Origin: Trypanosoma brucei
Lineage: Eukaryota
NCBI GenBank assembly: GCA_000002445.1
Contig: CM000208.1
Coordinates: 224,001-288,000 of the forward strand
Direction of reading: 5' to 3'
DNA: 64,000 bases
Part shown: positions 1 to 64,000 of the stretch, piece by piece
How the letters are laid out: every line of letters begins with the position of its first letter
How positions within the stretch are numbered: the first letter of the stretch is position 1
Notes under the pieces: model-generated
What the model saw: the letters and a program-made list of their open reading frames with translations, nothing else
What the model was told of the DNA's origin: nothing
Databases searched by the model: none
Made by a program: the position numbers and the translations under genes

Positions 1-39
1 TGCCACATTAGTGTTGTACTTCCTTCACTGATTTGTTCT

Positions 40-75
40 ACCTTACTTTTTTTTTTGCGTTTTTTTTTTAAAAAA
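40..75 (+). promoter_or_regulatory. Poly-T/pyrimidine tract upstream of the first ORF; candidate trans-splicing (SL addition) signal
   Basis: Runs t(10) and t(11) at ~44-70, followed by the ATG at 264. Kinetoplastid mRNA processing uses such polyY tracts. No AG acceptor was mapped. Confidence 0.3.
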
Positions 76-263
76 CCAAGTGCTGTACGGTGTAGTCGCG
101 CAGTTTATTATACTCTTCTCCGGGTAAGACCCGGGGCGCATCCAAGTCAATCAGTAGGAACAATTGGTTTCTGCCTAGGAGTAAGGGTCGAACAAGGACG
201 CGTACCGGCATACGTATCGTCCAGGTTCGTTGGTTACATCTCTTACATTTTGTGTAGTAAACG

Positions 264-3200
264 ATGGCCATGCGGCGGTCATCACCTTCGCCACGACCCC
301 GCGTGAGGTCGGCGTCTGTGGCTTCCATTCCGGATACGCAACGATGTGAAGGAATTCTTTCATCCCGTTCCATTGCAGGTACGGCGCGCTCCATAGAATA
401 TGTGGGCGACCGATGTGTATGGGCTGCAGCAGTTGATGGTCGCGTCTTAGTTTATTCGCTCTCCGATGGTGAAGTAGTTGCAGAGGCGGCCGTACGTGAA
501 AATACCTTTTGTACAGTACTACGCCTCGTGTCAAGAAGACGCATTTGGGCTGGGTTCGCGGACGGTTTTATTTGTTGCTACGACAGTTCGACGGCGAATT
601 TGTTGAATGAGTTTGTTCAGCATGATGGCGCAGTGAACTGCCTGGCCACAACCCCTTATAGTGAGTTTGTTTATAGTGGCGGGGAAGATTGGAAAGTGTA
701 CCAATGGTTGAAGGAAAGTTGCACGTACGTACGGCTCTTCTCTGGTCATTCTAATGCTGTGCGATGTGTTGTTGCGCATATAGTGGAGAGTGCGTCAACC
801 CGTTCTGTATCGGAAGGGGTGCGCTCCCTTGGTGATGACATGTACAATAACGAGGAGGACGAAGGGGGAGAGGGGTGTAATGCTCGGGTTAATGAATCAA
901 TGGAGGAGTACATCATTTCGGGAAGCGACGACATGACCATTAAAATATGGGACCCCCGGGCACCCTTGCAGATTGAACTAAACCTAGCTTGTCTCACTAC
1001 GCTTCGTGGTCACAATGGTGGTGTCCACTCCATGGAGGTTTTCCGTCGGAAGCAGGAGCTTTGGTCCGGTGACGGTGAAGGTGCTCTGCGTGTGTGGGAC
1101 CTCCATGATGTTAGGAAGCCTTCTTGCGTTGCCGTACTGGAGGGCCAACATAGCGCATCCATCTCATCCATAGTGCGTATTGATTCCTGCATGTGGAGCA
1201 GTGGCAAGGACAGCTTCGTTGTTTTATGGGACGCGTACGAAAAGGTAGCCTTACGTCGTTTTGTTCCCGGCGGACGTGCGGCTTCTAGGCCTATCTTCGT
1301 GATGCGACGGCTTTACCGGGCAGCTCATTGGGTTATATGGCTTGGAGGGCTCGATAGGAACATTCATTCTCTCAGTTTTGCAGCGGACGGTGATATAGAT
1401 GGAAAGTTGCTTCGTTCAGAGAAGCGGTGTGCGGCTAACAAACTGCGTTACATGCGCCTACAGGAAAGAACTATGGAACTATGCACTCTCGTAGAGGAAT
1501 TGGAAGAGAAAAACAAGGCATTGGAGACTCAGGTGCAGCAGCTCAACGCACTATTACATAGATCGTTGGAGGCAAGTCAGCCCTTAGACCACGGAAGTGG
1601 CAGAAGCAGATCAGCAGGTAAGGGAGGAGTTACATTTCGCCGCCTAAAAAGTGACGCAGAAGGTGACAAGGCACCATCAAGGCTTGCCGTGGACACAACG
1701 TTGAAGCTACCGAGTGGGATTGCCTCACGGTGCTCGACAGCAGATCCGTCACCGGAAAAATCCTTTAAGAAAGATGTACGGGCGTGGGAAAAGCAGGAAA
1801 AACAGACCATAACGGGTGATATTTCGGACGGGCAAAAACTTATCGATCAGATGGAACTCATCACGTCGGCTGAGTTTACATTGCAGGACGTCAGTGGTGT
1901 TGATGGCACAAGTCGCCTTGCCTTCGAGGCGTACAAGAAAGAGGTAGAACTGAAGTTGGCTGAGGAAGAATTGTCGCGACAAGCGCTGCAGCGTGAGCTG
2001 GCGGAGGCGACAAAGTACAAGACGATGTGGGAAACGAAAAACGACGCGTTACGGGACGCCTACGAACAAATTGAAAACCTACAGCGAAATCTCGAAGGCG
2101 AGCAACGGTACGTCAACGATCTACTGCAAGAGATGGCTCAGTTATCCAACAAGAAAGTGCGTGGGGAGGGTGAGGAAGATTTACCGTGTGCAGATAATCG
2201 CACTCCTACAGAACCTAGAGACCCTAGCACTGGTTACTCACTATACAAGAGCATCCCAGGCAACTACTGGGACAACATCTGCACGAACTATCCGGACGTT
2301 CTTAGGGATACCCTTTTTTCCGAACTCAGTGAATTAGTTAGTAGTTTGGGGGCAGTCGTAACAAATATCGCTTATGCTTCAACGGGAGAATGTCTTTTGG
2401 TCGAGGCGGTTGTAGGACCTACCACAGTTGGGCGAGAGAAAATGCAGAGCTGTCTGGAGCTACATGCATTTCCTCAGACACGTACCCTTCACGAGAGTAT
2501 GTCCACCCCATTTCGTAAGGACGCTTCGGTAAAAAAATCGGAGAAGGATAATGGATGGAAGCTGTTGGTGGAAGCGAAGGAGAGGGCAGAAATGGAGCGT
2601 GATGAGGCCTTGGCAGTGCTTCAGGAGGCTACTGATGAGTTGGAAGCCATGTATGAATATCAGCGTCAAGTTGAGGAGCGCCGTGCGAAAACCCCTGGTT
2701 TATGCGACATCACCGCGTTACGAGACCAGAAAAATAGCAGTGTAACTTCCTCAACTTCTCAGGCGTGTACTAAAGTTCCCATATATGTGGCCACAGCAGA
2801 AGAATATGAAGAGGTTCTTGCAGTTATGGGTAAGTTAGAGAGGGAGCGAGATGAGGTACTTCAGCTGCTTCAAAAGAGTCAGGCCAACTCAGTTTCGACA
2901 ACGAATAAGGCTACATCAACCAGCTTCATTGATTCACAACACCGGCAGCACAGGGAAGACACTGCCGCCTCCCAAACCGTGAGTGTCAACGAATACTCCA
3001 GGGTCGTCGCCGAGAAGGAGGGAGCGGAGGCTGAATGTCGGGAAGCTCGGAGGAAACTTCAGAAGGCCCTTCACGAGTTGGAATCTCTTCAAAAGCTTCA
3101 TCTTCAAGCTGAGGAACAGCGTTCTAGAACGCGAGGGTTGGCGGGGTCCACTAGGTTACACGGTCGAAAGAGTACCAACGAATCTTTATTGGAATCACGA

Positions 3201-4772
3201 GAGGGTACTAAAGTTCCCATATATGTGGCTACAGCAGAAGAATATGAAGAGGTTCTTGCAGTTATGGGTAAGTTAGAGAGGGAGCGAGATGAGGTACTTC
3301 AGCTGCTTCAAAAGAGTCAGGCCAACTCAGTTTCGACAACGAATAAGGCTACATCAACCAGTTTCATTGATTCACAACACCGGCAGCACAGGGAAGACAC
3401 TGCCGCCTCCCAAACCGTGAGTGTCAACGAATACTCCAGGGTCGTCGCCGAGAAGGAGGGAGCGGAGGCTGAATGTCGGGAAGCTCGGAGGAAACTTCAG
3501 AAGGCCCTTCACGAGTTGGAATCTCTTCAAAAGCTTCATCTTCAAGCTGAGGAAGAGTGGCGTAAAAAATTGAACTCGTCTGGGTATTCAGAGAGCTCAT
3601 GGAGAGGTGGGAAGAAGCCCCTCTTGTCCTTCTATCCTGATGGTGACCCAACACTGCGTGGGTTGGGCAGTGGAGAGCATGTGAAAACCGATGATACGGA
3701 CGCACTGTTGTCGGGTGAGGAGGTTGCAGACCACAGGTTGCGGGGGGGGAGGCGAAATCCCAGTAAAGGTTCCACCACATTCGGAAGCAGCGACCGCACT
3801 GCAAGTGCAGATCAACGCCGCAGCAGGCTGTTGCCCACGGCATCGGATATCGACATCGCTACAGGGCACGTCACTCCTGGTTTAGGGAGTTATTTTCACA
3901 ATCTCGCTGCGAAGGAAGAATATGCTAGTGCTGCCACACAGAATCTGACGCGTCCTGTTGATGTCGGCGCACTAGATTTGAAAACAAGCAAGTTTTCACG
4001 TTACCGATGCATGCTTGGAGAAATGTGGGGTCCGCTGGTAAAACGGTATAGAGCGTTGGTGGAAGACGTCTTTCTCATGGAGGTTTTCCGCGCTACGTCA
4101 ATACCACCTAACTACGTTAAGGGTTTGGAGTTTGGCCGTGGTGGATTGTTCGTAGAGGTTGACATCTATGACGTTCACTCCTGCGAAAATGTTAACCTTT
4201 GCCTGCAGCGCCACAAGTTTAGTGTGTTGGATAAGTTGATTCGTCTCAGTCAAAGCTGCAGTGCAACTGCACATGACCCACATCAATTAGGTGAAGAAAC
4301 GTCGGCCTCACAGCGGGGTCCTGGCTGCGTTGCAGAGAGGAACCTAGGTTTAAATGGCGAAAGTCGCAAATTTTTTCAGCAAACGTCACATTGCATTGAC
4401 GAAGCACAGGCGAAGGAACTTGACGCATTCCGCTGCCGGCGGGCTTTCGCCAACAGTTTACGTCGAGGAGAGGAAACGTTGCGTTCGTTACTTATATCGC
4501 AATCGGAAATCGACCCGAAGGTACCCGTGGATTCGTTAGCATTGCAGCGGGAACCAATTTACTGTGTGACCCTTGACGAGTATCGCTGTGTTTTGAGGCA
4601 ACTTGGTGCTGCAAGTCGACGTGTCACTCAACGCCAACGCGACATCAGCGGTGATGAGCAAACGCGGCTGTGGAACGAACATGTGGTGAAGCAAGCAGAG
4701 AAGGAGCGCCGGTTCGCGCGGAGATTGAGCCATCCCTATCCGCAGTTTGCAAAGGGTAGTCACACTGAATGA
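264..4772 (+). CDS. Hypothetical protein with an N-terminal WD40 beta-propeller and a C-terminal coiled coil (1502 aa)
   Basis: ATG at 264. WD-repeat signatures include GH..WD-like segments such as 'GHSNAVRCV', 'IKIWDPR', 'LRVWDLHD', 'VVLWDAYE'. Long heptad-like E/K/Q/L-rich stretches follow. The 4.5 kb ORF is uninterrupted and in the sense orientation of the unit. Confidence 0.7.
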   Translation: MAMRRSSPSPRPRVRSASVASIPDTQRCEGILSSRSIAGTARSIEYVGDRCVWAAAVDGRVLVYSLSDGEVVAEAAVRENTFCTVLRLVSRRRIWAGFADGFICCYDSSTANLLNEFVQHDGAVNCLATTPYSEFVYSGGEDWKVYQWLKESCTYVRLFSGHSNAVRCVVAHIVESASTRSVSEGVRSLGDDMYNNEEDEGGEGCNARVNESMEEYIISGSDDMTIKIWDPRAPLQIELNLACLTTLRGHNGGVHSMEVFRRKQELWSGDGEGALRVWDLHDVRKPSCVAVLEGQHSASISSIVRIDSCMWSSGKDSFVVLWDAYEKVALRRFVPGGRAASRPIFVMRRLYRAAHWVIWLGGLDRNIHSLSFAADGDIDGKLLRSEKRCAANKLRYMRLQERTMELCTLVEELEEKNKALETQVQQLNALLHRSLEASQPLDHGSGRSRSAGKGGVTFRRLKSDAEGDKAPSRLAVDTTLKLPSGIASRCSTADPSPEKSFKKDVRAWEKQEKQTITGDISDGQKLIDQMELITSAEFTLQDVSGVDGTSRLAFEAYKKEVELKLAEEELSRQALQRELAEATKYKTMWETKNDALRDAYEQIENLQRNLEGEQRYVNDLLQEMAQLSNKKVRGEGEEDLPCADNRTPTEPRDPSTGYSLYKSIPGNYWDNICTNYPDVLRDTLFSELSELVSSLGAVVTNIAYASTGECLLVEAVVGPTTVGREKMQSCLELHAFPQTRTLHESMSTPFRKDASVKKSEKDNGWKLLVEAKERAEMERDEALAVLQEATDELEAMYEYQRQVEERRAKTPGLCDITALRDQKNSSVTSSTSQACTKVPIYVATAEEYEEVLAVMGKLERERDEVLQLLQKSQANSVSTTNKATSTSFIDSQHRQHREDTAASQTVSVNEYSRVVAEKEGAEAECREARRKLQKALHELESLQKLHLQAEEQRSRTRGLAGSTRLHGRKSTNESLLESREGTKVPIYVATAEEYEEVLAVMGKLERERDEVLQLLQKSQANSVSTTNKATSTSFIDSQHRQHREDTAASQTVSVNEYSRVVAEKEGAEAECREARRKLQKALHELESLQKLHLQAEEEWRKKLNSSGYSESSWRGGKKPLLSFYPDGDPTLRGLGSGEHVKTDDTDALLSGEEVADHRLRGGRRNPSKGSTTFGSSDRTASADQRRSRLLPTASDIDIATGHVTPGLGSYFHNLAAKEEYASAATQNLTRPVDVGALDLKTSKFSRYRCMLGEMWGPLVKRYRALVEDVFLMEVFRATSIPPNYVKGLEFGRGGLFVEVDIYDVHSCENVNLCLQRHKFSVLDKLIRLSQSCSATAHDPHQLGEETSASQRGPGCVAERNLGLNGESRKFFQQTSHCIDEAQAKELDAFRCRRAFANSLRRGEETLRSLLISQSEIDPKVPVDSLALQREPIYCVTLDEYRCVLRQLGAASRRVTQRQRDISGDEQTRLWNEHVVKQAEKERRFARRLSHPYPQFAKGSHTE
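2769..3557 (+). repeat. In-frame direct duplication: two ~351-bp near-identical copies (2769-3119 and 3207-3557), period 438 bp
   Basis: Both copies encode 'TKVPIYVATAEEYEEVLAVMGKLERERDEVLQLLQKSQANSVSTTNKATSTSFIDSQHRQHREDTAASQTVSVNEYSRVVAEKEGAEAECREARRKLQKALHELESLQKLHLQAEE'. I saw only ~2 nucleotide mismatches (ggccaca/ggctaca; accagctt/accagttt). An ~88-bp divergent linker lies between the copies. Confidence 0.85.
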
Positions 4773-5007
4773 GACGTCCTACTTATGCGGCGGAAGAGAA
4801 GAAAGGAAAGTTACCTCGCGTGGGGGGAGAGGGAAATCTTAGTGAGGAAACTAAGGTGTTCAACATAGTACCAGGTGTTTTCAATACCCGCTAAATACGG
4901 TGAGCCATCACGACCTGGAAAGTGGGAGAAAACTGCATTTCTTCGTTTGATGTCGTTCACGCCTTAAGTGGTTCCCCTGTTGCCACGTGTCAATGTTTAC
5001 CTCCCAA

Positions 5008-5010
<3 letters not shown>

Positions 5011-5044
<34 letters not shown>
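5011..5044. repeat. (TA)17 dinucleotide microsatellite in an intergenic region, followed by a G(10) run at ~5225-5234
   Basis: The 34-nt string 'atatat...' is read directly from the sequence. Confidence 0.95.
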
Positions 5045-5047
<3 letters not shown>

Positions 5048-5802
5048 CGTATCTTATCTTTTTTTGTTTTCAAACTGTTACAACAGCCTTCTATTCATGG
5101 CATCGCGATATCATTGTTGTTACTACTATTGCATCAAATGTCGGTAGCGTCGGTTTGGATAACTCTGTGTTACCAACTCACTCGAGTCCCTCGCAGTGCA
5201 CCTCTTGTTTTTGTGGAGGACACCAGTGGGGGGGGGGGTGAAATTGAGAGACGAAAAATGCACTCTCCATTTGCTGCCCTCTCCGCCTCCAACTGCCGCC
5301 GATGTTTCTGCGTGGTGCGTGGAAAAGAGAGGGGATTAGCGAGAAGGTGGGGAGGGGAACGGGGAAATAACGAACGGTCAACGATCACTTGTAAAAAGGA
5401 AAAGAAAACGATTGCTTCCGGGCGTGTGTCCGTGTGTGGGAGAGAGAAGGGGAAGGCGAAGCAAAGGAAGTTATTTTCCCCTGTTAGATAACGATCTGGG
5501 AGAAGTGTCTGCATACTCCTTTCTTCCACTATTCCCACTCACTCCGTTCGTTTTGTGTGCGTACTTTTTGGTGGTGATTAGCTAGCGCGTAAATCAAAAG
5601 CTTGAACTTGCGTGTAACACTACTTTTTACACCTCACCCTACTCAGTACAGTTATAATCGTTTATTTATTGTCTTCTTTTTTTAAAAAAAATATTATTAT
5701 TTTAACTTTCCTTTGAACACCCACATTTTATGTCGTTCTGTAGTGGTATTCGCGGTTGTCCAGCAGCGAACGGAAAGAGGAGAGGCAAAGAAAAGGGTGC
5801 TT

Positions 5803-8800
5803 ATGAGCGAGCCCAGGGAAGTGGGCTACCGGCACATTTTAAGATCGGCATCGGCCACCAGCAAAGTGAACGCCAAGAACCGGAGCCCAACCGTAACAAA
5901 GAGTCCCAGCACACCTACCGACAGCCGTGGCGTTAGCGCGGCACGTATGCGTTCCTTCTCAGGATCTAGTGTCGCGAGAGCAAACCCTCGGATCCCACAA
6001 AAAGATGACAGTTCGCGGGAGGAGGTGAGGGCTCTTCGCCTGCTGCTCCGCGAGAGGGAAGAGCAGGTGGAACTACTTCATGCGCTCTTGAGTGAAAAAC
6101 AGTTGTTATTAAATCATAACAAAGCGGCCGAGGAGCGCCTCCGGCAATGTGATGAGCAACTTGGGACTCTTGCGGCCGTGCTCGGACTTGAAATGGAGTC
6201 GCAGGAAAAGGACAATTTGCCCCATACCACGAGGCAGGCGAAAGGGAGTGAACTGGGCACTGTGAAAAAAATGCCGAGCGTTCGTTGCATCTTAGACCGT
6301 GTTCAACAGCTAGTGTACGACAAAACGCACCTGGAAAGCGAACTTGATGTGAAACTCCAGGAACTGGAGTGGGCTCAGACAGAGTTAGAAATGCTGCGTG
6401 GAGGCACCCTTTCACAAAAAGTGTCACTGAAGAACGACGCGGGAAAGTGTGGTTCTTTGGCACAAGAGTTGGAATCACAACTTCGTGTTAACGCTGAACT
6501 TGAAAGAACGCTGGCCGATCTGAAGGAAAAATATATTATGTCGGAGAGGATACTGGAGACTTTGGAGAAGGACCACCATCAGGTAAGTCAGGTGCTACAC
6601 GGAAAGGAAAAGGAAGTTCTGGAATTACAACGTAAGGAACGAAGCGTCGCTGCGGAGTCTAGTAAAAGGCGTGAGTACGAAATCTACCACATGCAGTGGA
6701 AAGAACCGAATAATCTCATCACAACGCATCACCGCTGTCATTTTCGTGGAGATAGCTGGGTAGGCTTGTTACGGGAGAAACCACAGGCAATGCAGGCTGC
6801 TCTTTTGAAGGATATCTCGCTGGAACTCCGTGCCCCGTACGGCTTCATAACCATTGCAACCATGGAATCGGTGTCGGAGCTCGTTGTTTTCGATGTTATC
6901 ATTCGTCATCCCGTTTCACTATCTGAAGATGATGTGGAGTTACGGCTTATTGGATGCTCCTTCGATGAGATGTCACTTCTTCTGAAACAAGCGGAGAATC
7001 CGAAGGAAGGTCATGACCTTGTCCTCCACCAGTTGAAGCTCCTGCAAGGGACTATTGTAAGGAAAGAAGAAGAGATAGCCGCGCTGACAAAGCAATTACG
7101 AACAACTAAATTGTCCCTCGAGGAGAGACAACGGCAGTACGATGAAGAGAGTAAGCTGGTTCATATGGCGCTAGACGAAACGGAGGAGACTGTTAAGGTA
7201 ACGTACAGCGAACTGAAGATGCGTGAGTTGAGGGAAGAAGAGCTGAAACTGCAACTTCAGCAGTGCTCAGAAACAATTTTATCGCGGGACCAACGAATTA
7301 TGGAACTTACAGCGCAGCTGCGTGAGCTTAATAGTACTGTGGCAGAGGAAAGTGAAGAAAATGCAAGGATACGCGATGCTACATGCTCCAACGGCCCCGG
7401 AGACAAACACGATGGAAGATCCGCAGAGGGGAGGAAAAAATGTGTTGAAAATGAAAGCGATGGCCTCTGCGATACTCTAGTGAAGATACCTTCCGTAAAA
7501 ATGCACGTTGTCGAGGCGTCATGGAAAGGATTGGATCCCCTGGCATCGACTGAGGCAGTTATGACGCTTGACTCAAGGGCCCAAAGCATTGTGCGCACTA
7601 TTCTTATCGGTGAGATGGCGACTGTTGCTCACGTCCTTCCCTTGAAAGTTCTTTCACTTCAGTGCACTTGTTGCTCGTTGCGCGCGGAGGTACAAGTACA
7701 CATCAGTTCTCAAGTTGAAGACGCAGACCGTTCAACCGAGGGTCTTGATAAATTCCGCCCAAGAACTACCATCGCTTTCCTGGAGGAGTGGTTCAACATG
7801 CGGGAGCTCATTGAAAGTCGGGGACGGAGGGTGCAATCACTCGCAGATGAGCTCACCAGTTTAAACTTGTCAGTTGCCGCATTTAAAGAAAGCGGTAAGA
7901 AAAATGAAGAGGTAGAAAAGGCAGCTACGACTGGAACCCCTTCATGTGCGGGAGAAACCTCGCAGGGTGATGAAGAGAAAAGGGAAGAAAAAAGGCTGTG
8001 TGAATCACTCGACCAACAACTACGACTGGAGCGTACCCAAGTTCGCACACTACAAGCGGAGAAGCGAGCGAAGGAACTTGCGCTACAACGGGCAAACGAT
8101 AAGTTAAACGAAGTTACTGCTGCATTTGAGGCGTTGCAGTCAAATTTCGCTGGGAGAGATCACCGCCCCACTCGTGACGAAGATGCAAATGCCTGTCGTC
8201 TCGCAGACGTTCAGGCAAAAAGGCGCCACGGGAGGAACCAAAAGGACAACAATATGAAGGGCGTGTGTGACGCAGAGTTGGCGGGAGGAAATGAGTCGTT
8301 GAGGGCAGAAAGGGGGGACGTTTGGTCTGCTCTCGCTGACGCTTATGAGGAGTACGATACCTTATACGAAAGGTACGAAAATGCAATGAAGCAACTTCAG
8401 GACCTGGAGAGCTCGCTCCGGGAAAAACTGTTACTGACGAAGCGGTCTCACGTGTACGAGAAACAAGTCGAGGAGTTGACCCAACAGAAGGAAGCACTCA
8501 TAGCAGAGCAGGAGAAGCAACGCGAGAAGGAGGCTCTATTGCGGGAAACTGTTACTTCACATCAGCGCGATATTGACCGACTACAGAAGGAACTTGATCG
8601 TAAGACAGAGTGGGCAGAGGAGGTTATGCGTCGTCTTGTAGAAGAGGAGGATGAATGCTCCAGATTGGAAGGAGCTGTCAGATCCCTTAAGCAACACTCC
8701 ACGGCGGAGGTAGCGACAAAGGAAAAGGTCGTATCGAATGATTTGAAAACTAAAGACATCCAGCGGGTGCTTTACACCTTTTGTACCACTACCTTGGGAA

Positions 8801-9858
8801 TTGACGTACCAGAGCAAGAGCAGTCCGTGGATGGTGTTCTGGCACTTATTGCTCGCGCCTACGCGAACAAAGCCAGTGGTGCCAGCATGCAAGTGGCGTT
8901 TGCCGATAGGGAAGAGGTGTCAACCGCAATTCAGTCGCTCAATACAGCAGTGCAACTGCTCCAACAGTCTTTACCAACAGTAAGGCGCAGAGCATGCTCC
9001 GATGTAAGAAGTAGAGGACGCGCTGCTGTCGATAACTCACCGCGTAGCTCCCCAACTGGTGTAAGGAAAGTGCCTTCGAGGGGGCGGCCCATGACATTCA
9101 GTGGTAGGGGTGCAACAACATCGCCACCAGTGCGGGCACCACAGATATCTGGAAGGAGGTTGTTGGGGCAAGCAACGCCAATGAGGTCAGCACCAACCAA
9201 CACACCGAAGAGACACAAAACACCACAGCAAGAAAAGGTCAATACCGTAGGTCCTTGTCATCCATTGATATCGAGTGCCACGCGCGTCGTGCAACTTGTG
9301 CAGCAACTGACCGGAACTCCCGTACAGCCGAAGGTAAAGCCTACCAAAACGGCAACCAAACCACTTTCGAATACAGCAGGGGAGGAACTTGCTGAAGAGT
9401 TTGTACGTTGGAGCCGTGAACAAACAATTTCTCTTGCGCTGATTGTTAAGGACTACCTCCACGACGCACTGAGGGCAATGAGTCAAGTAGCGTTAGCTCA
9501 TGATGCAGTAACCACAACATATCAAGGACTACCGGTGGATCACACGCTCAATCTGAACACGGCAAAGAGCTGTGTAACACACGCACTGAAAAGCATCGTG
9601 CAGACCATATCTTCCCTACTCTCACATCGGGAAATAAGTGAGATTGAGGGAAAATTCGGAAAAGATTACCTTTCTATGACTCCTGCGCCACGTGGCAAGA
9701 CAACCAAACAAGAGGATCCGCGCCGTCAGTGTTCTGCTCCCGCCTTGGGTCTCGCCCCGCGTCCCGCTAATATAACGTTGTCATCTGGTGATCATTGCCG
9801 AAGTGTGTCACGGGATGTTGACGGGCTTTCGGTGCGCCCGCAACGAGAGGCCCTCTAA
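5803..9858 (+). CDS. Large coiled-coil hypothetical protein (~1351 aa from the first in-frame ATG)
   Basis: The track ORF 5713..9858 begins with TTG, not ATG. The first in-frame ATG is at 5803 ('MSEPREVGYRHIL...'). There are multiple long E/L/K/Q-rich heptad segments ('LRLLLREREEQVELLHALLSEKQLLL', 'LELQRKERSVAAE' etc.). A pyrimidine tract lies just upstream, at ~5660-5712. Confidence 0.6.
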   Translation: MSEPREVGYRHILRSASATSKVNAKNRSPTVTKSPSTPTDSRGVSAARMRSFSGSSVARANPRIPQKDDSSREEVRALRLLLREREEQVELLHALLSEKQLLLNHNKAAEERLRQCDEQLGTLAAVLGLEMESQEKDNLPHTTRQAKGSELGTVKKMPSVRCILDRVQQLVYDKTHLESELDVKLQELEWAQTELEMLRGGTLSQKVSLKNDAGKCGSLAQELESQLRVNAELERTLADLKEKYIMSERILETLEKDHHQVSQVLHGKEKEVLELQRKERSVAAESSKRREYEIYHMQWKEPNNLITTHHRCHFRGDSWVGLLREKPQAMQAALLKDISLELRAPYGFITIATMESVSELVVFDVIIRHPVSLSEDDVELRLIGCSFDEMSLLLKQAENPKEGHDLVLHQLKLLQGTIVRKEEEIAALTKQLRTTKLSLEERQRQYDEESKLVHMALDETEETVKVTYSELKMRELREEELKLQLQQCSETILSRDQRIMELTAQLRELNSTVAEESEENARIRDATCSNGPGDKHDGRSAEGRKKCVENESDGLCDTLVKIPSVKMHVVEASWKGLDPLASTEAVMTLDSRAQSIVRTILIGEMATVAHVLPLKVLSLQCTCCSLRAEVQVHISSQVEDADRSTEGLDKFRPRTTIAFLEEWFNMRELIESRGRRVQSLADELTSLNLSVAAFKESGKKNEEVEKAATTGTPSCAGETSQGDEEKREEKRLCESLDQQLRLERTQVRTLQAEKRAKELALQRANDKLNEVTAAFEALQSNFAGRDHRPTRDEDANACRLADVQAKRRHGRNQKDNNMKGVCDAELAGGNESLRAERGDVWSALADAYEEYDTLYERYENAMKQLQDLESSLREKLLLTKRSHVYEKQVEELTQQKEALIAEQEKQREKEALLRETVTSHQRDIDRLQKELDRKTEWAEEVMRRLVEEEDECSRLEGAVRSLKQHSTAEVATKEKVVSNDLKTKDIQRVLYTFCTTTLGIDVPEQEQSVDGVLALIARAYANKASGASMQVAFADREEVSTAIQSLNTAVQLLQQSLPTVRRRACSDVRSRGRAAVDNSPRSSPTGVRKVPSRGRPMTFSGRGATTSPPVRAPQISGRRLLGQATPMRSAPTNTPKRHKTPQQEKVNTVGPCHPLISSATRVVQLVQQLTGTPVQPKVKPTKTATKPLSNTAGEELAEEFVRWSREQTISLALIVKDYLHDALRAMSQVALAHDAVTTTYQGLPVDHTLNLNTAKSCVTHALKSIVQTISSLLSHREISEIEGKFGKDYLSMTPAPRGKTTKQEDPRRQCSAPALGLAPRPANITLSSGDHCRSVSRDVDGLSVRPQREAL

Positions 9859-10989
9859 CCTAATTGGGTATACCCGAGAGCAAACGTGTAGGCTCGTCAA
9901 ACATTAGCGACGGTTCTGTCACCGAGCTAACCGTCGATACACCACCTGTACACCACGTATATGCTTGCGTGTCCTATTACAACAAATAACTTAAATGCCA
10001 AAAAAAAAAAAAGTATTTAAGGTGCCACACACTCTGCGATTGTACCTTCTCCAGCAGTGTGCCGAGCCTACCTTTAGCACTGTACCTTCTTGATTTGTTG
10101 TTACTTTTGACTACTGTGTTGATGAATAAGCTGAGGCACGCTCAAAGTGTAAAATAATAGTTTCATCTGAAGGGTCACCTTTTTACTGTACATTCTTTCT
10201 TTCCTTTTTTTTAAAAAAAGAAGGGGTTCACAACGTTCAGCGCACACCTGTTCATAACGCCCACGAATGAATAACTTCCCCGAATGGGAATAGTAAAAGA
10301 GAGAAGAAGATATGGCATGACACTACGGAAAACAGCACCACGTTTTTTTTTTGCTTTTCGCTTTGTATTGCTTTCGTGTGTAACTTATGGGTCATTTGTC
10401 TACACCTTTGTTTACCTCTCAACTGTATAAATATAACATAAATATGCGATTGCCTGTATTTATTTGTTCATGTACACTTCACGGAAGAGTTCTTTGTGCT
10501 TTGTAGCTAACTGAGAAGCTCATCCTTTCTCTTGTACCTTAAACTTACTCCCTATAAATGTTGGTCAATTTCTGCCGTTTTGTACTGTGATGGCTGCTTG
10601 CACGTGGATTTTTTTTTTGTGTTTCCACTTTGTGTACGTGACCGGCGTTACGAAAGCATTGTGTATCCTTGCTGTTGGGCGGTATTTTGCCTCTCACTTT
10701 GTACCAATGAAGGGCTATCCACTTGCCTGTAAAAGTTTTTTCTTGTTCTTATTACGGTGAGTCAACATGTCTGTACCTTGACAACTCTGTCCCCTTCGCT
10801 GCGATCTAGCTCCTTTTTTTTTAATTTTGTGACATTATTAAGTGCAATACATTTAGACTGTGATACGACAAACATAAACGCATCACTGTAGTCACAAGTA
10901 ACCGTTACGGCGCACGTCTTTGAGTAATTGATCCGCACGACAGAAGGCGGCACATACCGACAGGAATCACCAACATCTCAACATTGCAA

Positions 10990-12357
10990 ATGCACGACGG
11001 AGATGGCAATATTGAACTCATCATTGGCCCCATGTTCGCTGGTAAAACAACAGAACTGATGAGACGTGTCCAGCGACACAAACACGCCCAAAGATCATGT
11101 TATATCATCAACTATTCACGAAACAGTTACCAAAATCAGCGACTGTCAACTCACGACCAGCTTTCACTGACTGCCAATGTGTCCATCGCAAAACTTAGTG
11201 AAGTGTGTGATGAATGGCGTGACTACGACGTCATTGCTGTTGACAATGGCCAATTCTTCCCTGATGTTGTGGGTTTCTGTGCACGCGCAGCCAATGAGGG
11301 GAAGACTGTCATTGTGTCAGCACTCGATGTAGACTGCCGAGAAACTCCTTTTGATGAGGTTTGCCGTCTTGTTCCCCGTGCAGAATCAGTGTTGAAACTC
11401 AGTGCCGTATGCATGGAATGTCATGAGCACGATGCTTTCTTAACGTATCGCACCATCGAGAGCAACGAGCGTGAACTATATGGTGGAGCCGACATGTACT
11501 TGGCTGTGTGCAGGTGGTGTTACAAACAACTTACCATGAGCCACGTTGATGCGCAGAAGACATCTGCTTCCACAGCTGCAGTTGTGCCAAATGGTGCACA
11601 CGGTCGCATTGAACTCATCATTGGCCCCATGTTCGCTGGTAAAACAACAGAACTGATGAGACGTGTCCAGCGACACAAGCACGCTCAAAGATCATGTTAT
11701 ATCATCAAGTACACTGGGGACACACGCTACAGTGAAGGTGCTATAACTTCTCACGACCAGCGTGCACTGACTGCCAATGTGTCGGTCTCTAATTTACATG
11801 ACGTGGGTGATGAGTGGCGTAAATACGATGTGATCGCGGTGGATGAGGGCCAATTTTTTCCTGGTGTGGCCGCGTTCTGTTCCAAGGCTGCCGATTCGGG
11901 GAAGGTTGTAATTGTGTCAGCACTTGATGCCGATTACCTACAAGAGCCATTTGAAGAAATTTGCCTTCTTGTTTCCCGTGCTGATTCTGTTGTGAAACTT
12001 AGTGCCGTGTGTATGGAGTGTCACAATCGCAAAGCATCTTTTACATATCGTACTGTGAAGAGTGATGAGCGCAAACTTGTCGGTGGCAGTGATATGTACA
12101 TGTCAGTTTGCAGATCATGTTACGAAACTAAAAGGAATATGGTGCAAACTGAAAAGTACATTTACAGTTGTGTTGGGATCAATGAAGGGAGTTACTCGGA
12201 ATGTTCCCCCGGGCCAAGCGAGCGCAGTTCAGCAGGAACCTCCGGCGTCCAAACTTCCGTCAAGGTGGATGAGCAGAACTGCACTGAACCGAACACAGAA
12301 GCTAAAAAAATGCCTCTGAAGAGAAAAAGAAATCAAATGGCCGTTGATACTACTTAG
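10990..12357 (+). CDS. TK: Thymidine kinase, tandem (pseudo-dimeric) form with two homologous TK domains
   Basis: The track start at 10984 is TTG; the ATG is at 10990. The P-loop 'IELIIGPMFAGKTTELMRR' occurs twice, at aa ~10 and ~210. Both halves carry the TK zinc-ribbon Cys motifs ('AVCMECH...VCRWCY' / 'AVCMECH...VCRSCY'). A tandem-domain TK is a described peculiarity of T. brucei (established knowledge). Confidence 0.9.
   Translation: MHDGDGNIELIIGPMFAGKTTELMRRVQRHKHAQRSCYIINYSRNSYQNQRLSTHDQLSLTANVSIAKLSEVCDEWRDYDVIAVDNGQFFPDVVGFCARAANEGKTVIVSALDVDCRETPFDEVCRLVPRAESVLKLSAVCMECHEHDAFLTYRTIESNERELYGGADMYLAVCRWCYKQLTMSHVDAQKTSASTAAVVPNGAHGRIELIIGPMFAGKTTELMRRVQRHKHAQRSCYIIKYTGDTRYSEGAITSHDQRALTANVSVSNLHDVGDEWRKYDVIAVDEGQFFPGVAAFCSKAADSGKVVIVSALDADYLQEPFEEICLLVSRADSVVKLSAVCMECHNRKASFTYRTVKSDERKLVGGSDMYMSVCRSCYETKRNMVQTEKYIYSCVGINEGSYSECSPGPSERSSAGTSGVQTSVKVDEQNCTEPNTEAKKMPLKRKRNQMAVDTT
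11011..11708 (+). repeat. Two 101-nt near-identical tracts (11011-11111 and 11608-11708) at the 5' ends of the two TK domains
   Basis: Identity is 99/101 nt ('attgaactcatcattggccccatgttcgctggtaaaacaacagaactgatgagacgtgtccagcgacacaa[a/g]cacgc[c/t]caaagatcatgttatatcatcaa'). The rest of the two domains is only ~75-80% identical at nucleotide level. Confidence 0.8.
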
Positions 12358-13443
12358 TGCCAGGTGTACTATTGCGCAACGTATTGTGCCATTTTTCTGA
12401 TCTTCAAATTATTAGAGTTGTTGGTAAAACAGCGTTGCTGACCACTTAAAAAAAAAAAAGTATACATAAATAGTGGTTCTTTCCACTGTTTCCCGGGATC
12501 CTCCTCTATTTTTGAAAAAAAAAAATTTGGTTCGTTACTTTTCCCGAGGTAGACGTGTAAAATGTTTTAATGCGGCGCATACACAAGGAGAAAAGATGCT
12601 TATGTGGTCACGTTTACTGTGCTGTGCTCGCCAAGGCTTGTAGTACGCAAGGCACAATTTTCGAAACGCGGTATGTTTTCCTTATGTGCACCATCTTAAG
12701 TTGCTGCTGCCGCTGTTTCCTTAAACTTTCAGGGCATGCATCCGCCACCATTAAGCATGTTTAAACCATTGCCTGTTAGTTGGGTTTTTTTTTCCACATA
12801 ACAAACATTAACCTTATCGTAGCCGTACACCTTTGGGGATGCGGCGAGCAACAGCCATCGACGTGGCAGAAGCTGTCGCCGCTTAGAAGAACATTCACAC
12901 GAACCTGAAGGAAAACATAATACGCGTTTAGGTTTCAACTCGTGAGACGCAGTTCGCCACAGGGAAACGCTCGTACGAGCATAGAATTGCTTTTATAGAA
13001 ATCGGGAAATTAGGAGGGGAGAATTAAGAGATTAGACGTGTTTGAGGGACTATGGTGTTTTCTTGTTAAAGTGGTGAAACGCTTGTCAAGGTGGACCTTG
13101 TGTTTCCTTACCTCTGTTTGTTATTGACTTTTTTTTCCTTTTTCGTCGACCCAACTGCCTGCTAACCTGTGATCTTTGGTCCACCGCCTGTTTGTGCACT
13201 ATAGATTACCGTTGTGGTATTCCTCTCTGTGCTTCGGACTGCTTCCTCTCTTTAACCTGTTTCTTTTTTCCCTTTATAATAACGACGACAATAGTCCTTT
13301 AAGTAGAGGTCCAACCACTGCCATACTGGCACCAGCGGTTACGGTGTAGGTGTGCAATTAATTTTTCGCATAGAAGCTTCGCTACGGCAGGCAATTCCCT
13401 CCGTGCCAACTGTTATTAAAGAGTAGAATCACAGGAGGAAGAA

Positions 13444-16400
13444 ATGTTGCACAAACCATGTGTACAGGTGGTTATGCGGTTCCGCCCAAACCCTGGGGTT
13501 GCTTCTCCTTTTTACTCCACAGATGACACGGGTGCACCATGGCTTACGTACGATGAGCGTACCGTTCGTGTCGTGGAACGCGATCCGCCGATGGACCGGA
13601 AACGCGTGGAACCCAATGGGGGCCCTTGCGGTGACAGCAATGACCCCCCAGTTTCAAAAGCGCTCGTTCCAGCGCCTGTAACGAGCTACACGTTTGATGC
13701 AGTGCTCTCCGATACATCAACCCAGCGCGACGTGCACAAATGTGTTGGGGAACCTGTGATCGGTAATGTGCTGAAGGGTTACAATGCTACAATATTTTCC
13801 TATGGGCAAACAGGGAGTGGGAAGACGTATACGATGTTGGGCCCCTACGGGGGGTTGGCTGATGCTTTCTTCGAAGATAGTCCGTTCTATGGCGAGCGAG
13901 GGCTCGTACCGCGAGTAGTGGAAGAGTTGTTTAATCGTTTGAATACCATGAAATCGGAGGAGTACACGTGGCGGGTCAAGACACAAATGTTTGAGATATA
14001 CAGGGAAAATATTGTCGACTTGCTTATCGAAGGAGACCAACAACCTCAGACAGAGTATCGCATAAGGGAAGGCAAAAACAGTCAAGGTAGTTTTTGTATG
14101 TACGTTGACTCTCTAAAGGAGGTTGAATGCCGTACCGCCGCTGATTTCATGGATATACTGCAGAGGGGTGTGGCGAGCAGGCACACACGTGAAACGGGAA
14201 CAAATGACCGCTCTAGTAGAAGTCATTGCCTGCTCTGCTTATTTGTGGAGCTGAAGCACAATGAAGATTACAGTATGTGGACAGAAAGCAGGCTTAACTT
14301 CGTCGATCTTGCAGGCAGTGAACGAGTTGCGACCTCTCAAGCGGAGGGAGAGACCTTAAAAGAAACTCAATACATTAATCTCTCTCTTTCACTTCTAGGA
14401 AATGTTATCCACCGCCTTGCCGGCGGTAACACTGGACACATTCCCTACCGCGATACGAAACTGACACGAGTGTTGAAGGATTCACTCGGTGGTAATTCAC
14501 TGACCACTCTGCTATGTCACGGCACAACCGAAGCTGCAACAAAGAGTCAAACAATTAATACACTTCGATTTGCTCAAAAGGCACTTCGAATAAAAACACG
14601 TGCTGTCGTCAACAAACCATCGAAAACAACGATCAAACAACAACAGCAGGAGTTCTACAAGGAACACACAAAACAGTTGGAAAAACAAATAAGAGTTTTG
14701 CAAGAAATTATTAGAAGCCGGGAAAACACGGAAGGTGAAAATTCTATGTGCGCAAAATGTGAGAGCATGAGTGCTACGATCGCGTCATTAACAAAAGAAA
14801 TTGAAAGACTTCAGAAAGAACTTATAGCAAGAGAAGAACAGCTACAGCAAACGCAGGAAACAGGAGACTACTACAAAAAGAACTGCGAAACCCTCGAAAA
14901 CGAACTAGCAAAACTGACAGAGGAGCAAGAAGCAAACGACGCAAGGCACATCGAAGCATACACAATTCTTGAAGAAGAAAGTGAGAACCTCAGGGCTGAA
15001 ATTGAAGCGCTACAAAAGCAATTAGCAGAGAAGCCACACAAGGACGCATCCAACTCCGAAGCTCTTTCCAACAAAAATAATACGCGGAAAAATAATTATA
15101 ATGATTATAAAAACCGCGCTACTATGACAGATCGTCGAACACACTCAAATTGTTGCACAATGACTGACCCTGTTACAATTGTTATGCCTGATGTCATGGA
15201 GGATATGCAACGCCGTCTAACAAAGGAACTTATCAACTGTGGTACGATGACAGATATCCGTTCACACTCAAATTGTTGCACAATGACTGACCCTGTTGCA
15301 ATTGTTATGCCTGATGTTATGGAGGATATGCAACGCCGTCTAACAAAGGAACTTATCAATTGTGGAACAATGACGGATATCCGTTCACACTCAAATTGTT
15401 GCACAATGACTGACCCTGTTGCAATTGTCATGCCTGATGTTATGGAGGATATGCAACGCCGTCTAACAAAGGAACTTATCAATTGTGGTACGATGACAGA
15501 TGGCACCATCTCCACTAACCGCGCTACTATGACAGATTGTCGAACACACTCAAATTGTTGCACAATGACTGACCCTGTTGCAATTGTCATGCCTGATGTT
15601 ATGGAGGATATGCAACGCCGTCTAACAAAGGAACTTATCAACTGTGGCACAATGACGGATATCCGTTCACACTCAAATTGTTGCACAATGACTGACCCTG
15701 TTGCAATTGTTATGCCTGATGTTATGGAGGATATGCAACGCCGTCTAACAAAGGAACTTATCAACTGTGGCACAATGACGGATATCCGTTCACACTCAAA
15801 TTGTTGCACAATGACTGACCCTGTTGCAATTGTCATGCCTGATGTTATGGAGGATATGCAACGCCGTCTAACAAAGGAACTTATCAACTGTGGTACGATG
15901 ACAGATGGCACCATCTCCACTAACCGCGCTACTATGACAGATCGTCGAACACACTCAAATTGTTGCACAATGACTGACCCTGTTGCAATTGTTATGCCTG
16001 ATGTTATGGAGGATATGCAACGCCGTCTAACAAAGGAACTTATCAACTGTGGCACAATGACGGATATCCGTTCACACTCAAATTGTTGCACAATGACTGA
16101 TCCTGTTGCAATTGTCATGCCTGATGTCATGGAGGATATGCAACGCCGTCTAACAAAGGAACTTATCAATTGTGGTACGATGACAGATGGCACCGTCTCC
16201 ACTAACTGCGCTACTATGACAGATCTTCGTTCACACTCAAATTGTTGCACAATGACTGACCCTGTTGCAATTGTCATGCCTGATGTCATGGAGGATATGC
16301 AACGCCGTCTAACAAAGGAACTTATCAACTGTGGCACAATGACAGATGGCACCATCTCCACTAACCGCGCTACTATGACAGATCTTCGTTCACACTCAAA

Positions 16401-19400
16401 TTGTTGCACAATGACTGACCCTGTTGCAATTGTCATGCCTGATGTTATGGAGGATATGCAACGCCGTCTAACAAAGGAACTTATCAATTGTGGTACGATG
16501 ACAGATGGCACCGTCTCCACTAACTGCGCTACTATGACAGATCTTCGTTCACACTCAAATTGTTGCACAATGACTGACCCTGTTGCAATTGTTATGCCTG
16601 ATGTTATGGAGGATATGCAACGCCGTCTAACAAAGGAACTTATCAATTGTGGCACAATGACAGATCTTCGTTCACACTCAAATTGTTGCACAATGACTGA
16701 CCCTGTTGCAATTGTTATGCCTGATGTTATGGAGGATATGCAACGCCGTCTAACAAAGGAACTTATCAATTGTGGTACGATGACAGATGGCACCGTCTCC
16801 ACTAACTGCGCTACGATGACGGATATCCGTTCACACTCAAATTGTTGCACAATGACTGACCCTGTTGCAATTGTCATGCCTGATGTTATGGAGGATATGC
16901 AACGCCGTCTAACAAAGGAACTTATCAATTGTGGTACGATGACAGATGGCACCGTCTCCACTAACTGCGCTACTATGACAGAGGTTTGCCGTCAATCTAA
17001 TTCGCTTGATCGGCGTGTGTCTTGTGTATCGGGTACCGCTGAAAATGTGTCGTTGAGTGGGGAAACGTTTTGTAGGAATACATCTGTGAATACCCGTGAG
17101 TGTTCATATATTGCACGAAACACCATATTTGCTTCGAGTGTTGTTTCTTCATTTGTCCCCGTAATTGGGGAAGGACAGTTTGAGTGGTGGTGTTTGGACG
17201 ATGTGTATGCTCATGCTCTTTTGTTTTCTTACTGCAATCCACGCGATGTGGGTATCAATATTGGCTTGTTCGATGACTGTGATGATAAGGTGCTTTTGCA
17301 ATCTCTTGGAGTTGTTCATAGAACACTTGGCTCCATTCGTGCTGATTATGATGGCAGCGTCGTCTCGGTTATTCGTAGGTTTTTGGTTCAGCAACGCGGT
17401 GCCCTTGCAGGAGACGGCGCTCTTGAAGGTTGTGTGCCGTGCGAGGCTCTATTCGAGGTTCTTATATCTGCCAAAAATGCACTCTTGGTGGAGCCAATGG
17501 TCAGCGACTCCTCTACTGTGAAGGGGGAAGATAGGGTTTGTCACGGTGATGGAGAAGGTGCACTTGACAGCTGCGTATATGCTCACTTGCAAGTGGCGAT
17601 GACCGCCGTCTTCAGCATTGCACGTGAGCGCGGTGGATATTTGTCGGATATTTTCGCATCTGTGAAGGTTCAGAAAGCACTCGAAGCAATGCGTCAGTTC
17701 TTCACTTCCAGCAATTTATTTTCGAGTGGAAGTAGCAGCGTTTCTAGTACCTCCGAGGCCAACGGAGATAGTAGCAGCTTCCTCGAAGACATGCTGAGGG
17801 AAACAGAGGTCCCGCGTTTTGTACTAGGAGGTGCATTGCAACGGGCAGCCGCGCTGCTCAAGGATGATGTGGTGACCAAATTGCAGAGGCGGAGATTGTG
17901 TGGCGGACTCTCGTTGGAGGAGGCCCTTCTTGCGTGTTATTTGGCTGAAGAAAGAATCACCGCCCTCACTGAAATCGAAAATTTGAGAGAAGAAATGGTA
18001 CAGCCTGTTACACGCGAAGCGCTGGATTTAATTGACGGTGCGGTGAGGGCTTTTCTCAAGAGTGAAGAGTCCGAGGATTTCTCCGCTGAAGCCACAAACC
18101 ACATGAAAAGCAGCTCCTTCACTACCGCACTGGCATTTCTCTTCACGTACGTCGCTGCTCAAACAGCGACTGAAACCGTCGGGCTTCCTCAAGATAGCAC
18201 AGAACATGTTAGAGATGCGCTAAATGTAGTTGCGCAGACACTACTAAGGCGTTCAGTGTCACAAACTTCAAGATTTGATGTAGCACAGAGTAATACAGCG
18301 ATAGACCCAGAAAGCATGCAACAATCGTTGAGGATTATAATGGATTATGCGGAAAGTCAAGGTTACTACCCAGTCACATGCGATACGTCAGAAGCAGGCA
18401 GCCGGTCCAATCATCACTGCCAGTACTCCCAGCAAACCCGTAGAAAGGACACGCCCGACATCGACGTCACGAAAAGGGAGGCACTTATGGAAAAAATGGA
18501 TTCGCCTCGTACCACTCCAAGAAGTTCACCGCACCCTCGGTTATCCTCGCCACAAGAGCAACGACCTCAAACGAGCGTGGTTGTAGTATCGCAACCAAAT
18601 GTAACAAGCCACCACATCAACAACCTCGTTCACAGAGGAAGGATGACTAACCCTGTTGCAATTGTTATGCCTGATGTCATGGAGGATATGCAACGCCGTC
18701 TAACAAAGGAACTTATCAATTGTGGTACGATGACAGATGGCACCATCTCCACTAACCGTGCTACTATGACAGATCTTCGTTCACACTCAAATTGTTGCAC
18801 AATGACTGACCCTGTTGCGATTGTTATGCCTGATGTCATGGAGGATATGCAACGCCGTCTAACAAAGGAACTTATCAATTGTGGAACAATGACGGATATC
18901 CGTTCACACTCAAATTGTTGCACAATGACTGACCCTGTTGCAATTGTCATGCCTGATGTTATGGAGGATATGCAACGCCGTCTAACAAAGGAACTTATCA
19001 ATTGTGGTACGATGACAGATGGCACCATCTCCACTAACCGTGCTACTATGACAGATCTTCGTTCACACTCAAATTGTTGCACAATGACTGACCCTGTTGC
19101 AATTGTTATGCCTGATGTTATGGAGGATATGCAACGCCGTCTAACAAAGGAACTTATCAATTGTGGAACAATGACGGATATCCGTTCACACTCAAATTGT
19201 TGCACAATGACTGACCCTGTTGCAATTGTTATGCCTGATGTCATGGAGGATATGCAACGCCGTCTAACAAAGGAACTTATCAATTGTGGAACAATGACGG
19301 ATATCCGTTCACACTCAAATTGTTGCACAATGACTGACCCTGTTGCAATTGTCATGCCTGATGTTATGGAGGATATGCAACGCCGTCTAACAAAGGAACT

Positions 19401-22113
19401 TATCAATTGTGGAACAATGACGGATATCCGTTCACACTCAAATTGTTGCACAATGACTGACCCTGTTGCAATTGTTATGCCTGATGTCATGGAGGATATG
19501 CAACGCCGTCTAACAAAGGAACTTATCAATTGTGGAACAATGACGGATATCCGTTCACACTCAAATTGTTGCACAATGACTGACCCTGTTGCAATTGTTA
19601 TGCCTGATGTCATGGAGGATATGCAACGCCGTCTAACAAAGGAACTTATCAATTGTGGAACAATGACGGATATCCGTTCACACTCAAATTGTTGCACAAT
19701 GACTGACCCTGTTGCAATTGTTATGCCTGATGTTATGGAGGATGTGCAACGGCGGCCATCAAACAGACTTGATGCTTCCACCTCATTAAAGGTGAGCAAA
19801 AACAATGGCGACGTGGCTGTGTACGAAGCTGTTCGCTTTGGTGACGAAAAAGTAGTGGTGGATAGTTGTTCTGTGGCGTCAGTGAGTGATAGTTTCCCGC
19901 GGGATTTGTCAAGTGAGGTGGGTAAACTTCAGTTAAGGGTACTAGATCTCGGGAAAGAGGTTTACATGCTTCAGAAAGAACTTATGGCAAGAGAAGAACA
20001 GCTACAGAAAACGCAGGAAAGGGCAGACTACTACAAAAAGAACTGCGAAACCCTCGAAAACGAACTAGCAAAACTGACAGAGGAGCAAGAAAGAAACGAC
20101 GCAAGGCGTACCGAAGCATACACCATTCTTGAAGAAGAAAGTGAGAACCTCAGGGCTGAAATTGAAGCGCTACAAAAGCAATTAGCAGAGAAGCCACACA
20201 AGGACGCATCCAACTCCGAAGCTCTTTCCAACAAAAATAATACGCGGAAAACGGATAGCGACCACGCTGTTGACGGGAAGGAAAATTTGGGTCTTCATCA
20301 TGTGTCCTCTGTGAGATCACTAGTTCACTTGAGGGAAAATAAAGCAAGGGAACATCTTCGAAGTCGTTCGTTGTCCAATGGCAGGGAGCCCCCTGGTGGT
20401 GTTCTACCTACCGAGCTGAGGACATGGCCGCAGACGGCGCAGCAAAGTGCCCCCGCTGCTTGCACCCATGAAAAAGGTGTGGAACGAAAACTTTCAGAGG
20501 AACTCGATGAGAGCGACGTCGTGAACCACCTCACCGCTCAGGCAACTCCTGAAATGCTGAATCTGAAACCCGAACTATTTGTAAAAAACCCTGCTTCGTT
20601 CGATCGTTTGGTGTCATATCTTACGCGACTCGTAGAAAGGGCTGAAAGGGAACCCGGAGCGCTGAGTTGTGAGGAAAGACACCTTTCTGAGGTATTGAAG
20701 GTGTTCTCCACTTTTTACTGTGGTTATCGTTCCATTGAAAGTGGTACCGGCACTTGTCCCATTGTTGATGGGAATCTGCGTTCACGCGGTGGGAGTTCAC
20801 ATTCACTGCGTCCTAGGGCAAAAGGAATGTGGTCTCCAGAATCCTTGCGGGTTTCCCCTGATGTTGGAAGGAACGTTGACGCTGTGAAGGAAGACCAAAA
20901 TGGTAAGCATCTCGGCCCAGTGCCTTCCGCAAGTACGACATTTCGAACCGGGCGTTCTGAGAGGTGTACTTCCTCCGTTCGTGGCGTGGCGTTGGTGGGT
21001 GGGCTTTTGGCGTCGAGGAGACGCTCGTCAACTGCTCCTTCACCGACAGAGGGGCCGCGGGTCCCTCTGCAGAGGGAAGAAATAGAAGACCTGGAGGGAA
21101 TGTCAGAGTTGGTGTCTTCCATCGAGGACATGCAGTCGCAGTTAGCCTACTTCAATTTTAGCAATGAGCCAGAGCTGAGGGAGTCCATCAAGCAACTGCA
21201 ACAGCACCTCGAGGAACTCAGAGCAGTCCTGGAGAGCCAAATGTCAACGACAAAAATGTCACGATCACCCTCCTATATATCTAGTTTCAGGGGAAGCTGC
21301 TTCTCACAGGGTAACCAACAGGGTCAAGGTGTGCAAGAGGGGAAGCCACCACTAAAAGCAGAAAGCAACGGATGTCAACCTGCGACCGACAGCGCGTGTG
21401 ATACAAATTATTCAAACGGTGGCCAGACAGGCTATTTAGCTGTATGTAATGCTGTAAACACTTGCTGTGGAGGGAGAGGTGCGTTCCATCGTGGTTCGAA
21501 TAGATGCTCCCACTGGGTACCACTGAGAATGCACAGGGCAAATCACGATGAGAACGTCGGGTTGGCGATGAATGAGCCTGGTGGCTCTATTCCTCAAGGA
21601 CGGTCAAATGCTTTTGACGACGGCTCGCAACGCAAGTGTATGGCGCCGAATCGACGCAACCAGAGTGCAGTGATGAGGCGGTTGCTGGACTCTATGCGAT
21701 TTGACCTTGACTCGTATGTGTACACGGCTGCCGAACAGAATGCCGCTAGCGCTGCTTTGCTAGAGGAATCGTCTTCTCTCAAGGAAAGAGAAGCAGATAT
21801 GTGGTTACGTCTCAACCAAACAGAGTTCTGCGAGATGGCAAGGATAGAAATGAGGCTGAAAAGGGATGACTTACGGGAGCTTCAGCATGAAATCCACCGC
21901 ATGCACTTGTTGCACGATAAAGAACTCGTAGAGCGGAAACGGAGGTTGTTGATTTATTCCTATAGAAAATTGCTGGATTTTGCAAAGCGAATGTCCGATA
22001 TTCTTAAGGCACGCGAGTTCTGTACGGGCACGCTGGAAAGCCAGCGGCTGCTGCTATTAGACGAAACGTCAGATTTCACAAAAGATGTAGAAAAGTACAT
22101 TGAGGTTCTGTAG
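13444..22113 (+). CDS. Kinesin-like protein with an N-terminal motor domain and a very long repeat-rich tail (2889 aa as assembled)
   Basis: ATG at 13444. The motor motifs are present: P-loop 'GQTGSGKTYTM', switch I 'SSRSHCLL', switch II 'DLAGSE', and the neck-proximal 'LRFAQKALRIKTRAVVNK'. A single uninterrupted ORF runs through two repeat arrays. Gene length and repeat copy number may be affected by assembly collapse. Confidence 0.75.
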   Translation: MLHKPCVQVVMRFRPNPGVASPFYSTDDTGAPWLTYDERTVRVVERDPPMDRKRVEPNGGPCGDSNDPPVSKALVPAPVTSYTFDAVLSDTSTQRDVHKCVGEPVIGNVLKGYNATIFSYGQTGSGKTYTMLGPYGGLADAFFEDSPFYGERGLVPRVVEELFNRLNTMKSEEYTWRVKTQMFEIYRENIVDLLIEGDQQPQTEYRIREGKNSQGSFCMYVDSLKEVECRTAADFMDILQRGVASRHTRETGTNDRSSRSHCLLCLFVELKHNEDYSMWTESRLNFVDLAGSERVATSQAEGETLKETQYINLSLSLLGNVIHRLAGGNTGHIPYRDTKLTRVLKDSLGGNSLTTLLCHGTTEAATKSQTINTLRFAQKALRIKTRAVVNKPSKTTIKQQQQEFYKEHTKQLEKQIRVLQEIIRSRENTEGENSMCAKCESMSATIASLTKEIERLQKELIAREEQLQQTQETGDYYKKNCETLENELAKLTEEQEANDARHIEAYTILEEESENLRAEIEALQKQLAEKPHKDASNSEALSNKNNTRKNNYNDYKNRATMTDRRTHSNCCTMTDPVTIVMPDVMEDMQRRLTKELINCGTMTDIRSHSNCCTMTDPVAIVMPDVMEDMQRRLTKELINCGTMTDIRSHSNCCTMTDPVAIVMPDVMEDMQRRLTKELINCGTMTDGTISTNRATMTDCRTHSNCCTMTDPVAIVMPDVMEDMQRRLTKELINCGTMTDIRSHSNCCTMTDPVAIVMPDVMEDMQRRLTKELINCGTMTDIRSHSNCCTMTDPVAIVMPDVMEDMQRRLTKELINCGTMTDGTISTNRATMTDRRTHSNCCTMTDPVAIVMPDVMEDMQRRLTKELINCGTMTDIRSHSNCCTMTDPVAIVMPDVMEDMQRRLTKELINCGTMTDGTVSTNCATMTDLRSHSNCCTMTDPVAIVMPDVMEDMQRRLTKELINCGTMTDGTISTNRATMTDLRSHSNCCTMTDPVAIVMPDVMEDMQRRLTKELINCGTMTDGTVSTNCATMTDLRSHSNCCTMTDPVAIVMPDVMEDMQRRLTKELINCGTMTDLRSHSNCCTMTDPVAIVMPDVMEDMQRRLTKELINCGTMTDGTVSTNCATMTDIRSHSNCCTMTDPVAIVMPDVMEDMQRRLTKELINCGTMTDGTVSTNCATMTEVCRQSNSLDRRVSCVSGTAENVSLSGETFCRNTSVNTRECSYIARNTIFASSVVSSFVPVIGEGQFEWWCLDDVYAHALLFSYCNPRDVGINIGLFDDCDDKVLLQSLGVVHRTLGSIRADYDGSVVSVIRRFLVQQRGALAGDGALEGCVPCEALFEVLISAKNALLVEPMVSDSSTVKGEDRVCHGDGEGALDSCVYAHLQVAMTAVFSIARERGGYLSDIFASVKVQKALEAMRQFFTSSNLFSSGSSSVSSTSEANGDSSSFLEDMLRETEVPRFVLGGALQRAAALLKDDVVTKLQRRRLCGGLSLEEALLACYLAEERITALTEIENLREEMVQPVTREALDLIDGAVRAFLKSEESEDFSAEATNHMKSSSFTTALAFLFTYVAAQTATETVGLPQDSTEHVRDALNVVAQTLLRRSVSQTSRFDVAQSNTAIDPESMQQSLRIIMDYAESQGYYPVTCDTSEAGSRSNHHCQYSQQTRRKDTPDIDVTKREALMEKMDSPRTTPRSSPHPRLSSPQEQRPQTSVVVVSQPNVTSHHINNLVHRGRMTNPVAIVMPDVMEDMQRRLTKELINCGTMTDGTISTNRATMTDLRSHSNCCTMTDPVAIVMPDVMEDMQRRLTKELINCGTMTDIRSHSNCCTMTDPVAIVMPDVMEDMQRRLTKELINCGTMTDGTISTNRATMTDLRSHSNCCTMTDPVAIVMPDVMEDMQRRLTKELINCGTMTDIRSHSNCCTMTDPVAIVMPDVMEDMQRRLTKELINCGTMTDIRSHSNCCTMTDPVAIVMPDVMEDMQRRLTKELINCGTMTDIRSHSNCCTMTDPVAIVMPDVMEDMQRRLTKELINCGTMTDIRSHSNCCTMTDPVAIVMPDVMEDMQRRLTKELINCGTMTDIRSHSNCCTMTDPVAIVMPDVMEDVQRRPSNRLDASTSLKVSKNNGDVAVYEAVRFGDEKVVVDSCSVASVSDSFPRDLSSEVGKLQLRVLDLGKEVYMLQKELMAREEQLQKTQERADYYKKNCETLENELAKLTEEQERNDARRTEAYTILEEESENLRAEIEALQKQLAEKPHKDASNSEALSNKNNTRKTDSDHAVDGKENLGLHHVSSVRSLVHLRENKAREHLRSRSLSNGREPPGGVLPTELRTWPQTAQQSAPAACTHEKGVERKLSEELDESDVVNHLTAQATPEMLNLKPELFVKNPASFDRLVSYLTRLVERAEREPGALSCEERHLSEVLKVFSTFYCGYRSIESGTGTCPIVDGNLRSRGGSSHSLRPRAKGMWSPESLRVSPDVGRNVDAVKEDQNGKHLGPVPSASTTFRTGRSERCTSSVRGVALVGGLLASRRRSSTAPSPTEGPRVPLQREEIEDLEGMSELVSSIEDMQSQLAYFNFSNEPELRESIKQLQQHLEELRAVLESQMSTTKMSRSPSYISSFRGSCFSQGNQQGQGVQEGKPPLKAESNGCQPATDSACDTNYSNGGQTGYLAVCNAVNTCCGGRGAFHRGSNRCSHWVPLRMHRANHDENVGLAMNEPGGSIPQGRSNAFDDGSQRKCMAPNRRNQSAVMRRLLDSMRFDLDSYVYTAAEQNAASAALLEESSSLKEREADMWLRLNQTEFCEMARIEMRLKRDDLRELQHEIHRMHLLHDKELVERKRRLLIYSYRKLLDFAKRMSDILKAREFCTGTLESQRLLLLDETSDFTKDVEKYIEVL
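14819..15091 (+). repeat. 283-nt coiled-coil block 'A' (copy 1), directly 5' of repeat array 1; ~96% identical to 19969-20251
   Basis: Encodes 'LQKELIAREEQLQQTQETGDYYKKNCETLENELAKLTEEQEANDARHIEAYTILEEESENLRAEIEALQKQLAEKPHKDASNSEALSNKNNTRK'. Confidence 0.85.
15131..16985 (+). repeat. Kinesin tail repeat array 1: ~13 tandem units of 123 nt (41 aa) or 159 nt (53 aa)
   Basis: The short unit is 'TMTD[I/L/R]RSHSNCCTMTDPVAIVMPDVMEDMQRRLTKELINCG'. The long variant adds 'TMTDGT[I/V]STN[R/C]A'. I counted 7 short and 6 long units from the translation. Synonymous variants (gttatg/gtcatg, caactgt/caattgt, ggtacg/ggcaca/ggaaca) distinguish the copies. Confidence 0.9.
18643..19752 (+). repeat. Kinesin tail repeat array 2: ~9.5 units of the same 123/159-nt repeat
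   Basis: Same unit as array 1: 2 long and ~7 short copies. It is separated from array 1 by ~1.66 kb of unique coding sequence (16986-18642). Confidence 0.9.
19969..20251 (+). repeat. 283-nt coiled-coil block 'A' (copy 2), located 3' of repeat array 2
   Basis: Encodes 'LQKELMAREEQLQKTQERADYYKKNCETLENELAKLTEEQERNDARRTEAYTILEEESENLRAEIEALQKQLAEKPHKDASNSEALSNKNNTRK'. It is in direct orientation relative to copy 1. Confidence 0.85.
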
Positions 22114-23600
22114 CAGAAAAGGATGCACTTGTCGTAATATGACGTGAGGAACCAGCAGTGGGGCTTCTACCTTCGTGTCAGCGTCTCTTTCGGTTGCGGT
22201 TCGCGACAAAACAAAGCAGAATATTCATCATCAGTGTTTTTATTTGTGCATAATCCAACGATGTTGGATTAACTAACTAACGAGTGGCTTTGCTCTCTCC
22301 TTTTGTTACTGAAGGCATTGTACTTGCGATTCTCAGAATATCAACCGGAAGTGAGAGGTTGAATTTGTCCTTGCATAGAGAAAAAGCAAAAAAAAATTGT
22401 TGGTTTACATAGACACCATTAGACGCACGGTAAATTAGAAAGTAAGCAGTGAGAGCTCTGAAGAAAGATATTGATATCGATATATTAACGGATAGAAGTA
22501 ATGATAACTAAGTGCTATCCCATCGGCGACGAGTGAGGGGAATCGGGGGTGATAATGACAAACATTCTTTGCGCGATGGCGGTGTTGGGTTGGTATCTAA
22601 AGTGCAAAGAGGTGACAAAGATTTTTGTGCACATGTATTTATATATCTACACATACATAACAAGCCATCACCAATCCGAAACAACAAACAAGGGAAGGGG
22701 GAGAAGTGGTGGAATAGATGAGGAAATATGAACCCATCTTGCCAACGGCTAAATGCGTATAAATAAATGTATAGACACGTGAAAGGAAGTAAGGAATGAG
22801 GTCAGGGATGGTACCCTTTTTTGGCAATCGGTGTCCTGGTTCTCTTTATTAGTATCTCCTCTTTCAGTGTGACTTAAGTTGTTGAACGCGCCGCCTACAC
22901 CACGATTTTACGTACTTTCCATGTTTTAGGTTTATCCTTTCTCACCCTTCCGGTGTTGTGGTGTAGTTGAGTTGGATAAAGGATCGGTAGCGACAAAAAT
23001 ATCAACGAAAGAAGCATAAACAAAACAGTAAATATACCACTGTTTCTAATATAATTATTACCACTACTCTCTTTGGCTCACTTTATATTAATTACATTGC
23101 GTCGCCCTCTTTTCTGGATTCTTCCATGAGTTGCGTCGCCTGGGGATACAAATAAACAGTTTCCCTCCACCCACTTTTTTTTCGAGTGAGGGGGAGAAGC
23201 AGTGAAGGGAAGGAGGGAGTATTTGCAGAGGCGCAGCTGCGTGCGATTGCCGTTCTTTTTGTTAGAGATGTGGGTAACATGTTCGCTCTTTGACTTCTTT
23301 GTTATGGTTGTTTGGTGTTTTTTTTCTACCTATATTGTTGAAGAAATCACTCCACTGCCCTTCTGGGGTCCGATGGTGTGTTTACATACTGTCTTGGGGT
23401 ACAGGCTGTGAACTACCACGGAGCACAGTCCACCGTATAGACGGTGGCGGTGTTGGTGTTTTGGCGATACCTCGGGTCTACTTACCCGCAGTAAGGAACG
23501 CACACCCATTGATCCATTTATTTATTCTGCTCCTGCCTTCTTTTTCGTACGTTTCCAACACAGAAACGTTGCAATATACAGGGAAGTGGTAATAGTGGCA

Positions 23601-24116
23601 ATGCGTCGAGGGCACCACCGACTGCGTGTAAATGTGTCTGGGGAATATGCGGGGAGGGCGCTGAATTTGTTGCTGGTGAGCGGGCGCCACGTAGCAACAC
23701 GGAAACTCTCCAACTTTGAAGAAGTTGCTACGTTGCGCCGGGAGCTTGCGGCCGCCCAACAACGCATAGCGGAGCTACAGTTGAGTCAAGTTGCCGTTCA
23801 CGAGGCCCTGCTGAAGCGACTGGAGGAGTCTCACCAGGCTGTGCATAAGGCGGCAATTCATGCACGGCACGCCGCATTGGCATTGCAGTGCAGCCACGAT
23901 TTGATGGAGAGAGAGTTGCGTCGCGTGCTGTCCATCACGCCAACCAGCAGTAATATGAGCGGAGTTGAAGTGGATCGTCTGCGACGGGCTGCTGTGGAGG
24001 CGGGCGCGAGGGAAATTGTAAGAAGGAACATAGGCTTCCGAGTAGAAAAGCAATTGGAAGATCAGTTGCAAGTCGAGAAGGATAGTGGGGAGAGCAACAC
24101 GATCAAAGGTGGATGA
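23601..24116 (+). CDS. Small hypothetical protein (~171 aa), Arg-rich N-terminus, coiled-coil-like
   Basis: The track ORF starts at a GTG (23586); the first ATG is at 23601 ('MRRGHHRLRVN...'). It is in the sense orientation of the unit and has no recognisable domain. It could be a spurious ORF in a 1.5 kb intergenic region. Confidence 0.35.
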   Translation: MRRGHHRLRVNVSGEYAGRALNLLLVSGRHVATRKLSNFEEVATLRRELAAAQQRIAELQLSQVAVHEALLKRLEESHQAVHKAAIHARHAALALQCSHDLMERELRRVLSITPTSSNMSGVEVDRLRRAAVEAGAREIVRRNIGFRVEKQLEDQLQVEKDSGESNTIKGG

Positions 24117-24474
24117 CTATCCTTTTTTCTTCCTATTTCAAGTTGGATGTGCGTTCGGCACAGCGCGAGTAACATCCGTCAAATTTAGTCGGAGCAACCT
24201 CTCTCACCTTGTCTTTGTTGTGGTGGCGGTTGTGTTTGTGTGCCGCTTTTGCGAGCATTTCCACTTATTCCTTAACTCGTGAAAATGTTGTGTCTGGCAT
24301 CAAGCTGCTCCTCCTCGTGCCACTTCCCCCCTGTAGAGGTAATACACATTTCACCCCGCACAGCCACACAAACACAAAATATACATTAGCAGAAAAGGGG
24401 GACTCCAAGTGTTTTGTATATTTGCCTATATACACACATTGAACAAATACGCTGTTTTACATGAAAATTGGATT

Positions 24475-26865
24475 ATGGTAGTACTGCGGCCAAAGATAAC
24501 TTTAACATCCGTGCGAGGTCGCATACAGGTAACTGCCGAAGACGGTGAGCGAGTAGGACCATGGGGTGGCACTGAGTGTTTTCTCTCGCGACAGACAGGA
24601 CAAGGGCCGTGTCTCGTCGTTCGTTCAAGCCGACATAAGCGCCATCAGGGAACTTTTTTCCGACTAGAAGGTGTGCGGCAAGTGCTTTCCCTATACGCGA
24701 TGGAGGGAAAACTGACAGTTGTTGTGCCGCATCAAAAACGCCTCTGCAGCGTGTTCATCGAGACATTTGCAGACGTTGACGCGCTACAGATGATGGCGGC
24801 CACTTTGCAGGATCGCAGTCGGTGGAAGGATATAGAAAAGAACGTCGCATGCCGAGTGCAGCGCATTACCCGCACGAACGTAGTGGATACAAAAAGGATC
24901 ACAAATATGGACGGTGGTACTGATACCCATTTGGACTACAAACAGTTTGAATGGGGTGGGGGTGAAGACGACAGTTGTGCAGTGGGAGGAGTTAGTTGCA
25001 ACCCCCTGGAGGGTGCGCGTGGGGAAAGGAACGGAGACGGCGTTGAGTCGATTCTGCAGGAGCGCCCAACGGGTCTCCCTTCTGCACATAGTGGGGGCAA
25101 GCTGCCGAAACATATGGGGGGAGACGAGTTGAATCCACAGTTGGAGGGGTCAACAACACCCGGTAGGATGCAATGGACAACGGATCAAATAGTTGCGACG
25201 CGGCTTGTCTGCACTGGGAGCAATGTTTTTATAACAGGCTCCGCTGGCACGGGCAAGACAGAGTGGCTACTCCATCTGGTAAGAAATGTCCTACCTCGTG
25301 ACGATAGAACAGTCGTAACCGCCTCTACGGGTATGTCCGCCCGCTTACTAGGTGGGTGTACGATCCATTCTTTTGCGGGTATTGGGCGAGGAGAGGGAGG
25401 TTTTAACAGAGTATACAACCGTGTGAAAAGCAAACCGGAGGTGGTGCGCGCATGGCGGCAATGCCAAACGCTGATTATCGATGAGATTGGGAACATCTCC
25501 CCCGATACATTTTCCATGATTGACGAAATTGCTAGAAGTCTGCGTGGGGCACCGGAAAAACCATTTGGTGGCATTCAGGTTATTCTCCTTGGCGACTTCC
25601 TGCAGCTCCCACCTGTAGATTCACCCAAGGCTCGTAACGAGTGGACAAACGGGAATGACACTGACACGGACAGCAATCCCATCCCGGGCAAGTTGAAGTG
25701 GTGTTTTGAAACTGCCACGTGGGAGAGTCTGAAGCTTGCTCTCGTTGGGTTCAGGAAGAGCTACAGGCAGATGAACGACCCCGACTTTGCACTGTGTTTA
25801 GAGGACATACGCTTTGGTCGCTATACGAGACGTGTTGAGAGGATTTTGAACGAGTGCAGTACCCGTCAGATAAAGGAGCGGCATGGTATCGAACCGACAC
25901 TGATCGTCGCCCGACGTGACGAGGCGACAGAGTACAATGCGGAACGGCTCAAGATGCTTGAGGATGTACATTTTCACCGCTATGAATCAGAGGATTATGC
26001 GGCTATTCCAGGGATGAACTTGGAAAAGGAGGTTTCTCTTCAACAATTACTGGAGTTGCGCATAGGTGCACAAGTCGTTCTCCTAGCGTCACTACCTGAT
26101 GCTCCTCATCTTTCTAACGGTGATCAAGGTGTCGTTGTTTCCTTTGCCGAGCAAACCCGAGGTCCAGCTCTTCCAGTGGTTTGCTTCGCCACTAGTGGTG
26201 GTGAGGAGGTGCTGGTCCCCCGTGTTTCCATGGAGGTGTTGGGTCCTGAGGGAAGAGTAATTGCAACCCGCACCCAAATTCCCTTACAGTTATCATGGGC
26301 CATAACGGTACATCGCGCGCAAGGGATGACACTTCCCCTGGTGAGTGTGCGATTGAACAAATGTTTTTTTGACTGTGGCCAGGCGTACGTAGCATTGTCA
26401 AGGGTGCGGTCCCGGGAGGATCTGATGCTTACAGCGTTCGATCCGTCAGCTATATTTGCTGACGCCCGGGCTGTTGCCTTCTATGAGAAGAACTTCCCCG
26501 CTCAGCGGCAGAGTGTCGAAGATACCGAGTGCGAGCTAGTACCTATCAAGGGGAAAACAAGGGCAAAACACCCGCGTTCTCAGGGAGAGAAAAACAGTGT
26601 TGATGAGGGGGGAAATGCCCCTGAGGAGCACCCACTGAGAACAGATGCCGCCTTCACGGCTTACCACGACCTTGATAGCCAGGTCAGCACTGACATGCCA
26701 CTAGTGCCGCAACCACCGAGAAAAAAGAGAATGTTGGTGGAAGAGCTGCCTCAAGTAACGTCTAGCGCCATTCCGAACTTCACGCAAGAGAGCAACAACG
26801 GTGACGCAAATTCACAACTTCAGCACCCCTTTTCTCAGAACAATCTAATGGTGGACGATGATTGA
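24475..26865 (+). CDS. PIF1-family 5'-3' DNA helicase
   Basis: PIF1 motifs are present: Walker A 'FITGSAGTGKT', motif II 'LIIDEIGNIS', signature motif III 'VILLGDFLQLPPV', 'SWAITVHRAQGMTL', 'GQAYVALSRVRSREDL'. The track start is a GTG at 24409; the first in-frame ATG at 24475 gives 'MVVLRPKITLTSVRGRIQV', an Arg/hydroxyl-rich mitochondrial-presequence-like N-terminus. Confidence 0.8.
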   Translation: MVVLRPKITLTSVRGRIQVTAEDGERVGPWGGTECFLSRQTGQGPCLVVRSSRHKRHQGTFFRLEGVRQVLSLYAMEGKLTVVVPHQKRLCSVFIETFADVDALQMMAATLQDRSRWKDIEKNVACRVQRITRTNVVDTKRITNMDGGTDTHLDYKQFEWGGGEDDSCAVGGVSCNPLEGARGERNGDGVESILQERPTGLPSAHSGGKLPKHMGGDELNPQLEGSTTPGRMQWTTDQIVATRLVCTGSNVFITGSAGTGKTEWLLHLVRNVLPRDDRTVVTASTGMSARLLGGCTIHSFAGIGRGEGGFNRVYNRVKSKPEVVRAWRQCQTLIIDEIGNISPDTFSMIDEIARSLRGAPEKPFGGIQVILLGDFLQLPPVDSPKARNEWTNGNDTDTDSNPIPGKLKWCFETATWESLKLALVGFRKSYRQMNDPDFALCLEDIRFGRYTRRVERILNECSTRQIKERHGIEPTLIVARRDEATEYNAERLKMLEDVHFHRYESEDYAAIPGMNLEKEVSLQQLLELRIGAQVVLLASLPDAPHLSNGDQGVVVSFAEQTRGPALPVVCFATSGGEEVLVPRVSMEVLGPEGRVIATRTQIPLQLSWAITVHRAQGMTLPLVSVRLNKCFFDCGQAYVALSRVRSREDLMLTAFDPSAIFADARAVAFYEKNFPAQRQSVEDTECELVPIKGKTRAKHPRSQGEKNSVDEGGNAPEEHPLRTDAAFTAYHDLDSQVSTDMPLVPQPPRKKRMLVEELPQVTSSAIPNFTQESNNGDANSQLQHPFSQNNLMVDDD

Positions 26866-27408
26866 GGAAAGAAACTAAGAGATCACACAGTAGCGCGTTA
26901 GTTGTGATAACCTAAAGGGTAGGGACACTGTTAGATGTTGTGTTTCAACGGATTCCTGTCTGCCCCAACCTGCATCCTTTACCTGCGCTTCTACTTCATA
27001 GATTTATCTGCTTGTTCATTTCACCCGGAGATACACTCCTTTGAGCACAAGCTGGTTAAACAAATAAATAATATATATGTATATGTATATGTACTTATTA
27101 AGGGTGTGATTGCGAGCTGCCGTCGATGCCACCGGAGATTCATCACTGTTGCCTTCACATCTTTCCCCGTATTTCTCCCATCGTTTTCCTTTAAAACATA
27201 ACATGGGTACCCACGAAGGACTTGATAGGTAAGACGGATTTACCTCCTAAAATTCCCTGGTCGATATTACTCCGCCATTGGAACACAGTCGTGCTGTTTC
27301 CCAGCGGAAGACGGTCAAGAGTTGGTAGAAAATAGATAATAAGGAACCAACAGCAGCGAGGAAGTCCTGTTTGTTTTAAGTAATTTACAGTAAGTACATA
27401 TATACCAC

Positions 27409-28302
27409 ATGCCGCAGGATAAACGATTAATTATAACTCGGGCGGTTCTCCACAAAGTGCAGCGTGTTTGCGGTAGCGCGGATGCCGCGTCGGCGGAGGG
27501 TATCTTTATTGAATTTGTTGTACCCGCGGTGGTAGTAACACAGTGCCCAGAACTAACGGGAAAGTACGTCTTCCAGCTCCCCAACCGCACGTATGTGATG
27601 AATGGCCGCACGACATGTCTTATTGTTCCACGCCTCCTATCAGGTGGCGCGTTTAAAGTAAACAAGAGACACGGCTATTACGACGCTGTGGTTACGGCTG
27701 AGGCCATATGCAAGCGAGGGGATACAGAGGCTGCACGGCGGGCAGCGCAAGTCGCCAAAACGTTTGCCCACTTTGTTGTAGACTCGCGTATTGTATCAAA
27801 GCTACCGTCGTGCATTACCGATGGGGCGGTAGTGACGAAGGTGGCAACAATGAAGGTCCCATCTACTGTAGCCGACGAAAAATCTGATAGGAAGAATGAG
27901 CAGGGGCGAAAAGGTTCGCAGAAGCCCCCAGATGGGGCGATTGTTAAAGGTAGCCAGCAATACGTTGAAACGGAAAAAGCGCCAGTGGGGATGCCCCCGC
28001 TGGTGAAACTTTCAAGGAAGTGCATTACCCCCCTGCACAACCTTGATGAGCAAGGTAATCTAACCCTCCGCCTTGCGCAGGGAGCATCGGGCTCTGTTGT
28101 CCGCGTTCGCCAAGCCGGGCAGCTTGTGGTGCGTGTCGGGCACGGTGGGATGGTTCCTGGCGAAGTGTGTGACAACGCAAAGAGTTTCGTCTACACTTTG
28201 AAGCGGGAGTTCCCAACAGTGTGGAAATACATCCACGAGTTTCAGATGACGTCCGCGGTAACGGAGCCCATTCGCTTCATGGAGGTTCACATACAGAAGT
28301 AA
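27409..28302 (+). CDS. Hypothetical protein (297 aa); weak resemblance to a ribosomal L1-domain-containing fold
   Basis: ATG at 27409. The ORF is clean, in the sense orientation, and its composition is not low-complexity. The L1-domain guess rests only on the general pattern ('LIVPRLL...', 'LTLRLAQGASGSVVRVR...GHGGM') and is unverified. Confidence 0.5.
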   Translation: MPQDKRLIITRAVLHKVQRVCGSADAASAEGIFIEFVVPAVVVTQCPELTGKYVFQLPNRTYVMNGRTTCLIVPRLLSGGAFKVNKRHGYYDAVVTAEAICKRGDTEAARRAAQVAKTFAHFVVDSRIVSKLPSCITDGAVVTKVATMKVPSTVADEKSDRKNEQGRKGSQKPPDGAIVKGSQQYVETEKAPVGMPPLVKLSRKCITPLHNLDEQGNLTLRLAQGASGSVVRVRQAGQLVVRVGHGGMVPGEVCDNAKSFVYTLKREFPTVWKYIHEFQMTSAVTEPIRFMEVHIQK

Positions 28303-28690
28303 CTGGATACGTGTATGTTTTAAAACCTGAGCTTATTGAGTCTCTTCCCCCCTGCACAGTTCCTTTTCACTCGGTTTGTGTGCTGTTCTATTTTTTAGTT
28401 CTACCCGCGTCTGCCTTTCCCCATCCCCATTATGTTTTCTTTTTTGCAACCAGCATCTTGGTGTGTTATTCGTATCAAGACTAAATTGTAAGGCGAGGGA
28501 GAAGGGGGAACAAACTTCGTAGGAGTGTAGCCGGTATCACAAAGAAACACCCCACCAGAGTTGGGACTCTAGTTTTGTAAGGTATCAACGAGGCGTAGGA
28601 GTACGTGTACTTTCGAGCTTCTGGCTCCGCCGTTGACGATTGTTGTGGCTTTTGTTTATTCATTGCAGTTCGTTATCCCGTGAGCATCTG

Positions 28691-30628
28691 ATGCAGAACG
28701 TTATCCTTGCCCATGACGGTTCGGTTGTTGCCCCACGTCGGTATTCCACAACGCAACAGCAGACGGCCCAGCAGCCTAGCTCATCCACACACTCAACGCG
28801 TAATCAGAAGCACCACCATCAACAGCTGCAGCAGCAATCGGATGCAGATGATAATTGCGCCTATCTGCAACGCCATTGTATTCCATCAAAGGTAGAGGGT
28901 TTATTCAGCAATGTGTTGAATGATCTCCCGAATGACCCTTTGCTCCACATTGTCGAGCAACTACGTGCCAGTAACAACAGCAACAACCTTAGCAATGGCG
29001 GCAATCCCCCTAACCATAGTAAACAGGCAACGAATGAGTCCATACGGGAGGGTGCCACCGGTAGCGGCACTACTGAAGGTAAGGAGCCAGTCCCACCAAC
29101 TACACCATGTGCGCCCTTCACCCGAACTGCATTGGTGAGTGAGGGCTTGAATCCTGAGCCACCGACACGCGGCAACAACCCCGTCAGCGGTGCTGAAGAC
29201 CCTTTTGTGCATTCTATGAATGTGGCCACAGAGTCTGGTTGCCGCCCTGTCGGTGAAAATTTGAATACCCCACCAGCGAGCGTAGATGCGGCGGGATTAT
29301 CACTAGCTAACGCGACACCAACGACGACACCTCTAACGACATCTGCCACGCCTTCAGTAACGACGTGCGAGTCCATGAATGCCTTCACGCTTGCATCTGG
29401 GCGAGCAAGGACTCCAACGCCGCCGGCATTTTCCGAATTAAGTTGCACCAACTATCGTGGGAGTGTCAACGGTGCGCGACCCGCTACCCACGCAATGCGG
29501 CCGTCGTCAAGAGGGAGCAGCAGGAATGAGGTGGTTCAGGGGGTATGTGGTGTCCGTTTTGGGGCAACCAACGACATATTCTATGGGGGGCCAATGCCAC
29601 CCACACTGGATCGCGACGAAAGCACACGTAGCGACCTTTCGGCCTTCAGCGTGGCGTCCATGGACTTGCAAGACTTTCTACAGGAGTTCCGCAGCGCCAA
29701 GGTCGAGAGCGTAGGGGCAGAAGCGAAGATGGTGGATATCAACGCCCTCTCCGACATCATTCAGAATGTAAATATTCCACTTCCAGATACTCCAATCATT
29801 GCGGACTTGTTTGATGAAGTTAGGAATATCGCCGCACTGCGCTACGACACTGAAGCATCACCCGATCAAGCGAATGACATGGAATGTCAGAAGCGCATAT
29901 CGGCGACAACGACAGTGGTGACGGGGTCTGAGTCGAATTTAATTGACTGTATATATTTCGAAGCCTTTCTAGCGCGAATGGCGTTCATGATCCAAGGCCG
30001 TTACCCGATGGAAGTCTTGCGCGGGACTTTCTATTCTATAGGTGAGTCGGCTCGGCAGAAGCCATCGGCGGATGGCGCAGCACAGCCCTCATCAGTGACA
30101 CCACCACAGACAACGCAGCAGCAGCAGCAACAGAAGGTGTGTGCAGAAGATATCCGCGGCCCCAGCACAAGCTCCTTTGGTGTTGCGAGCAGGCCGTACC
30201 GTGTGGCTGCAAAGTCGGGTTGTAGAAACAGCAACAGCGGTGCACTCTCCGCCGACAGCAGTAGCAATACACACACCTCTCCAACTGTCATTCCCACCAC
30301 CGCCGCCTGCCCAATAAACTGCAGTGCAGCAGAACAAGCAGCCGAGCCCTCGGCACTCCTTAACGGTGTGCCACTCGCCATATGCGTGGAGGAGGGTCTC
30401 TGGCGTGGGCTCGGCTTGCCTGCAACTCGTGAAGAAGTGGAGCGCGCCCTGCATACTCTTGGAATACCGGTGGACGGCAACTACAAGTGTCACGTCAATG
30501 ACTTTGTGCGTCTGGTCACCGTTCTGACAAGTGGAGGGATGTCAGGGCTCTCGTGTGAGAAAACGTCACCTTGGGGCCCTGTGGGGATTGGGCGTGAGAG
30601 TTCATTTCTGCAGCAGCCGCAGGAATAA
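28691..30628 (+). CDS. Low-complexity (Q/S/T/P-rich) hypothetical protein (~645 aa)
   Basis: The track start at 28640 is TTG; the first ATG is at 28691 ('MQNVILAHDG...'). It has poly-Q and T/S/P-rich segments. The C-terminal region is more complex ('...ERALHTLGIPVDGNYKCHVNDFVRLVTVL...'). Confidence 0.5.
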   Translation: MQNVILAHDGSVVAPRRYSTTQQQTAQQPSSSTHSTRNQKHHHQQLQQQSDADDNCAYLQRHCIPSKVEGLFSNVLNDLPNDPLLHIVEQLRASNNSNNLSNGGNPPNHSKQATNESIREGATGSGTTEGKEPVPPTTPCAPFTRTALVSEGLNPEPPTRGNNPVSGAEDPFVHSMNVATESGCRPVGENLNTPPASVDAAGLSLANATPTTTPLTTSATPSVTTCESMNAFTLASGRARTPTPPAFSELSCTNYRGSVNGARPATHAMRPSSRGSSRNEVVQGVCGVRFGATNDIFYGGPMPPTLDRDESTRSDLSAFSVASMDLQDFLQEFRSAKVESVGAEAKMVDINALSDIIQNVNIPLPDTPIIADLFDEVRNIAALRYDTEASPDQANDMECQKRISATTTVVTGSESNLIDCIYFEAFLARMAFMIQGRYPMEVLRGTFYSIGESARQKPSADGAAQPSSVTPPQTTQQQQQQKVCAEDIRGPSTSSFGVASRPYRVAAKSGCRNSNSGALSADSSSNTHTSPTVIPTTAACPINCSAAEQAAEPSALLNGVPLAICVEEGLWRGLGLPATREEVERALHTLGIPVDGNYKCHVNDFVRLVTVLTSGGMSGLSCEKTSPWGPVGIGRESSFLQQPQE

Positions 30629-32762
30629 GTGGGCCACATCGTTGAGGGTAATGTGACGTGGCTTAACCATGCGTCCCCACCTGCTTATTCATATGATGTG
30701 CTGATGTTTTGAGCAGTAGAGGCGGTCGCGGCAGGCTGATGAGGTACAGATCACATTAAGTGGGAAGAAGGAGAGTCCATGAAACAAGTGGAGTGGGGAG
30801 GGGAAAGTAAAGGAAATTGTATGATTGCTATCAATTAATATAATGCTCTGCGGTCTACCAAAAATAAGAGGTGTGCCGTCCCTACCCCTCCTGTGCTTCA
30901 TGCGTGCAAAGTGGAAAAACTCCACGCGCGCACCTTTGTGTCTATATATCTATATATTGTTATATATGAATGCATATGATTGTTCATCATTAGTTTGAAA
31001 GTGTTTTTTTTCTTAGTTTGGTTTGTGTGTAAACGTTTCCTTTGGTTAAAGTTTGTGTTCACGAACCCGATATGCGCGTTTCTGCTTTCTTTCCCTCCGT
31101 GCGCATGTGCATGTGTATGATTGCTTTTGTCGCTTTAAACATTCAACGTATGAAAAAAAGGACTCGGCCCCCTCTTTTGTCTTGTTAATTTTTGTATCTC
31201 CTGTGCATGACCTTCCTTCATTCTTCTTTTAGAGAGGGGGGAAACTACTAAATAAAAACTTTCATCATTTGATGTTTCTGTTGTTATTAAGCGTCTGCTA
31301 CGTCTTCTTTTTCTTTTCTTTTTTTTGCTGGGGATTTTTTGACTGTCACTCACTTCACTCCCCCTCTCTCCCTCCGGTGCATGGAACGAAGGCGGTGACG
31401 ATATTCCGCCAAACACAAGGGGGGGAAGGGGAGGTTTGTTTTTCTTTTCCTGGTTTGTTCGCTTGCGTGTAGGTGCGAGTTCCCCAATGTTTTGTGCGGT
31501 GTTTCCTTTCCAAAGTACGGGGAGGGGAAGGAGGAAAAAGGAAGGGTATCACATATGTTGTATAACTAAATGGAGGAGGGAAGGAAAGTCAGGAGGAGAA
31601 ATAGAATAGAAAGTGAGTATGAGCGAACAAAAGGACGGAAGATTCGTGTGAGTGAAAGTTGCGGAGCAGTTCACTGTCGTGTCATCGTTATTAGTGTCTA
31701 TACTACAACCTTTTTCTTTTTTTTCGGTGGGCCTCTTCCTTTTCTTTTTTTCTCTCACTCACCATTTCAGCGCGGTTCCCTCTTAACCCCGACCCGGTAC
31801 ATCCACAAACTCACCCTTTGCTAAGGTTACATGCGGAAAGGAGGGAAAGGGAGAGTGTGTGCATGAGTATATAAAGATGCGTTTTTGGTGCTGCTTCTGG
31901 AACGGTTGTAAATGTGATGGAGTGCCATGAATGAAGCGGAGCATTCTTTTTTTTAAAAAAAGAGAGAGAACGTTGAGGATATGACGTAAACGGTGCAAAT
32001 GCTTTCCACACCTGCATTACCCCACCACACTTCACCTACAAGAAAAAATAATTTTTTTCATGGCCTTTCTTTTTTTTTTTCTCTTTCTCTCTCTCTTTTA
32101 TTCTTCGCACCTTCATTATGTCGTAGTTCGTCATTTGTAGCAGCTTCCTTGTAGAGTGGTGAGGTGACTGGCGAAGGGCAAATTCACTTATGCTATTTAC
32201 ATATTCCACAACTGATGCCTGGGAATTATATTGCATCAGCTGAACGCAAGTAACTGGAGCGGTGTCATGCGCAGTGGGGGAACTTAACAAAGCGCGATCA
32301 GATACGAATGGTTGGTATGGGCGTCAAATCAACGAAGGGAGAGACCAAATGGGGAAAGGTCAACTCACATTGGCTACATGAATTCTTGTGTTAACCAGGT
32401 GTTAAAACGGCAGCTCCTAAGTTTACTCGAACTAGGCGTAGGGATGCGATTTTCGCGCACCAACTTGACGGTGATATCCCCCGCTGTGTTTTGTGTCGGC
32501 AATTTTTTGACTTCCACTTATTGTTGGTGTTGCCCCATCACGGTGGATCACACTTGACACTTTTACTCACCTGCAGTCGCGCAATTGAATAATAACAATA
32601 GCGATAACTGATGAGCAGTTTTTTGATCCCTTGCTCTTTTTTATTGGCTACCGCCTAGTTATAAACCCACATTTGGGGTTGGGAAAAGGGAGGAAAGAAA
32701 CGAAGCAGTTAACTCAATCGCGAAGCCGATACACACATTTGTAAGTGTCAGGAGGAGGTGGC

Positions 32763-33389
32763 ATGACATTAGGGCCCACAACCAGAGTAACTGTCAATGT
32801 TACGGGTACAGTAACTGTGCCGCTGCATCTCAACGCGCTTGAAAGCCTCGATGACGCCCCCCTTCAAGAGGAAATCATGAGGGAGGCGGTTCGGCTCTCA
32901 CTGGCGGAGCAACTGGGTGGATTCGACAACTTCACGGTTACTTCTGCACGCAAGGGTGGTAATCATGTCTGCGAGGCGCGACTGGATGTGGGCGACCTCT
33001 GCTCAATCATTGCTGACGTGAAGAACGCTTATGAGCATGGAGAGCGACGGCTTCGAGAACTGCAACAACTGATCACTGCGATTCGTGAACAGTTGAAAGA
33101 AAGCGGAAGAGAAGGCGGGAGCGAAGACGAGGACATCACCGTCCCCGGCATAGTAAAGGTCGTGAGTGACATGGTGGAAGATGCATTACGAGGACCCGGT
33201 GAGTCTTCGCTTTCAGCGGCCATCCGCGAGGTTTCGAATGATAAGAGTTGGTTGGAGGAGGTGCCTGTTGGAGATCGTAGCGGCGGGGCGGCGAGCAAAT
33301 CTGATGAGGACAGCCCAAGTGGAGTCGGTTACACGCGCTTGCCTGACAGCGGTGAAGACAGCAATGGGAGTGAAAGACAACTGGAGTGA
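32763..33389 (+). CDS. Hypothetical acidic protein (~208 aa)
   Basis: The track start at 32745 is GTG; the ATG is at 32763 ('MTLGPTTRV...'). Sense orientation; no recognisable domain. Confidence 0.45.
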   Translation: MTLGPTTRVTVNVTGTVTVPLHLNALESLDDAPLQEEIMREAVRLSLAEQLGGFDNFTVTSARKGGNHVCEARLDVGDLCSIIADVKNAYEHGERRLRELQQLITAIREQLKESGREGGSEDEDITVPGIVKVVSDMVEDALRGPGESSLSAAIREVSNDKSWLEEVPVGDRSGGAASKSDEDSPSGVGYTRLPDSGEDSNGSERQLE

Positions 33390-33658
33390 CTGTGGGGACT
33401 CCAAGCTACACTGCTCTTGATTCTTGTTGTCGTTATTTCTTTTTCTTCTTTTCGAACCAGGGTCACCGTTGCGCTGGTCTAATCTCGGCATGAGAGTTTT
33501 CATGAAACTAGCTCATGTTTTCCCCCTCCTTCCTGTGATGTCCATATTATCATTGAAGAGGGTTGTGAAGCCCCATCACACGCTCTTAATACATAAACAG
33601 AACTAATTGCTTTGGTGTGAGCCGTGGTATCCATTAAGTGGAAGTTAACGCAGACGAC

Positions 33659-35065
33659 ATGCTGCGTGGCGTGACAGCACTTTTGGAAGCTATTGACGAA
33701 CGTGCAGAGCAACACGCCCGTCAGGCAGTAGAAAGGAACGTCGAGATCAATGTGTCATCCTGTTCTACGGAAGGCCACGACCCTGCACAACAGGGAATGT
33801 TGAGATGCAACGTTCCTGATGGTTCAGTTGCGATTGACCCCGCCGGGTCTGGTGTTGTCTATCTTCCAACATTCCCGGAGCCACCCTTCCCACTCCATGG
33901 GTTTGCGGCGCCTCCCCATCATGATGACGCCGTCGCCCCTTCCCTTAACACGTGGAGTCACATAGAGGGCAATGGAATTGCAACAACAGCATCTGCACTC
34001 GCGGCCGTGGGCAGGGATTCCAGTTCGCCTCTTACGGGGCAGAAGGAAAAGCAAATTGAGGCGCTAACTCAAATGGTTCAGCGGTACCAGGCAGCGGCAG
34101 AAGTTGCAAAGCAAGAATTGCTGCAACAGTCTCTGAGAGTGTGCAAACTAGAGGAAGCACTGCAAGACACAAAAACGGAATTGGAGGAACACAAGGTAAA
34201 GTCGCGTTTGTTGTTGGAAGAGCGCCAGCGTCAGTGCGAGGAGCTTCACGCACTTCTCGAGCGCAGGAAAGAAAGTGTCCCATTTTACCATAGTGATGAT
34301 ATCCCGGGGCAAGCGGAAAGTCACGTCGAAGGGGTGGAGGGTGTCAAAACCGAGGAGGGAGATGTGGGAGATTTGAGAAACAGCGTTACTTCCTTACAGC
34401 GGCAGCGTGAGTGGCTTGAAGCGCAAGTGGCGGCGGGGAGGCGTGAGACGACAGAGTTTCGTCAACGGCACAGCGCAGTATTGCAAGATCTGGAGTTCCT
34501 CAAAGCAGACCTAAAGGGGGTGCAAGAGGCTTTGGACAGCGAAGTAGCGGCACATAATCATAGCAAAGCGCTTTTGCAGAGCCGACAACGTGAGCTAAAT
34601 GAGTTGCGAGCAGCTGTGGAAAGAAATGGAGGGACTTTCACCGCCTCTGGGGCCCTTGTTGCTTTACGTCCCGATGGAAGGAAAGAAGGTGATGTGCTGC
34701 TTTCCCGCCAATTGTTGGAAAAACATAAGGCGATGGAAACGGCGCTGCGTGACGCCGCAGAATGGCGTCGACGATGTGAAAGGATGACGAATAGGCTTGA
34801 AGAAGAGCGCACAGCACGTGTATCCATAGAGGCGCCCTATCCGATGGGTGAAGTGGGCGAGCCGCATAGTGTCACATTTTTCGGTGAAGAGTACAACGGT
34901 GTTGTTGGCCAATTCATAGGGAAATGTGGTCATGTTCTCGATTCAACGGCACTCCACGCCGCAAGACTGCTGCGTCGGTCGTCACCACTTCGGATCTTTA
35001 CAATGGTGTACATTGTTTGTCTTCACGTACTGATTGTTGTGGTTCCGTTAATGCTGTCCAGTTAG
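33659..35065 (+). CDS. Coiled-coil hypothetical protein with a C-terminal hydrophobic (tail-anchor-like) segment (~468 aa)
   Basis: The track start at 33638 is GTG; the ATG is at 33659 ('MLRGVTALLEAIDE'). The central region has heptad E/L/Q/R-rich segments. The last ~25 aa, 'IFTMVYIVCLHVLIVVVPLMLSS', are strongly hydrophobic. Confidence 0.55.
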   Translation: MLRGVTALLEAIDERAEQHARQAVERNVEINVSSCSTEGHDPAQQGMLRCNVPDGSVAIDPAGSGVVYLPTFPEPPFPLHGFAAPPHHDDAVAPSLNTWSHIEGNGIATTASALAAVGRDSSSPLTGQKEKQIEALTQMVQRYQAAAEVAKQELLQQSLRVCKLEEALQDTKTELEEHKVKSRLLLEERQRQCEELHALLERRKESVPFYHSDDIPGQAESHVEGVEGVKTEEGDVGDLRNSVTSLQRQREWLEAQVAAGRRETTEFRQRHSAVLQDLEFLKADLKGVQEALDSEVAAHNHSKALLQSRQRELNELRAAVERNGGTFTASGALVALRPDGRKEGDVLLSRQLLEKHKAMETALRDAAEWRRRCERMTNRLEEERTARVSIEAPYPMGEVGEPHSVTFFGEEYNGVVGQFIGKCGHVLDSTALHAARLLRRSSPLRIFTMVYIVCLHVLIVVVPLMLSS

Positions 35066-35435
35066 GTGGTTGACTGATGAGTGATGAGGTGGCTTTGTGC
35101 GCATACAGTTTAACGGCAACACGCGGAGTGTGCAGGCGAAGTTGCATTCCGTGGTGTTCACTCCTTCGCAATGCTTGCCGCAAAAAGCAGCGGCCTGATA
35201 CTACCTTTCGGTCCCTTATTGGTTTCACTCCCTGTTCGTTTCCCTGTTGAAATGATTGTTGGTGTTCCTTGACTGAGTTGCTCTTCCTCCCCCTAGCGGA
35301 TCAATTCATTTTTTTTCTCGAAACCCACATGTTTTTCTTAACCACGATGTGGAATCACTGCTGCAGTTCCAACAGGAGGAACAATAGAGGTAAAGAAAGT
35401 GGTAGATATAAAGACGAGTAAAAGCAACCAGCACG

Positions 35436-37265
35436 ATGGAGTTAATTGATCCCGTAGTCCCCTATGGTGACCGAGAGGTGCAAGAGGCTTTGCGACTGCT
35501 CGAGGAGCCCATCATCGTATTTGGTGAAACAATGTCAGAGCGTCGGCAACGTCTACGCAAGCACATGGTGGAAAAGGGATACGGAAGCTTGGATGCAGTC
35601 CGCGGGATACAACATTATTCAGGCTTCACTGCTGCAGCTGCGGCAACTCCGCGTGTTGGCAGAATGATTTCTGGTGCGGTTGAAGCAGGGGGAAAACTTT
35701 CCGATGCGCCATCAGAACTCGTCAAGAAGCGTGTGGCCCTACTTCCTGTTACGCTGGAGCGGGCGGAACGGCGGATCGCAAAACTAAAGGAGGCGTTTGT
35801 TGCACCCACTGCCGTTCGTGCCGCGCACCACTCGATGGTTGATCGGCTGCGCGGCCTCCGCTTAACGAAGTCAGTTCGCAACGTGAAAGTTGTTAGACAA
35901 CGTGATGGGCCGTCGACATCTGAATCTGCGTCTATTTCAGAATTCTTTTGCATGCCCTTCACCTGCTGCGCGGCAGTCCCAGCGTTGGATCATATCGCGG
36001 TAACTGGTGCCGTGAACGGTGTCGTAACGATGTGGAGTGCTTCAACTTGTCGTGCTCTTGGAAGTGGATCCACGTGTGAGACTGGCTGGGGGCCAGTGCG
36101 GCATCTTGCGGCGCATCCCATTCAGCCACTCTTTTTTAGCACAACAATGTTCGACTCGCGCATCGCAATGTGGCGCATTTCCACGCAACCCCTGGACGAT
36201 ACGAGTAACGCAGGTGAAAGTGGCTCCAGCGTGGCCGGTGCTAATGGTGGAACAGGTGCAGTTGCAGACACCAACTTGTTCCTCAAGCGAGTGGCGCTAA
36301 GTAGCTCGAAACATACAGCAGGTATTAACCGAATCGCAGTGGACCCCACTGGTGTTTGGCTTGCTTCTGCAAGTGATGACACCACTGTGCGCTTGTGGGA
36401 CATCAATAACGACACCCCACTTCTTCCGCTGGTTTCTCACAACGGATATGAAGATGTGTGTGGTATCCTTGATGTGCGGTTTCATCCAGACTCATCACTT
36501 TTAGCTACAGCTGACAAAGCAGGGCGCGTAGTTGCGTGGGATCTAAGGAGCGGGGCGGTCTCCTTCACCGCGGCTGGGAAACACGGCGGTCATTTGCAAG
36601 CCTGTACATGTCTTTCATGGTCGCTGTGCGGTTTTCGGTTCGCTACGGGTGGTGCCGACAACAATGTGCACGTCTGGGATGCGCGTTACCTGTGTCGCGG
36701 AGCGGCCGGAGCCCCATGCATACTGGCGGGTCACGACGACGTCGTCACATCCGTGGAGTTCTGCAGAAACCCCAGCTTCCCAGCCGTTCCAGCCGCACTC
36801 GTTTCCACATCTCTCGACGGAACGGTAAGATTATGGGATATGAATGCCACGGGTGCAAGTGTGCAGGTGTTGCGAGGGCCTTCTCCCGTTCGTGGACAGT
36901 GTTGGCCCGCAGAAGGGGGGCAAACGGGGGAAACGTTGTTTACCGTAGCCCATAGTAAGTACTGGTCGTTGTGGAGTTGTGTTGCGGATGGGGAGAGTTG
37001 CGAAGTCACTCGCAGAGAGACAGAGGACACTGTTGTCTCGGAGGTGGTGACACTGTTAAGGGACGACGTCGTGACGAGTGGCTTCAGAGAAGAGGAAGGC
37101 GATGGGGATGACGAAGAGGAAGAGGAAGACGAGATGATGGCATTGCGAAAACATAATAAGACAGCCACTGGGGAAAGTTGTTTGGCCCCCAACAATGGTG
37201 ATGAATGTGCCCACGAAAGCACCGATGATGATGAGGATGAAATGCAACTACTGAAGAGAAAGTAA
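35436..37265 (+). CDS. PRP4: WD40-repeat protein with an N-terminal PRP4-like motif; candidate U4/U6 snRNP Prp4 orthologue
   Basis: ATG at 35436. The N-terminus 'EALRLLEEPIIVFGETMSERRQRLRKHM' matches the PRP4-like/SFM motif pattern (ep..lFGE..eRr.RLr). WD repeats follow ('GHDDVVTSVEF', 'VRLWDINNDTPLL', 'VVAWDLRSGAV', 'VHVWDARYL', 'VRLWDMNATGASV'). The C-terminal tail is acidic. Confidence 0.6.
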   Translation: MELIDPVVPYGDREVQEALRLLEEPIIVFGETMSERRQRLRKHMVEKGYGSLDAVRGIQHYSGFTAAAAATPRVGRMISGAVEAGGKLSDAPSELVKKRVALLPVTLERAERRIAKLKEAFVAPTAVRAAHHSMVDRLRGLRLTKSVRNVKVVRQRDGPSTSESASISEFFCMPFTCCAAVPALDHIAVTGAVNGVVTMWSASTCRALGSGSTCETGWGPVRHLAAHPIQPLFFSTTMFDSRIAMWRISTQPLDDTSNAGESGSSVAGANGGTGAVADTNLFLKRVALSSSKHTAGINRIAVDPTGVWLASASDDTTVRLWDINNDTPLLPLVSHNGYEDVCGILDVRFHPDSSLLATADKAGRVVAWDLRSGAVSFTAAGKHGGHLQACTCLSWSLCGFRFATGGADNNVHVWDARYLCRGAAGAPCILAGHDDVVTSVEFCRNPSFPAVPAALVSTSLDGTVRLWDMNATGASVQVLRGPSPVRGQCWPAEGGQTGETLFTVAHSKYWSLWSCVADGESCEVTRRETEDTVVSEVVTLLRDDVVTSGFREEEGDGDDEEEEEDEMMALRKHNKTATGESCLAPNNGDECAHESTDDDEDEMQLLKRK

Positions 37266-37661
37266 CTCTTGGGATTGTTACTTCAGGTTGCAACATTCAT
37301 CAGTCTTCATTCTCCCGAGTTTTGGTATCTGGCGCCAACAAAGGGAAACGCAGTGGCCGCAGGACTCCATGGACTTCTAGTCGCTAGCTTCAACTCAAAT
37401 GCGACACACTGGGGGGGGGGTTGTTTTGTGCTCGTGTAATCCCTTCAACGTGTACTTTTGTTTGTGGTTTTCCGACCTTCTATTTGGCTGATAGCATGGA
37501 CCCTTGTCCGTTTTATTCTCTTGTTTACTCGCTCGCCACATTTTTTTTCCTTTTAATGAAAACCGTAGCATTAACCGTAGCACGACAAAGTGGACGGGGG
37601 AAAAGAAGGAAAGGGGGAAGGCAAATCAGGAAGGGAGTTGATAAAAGGCCCGCAACTTTAA

Positions 37662-40600
37662 ATGCCACGTGGAGGAGTCCGTTCTGATTCACACGTGGCG
37701 GCAGAAAAACCGCCGCGTTTACCTAATGCCGACTATTTCATTGACTCCATCAACCCTGATGATCCATCATCTATAGTTGCAGCTATGCGCTTCCTCATTG
37801 AAATGTCTGCCAACCTTTCGGATCACGGAAACCAAGCAGAAAGCATTAAATGTGCAGAGTCTGTTCTCTTACTGAGACGCGCACATGAGAATGCAGTAGC
37901 ACCACTCATTGGACCGCTCGTTGAAGAGGGGTTGTTACCTCTTTGCAGTGTAGATCACGCCGCAGACATTGTTCTCCGGTGCAACAGCAATGCTGTGAGC
38001 GCCTTTAACCAACGGTGCTTCGACATGGCTGAACTGTTTCTAGGTAAGGCGCTCTTCTTAACTGATAGTCGCACTACCGAGGAGCTGAATTACTTCCCTT
38101 CTGCGGAAGCACGCCGCCTGCGCCTACGTGCCGCCACACTGAACAACCTTGGTTGTATGGAAAAACGCCGTGGAAGATTGGAGGAATCGCTCCGGTATTT
38201 GCGGCAGGCCGTGGATATGGAAGTGGCACTCGACAGGACAACTGGTGGATCACCGTCAACATACCTCAACATGTGCACCGTACTCAACGAACTCCAACGG
38301 CATGACGAGGCGGTTATTGCGGTTGAAAACGCCCTTTCTGCTATGAACGAGCAGATGCTTCGGCAGCAACACAAGCAGCAACTACCAACATGTGCTATGA
38401 TGCTCGTGGTGGGGTTATATAACCTGGGAGTTTCGCTTGAGCTACGTAACCGCAGCGGTGATGTCGAGAGGGCAAAGAATGTATATCAGCAGGCATTGGA
38501 GGCCAGCCGCAAGTATTTTGTTGATCCGGCATGCCCAACAGTAGAAATGGCAATGATGGCAATCCAGCGAATGCACGCAGACCCGGTGTTCAGGGAGGAG
38601 CGACTTGAGAAGGAAAAGAAGGAGCGTGGTAAGACGGCAAAGGGACCACTACCACCTATATCAAAAGCAGCATCCGCGGATCATTTTTCGTCGGCAACAG
38701 AACCGCCGCCGCAACAACAACAAGCTGCACAAGAAACCGCTACGTCAGTTATGTCTGTTATACCAAGCACTCCAACACGCATCTCGTCGGCGTCGAAGGC
38801 GTCGATATTAACCCCGCCCCTTTCTTCGGCCACTCGACCGCAGATGCCCAGAAATATGCTACCGGACCACGAATCGACCAACCGGAAGGGGCCCCCTGAG
38901 CGGTCTGTTGCGCCCGATATGCAGAGGGAGCCCCAAGGAGGGAGTGAAGAAGAGTCCCCGGGACCGCAGGATCCACAATGGTCATCAACGCCAGGTGGAA
39001 GACCGTCGTTTCCACGGACTCAGGCGTCAGCCTGTTCTCCACCATCGCCACAATTCACGCTTTATCGACCGGAAACACGTCTGGAGGCATCTGTTCAAGA
39101 GGAACAACCACCACCTGTAATCGAGATTGAGCCGGAGTCCACCCAACTGTCAGCGCCCGTACCATTACAACTGCTGCCCCAACAGCGGCAAAGCGAGGAA
39201 GCGTGCTTAAACCCTCTTGAGGATGCAAAAGCAGCCCCATGCAGTGAGTCTAGTTCTGCCAAGTCTGCAGCTGCGTTGGTGGCGAAGCCAGGGGTGCCGG
39301 GTCTTATGAAAGTGAACACGCAGGTAACTGAGTGGCGATCCGGGGTAGTCCGCGGTCAGTCGCCGAAGTCTTTGTCCGACGAATTGCGTGCGCAAACGGT
39401 ACCGGAAGTCACGAAGAAGGCCCCCAGCATGGGTTGGTCGGGCTCTTCCCTATTTAGTCGCTTGGAGAGCATGTCGGTTAAGAGCGGTCCCTCTTCGCAG
39501 GATCCTTTCGTGTGCTCAACAACAGCTAAACAAGCTGCCTCAGGACCACTGGGGGCCACAAAGCGGTCGGGCATTAGGCCACTGGTGCTTTCCCCTATTA
39601 GGTCCCAGTCGCTAAAATCGGGAAGCACAGCCAGTGCCGGGGTGTCGGACGGGCAACATCGCATTGCTCTCTCCTCTGTGTTCGAGTCAAAGGATGCGAG
39701 GAAGCTAAGTAAAGGATCTAGTTCCTCTCGGTTAGATACGATGAGTCTCTTTGGTCGACGTCGCTTTGCAAGCATCACATCGCTTGCACCTAAAGACAGT
39801 TCGGAAACGGCTTCGACGAGCCGGCCTATCCTTTCCGCGCAACAGGCTGCCTCAGTGGAAAAGCATCTCATGCGCGCCCAGCTTGGACAGAAAAAGGCAG
39901 AGGAACTACGGGGAAGCCTTTCCGCAGCAGGTCGCAGCGCTGCACTTGCCAGGGCGAAGGAACGAGAGCAAAAGCGTCTAGCCAAAGAGGAGGCCAAAAA
40001 CGACGTCGCATTAGCAGGGGTGCTGTATGAGAAATTTGTTGAGGGAATGCGCACTGATGAACTTAGGCGCTGTCACCGAGCCGCTGTAGCCATTCAGCGT
40101 ATATGGCGTGGTAGCCTCGCGCGCACACTGCTGACAAGGATGGTTATTGCCTCCAAGAAGATTCAAAAAACTTTCCGCATTTACCTCGTGAAGTTACAGG
40201 CCATTAGGCTGGCGGAAAAGGTGATGGAAGAGCGGCGGCAATCCGCACGGTTGAAGAAGGAAATGGAAAATGCCATAATAATTCAGAACCGTGTGCGACA
40301 GTTCCTACGACGACTGGAAATACGGAGGTGCTACCTGGCGCGGAAGATGCGTCACCGAAATGCAGCGTGCCGCATTCAGCGTGGTTTCCGTGCCTTCCTC
40401 AGGTGGCGTGAGGAGCACCTCGCGGCTCTCATTGAGGCTCAGCGAGCTGAGGAAGAGCGAATCTATGAAATGGAGGTACGCGCTGCGCGGCGTATTCAGG
40501 TGGCTTATAGGTGCTACCTGAAGCGAAAAATGGAGTTCCTCTTCGAACAGGAGCAAGAGCGCCGCAAACATGCCGCAGAGGTCATTCAAGCTCGGATGCG

Positions 40601-42932
40601 CGGTGTACTGGCGCGCGCTTGGTTCCGCTACTACAAGGCTTATCACTACGAGCAGGAACTCAAATCGGCAACTAATCAGAAGCGAATCGTGGTGATGCAA
40701 ACAGCTACGAGAGCCCTCCTTTCTTCACGCCTTCGCAGACGGATGGAAATGGACTTACTTTACCAACTCCAACAACAAATCCTGAACAAGTCTGCAACCA
40801 AGATACAGTGCCAGTGGCGCAACCGCTTAGCGCGAATCAAGTTAGATCGATTACGTGCAGAAAAGGCGGTGTTGGAGCGTCGGGTAACGCGTGTTAAGCG
40901 GTGGTACCAGACACGTGTTCTGCGTCGAAGTTTCCTGCAAGTAAGAGAGAACAGGCGCCAAAACGACGCAGCCACCTGCATCGCGCAGTGGTACCGGATG
41001 TGTAAAGTGAGAGAGAAAGAAAGAGAAACTGCACGATACCATGCAATTAAGGCACGTGAGGCTCGTTTGGCGCGTCTTCAGGCAGACTCTGTTGTGCTGC
41101 TACAGGCCAGTTGGCGGGCCCATAACAGTTTCGTCTACGTCAGAAGTGTGCGGAGTTCATTCTTGCGCCTTACGCTCTGCGCGGAGTTCTTTCAGCGTAT
41201 TGCCAGGGGGTTTCAAGGACGAATGGAACTCTTCGCGTATAAGTGTTTTCTCATCCGTCAGGCACAGGAGCGCGTTGAGGCCCAGCGTCGAGCAAGGGCC
41301 GCTTGCGTTGTTCAGCGTGCCTGGAGGTGCGCATTTGCAAAGGATAGGGTGGTGCATATGCGAAGATGTCACGTCGCAGCAACCATGATCTCAAAACACT
41401 ATCGTGCTCGCTTATGTAGAATGGAGCTGCAACGGCTACGGGAGGCCAAGAGGTTCGAAGAGGAGACGGCAGCAGCCATGCGGATACAGAAGGCCGCACG
41501 CCACTTCTTACGCCGTCTGGATTTGCTTCGTCATGAGAATCGTAAAAGGAAGCGGAAGGAGAGGATGTTTATCCTCATGCGCCGCGACGAGGCCGCGACG
41601 ACGCTCCAGGCAATCTGGCGCGGACGAGTAACACGGCGAGTACTTGAAGAGGAAAGGAGAGAATTAGCGGCATTAGAGGTACATATCCGGAAGGTGCAGC
41701 GCGCGTGGCGAACGCATAAATTCCGCTGCGGAATAAATGCGACGGTATTGAAGCATACTGACCTCCGGAAGAGGCGCTCCACAGCGGCGCTCAAGATTCA
41801 ATGCTTCTGGAGGAAAATGGTTGCTGCAGAAAAGGTGGCCGTCCTCCGTCAGTTGCATAGGCGCCGTGTAAAGAATGCAAGAATTATCCAACGGTGGTGG
41901 CGGTGCATGCTGGCGAAAATGGAGTTGGAGGCGCGTAGGTTGAAACGACAAGAGGAAGTAGCGTATCAACTCTATTATATGGAAAGATGGGATGAGGCCG
42001 TTAGTCTCATTAACGCCTTCTTGCAGACAATGCTCTCGCAGCAGCATAGGCTGGTGGTGAAGAGGAAGAGACTACTTGAGCAACTGACGGATAAGGAACG
42101 GGAACGGTACCTCCGCAGACACGCGGCCATTATAAAAATTCAAAGGTTCTACCGCGGACACTACGAGCGTATGTATGCACGTGGGGTTAGGCGAAAGAAG
42201 ATGGAAGAGGAGCAACGCAAACGCGAACAGGAAGCCTTGGAACAGCGAAGCGCTTTGGCTATACAGTGCGCTTATAGGGTGTTTAGGGCGTGTTGTGAAG
42301 TCACAGCACGTCGTAGGGCAAAGAGAGAGAAACAGTTGGCCGAGGAGCTGGAACACTACACGACAATGGATCCACAGGATGTCGTGCGCAACCTGTTCTG
42401 GATGCACGAGTCACATATGAAACGCGACCACATCAGGGGGCGTCTCAATGTCAAGGCGCGAAGCGACAAGGCTGCGGTCGTGATTCAGAGGGTGGTTCGA
42501 CGCTGGCTTGCAGAACTCCGTATGGCTCGCAGAAGGGAGAAGAGCAAAGCACTGAGGGCTGTTGCGATCATTAAAAGCTACTGGAAGAAATACCTTGAGT
42601 GCAAGCGCGCTAATCTGTTAGAAATACAGAGGCGTGCGGCTACGATCATTCAGGCACAGTTTCGGGGCTACATTCACCGATGCGAGTGGGAAGAACGGCG
42701 ACAAGCATCTGAGAAAGAGAAAAGACAACAGGTATTGGGAGAGAATAAGTTCGACGCTACGGCCACCGTTTTGCAGTCCTTCTGGCGTCGCATCACGGCG
42801 CAACGCTTGGTGAACCGGATGCGAGAGGAGCGCATGGAAGAAAAGAACTTCCATGTTACCAATGAGGCGGCCCGTACCATTCAGCAGGTGTATCGGTGTT
42901 ATAGAGAACGCCGCATGAATCAAAATCAATGA
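37662..42932 (+). CDS. Very large IQ-motif-rich protein (1756 aa) with N-terminal TPR-like helices and ~20 IQ calmodulin-binding motifs in the C-terminal half
   Basis: ATG at 37662. The IQ consensus [IVL]QxxxRGxxxR recurs: 'IQRIWRGSLAR', 'IQNRVRQFLRR', 'IQRGFRAFLRW', 'IQVAYRCYLKR', 'IQARMRGVLAR', 'IQCQWRNRLAR', 'VQRAWRCAFAK', 'IQKAARHFLRR', 'LQAIWRGRVTR', 'VQRAWRTHKFR', 'IQCFWRKMVAA', 'IQRWWRCMLAK', 'IQRFYRGHYER', 'IQCAYRVFRAC', 'IQRVVRRWLAE', 'IQAQFRGYIHR', 'LQSFWRRITAQ', 'IQQVYRCYRER'. Confidence 0.7.
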   Translation: MPRGGVRSDSHVAAEKPPRLPNADYFIDSINPDDPSSIVAAMRFLIEMSANLSDHGNQAESIKCAESVLLLRRAHENAVAPLIGPLVEEGLLPLCSVDHAADIVLRCNSNAVSAFNQRCFDMAELFLGKALFLTDSRTTEELNYFPSAEARRLRLRAATLNNLGCMEKRRGRLEESLRYLRQAVDMEVALDRTTGGSPSTYLNMCTVLNELQRHDEAVIAVENALSAMNEQMLRQQHKQQLPTCAMMLVVGLYNLGVSLELRNRSGDVERAKNVYQQALEASRKYFVDPACPTVEMAMMAIQRMHADPVFREERLEKEKKERGKTAKGPLPPISKAASADHFSSATEPPPQQQQAAQETATSVMSVIPSTPTRISSASKASILTPPLSSATRPQMPRNMLPDHESTNRKGPPERSVAPDMQREPQGGSEEESPGPQDPQWSSTPGGRPSFPRTQASACSPPSPQFTLYRPETRLEASVQEEQPPPVIEIEPESTQLSAPVPLQLLPQQRQSEEACLNPLEDAKAAPCSESSSAKSAAALVAKPGVPGLMKVNTQVTEWRSGVVRGQSPKSLSDELRAQTVPEVTKKAPSMGWSGSSLFSRLESMSVKSGPSSQDPFVCSTTAKQAASGPLGATKRSGIRPLVLSPIRSQSLKSGSTASAGVSDGQHRIALSSVFESKDARKLSKGSSSSRLDTMSLFGRRRFASITSLAPKDSSETASTSRPILSAQQAASVEKHLMRAQLGQKKAEELRGSLSAAGRSAALARAKEREQKRLAKEEAKNDVALAGVLYEKFVEGMRTDELRRCHRAAVAIQRIWRGSLARTLLTRMVIASKKIQKTFRIYLVKLQAIRLAEKVMEERRQSARLKKEMENAIIIQNRVRQFLRRLEIRRCYLARKMRHRNAACRIQRGFRAFLRWREEHLAALIEAQRAEEERIYEMEVRAARRIQVAYRCYLKRKMEFLFEQEQERRKHAAEVIQARMRGVLARAWFRYYKAYHYEQELKSATNQKRIVVMQTATRALLSSRLRRRMEMDLLYQLQQQILNKSATKIQCQWRNRLARIKLDRLRAEKAVLERRVTRVKRWYQTRVLRRSFLQVRENRRQNDAATCIAQWYRMCKVREKERETARYHAIKAREARLARLQADSVVLLQASWRAHNSFVYVRSVRSSFLRLTLCAEFFQRIARGFQGRMELFAYKCFLIRQAQERVEAQRRARAACVVQRAWRCAFAKDRVVHMRRCHVAATMISKHYRARLCRMELQRLREAKRFEEETAAAMRIQKAARHFLRRLDLLRHENRKRKRKERMFILMRRDEAATTLQAIWRGRVTRRVLEEERRELAALEVHIRKVQRAWRTHKFRCGINATVLKHTDLRKRRSTAALKIQCFWRKMVAAEKVAVLRQLHRRRVKNARIIQRWWRCMLAKMELEARRLKRQEEVAYQLYYMERWDEAVSLINAFLQTMLSQQHRLVVKRKRLLEQLTDKERERYLRRHAAIIKIQRFYRGHYERMYARGVRRKKMEEEQRKREQEALEQRSALAIQCAYRVFRACCEVTARRRAKREKQLAEELEHYTTMDPQDVVRNLFWMHESHMKRDHIRGRLNVKARSDKAAVVIQRVVRRWLAELRMARRREKSKALRAVAIIKSYWKKYLECKRANLLEIQRRAATIIQAQFRGYIHRCEWEERRQASEKEKRQQVLGENKFDATATVLQSFWRRITAQRLVNRMREERMEEKNFHVTNEAARTIQQVYRCYRERRMNQNQ

Positions 42933-43400
42933 TGTAAACACAGCAGTTAGTTATTATACTAGATGTTTTATTGCAAAATTCACCCTCCCTTCTCTCCCCA
43001 CGATCCGTACATACACTTTCGTCTTTACTTCTTTCCCCTCCATTTGATGTTGCTCCTCTATCTTTGTGAGAGCGGTGGGATGAGGTTGCTTACGTTGTAA
43101 TGCAGTTTTTCTCAACCCCATGTCTGTATGACAGCAGTGCAACGAAGATATGTAAGAGGTATTTTAGAGGACAGAAACACAAACAGCAGCAGCAACGGAG
43201 GGGCTCTAGTGACCACTTGGATGCCTTTCTTCTTTTTTTCTATGTGTGGTGGTCTACCCACCGAAGGGTAGAAGGGAATGTGTATTCCCCTCTCCTCTCT
43301 CTTTTGCCATTGTCCTTATACACATTGTTGTCCCGTGTATTCTCCCCGCATTTCTTTCATCATACATGTAACATGCCATGTCGCGAGCAAGGGTTGGGGT

Positions 43401-45221
43401 ATGGCCGCCGTGGAGCCATACAGACGCTTTGTGTCGATAGAGCTTCCCTTTTGCCTTCCTGTAACGGTGGAAACCAACACCGACGGTACCCATTCCTCAT
43501 GTGCCACGGCCACGGCGGATCGCCACACGGTAGAGGCATTTGTTCCCCCGTCATTCCTTCGACCTTGTATCGACGACATCATACCGACGGCACGGGAGAA
43601 GGCGGAACGTCAGGAAGGAGGTAACGACACCGCGGGAAAGGGTGAACCGAAGGAAATGTTGGGTATTGCAACAACGACGGAATATTGCACGGGGGAAATA
43701 TTCTCAGGGTGGCGGTCGCTGGATTTTGACGCGGATCTGGAGAGTCGTTTGGAGGGAACTGCCGACGGAAACCGTAGCAAGCTGACGACTACGGCAAATG
43801 AAGAAGGGGAGGCAGAAAGAGAACGAATAAGGCGCGAGTCCTTTCCCTCCATTACCCCCCAGCTCTTGCTTCAGGGATTCTTTCGTAATGATCTCCTGGT
43901 GGAGGTGAAACGCACGCGACGGGTTAAACGATTGCGTAATGTGGAGACGGGACGTGTGGTAAAAGAAACTTACGTTGATGGTGGCACTGATCACAAGCAA
44001 ACGGGGGTAACTGTATTAGGTGTTGTGTCACGCGAAGTAGACATTGTTAAACCGGCGGATTTCTGTTTTTCCCCTTTCACGAGCGAAAATATTGAATCAT
44101 TTCCAGAACTGTGCAGTGGGAACATTTTTCCACCAGGTCACTTTATAGGCGAGAAGAGTCCGTTCGAGGTCGCTTTAGTGTATGATTCACACTCGGGGAA
44201 GAGGGACATGGACCGCCTGGATAACACTGCAACATCATTTAACTGCGATGAGGCACCACTGTGGGAGTTTGAGGGCGTTCCCACGCTGACGATGGCAGCA
44301 GGCGACCCAAACATTCCACCGCCACCGAGTCAAGCGCAGATGGATATCCTCCGCCGCCTGAACGAAGGTTTTGATGAGCAAGGCTGCATAGAGGTGCGAG
44401 CCGTGAAGGCGCTCTTGGAAGAGCGTCCGGTATGGGTGACGAAGGACCTCATAGACGCCATTTTCGAAACGGGTGTATGCCCTCGCACACACATAAATAA
44501 AAAGGCTGTGGCGTGCTTGACGTATATCATTAAAAATGGGCCGTTTAATAGGATGCGCATCCGTATGGGGTTCAACCCATATGCCAACCCCAGCTCAGCA
44601 TGCCTGCAAAGAATCGCTGTGAAGATCTGCCGTCGCTCTGAGTTAGGTACATGCCTGCGTGACATTAGTCGCGTTCCCTACATCAATGAGGTGCTGCAAG
44701 AAATACTTGACAGTAAATCCCACAAGCGAGGCTCAGAGGAGGATAGCGGTGCTTTCAAACGGCCAAGTTCGCTGCCATACCGCCCACGGGGAACACTTTT
44801 CGAGAGGCTCGCAAGGGCTATTGGGCTAGGACAACTTTATGTCGCCCTTCAGTTAATTGATGTGAGTGATGACGCCTTTCTACAAGAACTACTTTCAACC
44901 GTCTCCGCAGATGCAGAAATTCCCCTTGAAGACCGTACGTGGCGATGTGGTTGGATAGGTAGTGGGTGTTACCAGCGAGCTATCAATCACATAATTAGTA
45001 CCTTTACAACATTTATTCGAGAAGAGGTAGAACCAGTGCTGCAGAGGAGACGAAGCGGCCAAGAAAACGACCAAGTTGGGGAAAGTGCAGGTGAGCGGTC
45101 TCCGTATGCCTCCTCCACCTCCAGTGTGTCACCAGAGAGTTATGGTGATGATGATAATGAGGACTCACTCGAGAGTGTTAGTCCTGTAGACGATTTGTCC
45201 CAGCATCCAGATGACGGATGA
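43401..45221 (+). CDS. Hypothetical protein (~606 aa) with an acidic C-terminus
   Basis: The track ORF starts at the ATG at 43278, but that lies inside a C/T-rich tract typical of a 5' flank. I prefer the ATG at 43401 ('MAAVEPYRRF'). No confident domain assignment. Confidence 0.5.
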   Translation: MAAVEPYRRFVSIELPFCLPVTVETNTDGTHSSCATATADRHTVEAFVPPSFLRPCIDDIIPTAREKAERQEGGNDTAGKGEPKEMLGIATTTEYCTGEIFSGWRSLDFDADLESRLEGTADGNRSKLTTTANEEGEAERERIRRESFPSITPQLLLQGFFRNDLLVEVKRTRRVKRLRNVETGRVVKETYVDGGTDHKQTGVTVLGVVSREVDIVKPADFCFSPFTSENIESFPELCSGNIFPPGHFIGEKSPFEVALVYDSHSGKRDMDRLDNTATSFNCDEAPLWEFEGVPTLTMAAGDPNIPPPPSQAQMDILRRLNEGFDEQGCIEVRAVKALLEERPVWVTKDLIDAIFETGVCPRTHINKKAVACLTYIIKNGPFNRMRIRMGFNPYANPSSACLQRIAVKICRRSELGTCLRDISRVPYINEVLQEILDSKSHKRGSEEDSGAFKRPSSLPYRPRGTLFERLARAIGLGQLYVALQLIDVSDDAFLQELLSTVSADAEIPLEDRTWRCGWIGSGCYQRAINHIISTFTTFIREEVEPVLQRRRSGQENDQVGESAGERSPYASSTSSVSPESYGDDDNEDSLESVSPVDDLSQHPDDG

Positions 45222-45969
45222 CAATGTCAACTTATGGCATCCTCCACCTTGGTCCCCGGAGGAAAATAACTGTTTAGTTATTTTGTTTAGCTGCATTGTA
45301 CGATTGGCACGGTGTCGCCATTGGTTGGCAAAGTTGATCGGTATCGCCGCATCGTGCACTCAGCGTGCCTACCGTGTGCGGCTAAGGGGTTCTCCTCTGT
45401 GACGGTTGGGGTGGAGAGCGACCGACTTCATTACTGTTATCCATTTTGTCTGCGCAGGCTTCATTCGATGCACCCATGGAAACAGTACGGAGGGGTTAGC
45501 GAAGAGAGCAAACGCAAGATTACAGAATCTTGCCAACCCTCTCCCCAACTTGCCCTCGTGCCCACATGTGGCTGTCAGCAATAGTAGTTGGCACATTTAC
45601 CTGCATTGTTGGAGGGAAAGGAAGAGGAGGCTGTCGATATCCCGCCCTTCCCGTTTGTTTTCCCATATCTCTTGTGAACCGGCACATTGGGTCTCAAACT
45701 GGAATGTAATTTTTTCAGCTGTTCCGCAATGTTGCTGTTGTGACGATCAGTTTGCCTCACGTGCCGTCGCCCCTCATCTTCCCCCCTCCAGTTTCCGTTA
45801 ACATCCTGTTATTTTCGTGCGCGTGAGAGCACGCAAACATACCTGAAGCGAGTGCAATACAAAACGTCTACCAGCCGCTGTTTGTCTTCCCATTTCACAT
45901 TTCATACCTACTAAAACACGTATAATCACGTCTTCACTTTATGAAGTATAGAGTCGCAACGTGCCAAGC

Positions 45970-47124
45970 ATGGCAGCAGTGATGAAATTAGAAAAGTTCT
46001 TCGTTGCAACGCTTATCGTTGCCGTCACGAGGTGCTTCGCAGAGGAAGTGGACACCGTTGCTCCAGGTAAGGCACCACCACAGGACGTAGTAAATACCTT
46101 GTGTGGGGCGAAGCATTTATTAGAAGCAGTAAATAAAAAGGCGGGGACTCTTGCGAGCGAAGTAGAAAAGCATGTCACTGATGCGAAGGCTTCTCTAGAC
46201 GGAACTGTCAAAGCGTCAAAGAGCACGCAGACCTTGTACGAAAAACTGCAGAAGGATGTAATGGATGCGGGCCTTACCGCTGTTGTTGTAGAACGGATGA
46301 AGGGAATTGCCGACGCCGCTGTCGAGGTGGCGGCGAGTGCCGAGGAAGCTTATGAAAAAGTGATACGAACGAATGAAAGTGTTGGGACAGCCGCAGCGGA
46401 GATAGAAACGAGTTCGAACCACTCCGCGAACCTTATCGACAAAATACTAATGGCCACCGCGGGGGTGGAAGATAAGGAAACAGAAGAAGACTTTTGCAGT
46501 GGTGTTGAAAATAAATATGGTGATGGCCTCAAGAATGCGAGTCGGCCGCATTGTCGACTATTTGACAACTGTAAGTTGGACGATATTAATGGCAAGGCAT
46601 GGCAGCCCACGCACATGGAGCTGGTAATCACATACCATGGGATATGTTATCGTCTTGACGCGGTAGAACTGTCTATGGGAATTGCAAAGGACGCGGCTAC
46701 GAAGGCATCGCAGATGAAGACGCGTGCTGAAGAGGGAATGGCGTCAGCTTATCAAGAGTCGATTGTCGTGGCGAGGGAAATTGCCGGGGAGGCGGAGAGA
46801 AAAAGACTACTAGCAGAAAAGGAGCTGGCGGAAACAAGGGAGAAAGCGGCTGCAGATGCCAAAGCTCGGAAAGAAGCGGAGGAAGAAATGAGACGGAGGG
46901 CCGAAAGGGAAAGAGCGGAAAAAGAGGAAGCTGTCGCTAGGGCGGAGCGAATGGAAAAAAAGGGGAAAACAGTAGCCGAAGTTGTGGTGAAGGCTGAACA
47001 TGATCAAAAGGCAAAAGACGGTGCAAGTGACATCAGCAGCCGGAGAATCGGATCCCTATGGAGTCCATTGCGCGACGTTTGGTTAATACTTCCTGCCGCC
47101 TCGCTGTGTTTATGGACTCAATGA
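45970..47124 (+). CDS. Putative secreted/GPI-anchored alpha-helical surface glycoprotein (~384 aa)
   Basis: The track start is a GTG at 45961; ATGs are at 45970 and 45982. The N-terminal signal peptide is 'MAAVMKLEKFFVATLIVAVTRCFA|EE'. The mature part is Ala/Glu/Lys-rich and helical, with ~6 Cys and NxS/T sequons (NES, NHS, NAS). A charged coiled segment precedes the hydrophobic C-terminus 'GSLWSPLRDVWLILPAASLCLWTQ', which is compatible with a GPI-anchor signal. Confidence 0.55.
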   Translation: MAAVMKLEKFFVATLIVAVTRCFAEEVDTVAPGKAPPQDVVNTLCGAKHLLEAVNKKAGTLASEVEKHVTDAKASLDGTVKASKSTQTLYEKLQKDVMDAGLTAVVVERMKGIADAAVEVAASAEEAYEKVIRTNESVGTAAAEIETSSNHSANLIDKILMATAGVEDKETEEDFCSGVENKYGDGLKNASRPHCRLFDNCKLDDINGKAWQPTHMELVITYHGICYRLDAVELSMGIAKDAATKASQMKTRAEEGMASAYQESIVVAREIAGEAERKRLLAEKELAETREKAAADAKARKEAEEEMRRRAERERAEKEEAVARAERMEKKGKTVAEVVVKAEHDQKAKDGASDISSRRIGSLWSPLRDVWLILPAASLCLWTQ

Positions 47125-48365
47125 AAGAAACTTATAGGACTGTTGAAATTCACACGAACACGTCATATGATACGAACTCTACAGTCAAGCGATTTGAATT
47201 GTGCCGCACCTCTCCCGGTGCGTGCCCTCAATATTTCTATTCGTATTCACCTAGCCTTCGTTAAGGGTGAATACGGTAACGTATAATTTTTGCTTTATAA
47301 AGGGAAAATGAAGGGAACTTATTAGTGTGAATAAAGCGGGTGACGGAGGGCTCCCTCAGTGTTTATCCGATTACGATGTGAATGTTATTTGTCTTCCTCA
47401 AGTGAAGTTTGGTGTCGTGATGCAGTTGGAACATGCCATTGGTTGCGCGACATGATGTTTTGCTGCTGTTTCTTTTAAAAGGAAAAAAAACAAAGTATTG
47501 ACAACAACAATAATAATAATAATAGAGTGAATAGATACGCGATGGAAAGGAGGATGGGGGCGGTTGCTGTCATCCCACGCCTAAACACTATGCGCTGTTC
47601 GTCACCTGCATGGTTAACAACCCCGTGACTTATCTCATAACATCCCATTCCGACACAGCATTCGTTCCCGTAAGCGAAGTTTTTTTTCCCCCTTCAATGT
47701 GCTTTTGCGAGGCGATTATCCTTAAGGAAGATCCACGTATGTGTTTATGTATTTTCGTATTCATGAATTTGTGTACTTATATATTCGCACAAGTAAAATG
47801 AAGGAACAACTGTTTTTGTCTCATATTGTTTTCTTTTTTGTTTTGTTTTCAATGGGAGGACGGTTCTCTTCATTGGGGGAAACCCCGTTTGAAATTTTAA
47901 CGGGGAAGCGGTTTAGGGCCAATAAAACCGTCTAATGTTGATGAACTTTCCACACATCAAGAAATTTCGTACCACAATCAGCACCTACCTCTGTTTCTTG
48001 CGTTGCGGTTTGTAAAGTTGCTGGTGACGCAGTAAAGTGGAAATAAATAAATAAACATAAATAAAATTCTGCAGCGCGGAGGGGGAACATATGATTTATT
48101 ATGAAAATGTGTGTTCTCGAATATGAATCTCCCTTTTTATCCTTGTGTGTTTTTGCTATTTTTTCTTTTATTAAGTACCCAACACAGTTGATAGGCTGTT
48201 CGTACCGCTGCGTCCGAAGTAAAAAATTTTTTATTTTTTATTTTTCCTTTGAACAGTAATAACGATAGCAGCAGCTATAGCACCGACCATCACCACTAAT
48301 AATAATATTATTGTTGTTGTTATTGTTGCCGCCCCTTCAAATATTATCGGCATTACGTGTGAATA

Positions 48366-48848
48366 ATGAAAGCCCGTTCCTCCCGCCCAGTGACAACAAT
48401 AACGGTGACATCAGAAGAAACCATTCAAACGCACAATGCACGTGATACCCCACGGACATTTGAGTACAAAACCAAAAGGAATGAACTCATGCGAAGGTTG
48501 GAGGAAATGCGAAATGCGTTGGAAGAAGATAATAATAATAATAATAAAGGATCACGTGTGAAACTTTGTTATTATGATATTACATTTAATTGCAGGGATC
48601 CCGTCGATGTTACTGTTATGAGTGGCTTTCAGAGATTTGAGGGACTCGGGGACACATTAAGCGGACACATGAAATGCGAAGAAGATGACAGGCACAAATT
48701 TGTGGGGTTAATTAAAGAAATTATTCAATTGGATGTGAGTCACCGCGCGAGGAATATGGACAAAAGTGAAATTGCGGTAGTGAGGATTGCAGCAAACTTC
48801 AAGGAACTTAACAGCACCTTCACGAGAAGCGCGGCAACACTCCTTTGA
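48366..48848 (+). CDS. Small hypothetical protein (160 aa); last candidate gene of the plus-strand unit
   Basis: ATG at 48366. It contains an (AAT)n-encoded poly-Asn run. No recognisable domain. Confidence 0.4.
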   Translation: MKARSSRPVTTITVTSEETIQTHNARDTPRTFEYKTKRNELMRRLEEMRNALEEDNNNNNKGSRVKLCYYDITFNCRDPVDVTVMSGFQRFEGLGDTLSGHMKCEEDDRHKFVGLIKEIIQLDVSHRARNMDKSEIAVVRIAANFKELNSTFTRSAATLL

Positions 48849-51800
48849 GTACAGCTGTTGTTTGCCTGCTTGTTTATTTTGTTGTTGTTGTTTTCTTTTT
48901 TCATTTTCCACCTTCAACATTACCAACTCCAATCCTCCACCCGTGTCGTTGCCGCAACCCCTTCAGCATTCAAAATAAAAAAAAAGAAACATATATAAGC
49001 GTGCGTGTGTGTCTGAGTAATTGGATATTGTATTTTTGACATCCGTTCTATTCAAAAAAGGAACCTGACAAAACAAGCGCATACCGTTTTCCTGCATAAT
49101 TTTTTTTTCTATTTATGTACTCATACATGCGCTTACTAACACTAAGCGAGATGAAAGATATCATATCATGTGATGCGGTGCAAGTTTTGGCATTTTTTTT
49201 TTAATTTTTTACTTGCACTTCAATAACAGGACGATAAACGGAAGTGAGGTACGTCAAGACAAGCCAAGTGTGTCGAAGAAATTTATCAGCAGAAGTCGTT
49301 TCGGCATGCATTTACGCATATTTTTATGTTTATGCATATAATATAAAAGCATATTCATATACTCATTGGTTTATTATGAGCGTGGTGTAATGGTGAATGT
49401 CATTCAAACATTTACACTATACACTTCTTTTACGTTTCATTGGTGCACTAACATTAAAAGTGGGAGTGCCCAGATGAAAGATATTTGGCTGAATATTTAT
49501 ACCGCCACGTAGCGCATAAATAAACAGACATATATTTTTATAAATACAAATTTATCGACGCAATGCAACCGGAGCACCACGGTGGCCCCTACGAGTTATA
49601 TGCCCACTTCTCCTCAAAGAAAAAATATTTTATCTTTTTTTTCATTTTATTTTCCTTTTTACACCTGTGCTGGGAAACTAAACGTATGTCCCGTAGTTTT
49701 TTTTTTATGTACGTGTAGGGGAGGACGGTGGGGAAATGGTCGACGTTGGACGCTTCGAATGGGAGCTCAACCATAACACTATTTTTAGCGTGTGCTTTTT
49801 TTTCTTTTTTAGTTCCTTCTACTGTTCGCGGTGCAAAACAAAAGAACAAATCGCGTACCGTCATATCGCTCGTTTTTTTATTATTATTTACTATTTCCCC
49901 CCCCCCCTCCCTTTGTGGCGTTTCGTTGTCCCCAATTGCTTTTTCTTTCCTTTCCTTCATGTTTGTCCATTTACTGACTGTCAGGATCGAAGAACAATTG
50001 AATAATGGTAATAACAAAGGGCAACTGCACACTTCGCCGTCTAATATGAGGAACGGGATTTTTGAATTGTGATGCCTTCAAGTTCCCTCAAGTCCCAAAA
50101 AATATATATATAGTGTTTCTTTTTGTCCCCTTTACTTCAGCGGTCATGCAAAATCAGCTCCTTCATTTGTTACGGTGCTGAAATTTACTTGAAGTTGTCG
50201 TATTTTAGGGAACCCATGCATGAACACTAACAACAATATTAGTGAAACAATTGCTTAACATATGTGTCTCTGCTGTGATTTCCTTCTTGTGAATTACCTA
50301 ACGGTGTTCAAAAAGTCATTTCGTTGATGCAATTTGTTTCCCCTCCCTTGTTTTGTGGTGACGTACTTTTGACACCGCTGTTGTTTTGCTGGGTCTGATG
50401 GAAGGTTCGGGGACGCAGAAACGGAAAAAGCGAAGGGGAGACATACACTTCTTTTATAATAATAATAATGAGGCTGACTTCCCTATCCTTTTGGCCTCCA
50501 TTAAATTCCTTTTCTTTCCGCCTTGAGCTGCTAGAGCTTTTCCCCAAACTGTATAAACTGCAGAGGGCCACTTAGAAGCCGTGCCGTAGCGAGAGGTTCC
50601 GAATTGACAAAAAGAAGAGCGCGTCAGTCCTCCCTCACAGGTTAACCGCTTTCTAAATAGTTGGAAATTACACAAATATCAACACAGTCCCGCTCACTTA
50701 TTCGCAAGCCGACTTTCGCGTCACAACATTGCGGCCCTCATAAGAAAGCCCTCGCTGTCATCCATTGGAAACCCGTCTCGGTTGACTTCAATAATGTATG
50801 AAACAGGAAGAGTAGCCACCGGGGGAAAGAGGCAGAGAGAGGAACGCCGACGCGTTCCGCTATTCTGGGTGTCAGTTCCATCATGCGTTATCATGGTCTC
50901 GCTTCGGTGCGACTTCTTGAACATTCCAGTAGGGGGCTGTGACAGCGACTTGGCTTTACGGGATTGTTGTTCTGCAGCGCTTCTGGGTTCATTTATTCCT
51001 TCAGCTTTCGCACTTGGGGCCATTCGAGGAAATCGGCGAAGGGTTTCTGGCACCTCAGTCTCATTTAAGTGTGGTTTTCTCCCCCCCCCCCCCAATTTCC
51101 TTGCCGAGTGCCCATCGCAGGTGCCCTGTCAACCCAGCATTCCCGAGAAGGTACTTGGGAAACACCGAATAAGTGCGGCTCCCCGCCCCTCTTTTCTTTC
51201 GTTGCTTCGGTGTGGCCCCAGTGTTTTCTGTCGCCCAAAACCACATTCACCATGTCTGCCCACGTTACTGCGAAAGCAGGGCCCTTAAGAGGCAGCCCTC
51301 AATGCATAGGATGCCGTTCAACTCTTTTCCCAACCTCTCCATTGATGCGATGACGCGTGGTGCGGTGCCTTGTACGAATCCCTGTCACCTCGGCGGCGAT
51401 CCCGCGCTCCCCGACGGCAAGTTTCTTCGCCAAAAAAGCGCCGTTCTCCCAGGGAGGAAAATACCCAAACATTCTTTCACGAGCGGATGTACCCTAAACC
51501 GATCCCCACTTACAGGCGAAAAGCCCGTTGTTTACCATTCCCCCCTTTGTTCTCTCCCTCTCTTTGCCCCATTTACTCCACGCACTCCCCACACGTTTCA
51601 AAAACTTCGCGATCCCCGTGCACGACGTCCAATTTCTCTTTCCCTCCTCATTTCCTCTAACCCTCACAATCTTCAACCTCACCAGCTCCACCATATCCTT
51701 AAACCCCCTCGCCTTCTCTGTTGCGTCTTTGGCTTTTGCTTGAACGAAGGCATACACCAATTTCAATCTCCCTGATATATTACAAAGCCCCCACAGGGCC

Positions 51801-54258
51801 CACTTATCTTGAGTTCACCATTATCCGCAGACGTAAATCTACGAAAGGCAAACAGGACGCAACCAAAGTAATGACTTCTTTTGCGGGCATTCTATGTGTA
51901 GTTTCGGAGGTGAAGGGGAAAGCACACCGAAGTGAAAACTTAGCACCGCAGAAGCACTCCCCGACTAGGCTTAAATACGTTAACATGAGAATATAAGATA
52001 ACATAAGTGAAGCAACGAAAAGAACATAAAAGACTAATATACCAGAAAACACCGCCAACCCCAGCGTAGAGCCTCATCCCGAAAAAAACGAGAGTAAAGA
52101 TCGTTATTTCTGATATCGGGGTAAAGATGGCAACTCGCACACGGAGGATCAGCTTAAAGTACATCTTCTAATTGCGCACCGCTGAAAAGACAAATAATTA
52201 CTTGCGTTAAGTGTCAACTAGATCCCCTCGACCCACAGAGGAAATATCCACCGAAACCAAAGACTACATTTCACTGTGAACAACGAAACACGGGCGGTGC
52301 CTCGGATGGCAAAAAGGTTGTCCCTTTTGAGGATGGCTCATTAAAACATGGTGGGCTTTTGGCGCCCTCAAGGGAGACATCCATAACAATTAGGGGAAGC
52401 TGACTACCAACATTCTACATTTATCAAAGCCTACAAACGACCCCCTCCAACATGGGTGCCGGCAGCTCGTCTGCGTCTATTCGTGGTGGAGCGTCCGTTG
52501 TTGAGGAATCGAAAACAGAAGGAACTCCAGAAAGCATGGTAACTCCGCTTGGGCTTTCGGATGAGGAGCAGCCCAAGGTCACATCAACCTACTTCCCCAC
52601 CCTCAAATATAAAACGGCTCTAATGGAGTCATGGAAAAGCCGGAACCGTTGCGCAGAAGAAGGATGTTAAGTTGATAACTGGTGAATGTATGGAACAGGT
52701 ATTTTCAGTTGCCAACAGAAGAGCCCTAATACGATAAAGATCAGTTAAAGGAGAGTTCCCCCCGTCTTATGTGATCTGCTTTAAACACTCTGAGATAACA
52801 ATATGGAAAGCTTTGAGGAACTCTGGAAGCAGTTGCAGTTGGATCCCTTGCGATGCAACACTTGGGAATGACAGGGAGATTTGTACGTTGAAAGCCTTAG
52901 AGGCTATCGTATTCGTGGAGGGTGGTCGTTTGACCGACATTTGGGAGGCGGAGCGCGACAGAGTACCGTGCCACACGTGAGAAAGTTGTTGAAGAGAGGA
53001 GAATATCTCAATGATACCATTGCACATTTTATTTGCCAAATTGCGGCTCAAGCAGTTACTAGGAGGAAGGGGTGCGGAGCCGCGGCGCCCGGAAGAATCA
53101 TGAGGCGCATAAACATCAAGGGGGTGGACCTCATTGTACTAATGAAGAAGGTGTCGAATGAAACAGTTGTGCGGGAATGAGGATATGGGGCTTCAAAACC
53201 ATTCATCATCAGGGGGGGGGAATGTTGGAGGCTGCTAAAGTTGGTATTCGTGCCGTATCTGTTAACCACTTGGAATCTGGTTGTTAGTGGTTACCGCCTT
53301 CCAAAGAGGCAGCCGATGCATACAAGGGCGGGCACATATGCACAGCCCTCTCGCAAAGATACACTCAACACATTCACTCACACATACTTAAACGGACCCG
53401 CAGAATGTCAAGTGCTTTACTCTTTTTGAGCAACCGACTCCGAAAACTTGCCCCTTCGGATAAAAAAAGTGAGTGTTTGTGATGAATAAATACGGAAACA
53501 CTTCCTATCATATGTGGGACACTGAGGTACACGAAACATACGGTGACGGAAAAGGGGGATTCAAAACCCTCAATCATGACACGACTTTACTAAATCCTTC
53601 TATTTCTATCTGTTTCAAGCACTTGGTCATAACTGGAACACTCAGTTCCTCCTTCTGTTGCAGCAATAAAAGAATAGACTTTTGTATACTCCTCTCAGTC
53701 AATCCCTTGTCTCTTTCAATATGCATCAAAACTGTCTCATGAAGGAGTTCCATAACCTCGTCCCGCAATTTGTCAGCGCGTTGAATAAACACGCTTGCAA
53801 TTATATCTTGTAGTTCTCGCAGTTCCGGAAGCCACGGCGTGGTGGAGTGGGCACAACCACAAATAACTAAAAAACTAAGACCCCCTCTAGTGAGATTCAA
53901 CAAAGACAAAAGGTAAAACACGCAAAAAGTCAGTAGTCTACACGGAAAAAAGGAATATTTCAAAACATCCACCAACAAATTACCGCCCCCTCCCTCCCCC
54001 CCCAAAAAAAAGGGGGATCGCAAAAAGAAACTACATTCAAGGACACCAAAAGCACTCGCCGTTGCAAAACATTACTATAGTCACCAGCATGCGCCAGCTG
54101 GGATCCACTACTTTTCCGATTGAAAAAAAAATACTACGAGATCAAAAATAGAAAGCATACTAATCACTGAAGGGAACGACCCTGTCTTATACCACAGGTA
54201 CAGAAGGAAATATATACTCGTCTTCAATGCAATACACATAAATTCGAACAGACTCCGG
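48849..54258. other. Convergent strand-switch region (probable RNA pol II termination zone) between the plus- and minus-strand units. About 5.4 kb with no convincing CDS.
   Basis: Coding strand polarity flips from + (genes to 48848) to - (CBP1 stop at 54259). Only short, compositionally odd ORFs lie in between. There are AT-rich blocks (49050-49560) and homopolymer runs: C12 at 51083-51094, C11 at ~49896, G9 at ~53212, C-rich at 53984-54003. No tRNA cloverleaf was found by eye. Confidence 0.6.
52452..52670 (+). CDS. Speculative 72-aa ORF with an N-myristoylation consensus (MGAGSS...)
   Basis: ATG in a 'ccaacATGG' context. The translation is 'MGAGSSSASIRGGASVVEESKTEGTPESMVTPLGLSDEEQPKVTSTYFPTLKYKTALMESWKSRNRCAEEGC' (Gly2, Ser6). 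It is an isolated short ORF inside the strand-switch region, so it could be chance. Confidence 0.2.
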   Translation: MGAGSSSASIRGGASVVEESKTEGTPESMVTPLGLSDEEQPKVTSTYFPTLKYKTALMESWKSRNRCAEEGC

Positions 54259-55653
54259 TTACGAGAGTGGTTCGTTCCTCATGAATTTCTCAATTATAGT
54301 GGATGCCGCAGCAGGTTGATCCATCGGCACCATGTGACCCGCACCGTACACCTGCACAAAACTGAAGTGCATTGACGATGTGTTTGATGATACGCTACGT
54401 ACAAGACCCGCAGCACTACCATCAATAGATGAGAATGGGGTACCAGGGGCCTTCACAAACTCTTCACTTCCAGACCACTGAAGTGCAAGTGTCCACTCCT
54501 TATTTCCAATCCAGTTGCAGATAAAGTCCATATCACCGGCATAAATCATTACTCGAACTCCATCTTCGAGGAGTCCACTAATTGTGTAGTTAAAGTTCTT
54601 AAACCAGTCAACGGCAAACATCAGGTTCACCTCCATGTTACAAGCTTGCCAAGTCATTGGATCTACACCCAGAGACCTCTGAACATCCTCACGGTTCATA
54701 AAGTTGTCAACTCCCGTTGTGTTGTAACATAATGGCCCATCACATGTTTTGCGGATATCATAAACGTTCAGGCCTGTAGCTGAAAACAGAGCTACCATCG
54801 GACCACAAGTCACACGGGAAAGCTTGCACGACGAGTCCGCGGATGATGAATTATCAGCGTCACAAGCAGAAATAGTACTTTGACAAGCGGGCACCATCGC
54901 CGACATCATCACATGAACAAAGGAAGATACACACGGACTTCCAAGAACTTCCTTGCACCAGTCCCATGCAAGTCTGGGATATGACGCATATTGTGTATAC
55001 GGATCTGTTAAACCGTTTCCTACAGCCAATCCTGCAAGAGGAATGTATATGCCTTCACCCTTTTTATTGCCTTGGTTAATGCGGTAAGCTGTAGCCGGAG
55101 CAAAGTGGCCACCGTAGCTTTCCCCAACAACAAAGAAGTCGTTTTCACGCAGGTCCTCGTGCTCACCAAAGAAGGCCTGTAGAAAGTTGTACATGTCCTC
55201 CGACACCTCCGCTTCATTCTTATCATAATCCGCTTTATCCGCATACGAAAAGCCCACACCGGCAGGTTGATCGATATATATTACATACGCGTGGTTGTTC
55301 CACGAGTACGTATTGTTGTATATGTCACCAGTCGTTTCGTTCATGAGGCAAGGTCCATTCTCTGCAAGTAGCGCAAACATGGAACTACATCCAGGACCGC
55401 CTGTCATCCACAGGAGCACTGGGGCATTGGGATTGCCATCACGTGGTCCAAATGCCCAGTAGAAGTAATGTTTGTCACTCTGCTCTCCAGGAATATCAAA
55501 ATATCCGCTCCATTGATTAACGCCGGGGTCACAAGGCTCCCAACCAGAGCCCGTCGTGCGAAGCGTCGGACGGCGGATAGCCTGAAGGGCGCTTGCACTC
55601 TGCAATAAGAGTAGCAACGAGATAAGAAAAAGCGACGTGTGGCACAGCATCAT
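54259..55653 (-). CDS. CBP1: Serine carboxypeptidase (S10 family; CBP1 / serine carboxypeptidase III), array copy 1
   Basis: 464 aa with an ATG start. Signal peptide 'MMLCHTSLFLISLLLLLQSASA'. Catalytic serine motif 'VVGESYGGHFAPA'. 'WMTGGPGCSS' is conserved. Confidence 0.9.
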   Translation of the reverse strand: MMLCHTSLFLISLLLLLQSASALQAIRRPTLRTTGSGWEPCDPGVNQWSGYFDIPGEQSDKHYFYWAFGPRDGNPNAPVLLWMTGGPGCSSMFALLAENGPCLMNETTGDIYNNTYSWNNHAYVIYIDQPAGVGFSYADKADYDKNEAEVSEDMYNFLQAFFGEHEDLRENDFFVVGESYGGHFAPATAYRINQGNKKGEGIYIPLAGLAVGNGLTDPYTQYASYPRLAWDWCKEVLGSPCVSSFVHVMMSAMVPACQSTISACDADNSSSADSSCKLSRVTCGPMVALFSATGLNVYDIRKTCDGPLCYNTTGVDNFMNREDVQRSLGVDPMTWQACNMEVNLMFAVDWFKNFNYTISGLLEDGVRVMIYAGDMDFICNWIGNKEWTLALQWSGSEEFVKAPGTPFSSIDGSAAGLVRSVSSNTSSMHFSFVQVYGAGHMVPMDQPAAASTIIEKFMRNEPLS

Positions 55654-55974
55654 TTGTATGGGAACTTACTTCTACACAGATGATCGAAAGAAACAAATCA
55701 CAATCGGAGAGGAACGGGAGGCAACGGAATGCCGAATTTGGAAACCATGAGAGAGCACCCAACATAGTCACGAAGTTGCAGTATGCTGACCAACGTCCAA
55801 AAAAACATCCGTACAAAGCATGTCGGAAGCAAAGCATTGAGAAACAGCAAAATATTTAAAGTCTTTAAAAGAATAAAAAACACTCGCAGCCACATACCGT
55901 CATAAGTCAGGGCTTTTTAAAAGCAGTAAAGGAATCAATTCAATGCAATACACATAAATTCGAACAGACTCCGG

Positions 55975-57369
55975 TTACGAGAGTGGTTCGTTCCTCATGA
56001 ATTTCTCAATTATAGTGGATGCCGCAGCAGGTTGATCCATCGGCACCATGTGACCCGCACGGTACACCTGCACAAAACTGAAGTGCATTGACGATGTGTT
56101 TGATGATACACTACGTACAAGACCCGCAGCACTACCATCAATAGATGAGAATGGGGTATCAGGGGCCTTCACAAACTCTTCACTTCCAGACCACTGAAGT
56201 GCAAGTGTCCACTCCTTATTTCCAATCCAGTTGCAGATAAAGTCCATATCACCGGCATAAATCATTACTCGAACTCCATCTTCGAGGAGTCCACTAATTG
56301 TGTAGTTAAAGTTCTTAAACCAGTCAATGTCAAACATCAGGTTCACCTCCATGTTACAAGCTTGCCAAGTCATTGGATCTACACCCAGAGACCTCTGAAC
56401 ATCCTCACGGTTCATAAAGTTGTCAATTCCCGTTGTGTTGTAACATAATGGCCCATCACATGTTTTGCGGATATCATAAACGTTTATACCTGTAAGCAAA
56501 AAATCAGATACAAAGCCGCTACAAGCAGCACCAGCCATCTCACAGTAAGAATCCGCGGATGATGAATTATCAGCGTCACAAGCAGAAATATTACTCTGAC
56601 AAGCGGGCACCATACTGTTCATGGAGTCATATGTCTCGCGGGATATACATGAATAGCCGAGAACTTCCTTGCACCAGTCCCATGCAAGTCTGGGATATGA
56701 CGCATATTGTGTATACGGATCTGTTAAACCGTTTCCTACAGCCAATCCTGCAAGAGGAATGTATATGCCTTCACCCTTTTTATTGCCTTGGTTAATGCGG
56801 TAAGCTGTAGCCGGAGCAAAGTGGCCACCGTAGCTTTCCCCAACAACAAAGAAGTCGTTTTCACGCAGGTCCTCGTGCTCACCAAAGAAGGCCTGTAGAA
56901 AGTTGTACATGTCCTCCGATACCTCCGCTTCATTCTTATCATAATCCGCTTTATCCGCATACGAAAAGCCCACACCGGCAGGTTGATCGATATATATTAC
57001 ATACGCGTGGTTGTTCCACGAGTACGTATTGTTGTATATGTCACCAGTCGTTTCGTTCATAAGGCAAGGTCCATTCTCTGCAAGTAGCGCAAACATGGAA
57101 CTACATCCAGGACCACCTGTCATCCACAGGAGCACTGGGGCATTGGGATTGCCATCACGTGGTCCAAATGCCCAGTAGAAGTAATGTTTGTCACTCTGCT
57201 CTCCAGGAATATCAAAATATCCGCTCCATTGATTAACGCCGGGGTCACAAGGCTCCCAACCAGAGCCCGTCGTGCGAAGCGTCGGACGGCGGATAGCCTG
57301 AAGGGCGCTTGCACTCTGCAATAAGAGTAGCAACGAGATAAGAAAAAGCGACGTGTGGCACAGCATCAT
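55975..57369 (-). CDS. CBP1: Serine carboxypeptidase (S10; CBP1), array copy 2
   Basis: 464 aa. The N-terminal ~235 aa and C-terminal ~100 aa are identical to copy 1; the central segment is divergent. The 'GESYGG' motif is present. Confidence 0.9.
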   Translation of the reverse strand: MMLCHTSLFLISLLLLLQSASALQAIRRPTLRTTGSGWEPCDPGVNQWSGYFDIPGEQSDKHYFYWAFGPRDGNPNAPVLLWMTGGPGCSSMFALLAENGPCLMNETTGDIYNNTYSWNNHAYVIYIDQPAGVGFSYADKADYDKNEAEVSEDMYNFLQAFFGEHEDLRENDFFVVGESYGGHFAPATAYRINQGNKKGEGIYIPLAGLAVGNGLTDPYTQYASYPRLAWDWCKEVLGYSCISRETYDSMNSMVPACQSNISACDADNSSSADSYCEMAGAACSGFVSDFLLTGINVYDIRKTCDGPLCYNTTGIDNFMNREDVQRSLGVDPMTWQACNMEVNLMFDIDWFKNFNYTISGLLEDGVRVMIYAGDMDFICNWIGNKEWTLALQWSGSEEFVKAPDTPFSSIDGSAAGLVRSVSSNTSSMHFSFVQVYRAGHMVPMDQPAAASTIIEKFMRNEPLS

Positions 57370-57983
57370 TTGTATGGGAACTTACTTCTACACAGATGAT
57401 CGAAAGAAACAAATCACAATCGGAGAGGAACGGGAGGCAACGGAATGCCGAATTTGGAAACCATGAGAGAGCACCCAACATAGTCACGAAGTTGCAGTAT
57501 GCTGACCAAACAAGGAATTATCTATTATTTGAGGAGGAGGAGAAACATTAAACGCCAGCGAGCTACGTTAATGCGGCCATTGAAATTGAGAAACTCATCA
57601 TTTCTGGCAGCAGCAGAAGTGAGGTACCAGAAAGTAGAACATTCCCCCTCTATTGTGCAGTGGCATATGCATTCAATTGTAACACAGGCATTGGACCCGC
57701 AAATATGCCACTTCATAGAAGTGCATAGCAAGTCTATACGGCAGTAAAGACACAATGTAAAACATAAAGTCCAGAACCGGTAAGGGCATCCAAGAGACAC
57801 AAGGTCCACAAAAACATCCGTACAAAGCATGTCGGAAGCAAATCATTGAGAAACAGCAAAATATTTAAAGTCTTTAAAAGAATAAAAAACACTCGCAGCC
57901 ACATACCGTCATAAGTCAGGGCTTTTTAAAAGCAGTAAAGGAATCAATTCAATGCAATACACATAAATTCGAACGGACTCCGG

Positions 57984-59384
57984 TTACGAGAGTGGTTCGT
58001 TCCTCATGAATTTCTCAATTATAGTGGATGCCGCAGCAGGTTGATCCATCGGCACCATGTGACCCGCACGGTACACCTGCACAAAACTGAAGTGCATTGA
58101 CGATGTGTTTGATGATACACTACGTACAAGACCCGCAGCACTACCATCAATAGATGAGAATGGGGTATCAGGGGCCTTCACAAACTCTTCACTTCCAGAC
58201 CACTGAAGTGCAAGTGTCCACTCCTTATTTCCAATCCAGTTGCAGATAAAGTCCATATCACCGGCATAAATCATTACTCGAACTCCATCTTCGAGGAGTC
58301 CACTAATTGTGTAGTTAAAGTTCTTAGACCAGTCAATGTTGAACATTTTGCTAGCATCAAAAACGCAAGATTTCCAAACAGTAGGGCGGACACCAAGTGA
58401 CTTCTGAACATTCTCACGGTTCATAAAAGCGGGTATGGCATCAAATTTGTAGCAAAGTGTTGCGTTGCATTTTCTTCGGATATCATAAGTACTTATTTTT
58501 GTCAAAGTGAAAAGATTAGTCACAGGATCGCATGTCACACGAGACAACTTACACAAATACTGCGATGATGAAGCGCCAGCGTTGCACGCGTTGATCACTT
58601 TCTGGCAAGCGGGCACCATACTGTTCATGGAGTCATATGTCTCGCGGGATACACACGGACTTCCAAGAACTTCCTTGCACCAGTCCCATGCAAGTCTGGG
58701 ATATGACGCATATTGTGTATACGGATCTGTTAAACCGTTTCCTACAGCCAATCCTGCAAGAGGAATGTATATGCCTTCACCCTTTTTATTGCCTTGGTTA
58801 ATGCGGTAAGCTGTAGCCGGAGCAAAGTGGCCACCGTAGCTTTCCCCAACAACAAAGAAGTCGTTTTCACGCAGGTCCTCGTGCTCACCAAAGAAGGCCT
58901 GTAGAAAGTTGTACATGTCCTCCGATACCTCCGCTTCATTCTTATCATAATCCGCTTTATCCGCATACGAAAAGCCCACACCGGCAGGTTGATCGATATA
59001 TATTACATACGCGTGGTTGTTCCACGAGTACGTATTGTTGTATATGTCACCAGTCGTTTCGTTCATGAGGCAAGGTCCATTCTCTGCAAGTAGCGCAAAC
59101 ATGGAACTACATCCAGGACCACCTGTCATCCACAGGAGCACTGGGGCATTGGGATTGCCATCACGTGGTCCAAATGCCCAGTAGAAGTAATGTTTGTCAC
59201 TCTGCTCTCCAGGAATATCAAAATATCCGCTCCATTGATTAACGCCGGGGTCACAAGGCTCCCAACCAGAGCCCGTCGTGCGAAGCGCTAGAGATAAACT
59301 ACGATAGACAGTATTTGCTAAAACTACGACCAGGATGCAAGCAGCCAGTAACGATAGCATTACCGGATACGAAATGAGCCGCAT
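57984..59384 (-). CDS. CBP1: Serine carboxypeptidase (S10; CBP1), array copy 3, with a divergent signal peptide and central region
   Basis: 466 aa with an ATG start. The N-terminus 'MRLISYPVMLSLLAACILVVVLA' differs from copies 1 and 2. From 'RTTGSGWEPCDPG' onward it is identical to them up to the central variable block. Confidence 0.9.
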   Translation of the reverse strand: MRLISYPVMLSLLAACILVVVLANTVYRSLSLALRTTGSGWEPCDPGVNQWSGYFDIPGEQSDKHYFYWAFGPRDGNPNAPVLLWMTGGPGCSSMFALLAENGPCLMNETTGDIYNNTYSWNNHAYVIYIDQPAGVGFSYADKADYDKNEAEVSEDMYNFLQAFFGEHEDLRENDFFVVGESYGGHFAPATAYRINQGNKKGEGIYIPLAGLAVGNGLTDPYTQYASYPRLAWDWCKEVLGSPCVSRETYDSMNSMVPACQKVINACNAGASSSQYLCKLSRVTCDPVTNLFTLTKISTYDIRRKCNATLCYKFDAIPAFMNRENVQKSLGVRPTVWKSCVFDASKMFNIDWSKNFNYTISGLLEDGVRVMIYAGDMDFICNWIGNKEWTLALQWSGSEEFVKAPDTPFSSIDGSAAGLVRSVSSNTSSMHFSFVQVYRAGHMVPMDQPAAASTIIEKFMRNEPLS

Positions 59385-60913
59385 ATGTAATCTGACGTCT
59401 CTTGCTACTGTATCTAGGTGTATGTATATCTTTTTTATTCTGATTATTATTTATTTAAAAATAAAATACTCTTTGCATCTTTTTTTTTTTGAGTTAAATA
59501 CAGTTTGAAGATAGTCCGCGGTGGTTATGTTGTAACGCCAAGAGTAAGGTAGTGAGATAAATGGGTGAGAAGTTCAGTTGCTCATGTGAACAGCCCCTCT
59601 CTTATTCCTCTCGGGTTTGTTGTTGGTGTCGTGTTGTTAATTTCACTGTAGCTGTTACAACCTCTTTATTGTTAATTTTCATTTCCTTTATTCTCTTCTT
59701 TGTTTTTTCTCTTCTTGTGTGACGTGTCTTCTGGTTTCTCCTTCCTCCTGTTCCGCTTCTTGTTACTTTCCCCCTTTTGTGTTGCTGTTTTCTCTCCCTC
59801 CCCCCCCCGCACTGCACGTGTCTTTTGATTTTCTCTTTATCACACTTCGCGTTACTCTGTTCGTAGCCAAAACAGCAAACACAAACATATATATATATAA
59901 ATATATATTCACTTGTCCGTATGCGCATGGGTTTAATCATTCACCGTGGGGTTTGGAAAAGCTGCTGTGAGGTGCTCCTTTCCTCCCCATTCTATTCTTT
60001 CATGCCCTTCATTTTCCTCTTGTTATTTTGTGTGGTTCATTGCCTGAAACAGCACACGCGGAGTCGTGTCATTTTCACGGTGTAATCGCCGGTGCTCACA
60101 GTGAACAAAAAAATGTAATATAAATACGGGGACCGATGGGTTATGCCGTCGCGACTTGAAAAAAAACGCAAGCGAGGCGATACAATAACAATACACTCGC
60201 ACAAATGCAAGATGACAAGGATATTGAAAAAGACCAGAGGGAAGTGAAAGAAAAAAAAAAAGATCGTCACATCCAATTGTGATTGCACTCCTTCTCGTCA
60301 GTTCGGATACGTGTGTCTCATGCATTTTTGATATGTTCTCGTGAAGCACCCTCACAAACCGTTGTGGTAAACAAAGAGATAGGTGATTCCTTTATTTTTT
60401 TTCTCTTTTTTTCTTTTTTAATACCCTAACTTCCCACAAGTTCTGAGAGAGCGTTATAAATAAATCTCCTCCACGTCGCCAGTAGGGGATAGGACTCCAC
60501 ACGTAAAAGCGCCGGGAAGTGCAAGGACAAAAAAACCAATAAAAACGAGAGGTGCGCCGCCCCGTGGCCAGCGCTGACGAGAAGGAATTAGTGCCTTCAA
60601 CCAACAATTCACTAAAGTCAGCTCTCATCTAGGGATGAAAACGTTGCACGTGCATATAATAAATGTGCAAACACAAATATTTCACATTCTCTCGTTGCGG
60701 CAACACTGTCCTACAGGCCGATCTTATGAGCTGCTCGAGAGGCTTGTTGCACCCGCATACACATGCCAACAAAGTGTTCACCGACATCGATGAGAATTTG
60801 AATTTCCCACCGGCATCATATCAGGCATGCTGTCCCGCTTCTCCGCTCTCGTCTCACGGTTCCTTTCCACCAATGCACTCACCACTTTATCTATCTCCTC
60901 TCTCCGTCTCCTT

Positions 60914-62524
60914 TTACGCCCGTGTCATGATGATGTCGTCGATCTTGAGGATCATCATCACACATTCCGCAGCGAGCCTGACAGCCGACGTCGACACCAG
61001 TAGCGGCTGCACGACATTCTCCTCCACCATATCTGTCACACAACCTTTTCGTACGTTAACACCAGCGTTCTTGTTTCCACTGGCATGCGCATTGCGGAGC
61101 TCCGTTACGATAGAAATAGGCTGAAGGCCGGCATTTTCGGCTAGTGTGTATGGGACAACCTCGAAAGCATCTGCGAAGGCACGCATGCAAAAGGTTTGCA
61201 TACCCTGAGCGCGCTCCCGTGCGTATTTGCTGAGTTGAAGGCACACCTCAGTTTCGCCAGCGGCACCACCAGCTACAATGGCGCGCTTCTTCACGATGGA
61301 ACGGATCACACAAAGCGAATCATGTAGCGCACGCTCAGCCTCCTCCAGCATCAGGTTATTGCTTCCGCGTAAGAAAAAAGTAACAGTTTTTCCAAAGAGC
61401 TGCAGGTTAATCTTCTCCGACGGAGGCTGCACCCCCGTGATTCGGATAATCTTTCCGCTCGGGGTGTTTTCCTCTACCACAAGATCTGCATGGCCAAATT
61501 TCTCCGGCTTCAAGTTCTCTATGTTCGCCACAGGGAGGCACCCGATCGTTTTGGTAATAAAGTCGATGTCGCTGCGCTCAACGTCCTTTACCACCATGAT
61601 CTTCATCTTGGCGAGGAAGTCGAGACTCTGCACGGTCACAGCGTCACGAAGAACGGATTTTTGCACCAGCAGCACATTTACACCTGCATCCTTAATCTGT
61701 TTGCAAAGGTTCAGAAGGTACTTTCGTTCCTCCTTTAACGCCCGATCCATCTGGTTGTAGTCGCTGATAGTAACAGTACTCTCCATGTCCGTCTTGGGTG
61801 GCGAAAGCTGAAACTGAATAAGGGCTATTGTGGCGTTTGCAATGCGCACTGGACCACCGGCGACGTGGGACGCCTTCTGCTTGAACACCATACCGTTCGA
61901 AAGCATTACCGACTCGTCGATTGTCCCTCCGAGGGCCGTCACGATGCGCACATCTCGCAAATCCACGTCGCCGTTATCCCTCATTATTTGCCTCACCGCA
62001 TCCACAGCCATTGGGGCTATCAAATCGCTATTCTGCGAAATGATTTTTGAGTTTAGCGACGTGATGGCGGCCCTAATGAGCGTCTCCCTGTCGTTGATGT
62101 CAATTTTCACGCTCATCCCTTCCAACACCTGTTCAGCTAATTTAGCACATTCGTTGAAACACTCGGATATCTGCGTCGGATGAATTCCCTTCAACAGCAG
62201 TTCCTCCACAGCACGTAGCAGAGCGCCACAGAGCACTACAACACTTGTAGTCCCGTCTCCCGCCTCCACATCCTGTGCTTTGGAAAGTTCCACCAACATC
62301 TTGGCACACGGGTGAGTTACCTGCAGTTTGGAAAGGATCGTCGCACCATCGTTACTGATGATTACCTCACCGCGAGGTTCAATAATCATCTTATCCATGC
62401 CTCGAGGGCCGAGAGAAGTGCGAATACAATCCGCCACAGCTTTGGCAGAGGTGATGTTACTTAGACGCACATCAGTTTGTGTGTTTGTGTCTTTCTTGTT
62501 TTCATTTGCCTTCTTGGTAGACAT
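60914..62524 (-). CDS. CCT4: T-complex protein 1 (CCT chaperonin) delta subunit
   Basis: Chaperonin signatures are present: 'AVADCIRTSLGPRGMDKMI', 'ATILSKLQVTHPCAKMLVELSKAQDVEAGDGTTSVVVLCGALL', and 'AVTVQSLDFLAKMKIMVVKDVERSDIDFITK'. The track start (62581) is a GTG; I call the ATG at 62522-62524 ('MSTKKANENKK...'). Confidence 0.85.
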   Translation of the reverse strand: MSTKKANENKKDTNTQTDVRLSNITSAKAVADCIRTSLGPRGMDKMIIEPRGEVIISNDGATILSKLQVTHPCAKMLVELSKAQDVEAGDGTTSVVVLCGALLRAVEELLLKGIHPTQISECFNECAKLAEQVLEGMSVKIDINDRETLIRAAITSLNSKIISQNSDLIAPMAVDAVRQIMRDNGDVDLRDVRIVTALGGTIDESVMLSNGMVFKQKASHVAGGPVRIANATIALIQFQLSPPKTDMESTVTISDYNQMDRALKEERKYLLNLCKQIKDAGVNVLLVQKSVLRDAVTVQSLDFLAKMKIMVVKDVERSDIDFITKTIGCLPVANIENLKPEKFGHADLVVEENTPSGKIIRITGVQPPSEKINLQLFGKTVTFFLRGSNNLMLEEAERALHDSLCVIRSIVKKRAIVAGGAAGETEVCLQLSKYARERAQGMQTFCMRAFADAFEVVPYTLAENAGLQPISIVTELRNAHASGNKNAGVNVRKGCVTDMVEENVVQPLLVSTSAVRLAAECVMMILKIDDIIMTRA

Positions 62525-63472
62525 TTTGGGGGTCTTCTTTTTTGTTTTCTTTTTATCGTTAGCTTGTATCGACGTATGCACTTACAAATCCTAATTATTC
62601 TCGTTTCCCTTCAAATATTTCCCTTTTAGTTGTATAATCTTCATATACACGCGCGCATGCGCCAAACAAAAAGAAAAAAAGTAAAGAAGAGGAAACGAGA
62701 AACACCAGGGAAGTATTAAAGAGGGAACGCTATTGCCCATGCCAATGGTACAAATAAGTGACTTTATCTTCACACCGCACCTCCGCGAAACAAATATATG
62801 CATGCATTTCCCTATTCATTTCACAAGCACAGCACCTGACTTTTTTTTTTTCGCATAAGACACTAAAACCGAGGGACTGCTATAGCCAATACGCTTAAAC
62901 AAATCCCCACATACCAGGGCATCAAAACAAAATGCATTGTCCAGTACACTCCCCTCACCCGGGATGGGCGAAATTAAATTGGATTGCTCTGTTCTGTGAA
63001 ACAGAAAAAACAAAAAAAGAAACAAGTCAAGGAGAAAACATCGAATGTCTATGTACACAACTTGACACCACTCTTCTGCCTCACCTCCAAAGGGTAGAAG
63101 CATTCACAAACGTCTGCAAGCACACCTGCACACCCCTCTCTTCTTTTCTTTTTTCGGAGGGGGGTGCTGTGGCAAAAAAAAAAAGATAAATTAGAAGAAA
63201 AAAAAAGAGAACCACTGCGTCAGCCAACCCTCGACATATCTCTCCATTCACTATCTGTAGCACCCGCCTATTCCGCCTCCTCCATACGGACTCAACCATA
63301 TCACCAACACCCTACACCCATACATATATTTACATATAGATAGCACACGCGTGGCAAATCACCATTCTGTGGGAAGCAAGAAAAGATTCCCTTAAGTAGC
63401 ACCAAAGCCCTCGCTCATAAGAACATACAAATACAAACACCTATATGTCGGCAACTCACCCGTCGGTCACCT

Positions 63473-64000
63473 TTAGAACTCGACAGAAAAGTATGGGTGC
63501 TCCAATGCCTGAGCTGCGGTTAATCGTTCACTTGGCTCATACCTCAGCAGCCAACGAAGAAGATCAATCCCCTGCGGGCCAAGTTTCGCATAGGCGGGAT
63601 TCGTTTGAAACTGCTCTTCACAGGTCGCTGCAAGGGTTTGCTGAAACTCCGGTCTGCTCAGCATGTTGGAAGAGTTGGGATATGTGTCCATGGATGGCCA
63701 CACTTGTCTATTTGGAGTACCGAGGAACTGAAATATTCGTAGCAGTTGATCCGCATCATTCTTCCCCGTGAAGAGAGGAGCGCCAATGGCCATCTCAGCA
63801 AAGATGCACCCAACCGACCAAATATCAACAGGTGTGCCGTACTGCGTGGAGCCTAACAACACGTCTGGTGAGCGATACCACAACGTCACCACCTCCTGAG
63901 TGAACTTTTTAACAGGAATACCAAATGCGCGCCCCAGCCCAAAGTCAGCCAGTTTGAGCTCCTTTTCGCGCGATATTAAAAGGTTAGGTGGTTTCAAATC
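63473..64000 (-). CDS. CRK1: cdc2-related protein kinase (CDK family), 3' portion only; the gene continues beyond the window end
   Basis: Kinase subdomains VI-XI are present: 'KPPNLLISREKELKLADFGLGRAFGIPVKKFTQEVVTLWYRSPDVLLGS', 'VDIWSVGCIFAEM', and the C-terminus 'ALEHPYFSVEF*'. The symbol CRK1 comes from my recollection of the T. brucei gene order CBP1 x3 - TCP1-delta - CRK1, not from a search. Confidence 0.65.
   Translation of the reverse strand, partial: DLKPPNLLISREKELKLADFGLGRAFGIPVKKFTQEVVTLWYRSPDVLLGSTQYGTPVDIWSVGCIFAEMAIGAPLFTGKNDADQLLRIFQFLGTPNRQVWPSMDTYPNSSNMLSRPEFQQTLAATCEEQFQTNPAYAKLGPQGIDLLRWLLRYEPSERLTAAQALEHPYFSVEF

What the first reader, a model, noticed from the sequence alone, without database searches (positions are those of the whole stretch)
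48849..54258. Unusually large (5.4 kb) gene-free convergent strand-switch region with homopolymer C/G runs and no tRNA
Coding polarity switches here. In T. brucei, convergent junctions are pol II termination sites, marked by base J and histone variants H3.V/H4.V and frequently occupied by tRNA/snRNA genes. I could not find a tRNA cloverleaf or A/B-box pair. The interval holds a GC-richer block (50600-51700) with C11-12 runs and a proline-rich pseudo-ORF, flanked by AT-rich DNA. It is large enough to hide a degenerate retroelement or pseudogene relic, an unannotated ncRNA, or an antisense-transcription or siRNA-generating zone of overlap.
Basis: partly seen in the sequence, partly recalled or inferred. 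Interest (0 to 1): 0.5.

Follow-up and report, generated by a model that had tools for sequence, protein, structure and literature searches.

The report
Termination zone holding an inversion-repeat arm
This is an ordinary, gene-less stretch where two opposing gene clusters of Trypanosoma brucei chromosome 10 stop being transcribed, but it also holds one arm of a 1.1-kb inverted repeat whose recombination has flipped a whole 52-54 kb gene cluster between strains, so the "convergent junction" sits here only in the reference strain.

Summary
The window is T. b. brucei TREU927 chromosome 10, 224,001-288,000. The interval 48849-54258 is a real convergent strand-switch region between Tb10.70.7140 and the carboxypeptidase gene CBP1A (Tb927.10.1030). 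It has no tRNA, no Rfam family, no Pfam domain in any frame and no unusually stable RNA fold.

It is not unusually large: 72% of 72 published T. brucei convergent-junction intervals are at least this long. It is not formally gene-free either. Two hypothetical ORFs are annotated inside it, but both are transcript-less and unconstrained.

It is already catalogued as CTU35, a weak DCL2-dependent siRNA locus. CBP1A's mRNA ends 221 nt into it.

In T. b. gambiense the two arms flank a roughly 54 kb block of about 20-25 genes. That block lies in the opposite orientation in gambiense and T. b. equiperdum IVM-t1. Homology with those genomes breaks exactly at the arm's inner edge.

This is the 55-kb inversion reported in 2010. 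I found no description of the repeat arms. The block corresponds to a published transcription unit with its own internal start site.

Verdict: known locus, ordinary function, modest new structural detail.

The parts
48366..48848 (+). Tb10.70.7140 (160 aa, T. brucei-specific), the last gene of the + strand transcription unit
   Evidence: The exact protein equals EAN77530 / XP_822358. Kolev Table S14 lists it as the last ORF of the + unit. It is expressed at about 7.5 RNAs per cell (Table S6).
48849..52266 (.). Outer unique flank (U1). It has an AT-rich part (48849-50500) and a GC-rich, C-rich part (50600-51800). The + strand is pyrimidine-rich up to about 51800 and purine-rich after that.
   Evidence: The flank is colinear at 98.8-99.6% with T. 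equiperdum OVI, T. b. equiperdum IVM-t1 and T. b. gambiense. It has no repeat elsewhere in the window.
50794..51288 (+). Annotated hypothetical ORF Tb10.70.7120. It is probably not a gene.
   Evidence: Its coordinates, 274794-275288, appear in Kolev 2010 Table S2, 'ORFs not producing a detectable transcript'. It has no Pfam domain.
51302..51775 (+). It is probably not a gene.
   Evidence: An exact look-up gives EAN77532, 'T. brucei spp.-specific protein'. It has no detectable transcript. Seven of 8 inter-strain substitutions fall at codon positions 1 or 2, and gambiense carries a 213-bp tandem duplication inside it.
49897..49907 (+). C11 homopolymer; its length varies between strains
51081..51093 (+). 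C13 homopolymer; its length varies between strains
52267..53382 (+). Proximal arm of a 1.1-kb inverted repeat that flanks the invertible 52-54 kb block. It has sharp edges and contains a G9 run at 53212-53220.
   Evidence: In gambiense the same sequence occurs at L003 14127-15237 (+) and at L005 12267-13382 (-). The two gambiense arms differ by 2 mismatches, while each differs from the TREU927 arm by 19-21. The T. equiperdum OVI short-read contig ends 86 bp into the arm.
52452..52670 (+). 72-aa ORF (MGAGSSS...) inside the repeat arm. It is not a constrained gene.
   Evidence: All 4 substitutions between strains are non-synonymous, and they remove the myristoylation-like motif. The only credible hit among 1.84 billion representatives is a 96%-identical 72-aa ORF from an unnamed Logan read-run assembly.
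53382..53383 (.). Inversion breakpoint at the inner edge of the repeat arm. Homology with gambiense and IVM-t1 chromosome 10 stops here.
53383..54258 (-). Inner flank (U3), which travels with the CBP array. In gambiense it lies reversed at the distal junction.
   Evidence: Window 52267-58427 aligns in reverse to L005 13382-7224 at 98.6%.
54038..54258 (-). 3'UTR of CBP1A (221 nt), with the major poly(A) site at 54038
   Evidence: Kolev 2010 Table S13 gives Tb10.70.7100 a PAS at 278038 and a UTR of 221 nt. This also fixes the window offset at +224,000.
54259..59384 (-). Tandem serine carboxypeptidase genes CBP1A, B and C (Tb927.10.1030-1050), the last genes of the - strand unit
   Evidence: Pfam Peptidase_S10, E about 1e-108. 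The exact proteins are EAN77533-5. Gene names come from PMC7710103.

Best explanation
**What the interval is.** It is the termination zone where two converging RNA polymerase II polycistronic units of T. b. brucei TREU927 chromosome 10 meet. The + unit ends with Tb10.70.7140. The - unit ends with CBP1A, whose mRNA is polyadenylated 221 nt into the interval. The interval holds no functional gene or known RNA. Its ORFs are unconstrained, and in published procyclic RNA-seq they have no transcript. Residual read-through from both sides yields low levels of DCL2-dependent siRNAs.

**Its structure.** It has three parts:
- an outer unique flank (48849-52266);
- one arm of a 1.1-kb inverted repeat (52267-53382);
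- an inner flank (53383-54258) that belongs to the CBP side.

**The inversion.** The second arm lies about 52 kb further on in TREU927 (inferred, outside the window) and about 54 kb further on in gambiense (observed). Homologous recombination between the arms has inverted the whole block between them. That block runs from an AAA-ATPase gene to the CBP array. I infer that it equals a published transcription unit with its own internal start site.

**The consequence.** In TREU927 the block is read on the - strand and converges here. In T. b. gambiense DAL972 and T. b. equiperdum IVM-t1 it is read on the + strand. There this same DNA sits in a head-to-tail gap, and the convergent junction lies at the other arm.

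**Shown versus inferred.**
- Shown: the arms, the breakpoint, the two orientations, and the absence of a gene or RNA.
- Taken from published data: the siRNAs, the poly(A) site and the unit boundaries.
- Inferred: the position of the second arm in TREU927, the recombination mechanism, the equation of the block with that unit, and chromatin marks.
For: **Identity and position**
- Exact protein look-ups place the window in TREU927.
- Two independent literature coordinates fix the offset at +224,000.

**Convergent junction without a gene or RNA**
- ORF map. No tRNA. No Rfam family. No Pfam domain in six frames.
- No excess RNA structure.
- The annotated ORFs lack transcripts and show non-coding substitution patterns.

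**Transcription**
- Kolev Table S14 ends the + unit at Tb10.70.7140 and the - unit at Tb10.70.7100, and types the latter unit's start as 'Internal'.
- The CBP1A poly(A) site is at window 54038.
- CTU35 small RNAs come from both strands and depend on DCL2.

**Inverted repeat and inversion**
- Colinearity with gambiense and IVM-t1 stops at 53382.
- Window 52267-58427 aligns in reverse to the gambiense distal junction.
- The 1.1-kb segment is present in both orientations in gambiense, with sharp shared edges.
- In gambiense the CBP genes are + strand and are followed by a 3.9-kb convergent gap and then - strand genes, including the tRNA_edit gene.
- That gene is Tb927.10.1250, which is 22 gene numbers away from CBP1A in TREU927.
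- Jackson 2010 report a 55-kb inversion at 275-330 kb with gene order conserved.
- The arms are homogenised within a genome: 2 differences between arms, against 19-21 between strains.
Against: - The second arm in TREU927 lies outside the window and was not seen. The TREU927 chromosome could not be fetched.
- Equating Tb10.70.6870 with the AAA-ATPase gene and Tb10.70.6830 with the 342-aa gene rests on gene order and numbering, not on a direct look-up.
- A 1.1-kb repeat pair could also cause a segment to be mis-oriented in an assembly. The TREU927 orientation is supported only by that assembly and by its acceptance in Jackson 2010.
- Chromatin marks of termination (base J, H3.V, H4.V) were not examined.
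- The siRNA counts are for an interval that also covers the CBP genes, and they come from strain YTat1.1, whose orientation at this locus is unknown.
- The ancestral orientation could not be determined. In T. vivax and two other Trypanosoma species, CBP is followed by co-directional, unrelated genes.
Confidence: 0.8

Rival explanations
1. The interval hides one or more real protein-coding genes: Tb10.70.7120, Tb10.70.7110, or the 72-aa myristoylation-like ORF in the repeat arm.
For: - Two of the ORFs are annotated in TREU927, T. equiperdum OVI and gambiense.
- The Tb10.70.7110 ORF stays open in gambiense despite a 213-bp (71-codon) duplication.
- The 72-aa ORF starts MGAGSSS and stays open in all four copies.
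Against: - Neither annotated ORF has a detectable transcript (Kolev Table S2).
- Seven of 8 substitutions in Tb10.70.7110 fall at codon positions 1 or 2.
- All 4 substitutions in the 72-aa ORF are non-synonymous, and they abolish the motif.
- There is no Pfam domain.
- There are no relatives outside the T. brucei group and no tblastx match in outgroup loci.
Confidence: 0.06
2. The inversion is an assembly artefact: the 1.1-kb repeat pair led one assembly to orient the block wrongly, and all strains really share one orientation.
For: Repeat-flanked segments are classic sources of mis-orientation. The T. equiperdum OVI assembly breaks at the repeat. The TREU927 distal junction was not inspected here.
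Against: - Two independent assemblies, gambiense and IVM-t1, agree with each other.
- The TREU927 sequence is contiguous across arm and inner flank, and carries its own strain-specific variants.
- Jackson 2010 singled this inversion out as an example, while noting that many indels were hard to confirm because they coincided with sequence gaps.
- From my own knowledge, not tested here: the clone inserts and long reads behind these assemblies exceed 1.1 kb.
Confidence: 0.08
3. The interval contains a degenerate retroelement (ingi, RIME, SLACS, DIRE) or an RHS pseudogene, and this caused the rearrangement.
For: Transposable elements are a stated cause of rearrangements between TREU927 and gambiense (Jackson 2010). 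Synteny breaks in trypanosomatids often coincide with such elements (from my own knowledge).
Against: - No reverse-transcriptase, endonuclease or RHS Pfam domain appears in any frame at E<=1.
- The breakpoints coincide with the edges of a plain 1.1-kb repeat present in exactly inverted copies.
- U1 is assembled as a single, unbroken stretch in the T. equiperdum OVI short-read assembly.
Confidence: 0.03
4. The interval encodes an unannotated structured non-coding RNA.
For: It is 5.4 kb of unassigned DNA with a GC-rich core. Trypanosome termination sites often carry pol III genes.
Against: - No tRNA.
- No Rfam family, even at E<=1.
- Folding energies are no better than shuffled controls (z +0.36 to +1.49).
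- Kolev 2010 list no novel transcript here.
- Divergence between strains is at neutral-looking levels of 1.2-1.9%.
Confidence: 0.03

Closest known systems
Convergent strand-switch regions / convergent transcription units of T. brucei (Siegel 2009; Tschudi 2012 CTU1-50; Reynolds 2016 cSSRs)
   Same: Two pol II units converge here. The size is ordinary. Low-level DCL2-dependent siRNAs come from both strands. The junction is itself listed as CTU35.
   Different: It has no tRNA or snRNA gene. Its position on the chromosome is strain-dependent, because one of the two converging units is invertible.
The 55-kb segmental inversion on chromosome 10 (275-330 kb) between T. b. brucei TREU927 and T. b. 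gambiense DAL972 (Jackson et al. 2010)
   Same: It is the same event. The proximal breakpoint is window 53382/53383, which is chromosome 10 position 277,382/277,383. Gene order inside is conserved.
   Different: The paper, as far as its searchable text shows, does not describe three things: the 1.1-kb inverted-repeat arms at the breakpoints, the coincidence of the block with a transcription unit, or the relocation of the convergent junction.
Long inverted repeats of T. brucei that generate siRNAs (Tschudi 2012, IR1-IR7)
   Same: The arms are of similar size (422 bp to 10 kb there, 1.1 kb here). The two arms within a genome are nearly identical.
   Different: Those pairs span at most about 11 kb in total. 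Here the arms are 52-54 kb apart. This pair is not in their Table 3.
Repeat-mediated genome rearrangement in Leishmania (Ubeda et al. 2014) and inverted-repeat-mediated inversions in general
   Same: Non-allelic homologous recombination between dispersed repeats is the inferred mechanism.
   Different: In Leishmania the documented outcome is extrachromosomal amplification. Here it is a stable in-place inversion of a chromosomal block fixed in different strains.

Membership tests
Trypanosomatid convergent strand-switch region (pol II termination site) | Flanking protein-coding genes converge on opposite strands | tested here: met
   The + ORFs run up to 48848 and the - ORFs start at 54259. Kolev Table S14 ends both units here.
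Trypanosomatid convergent strand-switch region (pol II termination site) | Enrichment of base J, H3.V and H4.V | not testable with these tools
   No ChIP or J-IP tracks are available. The Reynolds 2016 S2 table, built on the Lister 427 assembly, lists no chromosome 10 interval below 615 kb.
Trypanosomatid convergent strand-switch region (pol II termination site) | Small RNAs from both strands, indicating overlapping transcription | tested here: met
   This comes from published data only. CTU35 (270,700-281,300) gave 380 top-strand and 457 bottom-strand reads, and dcl2-/- cells gave 7% of wild type.
tRNA/snRNA-associated termination site | A pol III gene (tRNA, snRNA, 5S) inside the junction | tested here: not met
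   ARAGORN found 0 genes. Rfam found none.
Inverted-repeat-mediated chromosomal inversion | Two highly similar arms in opposite orientation flanking the inverted block | tested here: met
   This is seen in gambiense: L003 14127-15237 (+) and L005 12267-13382 (-), with 2 mismatches between them. In TREU927 only the proximal arm is inside the window.
Inverted-repeat-mediated chromosomal inversion | Breakpoints coincide with arm edges; outer flanks are kept and inner flanks exchanged | tested here: met
   The outer flank U1 is colinear in all genomes. After the arm, TREU927 continues with the CBP-side flank, whereas gambiense and IVM-t1 continue with the AAA-side flank.
Inverted-repeat-mediated chromosomal inversion | Both orientations exist in real DNA, not only in assemblies | not testable with these tools
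   This needs junction PCR or long reads. Two assemblies agree on one orientation, and one assembly supports the other.
Retroelement (ingi/RIME/SLACS/DIRE) or RHS relic | Reverse transcriptase, endonuclease or RHS protein domain remnants | tested here: not met
   A six-frame Pfam scan at E<=1 gave only two chance-level hits, Ac76 and GAPT.
Retroelement (ingi/RIME/SLACS/DIRE) or RHS relic | Nucleotide similarity to element consensus sequences | not testable with these tools
   No trypanosome repeat library or whole-genome BLAST was available.
Protein-coding gene | Processed transcript, purifying selection, homologues | tested here: not met
   No transcript. Substitutions are non-synonymous or at codon positions 1 and 2. 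There are no homologues outside the T. brucei group.
siRNA-generating long inverted repeat (Tschudi IR class) | Arms close enough to lie in one fold-back transcript (total span about 11 kb or less in the published set) | tested here: not met
   The arms are about 54 kb apart in gambiense. The pair is absent from Tschudi Table 3.

The most novel reading that the evidence does not exclude
The 1.1-kb arms form a recurrent flip-flop switch around a self-contained transcription unit that has its own internal start site and about 20-25 genes, including the drug-activating CBP array.

The unit can be appended, head-to-tail, to either of two converging neighbours. Each flip moves the termination and siRNA zone about 52-54 kb between the two arms.

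The arms are kept nearly identical by gene conversion. The two orientations may segregate within T. brucei populations, where heterozygotes would suppress crossing-over across the block.
Probability: 0.3. Interest if true: 0.5.

Novelty: new member of a known kind. Interest (0 to 1): 0.3.

Why it matters
**Practical.** The reference strain's map of transcription units, termination sites and siRNA loci at chromosome 10, 273-332 kb, does not hold for at least two other T. brucei-group genomes. Data from other strains mapped onto TREU927 here, such as ChIP-seq, nascent RNA or small RNA, can be misread.

**Conceptual.** It is a clean natural example that a whole polycistronic unit can be turned round without breaking the rule that genes are co-directional with their unit. 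It also shows that a convergent junction is defined by what meets there rather than by its own sequence. The outer 3.4 kb of this 'termination zone' sits in a head-to-tail gap in other strains.

**Limits.** The locus also carries the carboxypeptidase array whose loss gives resistance to benzoxaborole prodrugs. Otherwise the interval itself is ordinary. It has no hidden gene, RNA or element.

Tried and rejected
**Chimeric protein query.** I joined 23 SSR ORF translations with X spacers into one 2,765-aa query for the search for homologous proteins. It returned nothing. An identical 157-aa protein (P0006) is in that database, so this negative is invalid and I do not use it.

**DNA references with stop codons.** I reran the scan with stops replaced by X.

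**Exact look-ups to fetch TREU927 chromosome 10.** These failed for CBP1A and for the 72-aa ORF. The distal TREU927 junction therefore could not be read.

**Polarising the inversion with outgroups.**
- In T. vivax and in assemblies GCA_002087225.1 and GCA_000691245.1 (from memory, T. theileri and T. grayi), CBP is followed by co-directional genes.
- Those genes are unrelated to either T. brucei neighbour.
- The T. rangeli contig ends at CBP.

**Repeats within the interval.** There are no long direct, inverted or tandem repeats, only low-complexity T-, A- and AAT-rich matches.

**The 72-aa ORF as a small myristoylated protein.** I considered this and rejected it on substitution pattern. Three weak hits to long repeat proteins (E 2e-6 to 4e-5) are multi-copy repeat matches. 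I judge them spurious.

**Structured RNA.** Rejected on folding z-scores.

**Literature.** Searches for a description of the repeat arms found none.

Full report
**Where the window comes from**

Exact protein look-ups identify the window as T. b. brucei TREU927 chromosome 10.
- The three 464-466 aa Peptidase_S10 genes on the minus strand are EAN77533-5.
- The 160-aa gene ending at 48848 is EAN77530 (Tb10.70.7140).
- The ORF at 51302-51775 is EAN77532 (Tb10.70.7110).
- The carboxypeptidases are TbCBP1A-C, Tb927.10.1030-1050 (PMC7710103).

Two independent published coordinates fix the offset at +224,000.
- Tb10.70.7110 lies at 275302-275775 (Kolev 2010 Table S2).
- The CBP1A poly(A) site lies at 278038, with a 221-nt 3'UTR (Table S13). 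This corresponds to window 54038, exactly 221 nt from the stop codon.

The finding therefore spans chromosome 10, 272,849-278,258.

**Checking the observation**

Confirmed:
- The polarity switch and the 5,410-bp ORF-poor gap are real.
- There is no tRNA and no Rfam family.
C/G runs are about 4 times denser than in other non-coding DNA of the window, but this rests on 4 runs against 3.

Not confirmed:
- The gap is large only against the co-directional gaps of this window (0.25-2.3 kb).
- Against 72 tabulated T. brucei convergent junctions (Reynolds 2016, S2 Table) it is below the median of 7.26 kb. Some 72% of those intervals are at least as long.

**Is anything hidden in it?**

Nothing was found by any of the following tests.
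- Six-frame translations gave no Pfam domain at E<=1 beyond two chance-level hits. This argues against a reverse-transcriptase, endonuclease or RHS relic.
- There are no internal repeats of note.
- Folding energies of the GC block and of the repeat arm are no better than shuffled controls.
- There is no nucleotide or translated similarity to the corresponding loci of T. vivax or three other Trypanosoma species.

The TREU927 annotation does place two hypothetical ORFs inside: Tb10.70.7120 (window 50794-51288) and Tb10.70.7110.
- Kolev 2010 list both among ORFs with no detectable transcript.
- In Tb10.70.7110, 7 of 8 inter-strain substitutions fall at codon positions 1 or 2.
- Gambiense carries a 213-bp tandem duplication inside that ORF.

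A tempting 72-aa ORF beginning MGAGSSS (52452-52670) also fails.
- All four substitutions between strains are non-synonymous, and they destroy the motif.
- Its only credible relative among 1.84 billion representative proteins is a 96%-identical 72-aa ORF from an unnamed Logan read-run assembly.

I conclude that the interval has no functional gene.

**What is known about its transcription**

- Kolev 2010 Table S14 ends the + unit at Tb10.70.7140 and the - unit at Tb10.70.7100, which is CBP1A.
- CBP1A's mRNA occupies only 221 nt of the interval. 'Long UTRs meeting' is therefore not the explanation on that side.
- No novel transcript is listed between 256.5 and 331.2 kb.
- Tschudi 2012 list this junction as CTU35 (270,700-281,300). 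It gave 837 AGO1-bound small RNAs, 380 from the top strand and 457 from the bottom. In dcl2-/- cells the count was 7% of wild type. It is a weak member of that class, where others reach 33,000 reads.
- The + strand is pyrimidine-rich up to about 51,800 and purine-rich beyond. This places the compositional strand switch there.

**The unexpected part: an inverted-repeat arm and an inversion breakpoint**

Chromosome 10 of T. b. equiperdum IVM-t1 (L002) and of T. b. gambiense DAL972 (L003) is colinear with the window from 38362 to 53382. Homology then stops abruptly. In those genomes the next gene is a + strand AAA/Vps4_C ATPase, not the carboxypeptidases.

The gambiense carboxypeptidases lie about 50 kb further on, on the + strand and in reverse order. 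They are followed by a 3.9-kb convergent gap and then - strand genes.

Aligning the window to that distal locus shows that 52267-58427 matches it in reverse. The 1.1-kb segment 52267-53382 is therefore present twice in gambiense, in opposite orientations, with sharp shared edges.
- One copy follows the outer flank U1.
- The other lies 874 bp beyond the last CBP gene.

The outer flank is conserved and the inner flanks are exchanged. This is the signature of recombination between inverted repeats.

The two gambiense arms differ by 2 mismatches plus G-run length. Each differs from the TREU927 arm by 19-21 mismatches. This points to homogenisation within a genome.

The short-read T. equiperdum OVI contig ends 86 bp into the arm, as expected for a repeat.

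**Relation to the literature**

- Jackson 2010 report a 55-kb inversion at 275-330 kb on chromosome 10, with gene order conserved. This is the same event. I found no mention of the repeat arms there or elsewhere.
- The pair is not among the seven long inverted repeats of Tschudi 2012.
- Kolev's Table S14 types the - unit Tb10.70.6870 to 7100 as starting at an 'Internal' site, downstream of a unit ending at Tb10.70.6830.
- By gene order I infer that Tb10.70.6870 is the AAA-ATPase gene and Tb10.70.6830 is the 342-aa gene beyond the distal arm. On that inference the invertible block is a complete transcription unit with its own start site.
- An independent check: the tRNA_edit gene that is third after the junction in gambiense is Tb927.10.1250. 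That is 22 gene numbers from CBP1A in TREU927.
- Neither gambiense junction carries a tRNA or an Rfam family.

**Mechanism, with shown and inferred steps**

Shown:
- the junction, and the lack of a gene or RNA in it;
- the repeat arm, the breakpoint, and the opposite orientation in two other genomes.

From published data:
- the poly(A) site, the unit boundaries and the siRNAs.

Inferred:
- the second arm in TREU927 lies at about 329.4-330.6 kb;
- the inversion arose by homologous recombination between the arms;
- the block carries its own start site, so either orientation is transcriptionally viable;
- the termination and siRNA zone moves with the orientation.

The ancestral state is undetermined, because the region downstream of CBP is not syntenic in the outgroups.

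**Verdict**

The finding as written describes a real but ordinary and already catalogued convergent junction. Its claims of unusual size and of hidden elements are not supported. Its siRNA suggestion is supported by published data. The added value is the repeat arm and the recognition that the junction is strain-specific because a whole unit is invertible. This is a modest, checkable addition to a known inversion.

Noticed in passing
window 43278-45221 (+): A 647-aa protein with a clear Pfam Tau95 match (TFIIIC subunit HTH domain, E=1.4e-21). It is a TFIIIC-like factor in a trypanosome, sitting two genes upstream of a tRNA-less termination site.
   Followed up: no
L003 13255-13500 (T. b. gambiense), equivalent to window ~51396-51637: Gambiense carries a 213-bp tandem duplication inside the Tb10.70.7110 ORF. 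The annotated ORF grows from 157 to 228 aa. TREU927, T. equiperdum OVI and IVM-t1 lack the duplication.
   Followed up: partly
window 54259-59384 versus L005 4258-11392: CBP copy number differs: three genes in TREU927 and four in gambiense DAL972, one extra unit of about 2.0 kb. The tandem-repeat homology ends 36 nt beyond the stop codon of the terminal copy (window 54223).
   Followed up: partly
L003 16250-17500 (gambiense; same in L002): A block of 57-61% GC lies in the flank between the proximal repeat arm and the AAA-ATPase gene, followed by a strongly T-rich stretch. This is where the 'Internal' transcription start site of Kolev 2010 would lie, if the block equals that unit.
   Followed up: no
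window 52267-53382 versus flanks: TREU927 and gambiense differ by 1.7-1.9% in the repeat arm, about 1.2% in the outer flank and about 1.4% in the inner flank. Over the whole 13-15 kb aligned region, including genes, they differ by about 0.7%. T. equiperdum OVI is almost identical to TREU927 in the outer flank, while IVM-t1 groups with gambiense.
   Followed up: partly
window 37662-42932 (+): A 1,756-aa protein with TPR repeats near its N-terminus and IQ calmodulin-binding motifs near its C-terminus.
   Followed up: no
L006, L007, L010 (outgroup loci): The gene order RPL9 (Ribosomal_L6), RPS23, kinase, TCP-1, CBP is conserved across T. vivax and two other Trypanosoma species. The genes after CBP are different in each species and are co-directional. 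The 3' side of CBP is therefore a recurrent synteny break in the genus.
   Followed up: partly

What the first reader, a model, noticed from the sequence alone, without database searches (positions are those of the whole stretch)
54574..58700. Mosaic central region in three tandem CBP1 serine carboxypeptidases: gene conversion with a diversifying specificity segment
All three copies share identical 5' (mature N-terminal ~190 aa) and 3' (~100 aa) coding sequence. A central block (about aa 236-360; nt ~54574-54960, ~56290-56680, ~58300-58690) differs in patches. Copies 1 and 2 differ in two short sub-blocks. Copy 3 is divergent over ~300 nt yet carries a short stretch matching copy 2 ('catactgttcatggagtcatatgtctcgcggga') fused to one matching copy 1 ('tacacacggacttccaagaac'). 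Those are clear conversion breakpoints. Copy 3 also has a different signal peptide. The variable block probably corresponds to the S10 helical insertion, which shapes substrate specificity. If so, the array may encode three enzymes with distinct specificities despite ~90% overall identity.
Basis: seen in the sequence. Interest (0 to 1): 0.5.

Follow-up and report, generated by a model that had tools for sequence, protein, structure and literature searches.

The report
Trypanosome CBP1 gene array mosaic
Three neighbouring copies of a lysosomal protease gene in the sleeping-sickness parasite are almost identical at both ends, probably because they copy from one another, but each keeps an old, very different middle section that forms the lid over the active site; the array is already known as the activator of a veterinary drug candidate, so this dissects a known locus and is not a discovery.

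Summary
The window is Trypanosoma brucei TREU927 chromosome 10. The three minus-strand genes are the published CBP1 array: TbCBP1A (Tb927.10.1030), TbCBP1B (.1040) and TbCBP1C (.1050).

- **Flanks versus centre.** The flanks are 99.1-100% identical (dS 0.00-0.04). A 350-nt central block is 81% identical between A and B and 61-64% identical to C (dS 1.1-2.0). The edges of the block are sharp.
- **Not an artefact.** The same three central types recur in T. b. gambiense DAL972, and the A type also in Lister 427 and T. b. equiperdum.
- **Location in the protein.** The block maps to the S10 insertion domain (yeast CPY residues 198-314), including the "V-shape helix" over the active site.
- **Best explanation.** These are old paralogues whose flanks are homogenised by gene conversion or unequal crossing-over, while an insertion-domain island escapes.
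- **What is not supported.** Positive selection is not shown (omega 0.2-0.8). The "breakpoint" in copy 3 is better read as private replacement patches in A and B. The CPY S1 pocket residues are invariant, and only C changes two S1' positions.
- **Functional divergence** is plausible from published drug-activation data but unproven.

The locus and its block structure were already published, so interest is low to moderate.

The parts
54259..55653 (-). TbCBP1A (Tb927.10.1030; XP_822361), 464 aa S10 serine carboxypeptidase. Last gene of the array. Its central block is the most ancestral-like.
   Evidence: ORF; Pfam PF00450 E 1.2e-108; identity to P0002/XP_822361. The 1030-specific sequence 'SSFVHVMMSA' is in the Lister 427 1050/1030 chimera of PMC7710103 S3 Fig. 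Departs from the Trypanosoma consensus at 9 of 63 conserved central positions.
55975..57369 (-). TbCBP1B (Tb927.10.1040; XP_822362), 464 aa. This is the copy shown in the literature to activate AN11736.
   Evidence: ORF; Pfam; exact cluster member P0122. It has 7 N-glycosylation sequons, the number PMC11236118 gives for Tb927.10.1040. Add-back data in PMC7710103.
57984..59384 (-). TbCBP1C (Tb927.10.1050; XP_822363), 466 aa. First gene of the array, next to CCT-delta. Has the ancestral-type signal peptide and the most divergent central block.
   Evidence: ORF; 100% identical to P0001. Its signal peptide resembles those of T. congolense P0003 and T. vivax P0010. 20 of 63 consensus departures, including family-invariant N296S and G294K.
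54599..54948 (-). Central variable block of A (aa 239-352; equivalent to CPY 198-314, the insertion domain including the V-shape helix).
   Evidence: domain limits from PMC6609556.
56315..56664 (-). Central variable block of B.
58324..58670 (-). Central variable block of C.
58327..58605 (-). Old divergence island of C (alignment columns 786-1067). 50-69% identical to A/B with sharp edges. pS is 0.65-0.70.
54898..54925 (-). A-private replacement patch a2: 28 nt, 7/28 identical to B/C, same length. Encodes SFVHVMMSA where B/C have RETYDSMNS. Derived according to outgroups.
   Evidence: The inversion test was weak.
56646..56659 (-). B-private patch a1: 7 of 14 nt differ. Encodes YSCIS where A/C and the outgroups have SPCVS.
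56485..56548 (-). B-private patch c: 33/64 identical to A. Encodes CEMAGAACSGFVSDFLL where A has CKLSRVTCGPMVALFSA. Lies on the second long helix of the insertion domain.
54747..54754 (-). Short tract where TREU927 A carries the B-type sequence (4 SNPs in 8 nt), while the A copies of DAL972 and T. equiperdum, and the A-derived part of the Lister 427 chimera, carry another. A candidate recent B-to-A micro-conversion.
59288..59384 (-). C-specific 5' end (signal peptide / N-terminal leader). Homology with A/B begins at 59287.
55566..55793 (-). A/B-type 5' end: alternative signal peptide plus a 140-bp shared upstream element. The second copy is at 57282-57509.
   Evidence: Self-BLAST, 54223-55793 against 55939-57509.
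57796..57983 (-). 188-bp downstream element shared by C and B (second copy 55788-55974). A shares only 36 bp downstream (54223-54258). The C-B spacer holds an extra 286 bp (57510-57795).

Best explanation
This is the known TbCBP1A-C array of lysosomal S10 serine carboxypeptidases.

An ancestral single gene sits next to CCT-delta, as it still does in T. vivax and T. grayi. It was tandemly duplicated long ago, and the copy at the ancestral position (C) kept the original signal peptide.

Since then, interlocus gene conversion and unequal crossing-over have repeatedly homogenised the parts encoding the alpha/beta-hydrolase core, together with the adjacent 3' flank. This step is inferred from sequence patterns.

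A segment of about 280-350 nt encodes most of the insertion (cap) domain. It has escaped homogenisation and keeps old paralogue-specific sequence:
- a long island in C;
- two short patches in B;
- one short patch in A.

Because that domain lies over the active-site cavity, the three enzymes share one catalytic machinery and one S1 pocket but differ in the lid. C also differs at two S1' positions and at two family-invariant residues next to an S1' tyrosine. They also differ in N-glycosylation sites.

A likely consequence is a difference in substrate or prodrug handling among the paralogues. This is inferred, with only indirect published support. The island may persist through selection, through the barrier that sequence divergence poses to recombination, or both.
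For: **Identity of the locus**
- P0001 is 100% identical to T. b. brucei TREU927 XP_822363.
- The gene order CRK kinase, CCT-delta, CBP1 x3 is as expected.
- The 5,125-bp span equals Jackson's array 94 coordinates.
- The paralogue names come from PMC7710103.

**Homogenised flanks against an old centre**
- dS is 0.00-0.04 in the flanks and 1.1-2.0 in the centre for C against A/B (pS 0.65-0.70). Interspecies pS is 0.72-0.91.
- The edges are sharp.
- NJ bootstrap for monophyly of the three T. brucei copies is 100% in both flanks and 2-10% in the centre.

**Ongoing exchange**
- Flank column 1275 is C in all four DAL972 copies but T in TREU927 B and C.
- Flank column 324 is shared by DAL972 A and B but not by TREU927 A.
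- TREU927 A carries a B-type 4-SNP cluster that the DAL972 and T. equiperdum A sequences lack, as does the A-derived part of the Lister 427 chimera.
- Copy number varies: 3 in TREU927, 4 (C-B-B-A, the two B copies identical) in DAL972, and 1 C/A chimera in T. b. equiperdum.
- Single-strand-annealing deletion between the identical blocks was produced experimentally (PMC7710103).

**Ancestral single copy**
- T. vivax and T. grayi have one gene at the syntenic site.
- The C signal peptide matches those of T. congolense and T. vivax.

**Structure**
- The AF2 model has pLDDT 94.2 and pTM 0.91, with helices at 244-264 and 270-291.
- The best PDB matches are CPY 1cpy/1ysc, TM 0.90-0.92.
- aa 239-352 align to CPY 198-314.
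- The CPY insertion domain is 180-317. Its V-shape helix (204-251) lies over the active-site cavity and contributes subsite residues (PMC6609556).

**Function**
- TbCBP1B add-back re-sensitises resistant cells to AN11736.
- Clones retaining only a C/A chimera are 200-300-fold resistant.
- TcoCBP1H but not TcoCBP1A restores sensitivity in T. brucei.
Against: - No dN/dS exceeds 1, so selection for new specificity is not demonstrated.
- All CPY S1 equivalents and seven of nine S1' equivalents are invariant among A, B and C. A and B differ at none of them. The list of CPY subsite residues is from my memory of Endrizzi 1994 and the Breddam-group papers, not from a tool.
- The insertion domain is the fastest-evolving part of the family anyway: 2.02 bits of column entropy against 1.36 and 1.61 in the flanks. 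Neutral divergence is therefore not excluded.
- The age of the split is unresolved: C groups with T. congolense + T. vivax in only 26-35% of bootstraps. Only one of the nine T. congolense paralogues was available.
- The resistance of the C/A chimera could reflect reduced dosage and not specificity.
- The flank-SNP evidence for exchange after strain divergence rests on very few sites.
Confidence: 0.7

Rival explanations
1. Same evolutionary mechanism, but the island is functionally neutral. The cap domain tolerates change. Once a segment has diverged, mismatches block recombination through it, so it persists without any difference in specificity. The array serves mainly gene dosage.
For: - omega is below 1 throughout.
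- The insertion domain is the most variable region family-wide.
- The S1 pocket and most S1' residues are invariant.
- Dosage is the stated general rationale for T. brucei tandem arrays (PMC1855330 abstract).
Against: - The three central types are conserved almost unchanged between TREU927 and DAL972, with open reading frames intact.
- C changes family-invariant N296 and G294 next to an S1' tyrosine, as well as T313D.
- The paralogues behave differently in AN11736 assays.
Confidence: 0.2
2. The copies are recent duplicates. The divergent central segments were imported by ectopic conversion from another S10 locus, by introgression, or from now-lost paralogues. In this view the centre, not the flanks, is what was converted.
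For: - Patch a2 in A has only random-level identity (7/28) at exactly preserved length, which looks like a replacement event and not gradual divergence.
- Clustered multi-nucleotide differences arise between strains.
Against: - No donor exists in the window.
- The protein search returned only the two T. brucei CBP1 clusters and nothing closer to the C centre than 71%.
- C occupies the ancestral position and has the ancestral signal peptide.
- A and C share the protein motif CKLSRVTC with synonymous differences, as expected for old vertical divergence.
Confidence: 0.07
3. The mosaic is an assembly artefact: chimerised or collapsed copies or haplotypes.
For: The flanks are more than 99% identical, which is the situation in which assemblers do err. 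PMC7710103 notes that high conservation complicates read mapping in T. congolense.
Against: - The same A, B and C central types, differing at 2-5 central positions per type, are found in the independent T. b. gambiense DAL972 assembly.
- The A type is in a PCR-sequenced Lister 427 clone and in the T. b. equiperdum assembly.
- The wild-type Lister 427 locus gives a PCR product of about 5.7 kb, matching the predicted 5,696 bp.
Confidence: 0.01
4. Copy C is a decaying or non-catalytic paralogue. Its island reflects relaxed constraint on the way to loss of function, not a new specificity.
For: - C has the longest branch: dN to outgroups is 0.49-0.52 against 0.32-0.33 for A.
- C has lost family-invariant N296 and near-invariant G294 and V342.
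- C has the fewest N-glycosylation sequons.
Against: - The catalytic triad, oxyanion and carboxylate-binding residues and all disulfide cysteines are intact.
- The ORF is intact and nearly identical in DAL972, with 4 nt differences.
- omega is 0.22-0.38, which is still purifying.
Confidence: 0.1

Closest known systems
TbCBP1A-C, Tb927.10.1030-1050 (Giordani et al. 2020, PMC7710103; array 94 of Jackson 2007, PMC1855330)
   Same: It is this locus: same genome, same three genes, same order. [quoted passage not shown] It also reports recombination within the identity blocks.
   Different: I found no published dS contrast, outgroup polarisation, cross-strain comparison or structural mapping of the variable block. 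Jackson's gene-conversion tables cover only arrays of four or more copies, so array 94 appears only in the list.
Yeast carboxypeptidase Y (PDB 1ysc/1cpy), MEROPS family S10
   Same: - Sequence match at E 4.8e-85.
- Model-to-structure TM 0.90-0.92.
- Catalytic Ser/Asp/His are present.
- Eight of the ten disulfide cysteines are conserved in place, and a ninth aligns (the partner of the CPY-specific C193-C207 bond is replaced).
- Same architecture: core plus insertion domain with two long helices.
   Different: - About 35% identity.
- CPY N51 is T, T60 is F and F64 is A in all three copies.
- The CPY-specific C193-C207 partner is replaced; C241 may substitute for it.
- The trypanosome enzymes are multi-copy, with paralogue-specific cap helices.
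Concerted evolution with local divergence in T. brucei tandem arrays (Jackson 2007)
   Same: Paralogues within the species cluster together, different regions of the array give conflicting phylogenies, and homogenisation coexists with divergence (abstract).
   Different: Here the escaping segment coincides with one structural domain of an enzyme, and its synonymous sites are nearly saturated while the flanks are nearly identical.
T. cruzi lysosomal serine carboxypeptidase TcCBP (Parussini et al. 2003, as cited in PMC7710103)
   Same: Orthologous S10 enzyme, 64% identical over the full length. Described as lysosomal and acid-active, with esterase and deamidase activity.
   Different: The three-type mosaic described here is specific to the T. 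brucei group. T. vivax and T. grayi have a single syntenic gene.

Membership tests
Peptidase family S10 (serine carboxypeptidase, Pfam PF00450) | Full-length match to the family profile above the curated threshold | tested here: met
   359.8-369.7 bits against a cut-off of 21.9, profile positions 8-420 of 420, for all three copies.
Peptidase family S10 (serine carboxypeptidase, Pfam PF00450) | [quoted passage not shown] | tested here: met
   S179 (GESYGG), D376 and H440 align with CPY S146, D338 and H397 in A, B and C. PMC7710103 shows that S179A abolishes the function of TbCBP1B.
Peptidase family S10 (serine carboxypeptidase, Pfam PF00450) | Alpha/beta-hydrolase core with a helical insertion domain over the active site | tested here: met
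   AF2 model pLDDT 94.2. Foldseek gives TM 0.92/0.90 and rmsd 2.0-2.3 A to 1cpy/1ysc. Domain definition from PMC6609556.
Peptidase family S10 (serine carboxypeptidase, Pfam PF00450) | C-terminal exopeptidase/esterase activity at acid pH | not testable with these tools
   Literature only: CBP-dependent ester cleavage of AN11736 in cells (PMC7710103). No kinetics were found for the individual paralogues.
Tandem array under concerted evolution (interlocus gene conversion / unequal crossing-over) | Paralogues within a genome are closer to each other than to orthologues, in the homogenised parts | tested here: met
   Flank monophyly of A, B and C has 100% bootstrap. Flank identity is 99.1-100%, against 74-84% (N flank) and 58-79% (C flank) aa identity to other species.
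Tandem array under concerted evolution (interlocus gene conversion / unequal crossing-over) | Segments of one alignment have different histories (dS contrast, discordant trees, sharp boundaries) | tested here: met
   dS is 0.00-0.04 against 1.1-2.0. Central monophyly is 2-10%. Identity steps of 93 to 50 and 69 to 100 per 100 nt at the edges.
Tandem array under concerted evolution (interlocus gene conversion / unequal crossing-over) | Exchange among paralogues after strains diverged (variants shared by paralogues within a strain; copy-number change) | tested here: met
   Flank columns 324 and 1275. The B-type 4-SNP tract in TREU927 A. Arrays of 1, 3 and 4 copies. This rests on few sites, so support is modest.
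Paralogue segment under diversifying (positive) selection for substrate specificity | Excess of non-synonymous over synonymous change in the segment | tested here: not met
   Pairwise Nei-Gojobori omega is 0.22-0.38 (C against A/B), 0.49-0.61 (A against B over the centre) and 0.66-0.96 in the patches. Pairwise averages cannot exclude episodic selection at a few sites.
Paralogue segment under diversifying (positive) selection for substrate specificity | Differences fall on substrate-contact residues | tested here: inconclusive
   The segment lies in the cap over the active site. However, all 7 S1 equivalents are invariant, and only 2 of 9 S1' equivalents change (T313D and A337S, in C only). The subsite list is recalled from memory.
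Paralogue segment under diversifying (positive) selection for substrate specificity | Paralogues differ measurably in substrate use | not testable with these tools
   Indirect only: B add-back restores AN11736 sensitivity, and cells retaining only a C/A chimera stay resistant.

The most novel reading that the evidence does not exclude
The paralogue-specific patches on the two cap helices decide whether a CBP1 enzyme can activate valine-ester benzoxaborole prodrugs. The two B-private patches are the main candidates. Natural array variants would then differ in intrinsic drug sensitivity. In particular, T. b. equiperdum appears to carry only a C/A chimera of the same architecture as the laboratory-made resistant clones, with an additional Y180C change beside the catalytic serine. 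It would be predicted to be innately poorly sensitive. The conserved-flank, divergent-lid architecture would then be a built-in way to keep several lysosomal specificities while recombination maintains the catalytic core.
Probability: 0.25. Interest if true: 0.5.

Novelty: already known. Interest (0 to 1): 0.25.

Why it matters
CBP1 is the activating enzyme for the veterinary benzoxaborole candidate AN11736 and related prodrugs. Loss or rearrangement of this array is the main resistance route (PMC7710103). CBP1 is also implicated in suramin sensitivity (PMC5176092).

The long identical flanks make deletion by recombination easy, and the products are chimeras whose central block decides which enzyme survives. 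Knowing which segment distinguishes the paralogues therefore helps to predict which natural or selected rearrangements confer resistance. It also gives a clean set of domain swaps to test.

As evolutionary biology it is a textbook-quality but unsurprising example of partial concerted evolution.

Tried and rejected
- **Micro-inversion origin of the private patches.** The reverse complement of the B/C version shares the 8-mer TGTTCATG with A patch a2 (shuffle p 0.012-0.027). The other two patches show nothing (p 0.16 and 0.99). This is not significant after multiple testing.
- **Donor sequences for the patches or the C island elsewhere in the window.** Only self-hits and short chance matches were found.
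- **Exact look-up of the three TREU927 proteins in public assemblies.** They are not on record. The DAL972 and T. equiperdum proteins were used instead.
- **T. congolense paralogues.** Only one sequence (P0003) is in the protein collection. The S2 Fig alignment of PMC7710103 is not held as text. I could not test whether the C type is orthologous to a T. congolense paralogue, or whether T. congolense shows the same mosaic.
- **Calibrating the age of the split with interspecies dS.** Synonymous sites are saturated between species (pS 0.72-0.91). The only conclusion possible is "old, slightly below saturation".
- **Citable list of CPY subsite residues.** Literature searches failed. PMC6609556 gave the domain limits and the V-shape helix, but the residue list remains from memory.
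- **Assembly artefact.** Considered and rejected; see the rival explanations.

Full report
**What is there**

Positions 54259-59384 of the window hold three intact minus-strand ORFs of 464, 464 and 466 aa. Each is a full-length Pfam Peptidase_S10 match (E 1e-107 to 1e-110). The best solved relative is yeast carboxypeptidase Y (E 4.8e-85).

The third ORF is 100% identical to XP_822363 of Trypanosoma brucei brucei TREU927. The other two are XP_822361 and XP_822362. Upstream in the direction of transcription lie a CCT/TCP-1 subunit gene and a protein-kinase gene. The 5,125-bp span equals the coordinates of [quoted passage not shown] in Jackson 2007.

Giordani et al. 2020 (PMC7710103) name the genes TbCBP1A, B and C, for Tb927.10.1030.1040 and .1050. 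Their S3 Fig shows that the MRLISYPV leader is specific to 1050 and the SSFVHVMMSA stretch to 1030. In window terms:
- copy 1 (54259-55653) is A;
- copy 2 (55975-57369) is B;
- copy 3 (57984-59384) is C.

**Check of the observation**

The description holds.
- Beyond the signal peptide, the 5' 616 nt are 99.5-99.8% identical in all pairs.
- The 3' 340 nt are 99.1-100% identical.
- The central 350 columns are 81% identical for A/B and 61-64% against C.
- A and B differ almost only in columns 726-771 and 837-900. Between and after these they match at 62/65 and 167/170 positions.
- C is divergent over columns 786-1067, with step-like edges: 93 to 50 identical per 100 nt at the 5' edge, and 69 to 100 at the 3' edge.

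The run structure of A-like and B-like sites in C is non-random (p = 4.5e-5).

The repeat unit extends beyond the coding sequence. A and B share 140 bp upstream and an alternative signal peptide. B and C share about 187 bp downstream. A shares only 36 bp downstream. The C-B spacer has 286 extra bases.

**Not an artefact**

T. b. gambiense DAL972, an independent genome, has the array C-B-B-A at the syntenic site. Its central blocks differ from the TREU927 A, B and C types at only 2 to 5 nucleotide positions, and the two B copies are identical to each other.

The A-type block also occurs in a PCR-sequenced Lister 427 clone. It occurs again in T. b. equiperdum, where a single gene joins the C leader to the A body with no gap in the assembly. 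The three central haplotypes are therefore real and stable across the T. brucei group.

**How the pattern arose**

Synonymous divergence is 0.00-0.04 in the flanks. In the centre it is 1.1-2.0 between C and A/B (pS 0.65-0.70), close to the saturated interspecies values of 0.72-0.91. A contrast of that size at silent sites cannot come from selection on the protein. The flanks and the centre have different ages.

Neighbour-joining bootstraps agree. The three T. brucei copies are monophyletic in 100% of replicates for either flank but in only 2-10% for the centre.

T. vivax and T. grayi have a single CBP1 at the same place. The leader of C resembles those of T. congolense and T. vivax. C therefore sits at the ancestral position, and A and B acquired a new 5' end at duplication.

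There are signs of continuing exchange:
- flank variants shared by paralogues within one strain but not between orthologues (columns 324 and 1275);
- a cluster of 4 SNPs in 8 nt at 54747-54754, where TREU927 A carries the B sequence while the DAL972 and T. equiperdum A sequences and the A-derived part of the Lister 427 chimera carry another;
- copy numbers of 1, 3 and 4;
- experimentally, single-strand-annealing deletions within the identity blocks.

The best-supported mechanism is therefore old tandem paralogues whose core-encoding parts evolve in concert, with an island that escapes.

**The "breakpoint" in copy 3**

Alignment with ten other Trypanosoma sequences gives a different reading:
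- 'xPCVS' and 'xxxYxxMxSMVP' are the ancestral states, and C has both;
- B alone has YSCIS, a change of 7 of 14 nt;
- A alone has SFVHVMMSA, in which 28 nt are replaced by 28 nt of only random-level identity (7/28).

The simpler reading is that C carries the common, homogenised sequence here, while A and B each hold a private replacement patch.

A third patch, on the second cap helix, is private to B (CEMAGAACSG...). There A and C keep CKLSRVTC, as T. vivax keeps CKLSRYSC, but with synonymous differences between A and C.

The origin of the private patches is unexplained. A micro-inversion is weakly suggested for the A patch only (p about 0.01-0.03 before correction). No donor lies in the window.

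**Where the block sits in the enzyme**

An AlphaFold model of A is confident (pLDDT 94.2) and superposes on CPY with TM 0.90-0.92. By sequence alignment, aa 239-352 correspond to CPY 198-314.

According to PMC6609556, this is inside the insertion domain (180-317). That domain includes the "V-shape helix" (204-251), two long helices lying over the active-site cavity that contribute subsite residues. The model's helices 244-264 and 270-291 are these two helices. The A/B patches lie at the start of the first helix and along the second.

The details temper the functional claim:
- The catalytic triad, the carboxylate-binding residues and all seven CPY S1-pocket equivalents are invariant. Eight of the ten CPY disulfide cysteines are conserved in place, and a ninth aligns.
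- Of nine S1' equivalents, only two change, and only in C (T313D, A337S). The subsite list is from my memory of the CPY literature.
- C also replaces family-invariant N296 and near-invariant G294, two and four residues before the S1' tyrosine Y298.
- N-glycosylation sequons inside the block number 2 in A, 3 in B and 1 in C.
- A is the most conservative copy, with 9 departures at 63 conserved central positions. B has 16 and C has 20.

**Selection**

Pairwise omega is 0.22-0.38 for C against A/B and below 1 in every sub-block. The block is also the fastest-evolving part of the family in general. "Diversifying" selection is thus not shown.

The near-identity of each type between subspecies points to long-standing, maintained differences and not to continuing diversification.

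**Function**

I found no paper that compares the three enzymes biochemically. Indirect evidence for functional differences comes from PMC7710103:
- re-expressing B restores AN11736 sensitivity, and this depends on S179;
- CRISPR clones that keep only a C/A chimera, carrying the A central block, are 200-300-fold resistant;
- among T. congolense paralogues, H but not A restores sensitivity in T. brucei.

Dosage effects are not excluded.

**Comparison with what is known, and novelty**

The locus, its three paralogues, their near-identical blocks and paralogue-unique regions, and their recombination are all published. The general phenomenon of concerted evolution with local divergence in T. brucei tandem arrays is also published. 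That survey's conversion analysis omitted this three-copy array.

- the silent-site contrast;
- the outgroup polarisation of the patches;
- the cross-strain stability of the three types;
- the mapping to the V-shape helix;
- the natural C/A chimera in T. b. equiperdum.

I rate the finding as already known, with modest incremental value (interest 0.25).

Noticed in passing
L002 10001-11404 (T. b. equiperdum, GCA_003543875.1 CM010681.1): The syntenic locus holds one CBP1 gene, a C-leader/A-body chimera. It has the same architecture as the AN11736-resistant CRISPR clones of PMC7710103. It also has Y180C (GESCGG) at a residue invariant in 75 homologues, beside the catalytic serine. This may predict low innate sensitivity to the prodrug, or it may be an assembly or sequencing error.
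   Followed up: partly
L001 5974-13108 (T. b. gambiense DAL972, FN554973.1): The array has four copies, C-B-B-A, and the two B genes are 100% identical, indicating a recent unequal crossover. In the A and B copies the first ATG is ATA, so translation would start at the second Met codon.
   Followed up: partly
window 54223-54258, 55654-55974, 57370-57983: The three genes have different 3' flanks. A shares only 36 bp downstream with the others. B and C share about 187 bp. The C-B spacer has an extra 286 bp (57510-57795). Because trypanosome mRNA levels depend on 3' UTRs, the paralogues may be expressed differently.
   Followed up: no
window 54259-59384 (protein positions 260, 268, 311 in A/B; 307 in C): All N-glycosylation sequon differences among the copies lie in the central block: A has 6 sites in total, B has 7 and C has 5. 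CBP1B is reported to carry very large poly-LacNAc glycans (PMC11236118), so the block may also alter glycan display.
   Followed up: partly
alignment column 292 of the eight-gene CBP1 alignment; TREU927 codon F93, about 12 nt 5' of window 55364 in A, 57080 in B and 59086 in C: F93 is the equivalent of CPY Thr60, an S1' residue. It is Leu in the T. b. equiperdum gene and in the Lister 427 chimera, but Phe in all TREU927 and DAL972 copies. This is a strain polymorphism at a putative subsite position.
   Followed up: no
window 15112-16982 and 18643-19751 (inside the + strand ORF 13444-22113, 2889 aa): Two long arrays of in-frame 123/159-bp tandem repeats (41/53 aa units; 82-98% matches) lie within a very large ORF.
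   Followed up: no
window about 47125-54258: Large + strand ORFs end at 47124 and the minus-strand genes begin at 54259, so this is a convergent strand-switch region of about 7 kb. It contains a low-GC stretch (0.38 at 48001-50000). ARAGORN found no tRNA gene anywhere in the window.
   Followed up: no
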